Part shown: positions 1 to 21,346 of the stretch, piece after piece | Position numbering within the stretch: the first letter of the stretch is position 1 | Layout of the letters: the number at the start of each line of letters is the position of its first letter | NCBI GenBank assembly: GCA_027491395.1 | Contig: JAOZFI010000009.1 | Span: forward strand, 1 to 21,346 | DNA length: 21,346 nucleotides | Direction: 5' to 3' | Source: Thermoproteota archaeon | GTDB lineage: Archaea; Korarchaeota; Korarchaeia; Korarchaeales; Korarchaeaceae | Translations under genes and position numbers: made by a program | The notes under the pieces: generated by a model | Told to the model about the DNA's origin: nothing | Database searches by the model: none | The model's input: the letters and a program-made list of their open reading frames with translations, nothing else

Positions 1-31
1 GATCCGTCAATACCCAAGGGTTACCCCTCAC

Positions 32-39
32 TTTATTAA
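32..39 (+). promoter_or_regulatory. Putative TATA box of a leaderless or short-leader SDR transcript
   Basis: TTTATTAA ends 23 nt before ATG 62, and there is no clear GGTGA RBS; consistent with archaeal promoter geometry. Confidence 0.45.
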
Positions 40-61
40 CGGAACAGCCAGATGGGGCATC

Positions 62-856
62 ATGCTACCCGGACTACCCACAGTAGCAAGGCCAACGTTG
101 AGCGAGATGATCTCGCTCGCGGGGAAAACTGCTATGATCACTGGAGCTGCGTCAGGAATAGGCAAGGCAACCGCGTTAAGGTTTGCAGAGGCAGGAGCTG
201 ACATAATAGCTGTAGATGTGGATGGGGAGGGATTGCAAAAGCTGGCTAGGGAGATCTCTGAGGTAAGGATTCAAGCCAAGCTAGTGGATCTCTCCAATAA
301 GAGCGAGATAGACAGACTCTGGGACGAGATAGAGGAGGCCCCGGATATCCTCGTGAATAACGCTGGGATCTACCCCTTCAGGGGATTCACGGAAGTGGAT
401 GAGGGTTTCCTAGATTGGGTAATGAAGGTGAACGCCCTCTCAGTGTTCTGGATGAGTCAGCACATGATAAGAAGGAGAGAAAAGCGCGGCGGAGTGATCG
501 TGAATGTAGGCTCCATAGAGGCGATACTCCCGTTCAAGGAGGATCTCGCCCATTATACCATGAGCAAAGCTGCAGTGATAGCGCTAACGAGGTCGCTCGC
601 GAGGGACTACGGCAAGAAGTTCAGGGTGAATGTCGTCATCCCCGGTGGAATATACACGGAAGGAGTCAAGAGGATCGCTAAGAAGCTCGGGATAAAGGCA
701 GTTGGGGAGGCTAAGGAGTTCATGAAACGCCTTCCCATGGGGAGGATGGGGGATCCCGATGAGGTGGCTAGGGTTATATTGTTTCTAGCCAGTGACATGG
801 CTAGCTACGTCAACGGGGCAGTAATACCGGTGGATGGGGGATTCCTATCCACCTAA
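62..856 (+). CDS. Classical short-chain dehydrogenase/reductase (FabG-like), 264 aa
   Basis: TGAASGIG Rossmann motif, NNAG, catalytic YTMSK, C-terminal VDGG. An alternative start at ATG 107 is possible. Confidence 0.93.
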   Translation: MLPGLPTVARPTLSEMISLAGKTAMITGAASGIGKATALRFAEAGADIIAVDVDGEGLQKLAREISEVRIQAKLVDLSNKSEIDRLWDEIEEAPDILVNNAGIYPFRGFTEVDEGFLDWVMKVNALSVFWMSQHMIRRREKRGGVIVNVGSIEAILPFKEDLAHYTMSKAAVIALTRSLARDYGKKFRVNVVIPGGIYTEGVKRIAKKLGIKAVGEAKEFMKRLPMGRMGDPDEVARVILFLASDMASYVNGAVIPVDGGFLST

Positions 857-1106
857 CTCTGATTTTACTCTAATCCAACCTCAAGGTCCAAGCACCTAAT
901 GATTAAAAGACTAGCTTATCGATCCCTCCAAGTTTTCCAAACCCACCTTCTAGGCCGATTGACTTAAGAACTTGAATATACAAAATCAATCCACGCAGAT
1001 CTAGTTAAGGGAACGAACCCCTTTCGCATTGGAAAAAGTATCCCCTCTTTGAAAGTGATCCCTAACCATGACTTCGAGGTCAGTAATTAGAAGTAAATTG
1101 TTCGTA

Positions 1107-1138
1107 CATTCTAATAATTATAAAGTCAAAATAGAATG
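1107..1138. promoter_or_regulatory. Inverted repeat (possible operator) around an AT-rich TATA-like core
   Basis: CATTCTA (1107-1113) and TAGAATG (1132-1138) are perfect inverted arms with an 18-nt spacer containing ATTATAAA. Confidence 0.35.
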
Positions 1139-1150
1139 CGAGATTCGACC

Positions 1151-1163
1151 AAATTTTTATATT
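1151..1163 (+). promoter_or_regulatory. Putative BRE/TATA promoter of the dpp operon
   Basis: AAATTTTTATATT about 65 nt upstream of the dppA ATG; RBS GAGGTGA at 1215-1221. Confidence 0.55.
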
Positions 1164-1226
1164 ATTTCATCTCGGAATAAGATCACGGGCACCGCGAGGT
1201 GTCTAGATCAGCTAGAGGTGAGCTGA

Positions 1227-3098
1227 ATGAGTGCTAAGGATTGGGGAATTGCGATAGTACTGCTCATCATAGGGCTCCTCATAGGCTATTTCGCGGCCGG
1301 TCCCGGTAAGGTCACTACTACCACGGTGACCCAGACATCGGTAAAAACCGTGACGACCACGGTGACCGCGGGGGCACCTAAGCCTACAACCACCGCACCA
1401 AAAACCACGACTACAGCCCCGGCTGAGAAGGTCAAGAACCCCGATAAGCTGATAGTGGCTACAATAGGTGAACCAGAAACTCTAGACCCGGCTTGGGCCT
1501 ACGATACCGCGAGCGGTGAGGTTATCTTCAACATGTACGAGACTCTCATATTCTTCGACAGGGAAAAGGTAGATCAGTTCGTGCCCATAGTGGCTACGAA
1601 GGTCCCTTCATTTGAGAACGGTCTCGTCAAGGATGGAGGTAAGACGATAATCTTCCCGATACGGAAGGGAATAAAGTTCCACTCAGGCAGGGAGCTCACT
1701 CCCGAGGATGTGGAGTACTCCCTCGAGAGAGTCATGGTCATGGACAGGGATGGAGGTCCGTCGTGGATGCTCCTCGATCCCCTGCTAGGGGTGGAGTCCA
1801 CTAGGGATAGTGATGGGAACATTGTAGTCAAGTTCGAAGACATAGACAAGGCAGTCGAGGTAGAGGGAGACAACGTCGTCTTGCACCTCAAGAAGCCCTA
1901 TCCTCTGACCACCCTGCTCCAGATACTCTCCCAGACTTGGAGCAGCATAGTGGACAAGGAGTGCGCCATAAAGCACGGCGCCTGGGACGGGAAGGCCGAG
2001 ACTTGGACCAAGTACAACAATCCCGACAACCCGCCCCTCCAGGAAGCTGACTGCGGATCCGGTCCGTTCAAGCTGGGCGTATGGGAGCACGGCAAGCAGG
2101 TGGTACTCAAGAGGTTCGACGACTACTGGCGCGGGCCGGCTAACTTCACCGAGTTCATCATAATGAAGGTGGACGAGTGGTCCACTAGGAAACTCATGTT
2201 CCTGAAGGGAGATGTGGACATGGCCTACGTCCCGAGGCAGCATGCCAAGGAAGTTGAGGGCGCTCCGGGCATAAGGGTGTACAAGAACCTGCCGACCCTG
2301 AGCAACGCGGCCCTATTCTTCAACTTCAACATATCTGCGACCTCGCCGTACATAGGCAGCGGCAAGTTAGATGGTAATGGCGTGCCTCCAGACTTCTTCC
2401 AAGACAAGAACTTGAGGAAGGCCTTCGCCTACGCCATAGACTACGACACCTACATTAAGGAGGCTTGGTTCGGCGAGGCCATAAGGACTCCAGGCCCGAT
2501 ACCCAAGGGACTGCCCGGCTACGACCCGAATATGCCCATGTATAACTACGACATAGAGAAGGCCAAGGAACTCTTCCAGAAGGCCTGGGACGGAAAGGTG
2601 TGGGATAAGGGTTTCAAGTTCAGCATCCTCTATAACACAGGAAACGAGCAGAGGAAGGCTCTCGCTGAGATGATAAAGGACAAGGTCGAGAGCTTAAATC
2701 CGAAGTTCCACATCGAGGTCAAGGCAGTGGAGTGGCCTGACTACCTGAAGGCCATGGTCAGGGGTGAGTTACCTCTCTTCATAATAGGGTGGCTCGCCGA
2801 CTATCCAGACCCATACAACTTCGTCTTCCCGTACATGCACTCCTCCGGGACCTTCGCAGCTTGGCAGCACTACAAGAACCCGAAGGTGGACGAGCTGGTG
2901 GAGAAACTCATCACTACCACCGATCAGCAGAAGAGGATCGAGATATGCAAGGAACTCACGAAGATATACTACGAGGACATACCCAGCATAATAGTGTACC
3001 AGCCTCTGGGTAGGCACTACGAGAGGACTTGGGTACACGGATGGTACTACAACCCGATATACCCAGGCGTCTACGCCTACCCGCTCTGGAAGGGCTGA
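1227..3098 (+). CDS. dppA: Peptide/nickel ABC transporter substrate-binding protein (family 5) with N-terminal membrane anchor and Thr-rich linker, 623 aa
   Basis: Motifs PETLDPA, IRKGIKFHSG, GSGPFKL, LRKAFAYAID, GWLADYPDP; first gene of a dppBCDF cluster; strong RBS. Confidence 0.95.
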   Translation: MSAKDWGIAIVLLIIGLLIGYFAAGPGKVTTTTVTQTSVKTVTTTVTAGAPKPTTTAPKTTTTAPAEKVKNPDKLIVATIGEPETLDPAWAYDTASGEVIFNMYETLIFFDREKVDQFVPIVATKVPSFENGLVKDGGKTIIFPIRKGIKFHSGRELTPEDVEYSLERVMVMDRDGGPSWMLLDPLLGVESTRDSDGNIVVKFEDIDKAVEVEGDNVVLHLKKPYPLTTLLQILSQTWSSIVDKECAIKHGAWDGKAETWTKYNNPDNPPLQEADCGSGPFKLGVWEHGKQVVLKRFDDYWRGPANFTEFIIMKVDEWSTRKLMFLKGDVDMAYVPRQHAKEVEGAPGIRVYKNLPTLSNAALFFNFNISATSPYIGSGKLDGNGVPPDFFQDKNLRKAFAYAIDYDTYIKEAWFGEAIRTPGPIPKGLPGYDPNMPMYNYDIEKAKELFQKAWDGKVWDKGFKFSILYNTGNEQRKALAEMIKDKVESLNPKFHIEVKAVEWPDYLKAMVRGELPLFIIGWLADYPDPYNFVFPYMHSSGTFAAWQHYKNPKVDELVEKLITTTDQQKRIEICKELTKIYYEDIPSIIVYQPLGRHYERTWVHGWYYNPIYPGVYAYPLWKG

Positions 3099-3099
3099 T

Positions 3100-3126
3100 C
3101 CCCTCTTCTCCCATCTTTTTTACTTT
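3100..3126 (+). terminator. Oligo-T/pyrimidine tract after dppA (partial terminator or processing site)
   Basis: Pyrimidine-rich tract with T6 at 3116-3121, directly after the dppA stop; archaeal terminators are oligo-T. Confidence 0.5.
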
Positions 3127-3164
3127 GTGACTCTTACTGCCCTGATCCATGGGGTGATGTTCTC

Positions 3165-4199
3165 TTGGGAAGTTTAGCCACCTATATCGCCCGGAGATTA
3201 CTCCTAATAATACCCACGCTACTCGGCGTCTCCATACTCATCTTCGCCATATCCATGGTCTTCACCCCTGAGCAGAGGGCCGCTCTCTATGTGACGTCGC
3301 CTAAAGCGGCTTCCAAAATTTACCAGATCATAAAGAAGTACGGGCTGGACAGGCCAGCCCACGAGCAGTACTTCACTTGGCTATCGAATGTCCTTAGGGG
3401 AAATCTGGGCTACTCTAAATCCATGAACATACCAGTCATAAGGGCATTCACCGATCTATGGCCGACCTCGGTGGAGATCGCCATATACGCGGCTCCGTTC
3501 ATAGTACTCGTCGGGGTGAAGCTGGGAAAGATATCAGCCATATACAGGGATAAGCTACCCGATCACATAGCTAGGGTGCTAGCTATCGTGGGATGGTCCC
3601 TGCCTACATTCTGGTCCGCTATCATACTCCTAGCAATATTCTACGGCTGGCTGGGGTGGTTCCCTCCGGGGAGACTCGGGCCCGAGGCCCAAGCCATAGT
3701 CAGGTCGAGCGAGTGGGTCACCTACACTGGCCTGTACACGATAGATGCCCTGCTCAACGGTAACCTGTTTGTCTTCATAGATGCGGTGAGGCATCTCTTC
3801 CTCCCAGTCCTCAACTTGGTCATAGTGGGTAACGCCGGGATAATGAGGGTCATGAGATCCAGCATGCTGGAGGAGCTGAACAAGGAGTACGTCCTCGCCG
3901 CCAGGTCGAAGGGCGTAGCTGAAAGGGACATAATCAACAAGCATGTGACCAGAAACGCCCTTATACCCGTGGTGACCATGGCTGGTGTGTTGGTCGCTGG
4001 ACTGATGACCGGGCTGGTGATAACCGAGACCGTGTTCGAGCTCAAGGGTCTCGGATACTGGGCTGCCCACGCGGCCGAGCAGCTGGATATACCCTCAGTC
4101 TTGGCCTTCGCCCTATTCACTGGTGTGGTCTTCGTGATCGCTAACCTCATCGTGGACGTCCTATACGCCTACATAGACCCGAGAGTGAGGCTCCAGTGA
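3165..4199 (+). CDS. dppB: Peptide ABC transporter permease, 344 aa (TTG start)
   Basis: YIARRLL start, YGLDRP...QY, GNLGYS, EAA-loop equivalent EYVLAARSKG, DPRVR end; RBS GGGGTGA at 3151-3157. Confidence 0.95.
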   Translation: MGSLATYIARRLLLIIPTLLGVSILIFAISMVFTPEQRAALYVTSPKAASKIYQIIKKYGLDRPAHEQYFTWLSNVLRGNLGYSKSMNIPVIRAFTDLWPTSVEIAIYAAPFIVLVGVKLGKISAIYRDKLPDHIARVLAIVGWSLPTFWSAIILLAIFYGWLGWFPPGRLGPEAQAIVRSSEWVTYTGLYTIDALLNGNLFVFIDAVRHLFLPVLNLVIVGNAGIMRVMRSSMLEELNKEYVLAARSKGVAERDIINKHVTRNALIPVVTMAGVLVAGLMTGLVITETVFELKGLGYWAAHAAEQLDIPSVLAFALFTGVVFVIANLIVDVLYAYIDPRVRLQ

Positions 4200-4218
4200 A
4201 GGTTAGGGTGAGTGAAAA

Positions 4219-5154
4219 ATGAGTGTTGCGAAAGAGGTGAAGAAGGTACCCCTCTCCGAGAGGATCTGGTTTAAAGAGCTTAAATTCATGGCTAAGAGGG
4301 TCAGGGAGAGCCCATTATCCTTGGCCGGACTGGCCATAATATTCTTTTACGTGGTGCTGGCCATCCTGGCCCCTTACCTAGCCCCTCCTAAACCGGGAAG
4401 GGATCCCTTCGAGATACCTAGGTACGGTTACGTGATAACGCCCTCCCCTCCCAGTCCGGAGCATCCGTTCGGCCTAACTCAGGGACAGTACGACCTCTTC
4501 TACGGGTGCATCTGGGGGACAGTGACTGCTTTCAGGGTCGGACTGCTGGGAGTGTCTGGCTCCATTCTGATCGGCCTGACCGTGGGTGCTATAGCGGGAT
4601 ACTTCGGCGGTAAGATAGACGAGATCCTCATGAGGATAGTGGACATCGTCTACGCGATTCCCGGCCTAATATTAGCCATGGCTTTCGTCCTCGCGCTCGG
4701 TCAGAGCTTGGACAACGTGATAATAGCCCTGATGCTGGTAGGATGGGCCACCTACGCGAGGCTAACGAGGGCGGGCGTTCTCCAAGTCAAGCAGGAGGAT
4801 TACGTGGAGGCCGCTAGGGCCATAGGCTCTCCACACAGGAGGATACTGCTGAGACACATCCTCCCCAATAGCATATTCCCCGTCTTCGTGGTGGCAACGC
4901 TGGACATAGGTTCAATGGTACTCACCGCCTCCGCCCTGAGCTTCTTGGGCATTGGTGCCCCACTGGGATACGCTGATTGGGGACAGCTGATCGCTCTCTC
5001 CAGGAACTGGCTCATAGGGACTCCAGAGAATCCGTTCGAGTACTGGTACACCTACACGTACCCGGGCATATTCATCTTCACCTTCGTGCTGGGCTGGAAC
5101 CTTCTGGGCGATGCCTTCAGGGACATACTCGATCCCACTCTGAGGAGGAGGTGA
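4219..5154 (+). CDS. dppC: Peptide ABC transporter permease, 311 aa
   Basis: PSPEHPFG, DYVEAARAIG, HILPN, LSFLGIG, NLLGDAFRDILDP. Confidence 0.95.
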   Translation: MSVAKEVKKVPLSERIWFKELKFMAKRVRESPLSLAGLAIIFFYVVLAILAPYLAPPKPGRDPFEIPRYGYVITPSPPSPEHPFGLTQGQYDLFYGCIWGTVTAFRVGLLGVSGSILIGLTVGAIAGYFGGKIDEILMRIVDIVYAIPGLILAMAFVLALGQSLDNVIIALMLVGWATYARLTRAGVLQVKQEDYVEAARAIGSPHRRILLRHILPNSIFPVFVVATLDIGSMVLTASALSFLGIGAPLGYADWGQLIALSRNWLIGTPENPFEYWYTYTYPGIFIFTFVLGWNLLGDAFRDILDPTLRRR

Positions 5155-5158
5155 TCCC

Positions 5159-6325
5159 ATGACTGAGAGGAATGAGGGGAACATAATGGAGGTGAGGGAC
5201 CTCTATGTGAGGTTCTACACCTACGAGGGTGTGGTCAAGGCGGTGGACGGCGTGGACTTGGATGTCCTTAGGGGAGAGACCTTGGGGATAGTGGGAGAGA
5301 CCGGCAGCGGCAAGTCAGTTACCACCTATGCCATGATGAACATGGTCCCACCTCCAGGCAGGATAACTAGGGGCAGGGTGGTCTACAGGAGGGATGGGAA
5401 GGAGTTCGTCCTCACAGAGATGCCGGAGAGCGAGATAAGGAAACTCAGGGGATCTGATATCTCTAGGATATTCCAGGAGCCTAAAGCCGCCCTCAATCCG
5501 GTGTACAAGGTTGGGGATCAGGTCGCAGAGGCGATCCTCATACACAGGCTGGACGAGATGAAGGAGAGGGCGCTGGAGACCCTGAAGAGTGAAAGGGGCG
5601 TATTTCCCTCCCTCAGCAGATCCGTGATTGATAGGTCCCTGAAGTTCGAGGGTGATCCCCTCGTCAGGCTCTTGAAGAGGATACCCCTTCTGAGGAGGCT
5701 CTACTGGAAGCCCATAAAGCGCGAGGCTAGGAAGGAGGTGGTGAAGCTTCTGGGCTTGATGGGGATACCCGATCCGGATAGGGTGTATGACATGTACCCG
5801 CACGAGCTCAGCGGGGGCATGCAGCAGAGGATAGTGATAGCAACAGCGCTCTCCTGCAATCCTCAGCTTCTCATAGCCGATGAACCAACTACAAACTTGG
5901 ATGTCACGGTGGAGGCCCAGATACTTGAGTTGATGAAGGATCTTAAGAAGAAATTCGGGATGACGCTGCTCTACATAACCCACGACATGGGAGTCATCGC
6001 CGAGATGTCCGATCGGGTAGCTGTGATGTACGCAGGCAACATAGTTGAGGTTGGTGACGTCATCACGATATTCAAGAAGCCCCTCCATCCCTACACGAAG
6101 GGCCTTCTGGAAGCTATCCCTATGCCAGGGAGGCCGTTGAAAGACATACCGGGCACCGTGCCGAATCTAATAAACCCCCCATCTGGGTGTCGCTTCCATC
6201 CGAGGTGCGAGTATGCGATGGATAGATGCAAGAGGGAGAAACCGAAGCTGGTAGAGGTTGAACCCGGGCATTGGGTCGCTTGCTTCCTTCACCACGACCA
6301 AGCGGCGGAGGTGGAAGAGGGATGA
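5159..6325 (+). CDS. dppD: Peptide ABC transporter ATP-binding protein, 388 aa
   Basis: Walker A GETGSGKS, signature LSGGMQQR, Walker B LIADEPT, HPY, C-terminal CRFHPRC..C..C cluster. Confidence 0.95.
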   Translation: MTERNEGNIMEVRDLYVRFYTYEGVVKAVDGVDLDVLRGETLGIVGETGSGKSVTTYAMMNMVPPPGRITRGRVVYRRDGKEFVLTEMPESEIRKLRGSDISRIFQEPKAALNPVYKVGDQVAEAILIHRLDEMKERALETLKSERGVFPSLSRSVIDRSLKFEGDPLVRLLKRIPLLRRLYWKPIKREARKEVVKLLGLMGIPDPDRVYDMYPHELSGGMQQRIVIATALSCNPQLLIADEPTTNLDVTVEAQILELMKDLKKKFGMTLLYITHDMGVIAEMSDRVAVMYAGNIVEVGDVITIFKKPLHPYTKGLLEAIPMPGRPLKDIPGTVPNLINPPSGCRFHPRCEYAMDRCKREKPKLVEVEPGHWVACFLHHDQAAEVEEG

Positions 6326-7413
6326 TCTCCTTGGATCACAAAGAGTGGCTTTCCAAGACCGAGGGATCCCTCATCAGAACATACAGGTTGAAAAAGCATT
6401 TTCCAGTCTTGGGCGGCATCCTGAAAAGACCAGTAGCATGGGTCAAGGCCGTCGATGGCGTGGACATGTGGGTCAAGAAGGGGGAGACCCTAGGTCTCGT
6501 CGGGGAATCCGGATGCGGAAAGACCACCTTGGGAAAGACCCTTATAAGGCTGCTGGATCCAACCTCAGGACACATATTCTACGACGTGCCCGAGGACGTG
6601 ATAAAGGAGATTTTGGAGCTCGAAAGTTCAGGAGACAAGTCGAGGCTAAAGGAGCTCAGGAGGAGATACGATCTAGCTTACATGAAAGGGAAGCAGCTGA
6701 AGGAATTTAGGAGGAAGATGCAGATAGTGTTTCAGAATCCCCTCACGGCCCTCAACCCCAGGATGATGGTGAAGGATATAGTGGCCGAGCCCCTCATAGT
6801 CCAGAAGATAGCAAAGGGAGAGGAGGCATACGACATGGCCCTTCAGGCGCTTCAAGAAGTGGGACTCGGGAAGGAGCACATGTGGAGATACCCACATGAG
6901 TTCTCCGGAGGGCAGAGACAGAGGATAGCCATAGCTAGGGCCCTGGTGCTGAAGCCGGACTTCATAGTTCTGGACGAGCCCACATCAGCCGTTGACGTGT
7001 CGGTGAGGGCTAGGCTTCTGAAGCTCTTCAAGGAGCTGCAGAGCAAGTACGGGCTCACGTACCTGTTCATCAGCCACGACCTATCGCAGGTGCAGGTCAT
7101 CAGCGACAGGGTGGCCGTCATGTACTTGGGCAAGATAGTGGAGCTCGCCGATACTAGGGAGATATTCGAGAACCCGATGCATCCCTACACCCAGGCGCTC
7201 TTTTCAGCCAAGCCCGTGCCTGATCCGACAGTCAGGAAGGGGAGGATAGTCTTGAAAGGGGATGTCCCAAGCCCGGTCAATCCGCCGTCCGGGTGTCGCT
7301 TCCACCCGAGGTGCTTCAAAGTCTTCGGGCCGTGTGACAGGGAGGAACCTCCCTTGGTGGAGGTGAAGCCGGGCCACTGGGTAGCCTGCCACCTATACGG
7401 GGAATCTTCATGA
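6322..7413 (+). CDS. dppF: Peptide ABC transporter ATP-binding protein, 363 aa (start moved from 6271)
   Basis: ATG 6322 overlaps the dppD TGA (ATGA); GESGCGKT, FSGGQRQR, VLDEPT, HPY, CRFHPRC..C..C. Confidence 0.93.
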   Translation: MISLDHKEWLSKTEGSLIRTYRLKKHFPVLGGILKRPVAWVKAVDGVDMWVKKGETLGLVGESGCGKTTLGKTLIRLLDPTSGHIFYDVPEDVIKEILELESSGDKSRLKELRRRYDLAYMKGKQLKEFRRKMQIVFQNPLTALNPRMMVKDIVAEPLIVQKIAKGEEAYDMALQALQEVGLGKEHMWRYPHEFSGGQRQRIAIARALVLKPDFIVLDEPTSAVDVSVRARLLKLFKELQSKYGLTYLFISHDLSQVQVISDRVAVMYLGKIVELADTREIFENPMHPYTQALFSAKPVPDPTVRKGRIVLKGDVPSPVNPPSGCRFHPRCFKVFGPCDREEPPLVEVKPGHWVACHLYGESS

Positions 7414-7961
7414 GGAAAATACTCTTCATCTCCCTATTCCTTCTTTCTCTGCTAGTCGGAGGACTCATACATCTCTATCAAAGGAGGACTGAACTGGAGT
7501 CCAAATATCCGGTGCCACCCGACAACTATTACATCACTAGGCTGAGCGAGGACTTCCAGTGCGAGGGGTTCCTCACAAAGGGATCGATGCCCATAAGGAC
7601 CACTCCAGAGGGACTGTCCCTCAAGGGAGGTCTCGGTGTGCAGTTCCTCTGCCAGTACAATCCGCCCGAGAAGACCCTCGTCTACATAGCGTTCATGAAG
7701 GTCTCGAATGAGAGGGTGGCGAGGGATGTGGCCAAGGAGATAGTGGCCTATGTTAACCGGTCTAGGGAGAGGTACAGCGAGTGGAGCTACGAGATCGGTG
7801 ATGGGTTCGGCTATGCCTACTTCGACTATCAGGGATTGCGGTGGGAGATGTGGTACAGGGGGAGGTGGGTGATAGAAGTGGGGGCGGGGAGGTCCGGTGA
7901 TGAGGGCGCCGAGATAATATCGCGAGTTAAGAAGTGCATAGCGGAGATTGGGCGCTCCTAG
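7410..7961 (+). CDS. Hypothetical protein with N-terminal membrane anchor or signal peptide, 183 aa
   Basis: ATGA overlap with the dppF stop; MRK plus hydrophobic stretch; codon style like its neighbours; no family recognised. Confidence 0.8.
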   Translation: MRKILFISLFLLSLLVGGLIHLYQRRTELESKYPVPPDNYYITRLSEDFQCEGFLTKGSMPIRTTPEGLSLKGGLGVQFLCQYNPPEKTLVYIAFMKVSNERVARDVAKEIVAYVNRSRERYSEWSYEIGDGFGYAYFDYQGLRWEMWYRGRWVIEVGAGRSGDEGAEIISRVKKCIAEIGRS

Positions 7962-7982
7962 CTAGTTTTCCCTCTAACTAGC
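7961..7982 (+). terminator. Hairpin directly after the dpp operon (possible terminator)
   Basis: 7-bp stem GCTAGTT/AACTAGC with pyrimidine loop TTCCCTCT. Confidence 0.35.
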
Positions 7983-8144
7983 GCGTGACCCGAGGGATAC
8001 GAGTTAAAAGAAATGTTCACTAGAGTAACAGACCTGAGGCCTTGTCAGATTTCTAGGCTAGCTCTAGATCGAACAGCGCGCTGGAAGATGTTCAAGGTCT
8101 GAGGGTCGCGTTAAACTCATCAACATTGCACTCCCCATTATCAT

Positions 8145-8714
8145 ATGAGGAGGGTTTCAACAAACTCGTTCTTCAGGGTAGTGGGTCCTAAGCTGGTGGC
8201 ACTGATAACTTCCGGTCCGCTGGACGATGCCAACGCGATGGCCGCCACCTGGCACTCACCGATTTCCTTTGATCCCCCACTATACGGAGTATCTGTGTCA
8301 CCAAAGAGGGCGACGCACTCCATCATAAGGGAGACGGAATCTTTCGGGGTGAATCTCATGCCCTACGAGATGGTAGATTCTGCTCACGCTTGCGGTCGGA
8401 TCTCGAAATCGGAGTTGAGGGATAAGCTGGAAATCGCTGGTATAAAGGTATTCGAGGGCCCGGAACTAGGCGTCCCCCTAGTAGAGGGGGCTTACGCGGC
8501 CATGGAGTGCCTCTTGGTGGACCGGATGGAACTAGGAGACCACACCTGGTTCGTAGGCGAAGTGAGATCGGTACTCGCTGGGGCCACTAGGGGAGGGATA
8601 GTGGATGTCTCCTCGGTAAGACCTTTGCTGTACTTGGGGAACGACCTGTACCTGACTGTGGATCCGGATAGCGTTAGGAGGGGTAGGGTGAAGGGGAGAC
8701 CCCAACTATCATAA
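8145..8714 (+). CDS. Flavin reductase-like FMN-binding protein (DIM6/NTAB family), 189 aa
   Basis: NAMAATW, SFDPP, T..IRETESFGVN, MEC, GDHTWFVGEV; no RBS, with TTAAAC at 8111-8116 suggesting a leaderless transcript. Confidence 0.92.
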   Translation: MRRVSTNSFFRVVGPKLVALITSGPLDDANAMAATWHSPISFDPPLYGVSVSPKRATHSIIRETESFGVNLMPYEMVDSAHACGRISKSELRDKLEIAGIKVFEGPELGVPLVEGAYAAMECLLVDRMELGDHTWFVGEVRSVLAGATRGGIVDVSSVRPLLYLGNDLYLTVDPDSVRRGRVKGRPQLS

Positions 8715-8725
8715 GGGATGTCACG

Positions 8726-9634
8726 ATGGTTGGTACGATGAAGGTGCTGGTGACCGGAGCCTCGGGAATGCTGGGATGCAATCTGATCCCCTTACTCAGG
8801 GAGAGGGGTTACGATATCGTGGTCATGATCAACAGAGGGAGTCTCAAGAAGAGGCCTTGGGCTGGAGAGATCCTTGACGGATTGAAGCTGATAGAGAGCA
8901 GGGTGGAGGAATTCGACGGGCACCTCGAGGTGGATGCAATCATCCACTTGGCAGCCGTCCTGAGGGGACCTACCATGAGAGTGAACTACAGGGGAACCGT
9001 GAACATCCTTGAACGGGTGAAAGCGGATTTCTTCGTCCTGATCAGCAGTATACTTGCACTGGGGGATGGTTTAAAGGAGGGAGCAGATGAGGAAGCTCCA
9101 TGCATACCGGTAACTGGTTACGAGAGATCTAAATGCGAGGCGGAGAGGGCGGTCATGAAATCGGGGATTAGGCACCTTATCATCAGGCCTGGATGGATAT
9201 ACGGTCCCTACTCAATAAACCCAGACATCCTCAGCATCGCTAGGTGGATAAAAAGGGGAATTAAGCCTGTTTTGGTGAGTGAAGATCTGCCCTTAGCTCT
9301 AGTTCACGCGAGAGACGTGGCCAAATCGATCATCCACTTATTGGAAGCTGGAGAGGAGGGCATCTATAATGTAAGAGGACCGAAGATTTACACGATGGCG
9401 GAACTTCTTGATGCGATCTCCTCCTTCCTCGATAGGGAGGGGATCAGGGTGACTGTGCCTAGGTGGATTTTGAGGCTAGCAAGCAGGTGGTTCGATGTGG
9501 TGAGGTACTTGGATTTGGCTCCTAGTGATGTGCCGATCGACAAACTCTTAAACAGCGGGTTCCACCCCAGTATAGACTTGGACGAGGGCATGAGGGAGAG
9601 CCTGACCTGGATGAGATCCAGAGGCCTGATCTGA
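8726..9634 (+). CDS. NAD-dependent epimerase/dehydratase family protein (extended SDR), about 300 aa
   Basis: VLVTGASGMLG, IHLAA, YERSK, RPGWIYGP, VHARDVA; alternative start at 8738. Confidence 0.92.
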   Translation: MVGTMKVLVTGASGMLGCNLIPLLRERGYDIVVMINRGSLKKRPWAGEILDGLKLIESRVEEFDGHLEVDAIIHLAAVLRGPTMRVNYRGTVNILERVKADFFVLISSILALGDGLKEGADEEAPCIPVTGYERSKCEAERAVMKSGIRHLIIRPGWIYGPYSINPDILSIARWIKRGIKPVLVSEDLPLALVHARDVAKSIIHLLEAGEEGIYNVRGPKIYTMAELLDAISSFLDREGIRVTVPRWILRLASRWFDVVRYLDLAPSDVPIDKLLNSGFHPSIDLDEGMRESLTWMRSRGLI

Positions 9635-9701
9635 TCGATGGGGGCAGAGGAACCAAAGGAGGTAACGCCAGGTCCCTAGAAGAGGTGAAAAGGACTGGAG
9701 A

Positions 9702-10115
9702 TCATTCGAGCGTCAAGCCGCTGATGCGGAGCTTGCCCTCTTTCTCCAGCTCGTGAATCCTTTCAACGACCTTGTATATAGAGAGGTTTGCTTCCTTAGC
9801 TAGCTCATATGGGGATATTCGCCCGCTCTCCTTGGCCGCATTTATAATAATCCTACCCAAATCATCGTCCACGCGCTCGTCTAGCACTTCGATGATCAGT
9901 TCGTATCGAGCCCTCTTATACCTAGGCTCGGAGATGTATATGGCTAAGGAGAGCAGCGCCGATGATATGACCGCCGCTGCGATCGCCGAGTAGAATGTAA
10001 ATGTGGACATTATCGACCTGTACATGAGTGTCAGGAAGATCTCCATCGTGAGGATGGTCAAGCCCCAAGTGGCAGCGACTAGGGCCTTTCTCCTAGTCCA
10101 TACCCGTGGGACCAT
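9702..10115 (-). CDS. Membrane protein with two TM helices and a C-terminal Lrp/AsnC-type winged HTH, 137 aa (start moved from 10181)
   Basis: RBS GGAGGTGA (containing the giant gene's TGA) lies 5 nt before ATG 10115; two hydrophobic segments; DDLGRIIINAAKESGRISPYELAKEANLS...VVERIHELEKEG matches the AsnC HTH pattern. Confidence 0.75.
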   Translation of the reverse strand: MVPRVWTRRKALVAATWGLTILTMEIFLTLMYRSIMSTFTFYSAIAAAVISSALLSLAIYISEPRYKRARYELIIEVLDERVDDDLGRIIINAAKESGRISPYELAKEANLSIYKVVERIHELEKEGKLRISGLTLE

Positions 10116-10120
10116 TGCGA

Positions 10121-13100
10121 TCACCTCCTCTCTTGAGGAGGTCTGGCACCACCCAGCAGGAGGAGCTCGGCAGCCTCCCAAAGATCGAGCCCTGAGTTCT
10201 TGGCCACCTCCAAGGATCTCATAACAAGATCCTCATCCAACACCCGCACATGCAGACTACCGCTAGAAATCAGCTTCTCAACCATGGAAGAGACGGCTGG
10301 GTCGCTTAGAGCCTTGGATGCGGTGGCTTCCGAGATAACCAGCCCGAAAGAGGGCAGATCCCCCCGATCTATCAAGTCCCTGAGTGCGGAGTAGTCTATC
10401 AGCATTGCCTTCCTCCTCCTGAAGATAATAAAAAGTAATATCAGTAGGGACATCGGCATACTAATCATGCCCAGTACGGACTCTCTCATGAGCCCTCTCA
10501 ACTCTAGGGTCGCGCTGGATTCTGGACCGCCTGGGATTCTCGCCCTGTTGGTTAGAGTTCCCCCGAAGATCCACCTCGGATAGCGGGCTACTATGAAAAC
10601 GACGGCAGCACCATCCCGCGCGGAAATGCGGACCTCCCTTCCCTCTATTGAGATGTCCACCCTCTCATGCGAGAGAACCTCCTCTATCTCCATTCCCTCG
10701 GGTAGCTCGTCAACCGCTGTGCTCCCTCTAGGACCCCTTATCCTGAGGATGTACTCCACCAGCCCCCTCCCGGAGTAAATGCCCACCTTTTGCAGGTGCA
10801 CCTCCTCCTCAGGGGGCTTCACCACTATCGTGGACGAGGCGGTCAGGTTCCCCAAGTAGGCCCTGTTGGCCCAAGAGCCTACGCGAGACGCCTTGAATAC
10901 GAAGCTGAAGCTGCGGGATTCGCCCGCACTAAGCTTGTCTATCCTCCATGAAATCCGCCTACCTCTGATTCCCCTACCTAGTAGTGGCACGAGTCCCTCC
11001 GTCGGCTCATCGATGATCAACAGCTCCCTAGCCGTCACATTCCCGGTATTGGTCACCGTTATCCAGCAAACTACCGGATCGCCGACTTCGACCTCGGTGG
11101 GTGAGCAGGTCTTGCTCAGAGAGAGGTTGGCCACGAGCTCGCTGCTGACATTTAAAGGAGAAGTAGCCTTAATCTCGGTTCCTTGAATTCGCTCCTCACC
11201 TCTTCCTTCTCCTGGCGTCATAGGAGCACCCGACGGGCCTTCTGTCGTGATGTTCGGTGTAGGTACCGCGCGGGTCACCGTCATGTTGACTGGCCTCCTC
11301 CCGGTCGTGACGGAGCCCTCACAACGGATGACCGGCTCCCTCAGAATTGCCGCGGACTCGAATCCCCCTCCCACCTTGGTCATGAATGATAGATTACCTC
11401 CCAGCATGGAGAGACCCGTGAAATTCGCTACAATGTAGTAAGAGGGAAATTCGCTTGCCGGACTATCAAGGTGGGCTGGGGAGCTCCAGGAGCTACCTGG
11501 GCCGATTATTGCTCCGGGGTTCTCGCAGAAGACGAGTCTACCAGATTCGGGCTCTCCCTCGTACACACAGATGCTGGTCAGGTTGTAAGAGAGGTCCCCT
11601 GCCCTGTTAGAGAAACTGGCGGAGATGGAGTAGCCCCCGTCAACCCTCTCCTTAACTATGTTGATAGAGGCGGGCCCCACGTACCTCATCTCACCTATGA
11701 GATCTAGGAGGGGTGGATGGGAGCCCCTAATCCTGACCCTTGCGTCGGGGATATGCAGATCCTCTACTACCTCAACCGCGAGAGTCAGACTGAGGGTAGC
11801 CGCATCACCCGAGTGTAGTGGTCCGAGGCGCCACCTAACCACACCACCATCCAAGTCGACGGTACCTGTGGTGGCAGCTGCCCTGATAACAGAGGATGCC
11901 CAGCTTACGGGCTTCATGACCTCGACCTCATCCACATCTCGGGTTGACTCCAGCCTGATACTCAGCTCCACCTCTCTGACCCCACCACAGTTGATCGTTT
12001 GCGGTGTCAGCTCCTCCTCCAGCGTGATGGGAGGCGTGACATCCTTCGGAGCGGTGAAGCGCCACCTAACGTACTCTCCCGGTCCCACCCTCTCCGCCCT
12101 CAGAGGAGGTTCTTCCGCTATCGTCGACGGTACTGGATAATCTGGGTAGAACTCGTAACTAGGGGCGTGAATTGGGATGCGAACGTCGGAGATCTCGTCC
12201 CCCTTAGGATTGATAAGGGTCAGGAAGCCCCAATGCTCTCTCACAACGTAACTCCCGTTATAGTGGAATAATACGTCTAGGAACTCGTCAATCTTTACCT
12301 CTGGCATGCCCGGAGGATCCACACCCACGATGAGGGCTTTTGAGAGCTGAAAATCTGAGGAACCACAGTCAAGTGAGGTCAGCGTGTAGGTGATGGATCT
12401 GGTGCCCTCAGGGGAACCTGACGGCCCCAGCGTCAGGAACCACCAATAAACGCCCCCTGAACTTCCTTGGGGAGTCTCGCTCGGCGATGTCAGGACCATG
12501 CCATCAGGGACCGCATCGTAGACCTTGATGGTGGTCGACCACGGATTTAGATTGCTCGCAGTCAAGATCACTGACAGGCTGCAATCGGACAACGGTTCTA
12601 TGTCCTTCTTGATGGACACGCTCACTGGTTTCTTCTTCACAGCCGGGCCGAACTCGCTGCTACCAATCCCGTTCTTGTACAGAAGGGCGGTGAGTGCGCT
12701 CGAACCATCCGGCTCGGCCCAGTCCGGAAGGGATGACAGATCTAGCATACCCGAGAATTCCCCGTTAGGATCGGTTTCGAGCTTACCCAAGTAGATCCAG
12801 CCCTCCCCGTAAAGCTTGGCGAGCTGTGAGTCACCCGAATAGTCGTTACCTATTAGGTCATCTCCCCCATCCGTGTTATTCACAAGGAACACTAGCACCT
12901 CAGCGTCAGAGAAGGTTGGGCTCCCCTCATACAGATCCTCCCTGTTGACATATCCCTCGACGTAAAGCGTATCGGAAACTGGGTCGTAGCTGAAGTCCGT
13001 TATTATGGGGTAGTCTACACCCTGATTCGGCAGTTCCGGCCTCAGAATCCCGTCGTTGACGGTCACATTGTCCCCCACCGGTTGGGATGGGTGAGTGGTA

Positions 13101-16100
13101 TCGAGGTCAATGCCCACTTCTCCGTTAGAGAATATGGAGTTAACCAGAATGGAGTTATTCACGCTCACCTCGGAACCGCCTGACCAGTTGGCGATGACAA
13201 CACCCGGCCCAGCATTTTCGTAGATAACACTGGCGTTCAGCAGAGTGCCATTACCGAATATCCTGATGCCCCCATCTTCTCCCTGATCAGCCACTACGCC
13301 ATTTCCACTGACGTTAACTTCCTCAATCACATTTCCTCCTATCCCATTCCAGCTGTCGAAACCGTATGCGGCGTTATCATGTATGTAGGAGCACCTCAGG
13401 ATGACACCCCCGGCCCCCTCCTCGACCGATACGCCGTCCTCTAGGCCGTTGACCAACCCGTTGGAGAAGACCTCAACACCCTCGATCGTACCCTCGAAGG
13501 GTCCCCCCTCCACATGAATCCCGGTGTAGCCATTGTAGGCGACTAGGCTGGATGTCACGTTGAAGCTGGGCCCACCCGACGAGTTAACCTCGATTCCCTC
13601 AGCACCATTCCTCGCGAGTCCGTAGGTGGAGGGATCATCGCCATTCGATGTGAGCCCCACTAGAAGCTGTGAGAGCGATATGTTCCCCATACTACCGGTT
13701 CCGTTCAAGACTAGGGCACCGCCCGGATAACTGGAGCCGAACCCGTAGAGGGAGATCCGGCTGACCCACGTGTTACTCGCATTTATCACTATCCCACTAC
13801 CATCCAGTCCATTGCCGTATATCTCCAGTTCCGGCTTCTCGACTCCTCCCAGCGTGCATTCATCACCGGTCCCGGGTATCCCATCCGGACCAGTCCCCAC
13901 CCTTCCAATGGATCCGACCACGCCGGGATTGGAGTTCCTGACTGCCATGTTCGGGTAGAACACCGTCCCGTTTAGCGAGGCCCCAGCTGAATCGTTGAAG
14001 GACGGAAGCTGGCCCAAGGTGTGATTGATCTCTATCCTCCACGATCCGGCGTAGGCCACATTAGGGTCGACCATCATCACGAAGTAGCTCCTCTGATATC
14101 CCTTCACAGCGTTCGCGTTAACTATGAATTGTCTCAGGCTACCCTGAGCATACTTCAGTTCGTTAGTCTTGGCGTAGATGGAACCGGGACGTTCGAAGAC
14201 CCAGTAGGCGACCTGTTCCGTGGTATGCCTCCTCTCAGAATCTGAAAGCGTGTCCTTATCGATGGCTAGGTGAAGCTCGTTAGTTATGGGATCGTCGCCG
14301 AAAAGAACAGCCCATCCACCATAAGTTCCGTCCATCGCGCTCTGAGTAACCACTCCCACCGTGAAGGTCCCACTCAGGCTGTAAACGTAGGGAGGGGAAT
14401 CACCCACCCCTTGAACGGTGTCTGGTCCAAGCTGAGCCTCGTAGCCCAAGCCCCCGGTCGATCCCTTACCGGCCTCCACTATCACGACACCTAGCAGCTC
14501 GTCACTCCTGTAAGTGACGGGATCCTCGCCGACGTGTTTGCCAACGTAAAGGTTGCTGGAGTCAGGTGGTTCCGTCCTATCGCCGTTGCTATCCCAGAAC
14601 ACTGACCACCTGCTGTCGTTGTAACTCATTACCTGACCTAGGACCACAGGGGATGTGTATGCCCAGACGTAAGGGACATGCTCCATGAGAGAAGCATCCC
14701 AGTTGTTGTTGTCGTTGGTTCCGTGTGATACCACTCTGTGCGCCTCTACCTTCCTCCCATCATCGAGTTCCCAGCTTCCCTCCTCCATCACGAGGCAGTG
14801 GACATCTCTAGGGGTGACGGGCTTCCCGGATGGATTCTGTATCCTCACCTTGAAGGAGTAATGGGAGACATCCTTTATCCTGACTACTGCCTCGTTGTCA
14901 GAGCTGCTCGGAAGGTTGTGGGTGCACACAACGACCGGGCTCTCATAGAAGTGGTGGGTGAAAACGGGTACCCATGAGCTCCCGACGTTTTGGAGCTTGA
15001 ACACTTCTCCAATGGCCTTTACCGGGTTTTTCATTCTATCTAGAGTGTTAACCACCACCTCGTAGCTGAAGCCGAAGTCCAAGCTCTCTCCTGAGTATAT
15101 GGATGGATCTACCTCGACATAGTGCTCAGGTTGGCCATTCTCCATATCACCCATATTTGGATCTTTGCCCCCAAAGCTCTGAACTAGGGTCCACGAGCTT
15201 CCATCCCACTCCCTGTGGAAGGTCTCCTCTGCCCAGACATCGTCCCAAGTATAGCCCGGATTTAATCCCCTCACCGAGATGATGGTACTGGAGTCTACCA
15301 CCACGTAGACCTTACCATTGTGTACGGAGTGGAGAACGTACCTACCGGAGGAATCCGTTATCTCGGAGTCTATGATCTTATCACCGAAATCGAAGACACC
15401 ATCGCCGTCATCTCTGTATAAGAGGATTCTCACATTCGGGATGCCCACATCATCGGAATCGAGGGCGCCTAGAACACCAAAGTCCTCATACACTCTACCC
15501 TGAATCGGCCAACTGACGTATATAGTTACGTTTTGGGGGTGGGTTACGCCATTAGTCTCTACGGCCCTCACCTCCACGGTGTAAATCCCGAAATCGCTAA
15601 GAGAGAACTGGTACCTGTAGATCCTCCAGAAGGGAGGGGATCCAGGATCCTCGGATATGAGACCCATATTGTCTGTCAGGATGAGGTTATCGCTCTGATC
15701 GAATACATTTATCACCACATCAGATATGTCGTAGGCTCCAATGGGATCAGTCACATTTGCGGTGACTGTGATGGTGTCACCGGGGGAGTAATCCTCGCTG
15801 TCGGTTTCCACTTGGGCCACCTTGATGTATGTGAAGGTGCTCACCTCAACCTTGGAGGGATGCGAGCTGTCGTGAGCTATATAGAGAGGATACGGGGCTT
15901 GGTTCTTTATCCTCAAGACTAGATAGCTGCCCTTCGGAATGGACACTTGGTTGGTCAGCGGCATGGTGAACGAGTAGGGGCTTGAGGAGGGGTTCAGAGT
16001 GACCATCTGCTCCACGCTACCTATGACCGTAACGGAGTCGCCGTCTGTGTATAAGAGGTCAATCACCACGTCATGGTCCTCGTAGAAATAGAAATAGCTC

Positions 16101-19100
16101 CTCAAGTAGAGGGTTACCGTTACATCCCCCGAGATAACGAACTCACCCGAAAAAGGAGGACTTTGAGTCCAAGAATCCAGCGAGTTGGACAGGATTGTAG
16201 TCTCGCTGCTGGACACTGTGGGTACGGTCGTGTTGAGGGTGTGATCAGCGTCACCATGGAGATAGAACTGTTTCTCCACATTACCGGGATGTATGGTGTC
16301 CGTGTAAAGAGATACCGTGTCGTACACGGCGGTGTCGCTGATCTTGGTGAAGTTCAATTCGGTGAGATCGACCTCGCCCATCGGCGCCGTGGACGGCACT
16401 ATCTTCCTCACGGTCAAATTGGTCTCTCCAAGCGGTAAGAGGAGGTCTGGGAGACCATTTCCGTTCGAATCGTATCCTATAGCGATGAAATCCCATATGC
16501 CATCGCCATCCGAGTCCTCGGCTATTAGGGTGTCGCCTTCGTAAAGCTCAGTGGCCCATCCCTTCGTGGACTGAATTATGCTAACGTCGAACCTCTCCTC
16601 CTCATCGTAATTGTATGCGGTAACATTGTACTCTGCCTCACTTCCCGGGTACACCTTCTCCTCCTGATCCGGTTCTACGGAAAACGTGGTGACATAGATA
16701 ACTATACTCTTGGCATCATTCGAAGTGTTCTGATCGCCTGGAAGTTCGGAGCTCACAGTGATGTTGTAAGCTCCGGGTGATAGGGAGACCACGTCTAGGG
16801 AGAAGCTGACCTGAGCCGTCTCGTTGTGGGGGACGTAAAGACTCACGTACTTTGTTTGGGTAGATGAGTAGCCTCCTCCAATCTTCTCCACTGCCATCTT
16901 TATGGGAACGTCCTCTTCATCGACTATCCCGTACAGGGCAGCGGTGGCGTTGATCCATATGGTGCTATTAACGTGGGGATTCACTCTACTTCCATTCTCC
17001 GGAGTATCTATGCTTTTTATCCCTACATCGTGCAGCTGTGAAAGTCCGTCGTTGATCTGATCAAGCATGTCGTTCATATCGTACCCTAGGCCCCAGATCA
17101 CCGGTACAACCCAGACCTCTCCGGGGGCTAGAGAATCTCTATCCCAAGCCAAGGCTGTACCAGCGTCTCCCTCATAGCTGGACGAGTTGGTGAGCCTGTC
17201 GTATAGGATGTCCGTCCACACGGTTCCGTAGTGCCCCACTTCGTGGAGGGAGCTGGGCTGTTCCGCCCTGAAACCACCGTACTCTATATCTCCGGGGGGA
17301 GCGTTACTATCATATCCATACACCACATCGTTAGACGAATCGTAGTAAGAGTCATCATCATAGTAGTCTCCATTGAAGTTCCAGTCCATGCCTTGGAAGA
17401 ACCTCAGATTCGTGTACGTATTGGAAGTCGGATTCCTCAGGTAGTAGATGGTGGCAAACCACCTCTTATTATCCCTTATTATAGTCTTCTGGGTTATGTT
17501 CAACTCATATCCGCTCCACTGGGCCTGCATCTCCGTTATTATGACGCTCTCCAGCATACCATTAGGAACAGTGTTTGCCGAGACATTCTCCCTGCTTATC
17601 TCGGTGAGAAAGTAGTTGCCCGTCCAATAGAAATCCCCATCATTCCCGTACTGCCTGGTTCCACCATCTGTAGTGTACCTGACGGCTATCTTCGAACCAG
17701 CGTCCGCATCTATGTCATTAGCCCAGTTGTCCTCCGTTCTACCAGCATGGTCATAACTGGCGATTGTGGAGGAGCTATCTCCCTGAGAATAGGGGAATAC
17801 TATGGCTGAGAGCTGACCTGCCTCCACCTCCTCTATGGCCACGGAATTGTTCGGGCCTGGGGGTATGAGCGTGATGTCGTAACCGGTAATAGGATCATCG
17901 AAAAAGTAAAGAACTCCATCGTCAACGTACCACCTGATCTCCCCTTCCACCTCCCCCGTTGACCTGTTCACCTTGATGTCATTCACTATGACCCTCCCAT
18001 CGTCCCCCACTATCTTACCCACCCTGTATCCTTGGGGGATCTTCACGGAGAACCTGTAATTTATCTCGAGCTTGCCCTTGACCCCCAGCCTTATTACAGT
18101 CTCGTTCACTCGCCTCGATGTGATAACAGTATTGAGAACCTCCCCAGGGAGACCAAACCTTCTTAACAGTTCTGATGTAGCTGGCAGCTCATATTCCGAG
18201 ATATTTAACCTCCCTATCCGCCTTACTACCTTTTTCAGGGCTTTAATCCCCATGGAAAGCATTTTCACGACCAGCTTATCTGGTGAAGGAGATCTGACAA
18301 CTATCCTCCTAGATACGGGATCGTAGGCCACGGAGAAGCCTTCCCCCCTGTGGGGTCCCGCCGATGGCCAACTCTTTGATCCCTTTATCGTCAGGGAGAG
18401 GGAGAATGTCCTTCCCCAGGCGGTTAGCAGTACACTATGCACCCCCTCCGAGAGGATCACGGGTATGATGAAGTTCCCATTATCCAGACTCGTATTTCCC
18501 CCCACCCCATCGACCTCGTAAGACAGGAAGGGGGGAGGGAGTATCTGGTACTCTACGCGTCCTACTATGCCTTTATCCTCCTCATAGGTGAGCTCGAACT
18601 CGTAACAATCCACAACGAAGTGATCCTCTACGCCATCTACTTCAACACTGTAATTGCCAAGCAGCACGCTGGAATTGAGCGGGTAGGTCGATTCCCAATG
18701 ATCCCCAGATCTCTCGAATACCAGAGGTACGATCCTACCTTCTGGATCCACAAGGCTGGCGGAGCTGGGCTTGAATCGAGCCCTGACGACAACCATATCT
18801 CCCGGGAAGTACACCTCCCTCTCCAACTCCACTCCTCTATCCATTAGCGGCAACGAGAGCTGAGAACTACCGCATCTCAACTCGACTTCACGCTCATCGG
18901 GAGGCACGGATATGATGAAGGTCCCATTAACTACCTCTGCAGCCCCTTCCAAGCCGCTGGAGAATCTGTACCTGACCTCCTTGGGAGGGACGAAGTAGTA
19001 GGAGACCGTTCCTCTGACGAACCCATCTCGGTAGCTGGCGTTCAGCTCGTAATAGTCAACGTAGAAGTCTGCTGTCGAGTTTCCGAGGGAGACCCTGTAA

Positions 19101-19858
19101 AGTCCCAGCATTACTGAGGAGTTCAGAGGTAAGCTAGCTGTCCATGCATCACCCGAATGATTCAGTGGGAGGGCAATGGTCCTATTGTCAGGAAGGATGA
19201 CCGTGAGCTCCTCTTGAGTTGGGGGGATCGAGGTCACCCTGACGACAACCACATCTCCCGGGAAGTACACCTCCCTCTCCAGCTCTATCATCCCGTGTTG
19301 GGTTTCAGGGTTCACCTCACTCATCTCATGCACTGACACCTCTTCAACGAGTTCTCCGGTCAGGTTCCCGCTGGTAGCCACTATTTTGAGGGTGTAATTG
19401 CCCGTAGGGAGATTAAAAGGCTCTGTACTTCCTACTGAGGTCAAATACATGTCACCTTCTGGGGTTACGACAGTCACGTTCGCTGAGAGTGGGGAGCCTG
19501 TTAGCTCTGAGAAAGTACTGACTACGAACCCTCCACCCCCCTTCCTGAGCTCAACATCTATCCTGTCGAGAACAAAGGAGTAGCTTCCATCGGTCCAAGT
19601 AATTTTGTATGTGCCTAGGGGAAGGGAGCTGGTGTTCAGGATCAAGACATCACCAGCCCAAGAAGCGAATTCGGGTGGGGAAGAGAGATCGATGGTATAT
19701 ATCGTGCCGTTAGGGAAGACCAAGTTGACAGGGGTTTCAGGAATCTTAACCTCTAATCGAAGCCCGGGAGAGATGACCACCGGAGCACCCGAGACTATGA
19801 GATGAGGGAAGGCGACCTGGATCGCGAGCAGTACGAGAAGGAAGGCCGCCCCCCTCAT
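10121..19858 (-). CDS. Giant multidomain cell-surface adhesin-like protein, 3245 aa
   Basis: Uninterrupted ORF; signal peptide; Ig/MG2-like repeats (YFPGD); CARDB-like, SdrD-B-like and lectin-like segments; parallel beta-helix; DUF11-like domains; TM plus RRRK; about 95-aa cytoplasmic tail; many N-x-S/T sequons; RBS GGAGGT overlapping the upstream stop. Confidence 0.9.
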   Translation of the reverse strand: MRGAAFLLVLLAIQVAFPHLIVSGAPVVISPGLRLEVKIPETPVNLVFPNGTIYTIDLSSPPEFASWAGDVLILNTSSLPLGTYKITWTDGSYSFVLDRIDVELRKGGGGFVVSTFSELTGSPLSANVTVVTPEGDMYLTSVGSTEPFNLPTGNYTLKIVATSGNLTGELVEEVSVHEMSEVNPETQHGMIELEREVYFPGDVVVVRVTSIPPTQEELTVILPDNRTIALPLNHSGDAWTASLPLNSSVMLGLYRVSLGNSTADFYVDYYELNASYRDGFVRGTVSYYFVPPKEVRYRFSSGLEGAAEVVNGTFIISVPPDEREVELRCGSSQLSLPLMDRGVELEREVYFPGDMVVVRARFKPSSASLVDPEGRIVPLVFERSGDHWESTYPLNSSVLLGNYSVEVDGVEDHFVVDCYEFELTYEEDKGIVGRVEYQILPPPFLSYEVDGVGGNTSLDNGNFIIPVILSEGVHSVLLTAWGRTFSLSLTIKGSKSWPSAGPHRGEGFSVAYDPVSRRIVVRSPSPDKLVVKMLSMGIKALKKVVRRIGRLNISEYELPATSELLRRFGLPGEVLNTVITSRRVNETVIRLGVKGKLEINYRFSVKIPQGYRVGKIVGDDGRVIVNDIKVNRSTGEVEGEIRWYVDDGVLYFFDDPITGYDITLIPPGPNNSVAIEEVEAGQLSAIVFPYSQGDSSSTIASYDHAGRTEDNWANDIDADAGSKIAVRYTTDGGTRQYGNDGDFYWTGNYFLTEISRENVSANTVPNGMLESVIITEMQAQWSGYELNITQKTIIRDNKRWFATIYYLRNPTSNTYTNLRFFQGMDWNFNGDYYDDDSYYDSSNDVVYGYDSNAPPGDIEYGGFRAEQPSSLHEVGHYGTVWTDILYDRLTNSSSYEGDAGTALAWDRDSLAPGEVWVVPVIWGLGYDMNDMLDQINDGLSQLHDVGIKSIDTPENGSRVNPHVNSTIWINATAALYGIVDEEDVPIKMAVEKIGGGYSSTQTKYVSLYVPHNETAQVSFSLDVVSLSPGAYNITVSSELPGDQNTSNDAKSIVIYVTTFSVEPDQEEKVYPGSEAEYNVTAYNYDEEERFDVSIIQSTKGWATELYEGDTLIAEDSDGDGIWDFIAIGYDSNGNGLPDLLLPLGETNLTVRKIVPSTAPMGEVDLTELNFTKISDTAVYDTVSLYTDTIHPGNVEKQFYLHGDADHTLNTTVPTVSSSETTILSNSLDSWTQSPPFSGEFVISGDVTVTLYLRSYFYFYEDHDVVIDLLYTDGDSVTVIGSVEQMVTLNPSSSPYSFTMPLTNQVSIPKGSYLVLRIKNQAPYPLYIAHDSSHPSKVEVSTFTYIKVAQVETDSEDYSPGDTITVTANVTDPIGAYDISDVVINVFDQSDNLILTDNMGLISEDPGSPPFWRIYRYQFSLSDFGIYTVEVRAVETNGVTHPQNVTIYVSWPIQGRVYEDFGVLGALDSDDVGIPNVRILLYRDDGDGVFDFGDKIIDSEITDSSGRYVLHSVHNGKVYVVVDSSTIISVRGLNPGYTWDDVWAEETFHREWDGSSWTLVQSFGGKDPNMGDMENGQPEHYVEVDPSIYSGESLDFGFSYEVVVNTLDRMKNPVKAIGEVFKLQNVGSSWVPVFTHHFYESPVVVCTHNLPSSSDNEAVVRIKDVSHYSFKVRIQNPSGKPVTPRDVHCLVMEEGSWELDDGRKVEAHRVVSHGTNDNNNWDASLMEHVPYVWAYTSPVVLGQVMSYNDSRWSVFWDSNGDRTEPPDSSNLYVGKHVGEDPVTYRSDELLGVVIVEAGKGSTGGLGYEAQLGPDTVQGVGDSPPYVYSLSGTFTVGVVTQSAMDGTYGGWAVLFGDDPITNELHLAIDKDTLSDSERRHTTEQVAYWVFERPGSIYAKTNELKYAQGSLRQFIVNANAVKGYQRSYFVMMVDPNVAYAGSWRIEINHTLGQLPSFNDSAGASLNGTVFYPNMAVRNSNPGVVGSIGRVGTGPDGIPGTGDECTLGGVEKPELEIYGNGLDGSGIVINASNTWVSRISLYGFGSSYPGGALVLNGTGSMGNISLSQLLVGLTSNGDDPSTYGLARNGAEGIEVNSSGGPSFNVTSSLVAYNGYTGIHVEGGPFEGTIEGVEVFSNGLVNGLEDGVSVEEGAGGVILRCSYIHDNAAYGFDSWNGIGGNVIEEVNVSGNGVVADQGEDGGIRIFGNGTLLNASVIYENAGPGVVIANWSGGSEVSVNNSILVNSIFSNGEVGIDLDTTHPSQPVGDNVTVNDGILRPELPNQGVDYPIITDFSYDPVSDTLYVEGYVNREDLYEGSPTFSDAEVLVFLVNNTDGGDDLIGNDYSGDSQLAKLYGEGWIYLGKLETDPNGEFSGMLDLSSLPDWAEPDGSSALTALLYKNGIGSSEFGPAVKKKPVSVSIKKDIEPLSDCSLSVILTASNLNPWSTTIKVYDAVPDGMVLTSPSETPQGSSGGVYWWFLTLGPSGSPEGTRSITYTLTSLDCGSSDFQLSKALIVGVDPPGMPEVKIDEFLDVLFHYNGSYVVREHWGFLTLINPKGDEISDVRIPIHAPSYEFYPDYPVPSTIAEEPPLRAERVGPGEYVRWRFTAPKDVTPPITLEEELTPQTINCGGVREVELSIRLESTRDVDEVEVMKPVSWASSVIRAAATTGTVDLDGGVVRWRLGPLHSGDAATLSLTLAVEVVEDLHIPDARVRIRGSHPPLLDLIGEMRYVGPASINIVKERVDGGYSISASFSNRAGDLSYNLTSICVYEGEPESGRLVFCENPGAIIGPGSSWSSPAHLDSPASEFPSYYIVANFTGLSMLGGNLSFMTKVGGGFESAAILREPVIRCEGSVTTGRRPVNMTVTRAVPTPNITTEGPSGAPMTPGEGRGEERIQGTEIKATSPLNVSSELVANLSLSKTCSPTEVEVGDPVVCWITVTNTGNVTARELLIIDEPTEGLVPLLGRGIRGRRISWRIDKLSAGESRSFSFVFKASRVGSWANRAYLGNLTASSTIVVKPPEEEVHLQKVGIYSGRGLVEYILRIRGPRGSTAVDELPEGMEIEEVLSHERVDISIEGREVRISARDGAAVVFIVARYPRWIFGGTLTNRARIPGGPESSATLELRGLMRESVLGMISMPMSLLILLFIIFRRRKAMLIDYSALRDLIDRGDLPSFGLVISEATASKALSDPAVSSMVEKLISSGSLHVRVLDEDLVMRSLEVAKNSGLDLWEAAELLLLGGARPPQERR
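18781..19285. repeat. 49-bp direct repeat pair (18781-18829 and 19237-19285), 47/49 identical, marking a 152-aa tandem duplication
   Basis: CCCTGACGACAACCAYATCTCCCGGGAAGTACACCTCCCTCTCCARCTC occurs twice, 456 bp apart; both copies encode ELEREVYFPGD(V/M)VVVR. Confidence 0.9.
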
Positions 19859-19862
19859 ATCA

Positions 19863-20609
19863 CTACCTCCTGAGCCTGACCAGGATGAGAGCGAGAATCA
19901 GGAGTATTATCCCACCCCAGATGACGAAGTAACCATGGAAAGGCATGCGAGGGAGCGGGATACGGCTGAACTCCACCGATATCTTGAAGGAACCTCTTGA
20001 CCTCGTTCCAGATATATCCCATGATTCGCCCTCTAACGGGGGATCGGAGAAGGTTATCCTTTGATTTGGGGGAGGTATAACCCTGAGCGTGCCCTCCTTC
20101 ACCGTATTGGACAGGGGTCCTAAGGAGAAATCCATCTCGTCGAAGAGAACCCCTTTCGCAATCGCCCCGTCGATCCTGAAGATCAACCTGATCCTCTCAA
20201 CATCTCCTGGCTTGAGAGGTTGCCAAAGCGAGTACCTTATCGCACGCGTCCCATTCTTGGTGATGATCAGCGCCTCCATCTTCCTCCTGGTGTCTAAATT
20301 CTCAGCTTCCAAGATGCTTATACTCCCGTTTGAAGTCTTTTCGGAGGGGAGGGGCAATCCTAGGAAGGTCTCCCGCTGAGAGACCGTGAGGGGAATCAAT
20401 CCATACCCGGGTACTACCATGACCTTGCCCTCGTTCCTCAGGGCCGCCGTGAACTCTACTAGGGCTGAGCCGTTAGGAAGCGCCCTCACGACAACGTCCA
20501 ATCTCTCATACACCAAGGGATTGTATTCGGGAGGGAGAGTTTGCTGGGCTCCGACCATAATGGAGGAAGCTGCTAGCATAAGGAGGCACAGGATGACGAA
20601 GGGGCGCAT
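19863..20609 (-). CDS. Secreted, C-terminally membrane-anchored beta-rich protein, 248 aa (start moved from GTG 20621)
   Basis: RBS GGGTGA 8 nt before ATG 20609; signal peptide ending VGA; C-terminal EFSRIPLPRMP-TM-RLRR; stop 4 nt from the giant gene start. Confidence 0.85.
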   Translation of the reverse strand: MRPFVILCLLMLAASSIMVGAQQTLPPEYNPLVYERLDVVVRALPNGSALVEFTAALRNEGKVMVVPGYGLIPLTVSQRETFLGLPLPSEKTSNGSISILEAENLDTRRKMEALIITKNGTRAIRYSLWQPLKPGDVERIRLIFRIDGAIAKGVLFDEMDFSLGPLSNTVKEGTLRVIPPPNQRITFSDPPLEGESWDISGTRSRGSFKISVEFSRIPLPRMPFHGYFVIWGGIILLILALILVRLRR

Positions 20610-20628
20610 CGGGGGATTCACCCTGATT

Positions 20629-20653
20629 CAATAAAAATGTGGGTGAGGGAGAA
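20629..20653 (-). terminator. Pyrimidine/oligo-T tract after the putative major-subunit gene
   Basis: The minus strand reads TTCTCCCTCACCCACATTTTTATTG right after the stop. Confidence 0.35.
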
Positions 20654-21346
20654 TCAGGAGCCCATGAGCATGCTGTGATGCCCCGCTCCTCTCCTCGATC
20701 GCCTTCTGATTTCCATCACCGCCTCGGCAGATATGAGCACTACGGCTAGGAGAAACATCCACGGCTCTATGTTGAATGAGGTGACTCTCATTCCCGTGAA
20801 GGGTGTGAACACAGAGTTGACATCTAAGGTGTTTCTTGGGTCCACACCGACCACGAAGATGTCCGTCACATTGTAGTCACCGCTTCCCAGAACGCAATAG
20901 TGCACGAAAACTGGATTATAGACGTCTATGTCTAAGTTGTCGTAGTGTCCCTTGGCGGTCACTACAACGTAGCCCCCACCGGTAGCGACTGAGTCCTGTA
21001 CGAACTCAACCTTGAAGTAGGTGTCTGCAGCGTCGTCAGATGAATCGGCAAGGAACTCCCCTCCCTCGGCGTAGCTGGTGGAGTTTATGCTCACTGTGCT
21101 GGCATCTATCACCTGCACGTCCCAGTCCCTAGTGCTGCCATCCTTCATGGTGACCGTGATGGTCTTGGTTATGCTGGTGTCTGGGAACCACTCGGCGAAC
21201 CCGCGCTGGACCGGCAGCGGGTAGACCTTCCAGACGTAACCCTTGGTGTACCCTGACGGGCTGGTTATCAGAGAGTAGTCCGGTGGACTGCTGGGGTTGG
21301 CGTCCTGAGCTAGCATGTTCAGAGGGTAGAGCTTCATGTTACCCTC
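20654..21346 (-). CDS. C-terminal part (at least 230 aa) of a membrane-anchored surface protein, probably truncated by the window edge
   Basis: Frame is open to the window end (GAG GGT AAC before ATG 21337) and there is no signal peptide at that Met; the C-terminus has VGVDP, EPW, a TM helix and RRRSRR. Confidence 0.85.
   Translation of the reverse strand, partial: EGNMKLYPLNMLAQDANPSSPPDYSLITSPSGYTKGYVWKVYPLPVQRGFAEWFPDTSITKTITVTMKDGSTRDWDVQVIDASTVSINSTSYAEGGEFLADSSDDAADTYFKVEFVQDSVATGGGYVVVTAKGHYDNLDIDVYNPVFVHYCVLGSGDYNVTDIFVVGVDPRNTLDVNSVFTPFTGMRVTSFNIEPWMFLLAVVLISAEAVMEIRRRSRRGAGHHSMLMGS

What the first reader, a model, noticed from the sequence alone, without database searches (positions are those of the whole stretch)
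12314..12355. Shared 14-residue VGVDP motif: SpyTag-like reactive strand or Asp-Pro self-cleavage site
Seen: the giant protein has DFQLSKALIVGVDP (12314-12355) and the right-edge protein has DYNVTDIFVVGVDP (20837-20878). Both follow an h-x-Y strand (ITYTL / VHYCV) and an earlier G-x-x-W strand. In the giant protein the domain has the CnaB-type Lys (VSIKK) and acid (VYDAVP) but no last-strand Asn; ALIVGVDP takes that place and resembles SpyTag AHIVMVDA, whose Asp forms a Lys-Asp isopeptide. Alternatively, Asp-Pro bonds autocleave to a reactive anhydride that cross-links (mucin GDPH, FrpC). Either route could give sortase-independent covalent polymerisation or release from the anchor.
Basis: partly seen in the sequence, partly recalled or inferred. 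Interest (0 to 1): 0.8.

Follow-up and report, generated by a model that had tools for sequence, protein, structure and literature searches.

The report
Conserved GxDP end of surface domain
The shared VGVDP is the conserved last strand of an Ig-like domain in giant archaeal surface proteins and marks the exact point where related archaea split the protein into two genes; no tested feature supports a SpyTag-like bond, and self-cleavage is untested.

Summary
Both peptides are present, on the minus strand: a 3245-aa surface protein (aa 2502-2515) and a contig-truncated neighbour. The pairwise match alone is at chance level. The motif is nevertheless real. G-[VIL]-D-P is kept in 52 of 54 distinct homologous domains and in 6 of 6 members of the small family, and a bridging protein shows the two domains are homologous.

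The domain is a divergent CnaA-like (DUF11/"CLIPPER"-related) beta-sandwich, and GxDP is its final strand. However, Lys and acid are present together (22 domains) or absent together (32 domains), while Asp-Pro is kept in both groups. A Lys-Asp bond therefore does not explain the motif.

The new result is that GxDP marks a gene fission/fusion point. In Archaeoglobales and Methanococcales the protein stops 0-13 residues after DP. A separate gene with its own signal peptide encodes the membrane-anchored remainder. The window's giant is the fused form.

Most likely GxDP is a structural end-cap at a module junction. Asp-Pro cleavage or "clip-and-link" chemistry is not excluded and not tested.

The parts
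10121..19858 (-). Giant surface protein P0001, 3245 aa. It is a fusion of an 'A' module (aa 1-2515) and a membrane-anchored 'B' module (aa 2516-3245). It has a signal peptide (aa 1-25) and 59 N-x-S/T sequons.
   Evidence: homologs of 3234-3287 aa
12314..12658 (-). Terminal domain of the A module, aa 2401-2515: invariant SEFGP linker followed by a ~105-aa CnaA-like beta-sandwich ending in GVDP.
   Evidence: Alignment A1; profile search; AF2 models; VIA alignments ending at the motif; no hit in the held Pfam copy
12314..12325 (-). G2512-V2513-D2514-P2515, the conserved motif. It is the last beta-strand of the domain and the A/B junction.
12605..12607 (-). K2418, first-strand Lys (profile position 18). 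It is the counterpart of the CLIPPER isopeptide Lys.
   Evidence: paper PMC12617251 passages
12515..12517 (-). D2448 of V-Y-D-x-x-P-x-G (profile position 48). It is the counterpart of the CLIPPER catalytic Asp and covaries perfectly with K2418.
   Evidence: K+D 22, non-K+W 32, mixed 0
12341..12343 (-). S2506, at the profile position where canonical DUF11 repeats have the isopeptide Asn (N-T-A). None of the 54 domains has Asn here.
10124..12313 (-). B module, aa 2516-3245. It comprises a short linker, an Ig-like domain starting at I-D-E-F (aa 2523), further domains including a canonical DUF11 (aa 2912-3002), a TM helix (aa 3128-3146), RRRK, and a ~95-aa cytoplasmic tail.
20654..21346 (-). P0002 (230 aa, N-terminus cut by the contig end). 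It carries the same domain type with a large insertion, then GVDP (aa 167-170, window 20837-20848), RNTLD plus a ~25-aa spacer, a TM helix (aa 196-213) and RRRSRR.

Best explanation
G-[VIL]-D-P is the conserved final beta-strand and end-cap of a ~105-residue CnaA-like (DUF11/CLIPPER-related) beta-sandwich. This sandwich is the last domain of the large outer 'A' module of a two-module archaeal surface protein.

After Asp-Pro the chain does one of three things:
- It stops. A and the membrane-anchored B module are then separate genes (Archaeoglobales, Methanococcales, one Korarchaeota genome).
- It enters a spacer plus a C-terminal membrane helix (the P0002 family, P0141).
- It runs straight on into B (the window's 3245-aa fusion).

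The motif's role is structural. It closes the sandwich and fixes the junction where A meets B. It is not a reactive or scissile site.

Shown here: conservation, homology, position of the motif in the predicted fold, and the fission/fusion. Inferred: the structural role, and that separate A and B proteins assemble head-to-tail.
For: 1. Conservation. G[VIL]DP occurs in 52 of 54 distinct domains. Six rows of canonical DUF11 repeats from P0017 (x2), P0025, P0066, P0110 and P0120 were dropped from the original 60. The small family has it in 6 of 6 members.

2. Position in the fold. In the AF2 model of a split-form C-terminus (29-row alignment, mean pLDDT 87.7) the last 20 residues score 85-87 and read as a helix followed by the strand V-G-V-D-P. 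All structural alignments to complete sandwiches run to the last residue. For 9ifr_A (CLIPPER), Z is 9.8, rmsd 3.4, 101 residues aligned, model 119-220 against chain 18-125. For 6to1_A, Z is 11.1. In the fused model they end at residue 240, which is P2516.

3. Relation to DUF11. The domain profile's strongest outside hits are DUF11 repeat proteins; 8 of 8 scanned carry 10-39 PF01345 stretches. In canonical repeats an Asp-Pro follows the Asn strand in 38% of 541 N[TS]A sites. A D-P at this place is therefore an inherited feature of the fold, including in tandem repeats.

4. Independence from the Lys/acid pair. K18+D48 occurs in 22 domains, non-K+W48 in 32, and mixed states in none. D-P is kept in both groups, and Asn is absent at the canonical position in all 54.

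5. Fission/fusion.
- 27 of 54 domains end 0-13 aa after D-P.
- Stop codons were read in the DNA of 8 loci.
- In L037 and L031 the next gene has a signal peptide and then I-x-E-Y...F-Y-P-N-G.
- That gene aligns collinearly with the giant's post-DP part: hhalign E 2.2e-5, gene-2 residues 3-271 against post-DP residues 8-323.
- The other 5 of 5 split-form genomes also hold a B homolog, E 7.8e-15 to 2.2e-3.
- L017 and L025/P0049 carry a TM helix, a basic patch and a signal-like helix inserted exactly after D-P.

6. D-P is not avoided in this genome: observed/expected is 1.49 in ORFs of at least 200 aa.
Against: - Pro is kept even when it is the last or next-to-last residue of the protein (P0070, P0041 and L035 end in ...DP). 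A plain strand end would seem not to need this.
- The only substitution seen at the Asp is Asn (GINP in L033). Asn keeps the side-chain cyclisation chemistry.
- In the model of the window's own fused protein the motif segment (aa 2501-2517) has pLDDT below 50.
- No experiment bears on cleavage or cross-linking.
- All family members found come from thermophiles or hyperthermophiles, where Asp-Pro hydrolysis is fastest (established chemistry, recalled).
Confidence: 0.6

Rival explanations
1. Asp-Pro autocleavage. In fused proteins such as the window's giant, the D2514-P2515 bond breaks spontaneously or with help from the fold at high temperature. This yields the same two chains (A and B) that other archaea encode separately, and in the P0002 family it releases the ectodomain from its anchor.
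For: - D and P are near-invariant.
- The gene fission point coincides exactly with the D-P bond.
- The one Asp substitution is Asn.
- Hosts are thermophiles by the record titles.
- Precedents exist in GDPH and FrpC (search listing and start of abstracts only).
Against: - D-P is equally conserved where only 0-2 residues follow it, so cleavage there would achieve nothing.
- There is no vWD domain, no His after D-P and no self-processing module.
- The motif is modelled as a beta-strand inside the sandwich.
- D-P dipeptides are over-represented in this proteome, not avoided.
- Canonical tandem DUF11 repeats often carry D-P at this place.
Confidence: 0.15
2. Clip-and-link. The C-terminal Asp-Pro of module A forms an Asp anhydride, releasing Pro plus the short tail. 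The anhydride is captured by an amine or hydroxyl of module B or of the envelope, which tethers the anchorless A chain covalently.
For: - Split-form A proteins have no membrane anchor, yet keep D-P with variable, unconserved tails of 0-13 aa. That pattern fits a leaving group.
- The C-terminus of A and the mature N-terminus of B must lie close together, because fusions join them with 3-9 residues.
- Three of the 5 B homologs read have Cys within the first two residues after the predicted signal-peptide cleavage site (L031, L037, L040); L044 has it just before the site and P0174 has none.
- FrpC is a precedent (listing).
Against: - There is no direct evidence.
- No Ca-binding self-processing module is present.
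- The B N-terminal Cys is not universal (P0174 has none).
- Fused forms keep D-P although they need no ligation.
Confidence: 0.07
3. SpyTag-like isopeptide. In the Lys/acid-bearing subgroup (the window's giant and P0002), K2418 bonds D2514 with D2448 as catalyst, either in cis or by strand exchange between molecules.
For: - K2418 and D2448 are strictly co-conserved in 22 domains.
- The fold is that of isopeptide domains.
- The canonical Asn is missing, and D2514 is the only invariant acid in the last segment.
Against: - D-P is just as invariant in the 32 domains that have lost both Lys and acid.
- By profile alignment and spacing the canonical Asn site is S2506, eight residues before D2514 (triad spacing from the Table 1 passage of PMC12617251).
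- The K/D to I/W swap looks like a buried salt bridge exchanged for a hydrophobic pair.
- According to the passages read from that paper, CnaA-like domains typically form Lys-Asn bonds, and Lys-Asp is named only for CnaB-like domains.
Confidence: 0.04
4. GxDP is a recognition site for a dedicated processing or sorting enzyme. That enzyme would be a protease or transpeptidase acting at the end of the last ectodomain, whatever anchor follows.
For: - The motif sits before three different kinds of C-terminal continuation, a 'choice of anchor' pattern.
- In P0049/L025 it lies 8 residues before a TM helix plus RRKK, which resembles a sorting signal.
Against: - The spacer to the TM helix varies from 8 to about 27 residues, or is absent.
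- The motif is part of the folded domain.
- No candidate enzyme gene was identified in the window; the flanking ORFs get no Pfam family.
Confidence: 0.06

Closest known systems
CLIPPER / DUF11 (PF01345) intramolecular-isopeptide domain; structure PDB 9IFR (Protein Sci 2025, PMC12617251; passages read)
   Same: - CnaA-like beta-sandwich: VIA Z 9.8 over the whole domain.
- Shared sequence features: the V-x-D-x-x-P-x-G motif, a first-strand Lys and an acid in the window's copy, and often a D-P after the Asn strand.
- The domain profile retrieves DUF11 repeat proteins.
- Found in long archaeal and bacterial surface proteins.
   Different: - No Pfam DUF11 hit for this domain, even at E up to 10.
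- The isopeptide Asn is absent in 0 of 54 cases present; position 106 is mostly Ser.
- Lys and acid are lost together in 32 of 54 domains.
- It occurs once per protein as the terminal domain of a module rather than as a tandem stalk repeat.
- It ends in an invariant G-x-D-P.
SpyTag/SpyCatcher (CnaB2 domain of FbaB) Lys-Asp isopeptide
   Same: Superficial likeness of ALIVGVDP to the tag. A hydrophobic strand ends in Asp, and a Lys lies on the first strand. This comparison is recalled and was not tested here.
   Different: - The fold class here is CnaA-like rather than CnaB.
- The candidate catalyst is Asp, not Glu.
- The Asp is conserved independently of any Lys.
Asp-Pro self-processing: GDPH in vWD domains (MUC2, FCGBP) and the FrpC self-processing module (PMC8267560, PMC7078468; search listing and start of abstracts only)
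   Same: An invariant Asp-Pro bond in a secreted or surface protein. The cleavage chemistry would be available, especially at high temperature.
   Different: - No vWD domain, no His after D-P, and no Ca-dependent module after the bond.
- The sequence after D-P is not conserved and may be absent.
Two-component archaeal envelope proteins such as Sulfolobales SlaA/SlaB (own knowledge, not tested here)
   Same: A large outer subunit without a membrane anchor is paired with a smaller subunit that has a C-terminal transmembrane helix.
   Different: - No sequence relationship was tested.
- Here the two parts are fused into one chain in Korarchaeota.
- The B part also has a conserved cytoplasmic tail.

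Membership tests
CLIPPER / DUF11 (PF01345) isopeptide domain | CnaA-like Ig beta-sandwich fold | tested here: met
   VIA wide search: 9ifr_A Z 9.8, rmsd 3.4, 101 residues aligned, model 119-220 against chain 18-125. CnaA-type pilins score Z 8.4-11.1. These are tied with unrelated sandwiches (A2M receptor-binding domain, mu2 adaptin, CBM2) at Z 9.9-10.6.
CLIPPER / DUF11 (PF01345) isopeptide domain | Match to the Pfam model above its gathering score | tested here: not met
   The domain scanned alone gives 0 families at E up to 10. The giant's DUF11 hit lies at aa 2912-3002. Remote homology is seen only through my own profile.
CLIPPER / DUF11 (PF01345) isopeptide domain | Lys on the first strand | tested here: met
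   K2418 is present in the window. Across the family it is present in 22 of 54 domains.
CLIPPER / DUF11 (PF01345) isopeptide domain | Catalytic Asp (V-x-D-x-x-P) | tested here: met
   D2448 is present in the window. It is present in the same 22 of 54 domains and is Trp in the other 32.
CLIPPER / DUF11 (PF01345) isopeptide domain | Asn on the penultimate strand that bonds the Lys | tested here: not met
   Profile position 106, which aligns with the N of N-T-A in canonical repeats, is Ser in the window. It is never Asn in the 54 domains.
SpyTag-type Lys-Asp isopeptide (CnaB2) | Asp partner whose conservation is tied to a Lys and a catalytic acid nearby | tested here: not met
   D-P is invariant in the 32 domains that lack both Lys and acid. 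The distance from K2418 to D2514 could not be measured because no coordinates were given.
GDPH / vWD autocleavage | vWD domain and G-D-P-H | tested here: not met
   No vWD hit. The residue after D-P is Pro in 24 rows and a gap (chain end or unaligned) in 24 of the 60 rows. His is not among the residues listed there or in the tails.
FrpC-type self-processing module | Conserved Ca-dependent module directly after the Asp-Pro bond | tested here: not met
   What follows D-P is a stop codon, a TM helix or an Ig-like domain. No such family was found.
Autocatalytic cleavage or cross-linking of any kind | Observed cleavage, -18 Da mass shift or SDS-resistant adduct | not testable with these tools
   This needs protein chemistry.

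The most novel reading that the evidence does not exclude
The invariant C-terminal Asp-Pro is a built-in acyl-activation site. In split systems the anchorless giant A chain sheds Pro plus a throw-away tail of 0-13 residues, forming an Asp anhydride. It then ligates itself to the mature N-terminus, a Lys or a glycan of the membrane-anchored B chain. This would be a sortase-independent, heat-driven 'clip-and-link' anchoring of archaeal surface proteins. Korarchaeota would have replaced it by gene fusion.
Probability: 0.07. Interest if true: 0.85.

Novelty: new variant of a known kind. Interest (0 to 1): 0.4.

Why it matters
This defines an unannotated variant of the DUF11/CLIPPER isopeptide-domain superfamily. 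The variant has lost the cross-link Asn and serves as the terminal domain of giant surface proteins in thermophilic archaea (Korarchaeota, Archaeoglobales, Methanococcales).

The G-x-D-P end gives a precise marker for a gene fission/fusion. Because of it, the window's 3245-aa protein can be read as a fusion of an outer module and a membrane-anchored stalk module that other archaea encode separately. That helps annotate these otherwise uncharacterised envelope proteins.

It also points to a testable question. How is an anchorless 1700-2900-residue chain held on a stalk through an end-to-end junction, and does the invariant Asp-Pro take part chemically? If it does, it would be a new heat-compatible protein-ligation handle. 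If it does not, the motif is an ordinary structural cap.

Tried and rejected
- **Complex prediction.** I submitted the split-form A C-terminus (A5) with the B N-terminus (A6). The result was 'no answer' (scores 0.21, 0.37, 0.11 against a mark of 0.32). It is not used for or against binding.
- **Donor-strand complementation.** I considered that the domain lacks a last strand that B supplies. I rejected this because all structural alignments to complete sandwiches, including CLIPPER 9ifr_A, run to the final residue, and the split-form domain models confidently on its own.
- **Frameshift or recoding at the stop after D-P.** The other frames downstream in L011 do not encode the B domain.
- **HMM of the giants' post-DP region against gene 2.** Only E 0.043. 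Profile-profile comparison was needed.
- **Searches that gave nothing specific.**
  - Foldseek against the PDB with the three-domain model gave only generic multi-Ig hits.
  - Sequence searches of solved structures found nothing.
  - The ESM Atlas gave only weak leads, scores of 0.82 or less, to archaeal DUF11/CARDB clusters.
  - NCBIfam 'choice-of-anchor U' maps elsewhere in the homologs, not to this domain.
  - A homolog search with gene 2 returned only 2 proteins, probably swamped by its Pro/Thr-rich linker.
- **Literature.** Searches were DUF11+isopeptide, Asp-Pro autocatalysis, Korarchaeota surface proteins, Asp-Pro in hyperthermophiles and GVDP+archaea. None describes this motif or the split/fused pair.
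- **Not available.**
  - PF27408 and PF27409, precomputed labels on the small family, are not in the held Pfam copy, so their names are unknown to me.
  - Supplements of PMC12617251 were closed. Its Table S2 lists DUF11 domains without the bond signature and may already include relatives.
Full report
**1. Observation**

The two peptides exist, on the minus strand. Window 12314-12355 reads DFQLSKALIVGVDP and 20837-20878 reads DYNVTDIFVVGVDP. The plus strand gives nonsense.

The first peptide is aa 2502-2515 of a 3245-aa ORF at 10121-19858(-). The second is aa 157-170 of an ORF at 20654-21346(-), whose start is cut off by the contig end. The window is the whole contig C61 of a 1.72-Mb, 62-contig genome. 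Homolog names and the phylum-level search point to Korarchaeota.

As a bare pairwise match this is chance level:
- 51.9% of 2000 shuffles of the small protein share a 5-mer with the giant, and the real pair also shares TITVT.
- BLASTP gives E 0.073.
- VGVDP occurs five more times in the genome's six-frame translation.

**2. The motif is nevertheless real**

Every close homolog of the giant keeps it: 8 of 8 at 56-84% identity, plus the distant P0010. Every member of the small family does too: 6 of 6 read GVDPRNTLD.

I built a profile of the giant's domain (A1, aa 2401-2519). It found 316 proteins at E <= 1e-3 among 1.84 billion representatives.

I pooled these hits with orthologs from related genomes. 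The domain was hit in 19 of 41 relatives and in 23 of 43 genomes of the phylum. I also added loci from named genomes. After dropping six rows of ordinary DUF11 repeats, 54 distinct domain sequences remained:
- 52 read G[VIL]DP.
- One reads AIDP (P0041).
- One reads GVDL (P0060).
- A 55th, from a Methanothermococcus chromosome, was missed by my E-value filter and reads GINP.

The giant's domain and the small protein's domain are homologous:
- hhalign gives E 6.5e-5 over the first strands.
- P0141 bridges them. It matches the giant-domain profile (E 7.1e-8). It also matches small-family member P0014 in two collinear segments, E 8e-11 and 2e-6.
- The small family simply carries a large insertion between the two halves.

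**3. What the domain is**

The held Pfam and NCBIfam copies do not recognise it. The strongest outside hits of its profile, however, are DUF11 repeat proteins. All 8 I scanned carry 10-39 PF01345 stretches.

A 2025 paper (PMC12617251; I read passages, not the supplements) renames DUF11 'CLIPPER'. It shows by crystallography (PDB 9IFR) that the domain is a CnaA-like fold with a Lys-Asn isopeptide bond catalysed by an Asp. The residues are Lys715, Asp748 and Asn806. The Lys lies on the first strand and the Asn on the penultimate strand. The paper notes that some DUF11 domains lack these residues.

An AF2 model of a split-form C-terminus (29-row alignment) has mean pLDDT 87.7. Its last 20 residues score 85-87 and form a short helix followed by the strand V-G-V-D-P.

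An exhaustive structural comparison gives these matches:
- The Mfa5 pilin domain 6to1_A first, at Z 11.1.
- CLIPPER 9ifr_A at Z 9.8: rmsd 3.4, 101 residues, model 119-220 against chain 18-125.
- Many CnaA-type pilins at Z 8.4-9.4.
- Unrelated sandwiches (A2M receptor-binding domain, mu2 adaptin, CBM2) tied with these at similar Z.

All alignments reach the last residue. In the model of the window's own fused protein they stop at residue 240, which is P2516. GxDP is therefore the last strand of a complete sandwich.

The fused model is weaker: mean pLDDT 74.9, with the motif segment below 50. I do not read anything into that.

**4. The isopeptide reading**

K2418 and D2448 (V-Y-D-A-V-P) correspond to the CLIPPER Lys and Asp. 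The Asn position is S2506, which aligns with the N of N-T-A in canonical repeats.

Across the 54 domains the picture is as follows:
- Lys and Asp are both present in 22 domains.
- In 32 domains both are replaced, by Ile/Val/Leu and Trp.
- No domain shows a mixed state.
- Asn is never at the canonical position.
- D-P is kept in both groups.

The motif's conservation therefore does not depend on a Lys/acid pair. The K/D to I/W swap looks like a buried polar pair exchanged for a hydrophobic one.

A K2418-D2514 bond in the Lys-bearing subgroup cannot be strictly excluded, because I had no coordinates. Nothing requires it, and D2514 lies eight residues beyond the canonical site.

**5. The cleavage reading**

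The following points argue against a scissile role:
- None of the defining parts of known Asp-Pro self-processing systems is present: no vWD domain or His, and no module after the bond (precedents only from the listing).
- The motif is modelled as part of the fold.
- D-P is over-represented in this proteome, observed/expected 1.49.
- In canonical DUF11 repeats 38% of 541 N[TS]A sites are followed by D-P within 5-12 residues. A D-P here is an inherited trait of the fold, including in tandem repeats.

Points that keep the idea alive:
- Pro is retained even as the very last residue.
- The single Asp substitution is Asn.
- The hosts named in the records (Methanotorris, Methanothermococcus, Archaeoglobales) and Korarchaeota are known to me as thermophiles; this was not tested here.

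**6. The new finding: a fission/fusion point**

Of the 54 domains, 27 end 0-13 residues after D-P with unrelated tails. Stop codons were read in the DNA of 8 loci. These include proteins from Methanotorris igneus and Archaeoglobales.

In two Archaeoglobales loci, L037 and L031, the next gene on the same strand encodes:
- a signal peptide;
- then I-x-E-Y-R-x-x-x-F-Y-P-N-G;
- then Ig-like domains and a Pro/Thr stalk;
- then a TM helix, basic residues and a cytoplasmic domain.

This gene aligns collinearly with the giant's post-DP part from its eighth residue onward. hhalign gives E 2.2e-5, probability 76%, gene-2 residues 3-271 against post-DP residues 8-323. An HMM alone gave only E 0.043.

A B homolog also exists in the other 5 of 5 split-form genomes, E 7.8e-15 to 2.2e-3. 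In the two I read, the same N-terminal motif follows directly after a signal peptide. The same holds for P0174.

Two Korarchaeota lineages (L017; L025/P0049) have a TM helix, a basic patch and a signal-like helix inserted exactly after D-P in one ORF. One (L011) simply ends 13 residues after it.

The window's giant is therefore an A-B fusion, joined by P-G-M-P-E-V-K. The P0002 family is the same terminal domain followed by its own anchor.

**7. Verdict**

The best reading (about 0.6) is that GxDP is a structural end-cap of a CLIPPER-related domain that has lost its cross-link, and that it marks the A/B junction.

Rivals:
- Autocleavage in fused forms: 0.15.
- Clip-and-link tethering of anchorless A chains: 0.07.
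- A processing or sorting signal: 0.06.
- A SpyTag-like bond: 0.04.

A complex prediction for A and B gave no verdict. No paper found by my searches describes the motif or the split/fused pair.

Noticed in passing
window 10124-10420 (-), aa 3147-3245 of the giant; also genome contig C34:1148-5083 (-): After the TM helix the giant has a ~95-aa cytoplasmic tail with no Pfam hit. A similar tail follows the TM helix of a 1312-aa paralog on contig C34 (beta-helix, SEFGP, ordinary DUF11 repeats, no GxDP). The separate B proteins of Archaeoglobales and Methanothermococcus have it too. It is a conserved intracellular domain on surface proteins, of unknown function.
   Followed up: partly
window 19863-20621 (-) and 9702-10181 (-): The giant is flanked by two small membrane proteins. 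P0175 has a signal peptide, an ectodomain and a C-terminal TM helix plus RLRR. P0176 has two TM helices and a C-terminal region that looks like a winged helix. In L037 and L031 a small multi-TM protein likewise follows gene B. This may be a conserved surface-protein gene cluster.
   Followed up: no
L017 (G029) and L025 (G046) / P0049: In single ORFs, the sequence directly after GxDP is a TM helix, RRRK/RRKK and a second signal-peptide-like helix, after which the B-type domains continue. They look like read-through fusions of two genes that kept the anchor of the first and the signal peptide of the second.
   Followed up: partly
profile positions 18 and 48 of alignment A1 (K2418, D2448 in the window): There is perfect covariation across 54 domains: Lys+Asp in 22, aliphatic+Trp in 32, no mixed state. 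In 17 of the 22 Lys+Asp domains a Cys pair (C2426/C2498) is also present.
   Followed up: yes
window 1227-7413 (+): An oligopeptide/dipeptide ABC transporter operon: an SBP_bac_5 binding protein, two permeases and two ATPases with oligo_HPY tails. It is ordinary and unrelated to the finding.
   Followed up: no
L033 (Methanothermococcus chromosome), downstream of the A gene: The A gene, which ends in GINPN, is followed by an ORF resembling an IS200/IS605-type TnpB transposase. I judged this by eye from the translation. The B homolog lies about 2.5 kb upstream of A on the same strand.
   Followed up: no
giant protein aa 2282-2405, window 12644-13015 (-): The domain before the terminal domain starts with an invariant D-Y-P-[VI]-I. 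It contains an invariant Y-G-E-G-W-I-Y-L-G and ends in an invariant S-E-F-G-P linker. The whole two-domain unit after the beta-helix is conserved from Korarchaeota to Methanococcales.
   Followed up: partly

Follow-up and report, generated by a model that had tools for sequence, protein, structure and literature searches.

PIN domains are known as nucleases, most of them toxins, and a few in eukaryotes act as inert modules for binding. Antitoxins cover the active-site face of the PIN domain in VapBC structures, and the usual antitoxin of PINs of the DUF3368 type belongs to the UPF0175 family. As for the archaea considered here, we know of almost nothing on envelope signalling in the Korarchaeota. 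The COG2405/DUF3368 family appears in Table 1 of PMC5499597 with 2mdt as a solved representative and with predicted-inactive members ('2-5 (+/-)'); passages of the same paper on other PIN groups describe Utp23 as an apparently inactive nuclease, and the PIN.COG4956 (YacL-like) proteins as mostly bacterial, membrane-tethered PINs with four N-terminal transmembrane (TM) helices, a TRAM domain and three to four acidic residues. According to bioRxiv 10.64898/2026.08.21.746120, Thermoproteota surface-layer proteins of the PySLP-like kind combine a large Ig-rich ectodomain with a single TM helix at the C-terminus and, on its cytoplasmic side, a basic stretch. A search of the literature for the architecture reported below found no account of a PIN-like tail behind the TM helix of a surface protein.

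The window, by which we mean the whole stretch of DNA analysed (21,346 nucleotides of contig JAOZFI010000009.1, from a member of the Korarchaeaceae), encodes a giant surface protein with such a tail, together with two smaller surface-anchored neighbours.

10121..19858, minus strand: giant surface-protein ORF, 3245 aa (ORF and translation)
10124..10408, minus strand: cytoplasmic tail, residues 3151-3245, a truncated PIN-like domain that looks nuclease-dead (AF2, VIA-wide, Foldseek, hhalign, residue table)
10409..10420, minus strand: basic cluster RRRK, encoded by AGG AGG AGG AAG (translation and codons)
10421..10477, minus strand: C-terminal TM helix, about residues 3128-3146, ...GMISMPMSLLILLFIIF (read from the translation)
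10853..11125, minus strand: DUF11 domain, residues 2912-3002 of the ectodomain (PF01345, E 2.6e-15, 57.2 bits, cut-off 24.6)
19863..20621, minus strand: upstream gene for a 252-aa secreted protein ending directly after TM and RLRR (translation; no Pfam family)
20654..21346, minus strand: further upstream gene for a surface protein, running off the contig end and stopping 12 residues past TM and RRRSRR (translation; no Pfam family)

The giant ORF opens with a signal-like hydrophobic segment and continues through a long ectodomain to a single C-terminal TM helix and the cytoplasmic tail, its translation ending ...SMPMSLLILLFIIFRRRKAMLIDYSALRDLIDRGDLPSFGLVISEATASKALSDPAVSSMVEKLISSGSLHVRVLDEDLVMRSLEVAKNSGLDLWEAAELLLLGGARPPQERR* with the stop codon at 10121-10123. 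All Ig-like Pfam matches in the ectodomain other than DUF11 fall below cut-off; orthologues in relatives are open frames of 3264, 3241, 3328 and 3206 aa, and we infer that the protein is an adhesin or S-layer protein. RRRK is its positive-inside stop-transfer signal. The two neighbours end 0-12 residues past their own TM helix and basic cluster, which makes the long tail a peculiarity of the giant protein, and with 95 residues following RRRK the protein also lacks the ending of a sortase- or archaeosortase-type sorting signal, which stops a few residues after TM and basic cluster. The explanation that we favour, and hold to be somewhat better than an even bet, is that the tail is a dead, DUF3368-derived PIN-like cytoplasmic domain that docks a winged-helix protein with two TM helices encoded immediately downstream.

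That the protein would run on for about 95 aa beyond TM-RRRK was part of the original prediction, and every string quoted there is present in the 3245-aa translation. The same arrangement is found in all 32 tails taken from relatives, each of which lies at the end of its ORF behind a TM helix (a hydrophobic run precedes it in 32/32), with no stop between TM and tail. Compared with the 90%-identical relative G002, the tail has a dN/dS of 0.13 at a dS of 0.34, and the corresponding ratios are 0.14 for the 98 codons before the tail and 0.18 for the downstream gene; the tail is genuine coding sequence under purifying selection. Because the fusion is conserved and selection is purifying, we rejected the reading of the tail as a separate PIN gene that is frameshifted or has lost an intervening stop. 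At E<=1e-5, a profile built from 24 tails matches 28 of the phylum's 43 genomes, a figure that includes the 24 sequences used to build it, the new ones being from G004, G009, G010, G011, G014, G020, G043, G044, G047 and G048. Database matches (six 'longer' and four 'near') are all TM-plus-tail proteins or fragments thereof, and every named one is from Korarchaeum or the Korarchaeota. A phmmer search with the single tail sequence against 1.84 billion representatives returned two true relatives, and a single-protein locus scan found one close relative, under the title 'MAG: Crenarchaeota archaeon'.

The downstream gene starts just past the end of the giant ORF, and its ribosome-binding site overlaps that end.

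9702..10115, minus strand: partner gene, 137 aa (translation; profile of 11 homologues)
10119..10128, minus strand: Shine-Dalgarno GGAGGTGATC of the partner gene, formed where the giant ORF ends, from its final two Arg codons and TGA stop

The partner ATG at 10115 follows the giant ORF stop by 5 nt and is spaced 8 nt from GGAGG, and the final residues QERR are identical in the window and G002. The encoded protein is basic at its N-terminus and continues through two TM helices and a short strand (YELIIEVL) to a cytoplasmic C-terminal winged helix-turn-helix, for which the Pfam matches (HTH_24, E 0.0017; AsnC-type, 0.0068; MarR, 0.032) are all below cut-off. By partner-profile match, a gene of this type lies directly downstream of the tail in 18 of the 31 assessable loci, a count that overstates the support since related species contribute loci that are not independent; 5 of the 18 genes found were outside the alignment of 11 homologues behind the profile. 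The distribution follows tail subfamily, with a partner in 11/11 A-type and 7/7 C-type loci and in 0/9 B-type and 0/4 D-type loci, and in the tail tree the partner-bearing groups fall together on one side, a split that is weakly supported (72/68).

A model of the complex between the window tail and the partner supports physical binding between the two. Its ipSAE is 0.78 (0.78, 0.78 and 0.77 in the separate runs), against 0.01 for the best of three controls, and it passes a mark that 116 of 157 solved complexes attain, as do 2 of 215 mismatched pairs; these counts apply only roughly, since the model was given alignments of our own. At least 95% of contacts are shared between the runs, and the partner pLDDT is at least 86. 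In the predicted interface the third helix of the partner's winged helix packs against the tail face at the location of the PIN active site. In the partner-less B-type tails the columns that are deleted (66-71, in helix 4) are precisely those at the core of this interface, and the D-type tails are charged at these same columns, an argument that is post hoc, having been made once the interface was known. On the partner side, conservation of interface residues such as Y114 does not extend beyond the window's genus-level clade. A docking module is the role we regard as most likely for the tail, its docking face comprising helices 4 and 5 and the ends of both strand 2 and strand 3, where a PIN active site would be expected; this face would bind the winged-helix domain of the partner, which would make contact mainly through the helix that would normally read DNA. 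The giant protein would in this way keep hold of its membrane-tethered, regulator-like partner and might silence it.

An interaction domain working with the adjacent helix-turn-helix protein is what had been proposed from the sequence, and both the synteny and the predicted complex agree with it. The further suggestion of a toxin-antitoxin-like pair survives as an analogy only, because the partner is unrelated to UPF0175, lies downstream and is missing from two tail subfamilies. A UPF0175-type antitoxin was considered as the identity of the partner and rejected (hhalign, 2.6%), and where a VapBC locus has a small upstream antitoxin gene of a known family, this one has a downstream gene encoding two TM helices and giving no PADLOC match.

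The strongest competitor, which we consider possible though doubtful, is that the tail is a cytoplasmic module independent of the partner, either self-associating to cluster or stabilise surface proteins or binding another cytoplasmic ligand, with the downstream gene simply a co-inherited neighbour in some subfamilies. PIN domains usually dimerise, as in VapC structures; the 13 of 31 loci without a partner keep the domain and the invariant residues D6, Y7, T30 and D37; and the window's own genome has one strong partner-family gene against three tail-bearing ORFs. Arguing the other way are the gap between complex model and controls, the absence of the predicted interface helix from the partner-less B-type tails, and the start of the partner 1-6 nt past the tail's stop in most loci. 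The two roles are not exclusive, and the 13 loci without a partner imply that the tail domain must have a partner-free role as well.

If docking is taken as the working model, it can be extended to an outside-in signalling device, derived from a toxin-antitoxin-like PIN:HTH pair and made up of the giant protein and its two-TM partner. In the resting state the tail would bury the DNA-reading helix of the regulator, and something that happens at the surface (attachment or tension, for instance, or the shedding or turnover of the giant protein) would free the regulator for DNA. We put this extension forward as a speculative one that is rather unlikely as it stands. A second possibility within it is that a soluble copy of the tail, made from an internal start, titrates the regulator.

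A further reading has the tail made additionally, or instead, as a soluble protein of ∼94 aa from the internal ATG of MLIDY, with the RRR-coding AGGAGGAGG run as ribosome-binding site. The codons of RRRK do resemble a Shine-Dalgarno run, 6 nt before this Met; AGG AGG AGG AAG GCA ATG is present in both the window and G002, with similar arrangements in G006 and G012; in many other loci a start codon lies no more than about 12 nt from the basic cluster; and an 89-aa database protein (P0003) starts exactly at the MLIDY Met. We nonetheless find this reading improbable. The Met is absent in G008 (GILLDY) and, at that position, in all A-full, C and D tails, and P0003 may have come from gene calling on a fragment of a contig. 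Since AGG is the commonest Arg codon of the giant ORF anyway (94 of 147), the run may mirror codon usage alone, and GTG and ATG codons at this point are expected by composition because the residues of strand 1 are V, I, L or M.

The PIN likeness of the tail was examined through models and fold searches. The AF2 model of the window tail (pLDDT 83.4) has three strands in the order b1-a-b2-a-a-b3-a-a, with the last ∼10 residues disordered. In VIA-wide, 15 of its 22 top rows bear VapC, VapBC, TA, PIN, Nob1 or FitAB in their titles (Z 7.1-4.9), the best Z of 7.1 lying within the range that the tool calls common, and in Foldseek the top rows are VapC and PIN entries, with a best E of 0.03. The full-length tail of G023 is modelled at pLDDT 92.2 and pTM 0.84 with five strands. 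Its top VIA-wide match is 2mdt (SSO1118; Z 12.3, rmsd 2.5, 105 aligned), rows 1-39 are of PIN type with Z 12.3-7.5, and the next score is 5.8. Foldseek gives six matches for it at E<=1e-3, five of them chains of Pyrobaculum PAE2754, which we take to be a PIN protein although its database title is silent on the point, and the sixth an archaeal RuvB-like helicase. The predicted G023 tail, with its five strands, thus conforms to the PIN superfamily fold, which is three-layered (alpha/beta/alpha) around a parallel five-stranded sheet, and the window tail has strands 1-3 alone; a PIN-like fold is supported for the tail by these models.

Assignment to the DUF3368 type has transitive support, through the long D-type tails, and is putative at the level of direct homology. 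With hhalign, window-clade tails match D-type tails at 97.9% (E 6e-13), and D-type tails match true DUF3368 PINs at 97.3% (E 2e-11) over 130 columns that include the C-terminal helical extension, compared with 2.8% against ordinary PF01850 PINs; the window clade compared directly with DUF3368 PINs gives 0.4%. The whole tail family scores 93.2% (E 3e-7) against six true DUF3368 members and 91.2% against PF01850 PINs, and the negative control 0.2%. The curated PADLOC PDC-S70 models, which served as full-length models of the DUF3368 type, match the three true DUF3368 proteins scanned at E 5e-41, 3e-38 and 6e-23, and three of the four D-type tails scanned at E 6.6e-8, 1.3e-4 and 2.9e-3; PADLOC matched neither the partner nor the window tail, and none of the tails of the A-full, B and C types. 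The named ESM Atlas neighbours are PF01850 clusters, at 0.90 and 0.89. The PIN fold that had been proposed is supported by the AF2 models and two independent fold searches, and homology to the DUF3368 type is indicated by way of intermediates, with direct profile comparison and Pfam not showing it.

Other searches returned little of this kind. Pfam and NCBIfam give no PIN or DUF3368 match for the window tail, the two matches below cut-off being TbsP_N (E 0.008) and FilR1_middle (0.11), and Pfam gives no PF11848 and nothing relevant for the long tails L010, L008, L009 and L002. Searched member by member, the 24 tails yield TbsP_N in four (best E 2.9e-4) and PIN in one (0.059). In a PDB sequence-profile search the sole result was the STI1 DP2 motif (2llw, E 4e-4), matched over 24 columns, which we take as motif-level. 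The PF11848 model has 46 positions and is confined to the C-terminal helical extension of true members, a region absent from the window tail; in a search of 31 genomes it had 0 matches in the window's own genome. Its one match within a long frame, of 605 aa in G009, was considered as a tail and rejected, as it is not one.

Taken by themselves, the missing Pfam match, the direct comparison of window clade and DUF3368, the middling Z of the window model and the STI1 and TbsP_N matches, which point elsewhere, would fit a resemblance to PIN that reflects nothing beyond a shared small alpha/beta arrangement, the tails being an unrelated korarchaeal invention. We think this more improbable still than the internal start: against it stand the D-type match to DUF3368 over 130 columns, the best PDC-S70 match, the low score of the control, and the G023 tail, whose best structural match is a member of the DUF3368 family with a clean drop past the PIN rows.

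The acidic residues suggest what kind of PIN-like domain this may be. The first PIN Asp, D6, is Asp in 24/24 tails, as the original prediction had supposed from the window sequence. The column aligned to the PIN Glu holds K in 14 tails, R in 8, V in 1 and E in 1, with Lys in the window, so that the predicted loss of the middle Glu is borne out. The 'GE' Glu, said to be kept, is indeed present in the window tail; across the family this residue (E79) is Glu or Asp in just 8 of 24 tails, and the column that hhalign aligns to the third PIN acidic position holds A, S, V or L. The window clade is without strands 4-5 and hence without the strand bearing the last (fourth) Asp, in keeping with the expected loss of the final strand. 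Where a PIN enzyme has three to four conserved acidic metal-site residues, D6 alone is conserved here, and the domain looks nuclease-dead from its residues. An active membrane-tethered PIN ribonuclease acting as a toxin-like effector would account for the invariant first catalytic Asp and the PIN-like fold, and has a membrane-anchored precedent in the PIN.COG4956 proteins described in PMC5499597, but is scarcely credible with Lys or Arg at the Glu position in 22/24 tails, a third acidic position that is not conserved and, in the window clade, no strand for the fourth Asp.

Returning to the dead, partner-docking domain, its history would probably be one of descent from a VapC-like PIN of the COG2405/DUF3368 type, which in an ancestor of the Korarchaeota would have been fused behind the membrane anchor of a surface protein and later have lost its nuclease site; the window clade would additionally have lost strands 4 and 5. 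What sets the case apart is a putative toxin-type PIN welded inside surface-protein anchors across the Korarchaeota, its active site apparently stripped, reduced to three strands in one clade, and also accompanied by a membrane winged-helix protein. Should the predicted contact prove true, it would offer a concrete, testable case of a toxin-antitoxin scaffold reused as a link from surface to cytoplasm.

Among described systems, the closest are the COG2405/DUF3368 (PF11848) PINs such as SSO1118 of Sulfolobus solfataricus (2mdt), which resemble the G023 tail in structure (Z 12.3) and the D-type tails by profile. Those PINs stand alone as soluble proteins some 120-180 aa long, and an upstream UPF0175-type gene usually adjoins theirs (as seen in L038), whereas the korarchaeal domain sits behind a TM anchor in proteins of up to about 3300 aa and keeps the first acidic residue only, and the window tail is in addition without strands 4-5 and the PF11848 region. 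With VapBC the locus shares adjacent genes for a PIN-fold protein and a protein of DNA-binding type, and a predicted contact at the active-site face; it differs in having no active toxin and in a downstream partner with two TM helices and a winged helix, the third helix of which makes the predicted contact, in place of the C-terminal antitoxin tail of VapBC. Utp23 and SMG5, both found among the structural matches of the tail (4mj7 and 2hwy), likewise have a PIN fold that has lost acidic residues and taken a non-nuclease role, but are eukaryotic, soluble and RNA-associated, where the korarchaeal tail is archaeal, membrane-tethered and truncated. The PIN.COG4956 proteins, as PMC5499597 outlines them, also tether a PIN to the membrane, while the giant protein has one TM helix, no TRAM domain and a giant ectodomain across the membrane. 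The PySLP-like proteins of the bioRxiv paper resemble the korarchaeal ones in architecture, with the large Ig-rich ectodomain, the single C-terminal TM helix and the cytoplasmic basic stretch, but end in a short basic tail after the helix, where the korarchaeal proteins carry a folded domain, 91-161 aa in length, in addition.

The giant surface protein extends well beyond its membrane anchor, and a gene for a small two-transmembrane (2TM) winged-helix protein, here called the partner, follows directly:

10121-19858, minus strand: giant surface-protein ORF, 3245 residues (ORF call and translation)
10121-10408, minus strand: its tail and stop codon (translation)
9702-10115, minus strand: partner gene, starting 5 nt past the giant ORF's stop

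In the giant protein a hydrophobic helix (...GMISMPMSLLILLFIIF) is followed by RRRK and then by 95 residues beginning AMLIDYSAL and ending PPQERR; every string that the original prediction quoted for a tail beyond the TM-RRRK is present, and 10121-10408 covers the tail together with its stop. Just upstream, the same strand encodes two smaller surface-anchored proteins that end 0-12 residues past their own TM and basic cluster, and since both stop near the membrane, the long tail is a peculiarity of the giant protein. The window is one complete contig of 21,346 bases; its genome comprises 1.72 Mb in 62 contigs (98.4% complete, contamination 1.93%). With the last 193 residues as query, matches at E<=1 came from 20 of 41 genomes, and relatives have open frames of 3264, 3241, 3328, 3206, 2970, 3124, 2865 and 2670 aa, in each of which the match crosses the TM into the tail with no stop reported within. 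All 32 tails extracted from these and further loci are preceded by a hydrophobic run and basic cluster, and each terminates its ORF. Compared with the 90%-identical relative G002, the tail shows a dN/dS of 0.13 at a dS of 0.34; the ratio is 0.14 over the 98 codons before it and 0.18 in the downstream gene.

No PIN model in Pfam or NCBIfam matches the window tail or any of four long tails. In profile-profile comparisons the tail family scores 93.2% (E 3e-7, 88 columns) against six true DUF3368 PINs from related genomes, 91.2% (E 1e-6, 82 columns) against ten PF01850 PINs from the window's own genome, and 0.2% (E 0.32, 9 columns) against the unrelated partner family as a control; the DUF3368 and PF01850 sets score 20% against each other (E 0.0011, 26 columns). 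Five tails of the longest type, D (147-161 aa), match the true DUF3368 proteins at 97.3% (E 2e-11, 130 columns) and the PF01850 PINs at 2.8% (E 0.016, 55 columns), and the former match includes the C-terminal helical extension, the feature separating the two PIN families here. The window clade alone matches D-type tails at 97.9% (E 6e-13, 83 columns) but DUF3368 proteins at only 0.4% (E 0.14, 40 columns). On these profiles the window tail is therefore linked to DUF3368 PINs transitively, and the DUF3368-type assignment proposed originally is supported by way of the D-type tails but not by direct comparison.

The DUF3368 model PF11848 describes only the C-terminal extension, which the window tail lacks, and spans just the last ~45 residues of the ~160-aa true DUF3368 proteins (L032, L038, L039). 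The curated PADLOC PDC-S70 models match the three true DUF3368 proteins scanned end to end (E 5e-41, 3e-38 and 6e-23) and also three of four D-type tails scanned (E 6.6e-8, 1.3e-4 and 2.9e-3); given this full-length coverage, they are more useful for recognising the family's PIN core. In the window's genome the ordinary PIN model PF01850 matches 36 times and PF11848 not at all, and the DUF3368-type comparison proteins were taken from other genomes.

Two further similarities of the tail may be noted. The Pfam domain TbsP_N matches 4 of the 24 tails of our alignment below cut-off (best E 2.9e-4; window tail, 10124-10408, minus strand, E 0.008). This domain forms the N-terminus of TbsP, a haloarchaeal regulator in which a MarR-like HTH is attached to it, and its fold is called unknown (excerpts of PMC11023807). 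It may also be a degenerate PIN-like domain, there joined to an HTH in one chain. At tail residues ~22-41 (10285-10345, minus strand) the DP2 motif of yeast STI1 (2llw_A, E 4e-4) aligns to the tail profile over 24 columns, sharing the pattern 'T..AM.DPE...'; T30...D37-P38 hardly varies among the tails, and the match may be motif-level chance.

An AlphaFold2 model of the window tail from the 24-tail alignment (mean pLDDT 83.4) has the order b1, helix, b2, two helices, b3, two helices, with the last ten residues disordered. Foldseek against the PDB gave no match at E<=1e-3 (best 0.03), though the top rows were VapC/PIN structures. The Foldseek-independent VIA-wide search gave a best Z of 7.1 (5x3t_B, 1w8i_A), a value near 7 being flagged as common by the tool, and 15 of its best 22 rows are VapC, VapBC, toxin-antitoxin, PIN, Nob1 or FitAB by title. 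The tail of the family-level relative G023 (128 aa, 40% identical) is modelled as a complete five-stranded alpha/beta domain (pLDDT 92.2, pTM 0.84). Its six Foldseek matches at E<=1e-3 are one archaeal RuvB-like helicase and five chains of PAE2754, which we take to be a PIN protein, its title being silent on this. The best VIA-wide match is SSO1118 of Sulfolobus solfataricus (2mdt; Z 12.3, rmsd 2.5, 105 residues aligned), with PIN-type rows continuing to Z 7.5 (row 39) and unrelated alpha/beta folds from 5.8. The structure 2mdt is the solved representative of COG2405/DUF3368, a VapC-group family with '2-5 (+/-)' active-site residues (PMC5499597, Table 1, as excerpted). For both predicted structures, these searches favor the PIN pattern first read from the sequence.

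By PIN superfamily criteria the tail is, judged from its residues, a non-nuclease. The first Asp (D6) is present in 24/24 tails. Both hhalign alignments place the invariant PIN Glu at the column of window K33 (96-residue numbering), which holds Lys in 14 tails, Arg in 8, and Val and Glu in one each; the column aligned by hhalign to the third acidic residue holds Ala, Ser, Val or Leu, and the last-Asp strand is absent in the window clade and mostly substituted in longer tails. The kept first Asp, lost middle Glu and missing last strand agree with the original prediction, but the 'GE' Glu that it considered kept (window 'WE') is Glu or Asp in only 8/24 tails. The residues conserved within the tail family itself are D6, Y7 (23/24), T30 (23), D37 (23) and D76 (20).

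A tree of 32 tails resolves five groups:

A-short (window clade): 89-100 aa tails; support 96/91
A-full: 117-135 aa tails; not monophyletic
B: ~123 aa tails, on proteins of ~1260-1320 aa; support 100/100
C: ~100 aa tails; support 97/99
D: 147-161 aa tails; support 82/79

Midpoint rooting puts A-short, A-full and C together on the same side, a grouping that is weakly supported (72/68). Because A-full, B and D tails all retain strands 4-5, the window clade's truncation is most simply explained as a later loss. At E<=1e-5 the profile built from 24 tails matches 28 of the 43 genomes of the phylum, ten of them new matches: 19/20 in the window's genus, 26/35 in its family, and 0/2, 0/2, 1/2 and 0/1 elsewhere. 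The window's own genome has three tail-bearing ORFs. Two encode B-type tail proteins (contig C34, 1148-5083, and C62, 39841-41439, both minus strand) that are near-identical in the C-terminal stretches compared and share the same convergent neighbor; they may reflect a double assembly of one locus, or two strains.

Where database matches of the tail profile are named, they come from Candidatus Korarchaeum or Korarchaeota, among them a 1267-aa 'DUF11 domain-containing protein' of Ca. Korarchaeum cryptofilum with Beta_helix, NosD and DUF11 domains. Proteins of 283-2000 aa yielded six matches and those of 48-282 aa four (three C-terminal fragments with a TM and one partial tail), and single-sequence phmmer over 1.84 billion representatives found two true relatives and two low-complexity false matches. 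These database searches found no soluble stand-alone tail, with the possible exception of the 89-aa protein P0003 (phmmer), which begins at the Met equivalent to that of MLIDY. We note that in the window (10403-10420, minus strand) the RRRK codons AGG AGG AGG AAG precede GCA ATG, forming a Shine-Dalgarno-like run 6 nt ahead of this Met; AGG is also the commonest Arg codon in the giant ORF (94/147).

The ribosome-binding site of the partner gene, GGAGGTGATC, consists of the tail's last two Arg codons and TGA. Its 137-residue product starts with a basic stretch, continues with two TM helices and a short strand, and closes with a winged helix, its HTH matches all being below cut-off (HTH_24, E 0.0017; AsnC-type, 0.0068; MarR, 0.032). 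Tail and partner profiles (the latter from 11 sequences) were scanned over six-frame ORFs at 34 loci. The expected co-occurrence with an adjacent HTH protein was found in part: a strong partner match lies directly downstream of 18 tail-bearing ORFs (11/11 A-type and 7/7 C-type loci, the C-type partners with an extra N-terminal helical domain), but such a partner is absent from 13 loci (0/9 B-type, 0/4 D-type), one further locus at a contig edge being unassessable. Five of the 18 (L011, L025, L054, L055, L057) lie outside the set used to build the partner profile. Because related species are not independent, these counts speak for no more than a conserved linkage within subfamilies. The partner is unrelated to UPF0175 antitoxins (2.6% by profile comparison), one of which is encoded upstream of the true DUF3368 gene in L038.

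Other neighbors vary. At two D-type loci (L010, 2039-2518, and L056, 2047-2520, both plus strand) a different ~158-aa 2TM protein follows the tail, below the partner-profile threshold and without a winged helix, having a similar two-TM hairpin (Y..TEP motif after TM2) and a helical C-terminus. At five A-full loci (L008, L009, L011, L054, L055) a third same-strand gene follows the partner, its product (about 290-410 aa in the available frames, some of which are truncated where the locus ends) comprising a secreted domain, a TM helix and cytoplasmic ArsR-like winged helices, two of which are visible in the complete frames (L054, L055). The window lacks this gene, and a convergent epimerase gene stands there instead. 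An ordinary oligopeptide-type ABC transporter operon (1227-7413, plus strand) contains genes for one solute-binding protein, two permeases and two oligo_HPY-domain ATPases, and is flanked by genes for a short-chain dehydrogenase, a flavin reductase and an NAD-dependent epimerase.

A model of the tail with partner residues 62-137, using the 24-tail and partner alignments, supports binding: ipSAE is 0.78 (0.78, 0.78 and 0.77 in three runs), and the best of three controls reaches 0.01. The mark was reached by 116/157 solved complexes and 2/215 mismatched pairs, counts that are only rough here as custom alignments were used. At least 95% of contacts agree among runs, and partner pLDDT is at least 86. 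On the tail, predicted contacts fall at the beginning of the helix that follows strand 2 (residues 28-29 and 32), after strand 3 (57-60), in helix 4 (63-71) and at the beginning of helix 5 (76-78 and 81); those of the partner are 70-71, 102-103, 112-124, 131 and 134, of which 112-124 would be the third, DNA-reading helix by position in the HTH_24 match. Since the strands of PIN domains have the active site at their C-terminal ends, the predicted interface would overlap the former active-site face. In an alignment check made post hoc, with the interface already known, the partner-less B-type tails lack exactly columns 66-71, D-type tails have charged residues there, and A-type tails keep L58, [VI]64, L67, A70 and [LV]77, a pattern that fits the model.

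We propose that the tail is a domesticated, dead PIN docking module, through which the inside end of the giant surface protein would hold the co-translated 2TM protein by its winged helix. As the predicted contact may cover the DNA-reading helix, the pair could be a sequestration switch for a membrane-tethered regulator. The main rival is self-association of the tail domain: B- and D-type tails carry the domain without this partner, and the ancestral role was therefore something else, for which self-association is the obvious candidate. Inactive PINs that serve as binding modules (e.g. Utp23) are already known, as are membrane-tethered ones (e.g. PIN.COG4956; both from excerpts of PMC5499597). 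Our literature search on the tail architecture found no PIN-like cytoplasmic end of giant TM-anchored surface proteins, nor its restriction to Korarchaeota or its pairing with a 2TM winged-helix protein. Thermoproteota surface-layer proteins, as described in excerpts of bioRxiv 10.64898/2026.08.21.746120, normally have a short basic tail after the TM and then end, whereas the giant protein of the window continues for 95 residues past its RRRK.
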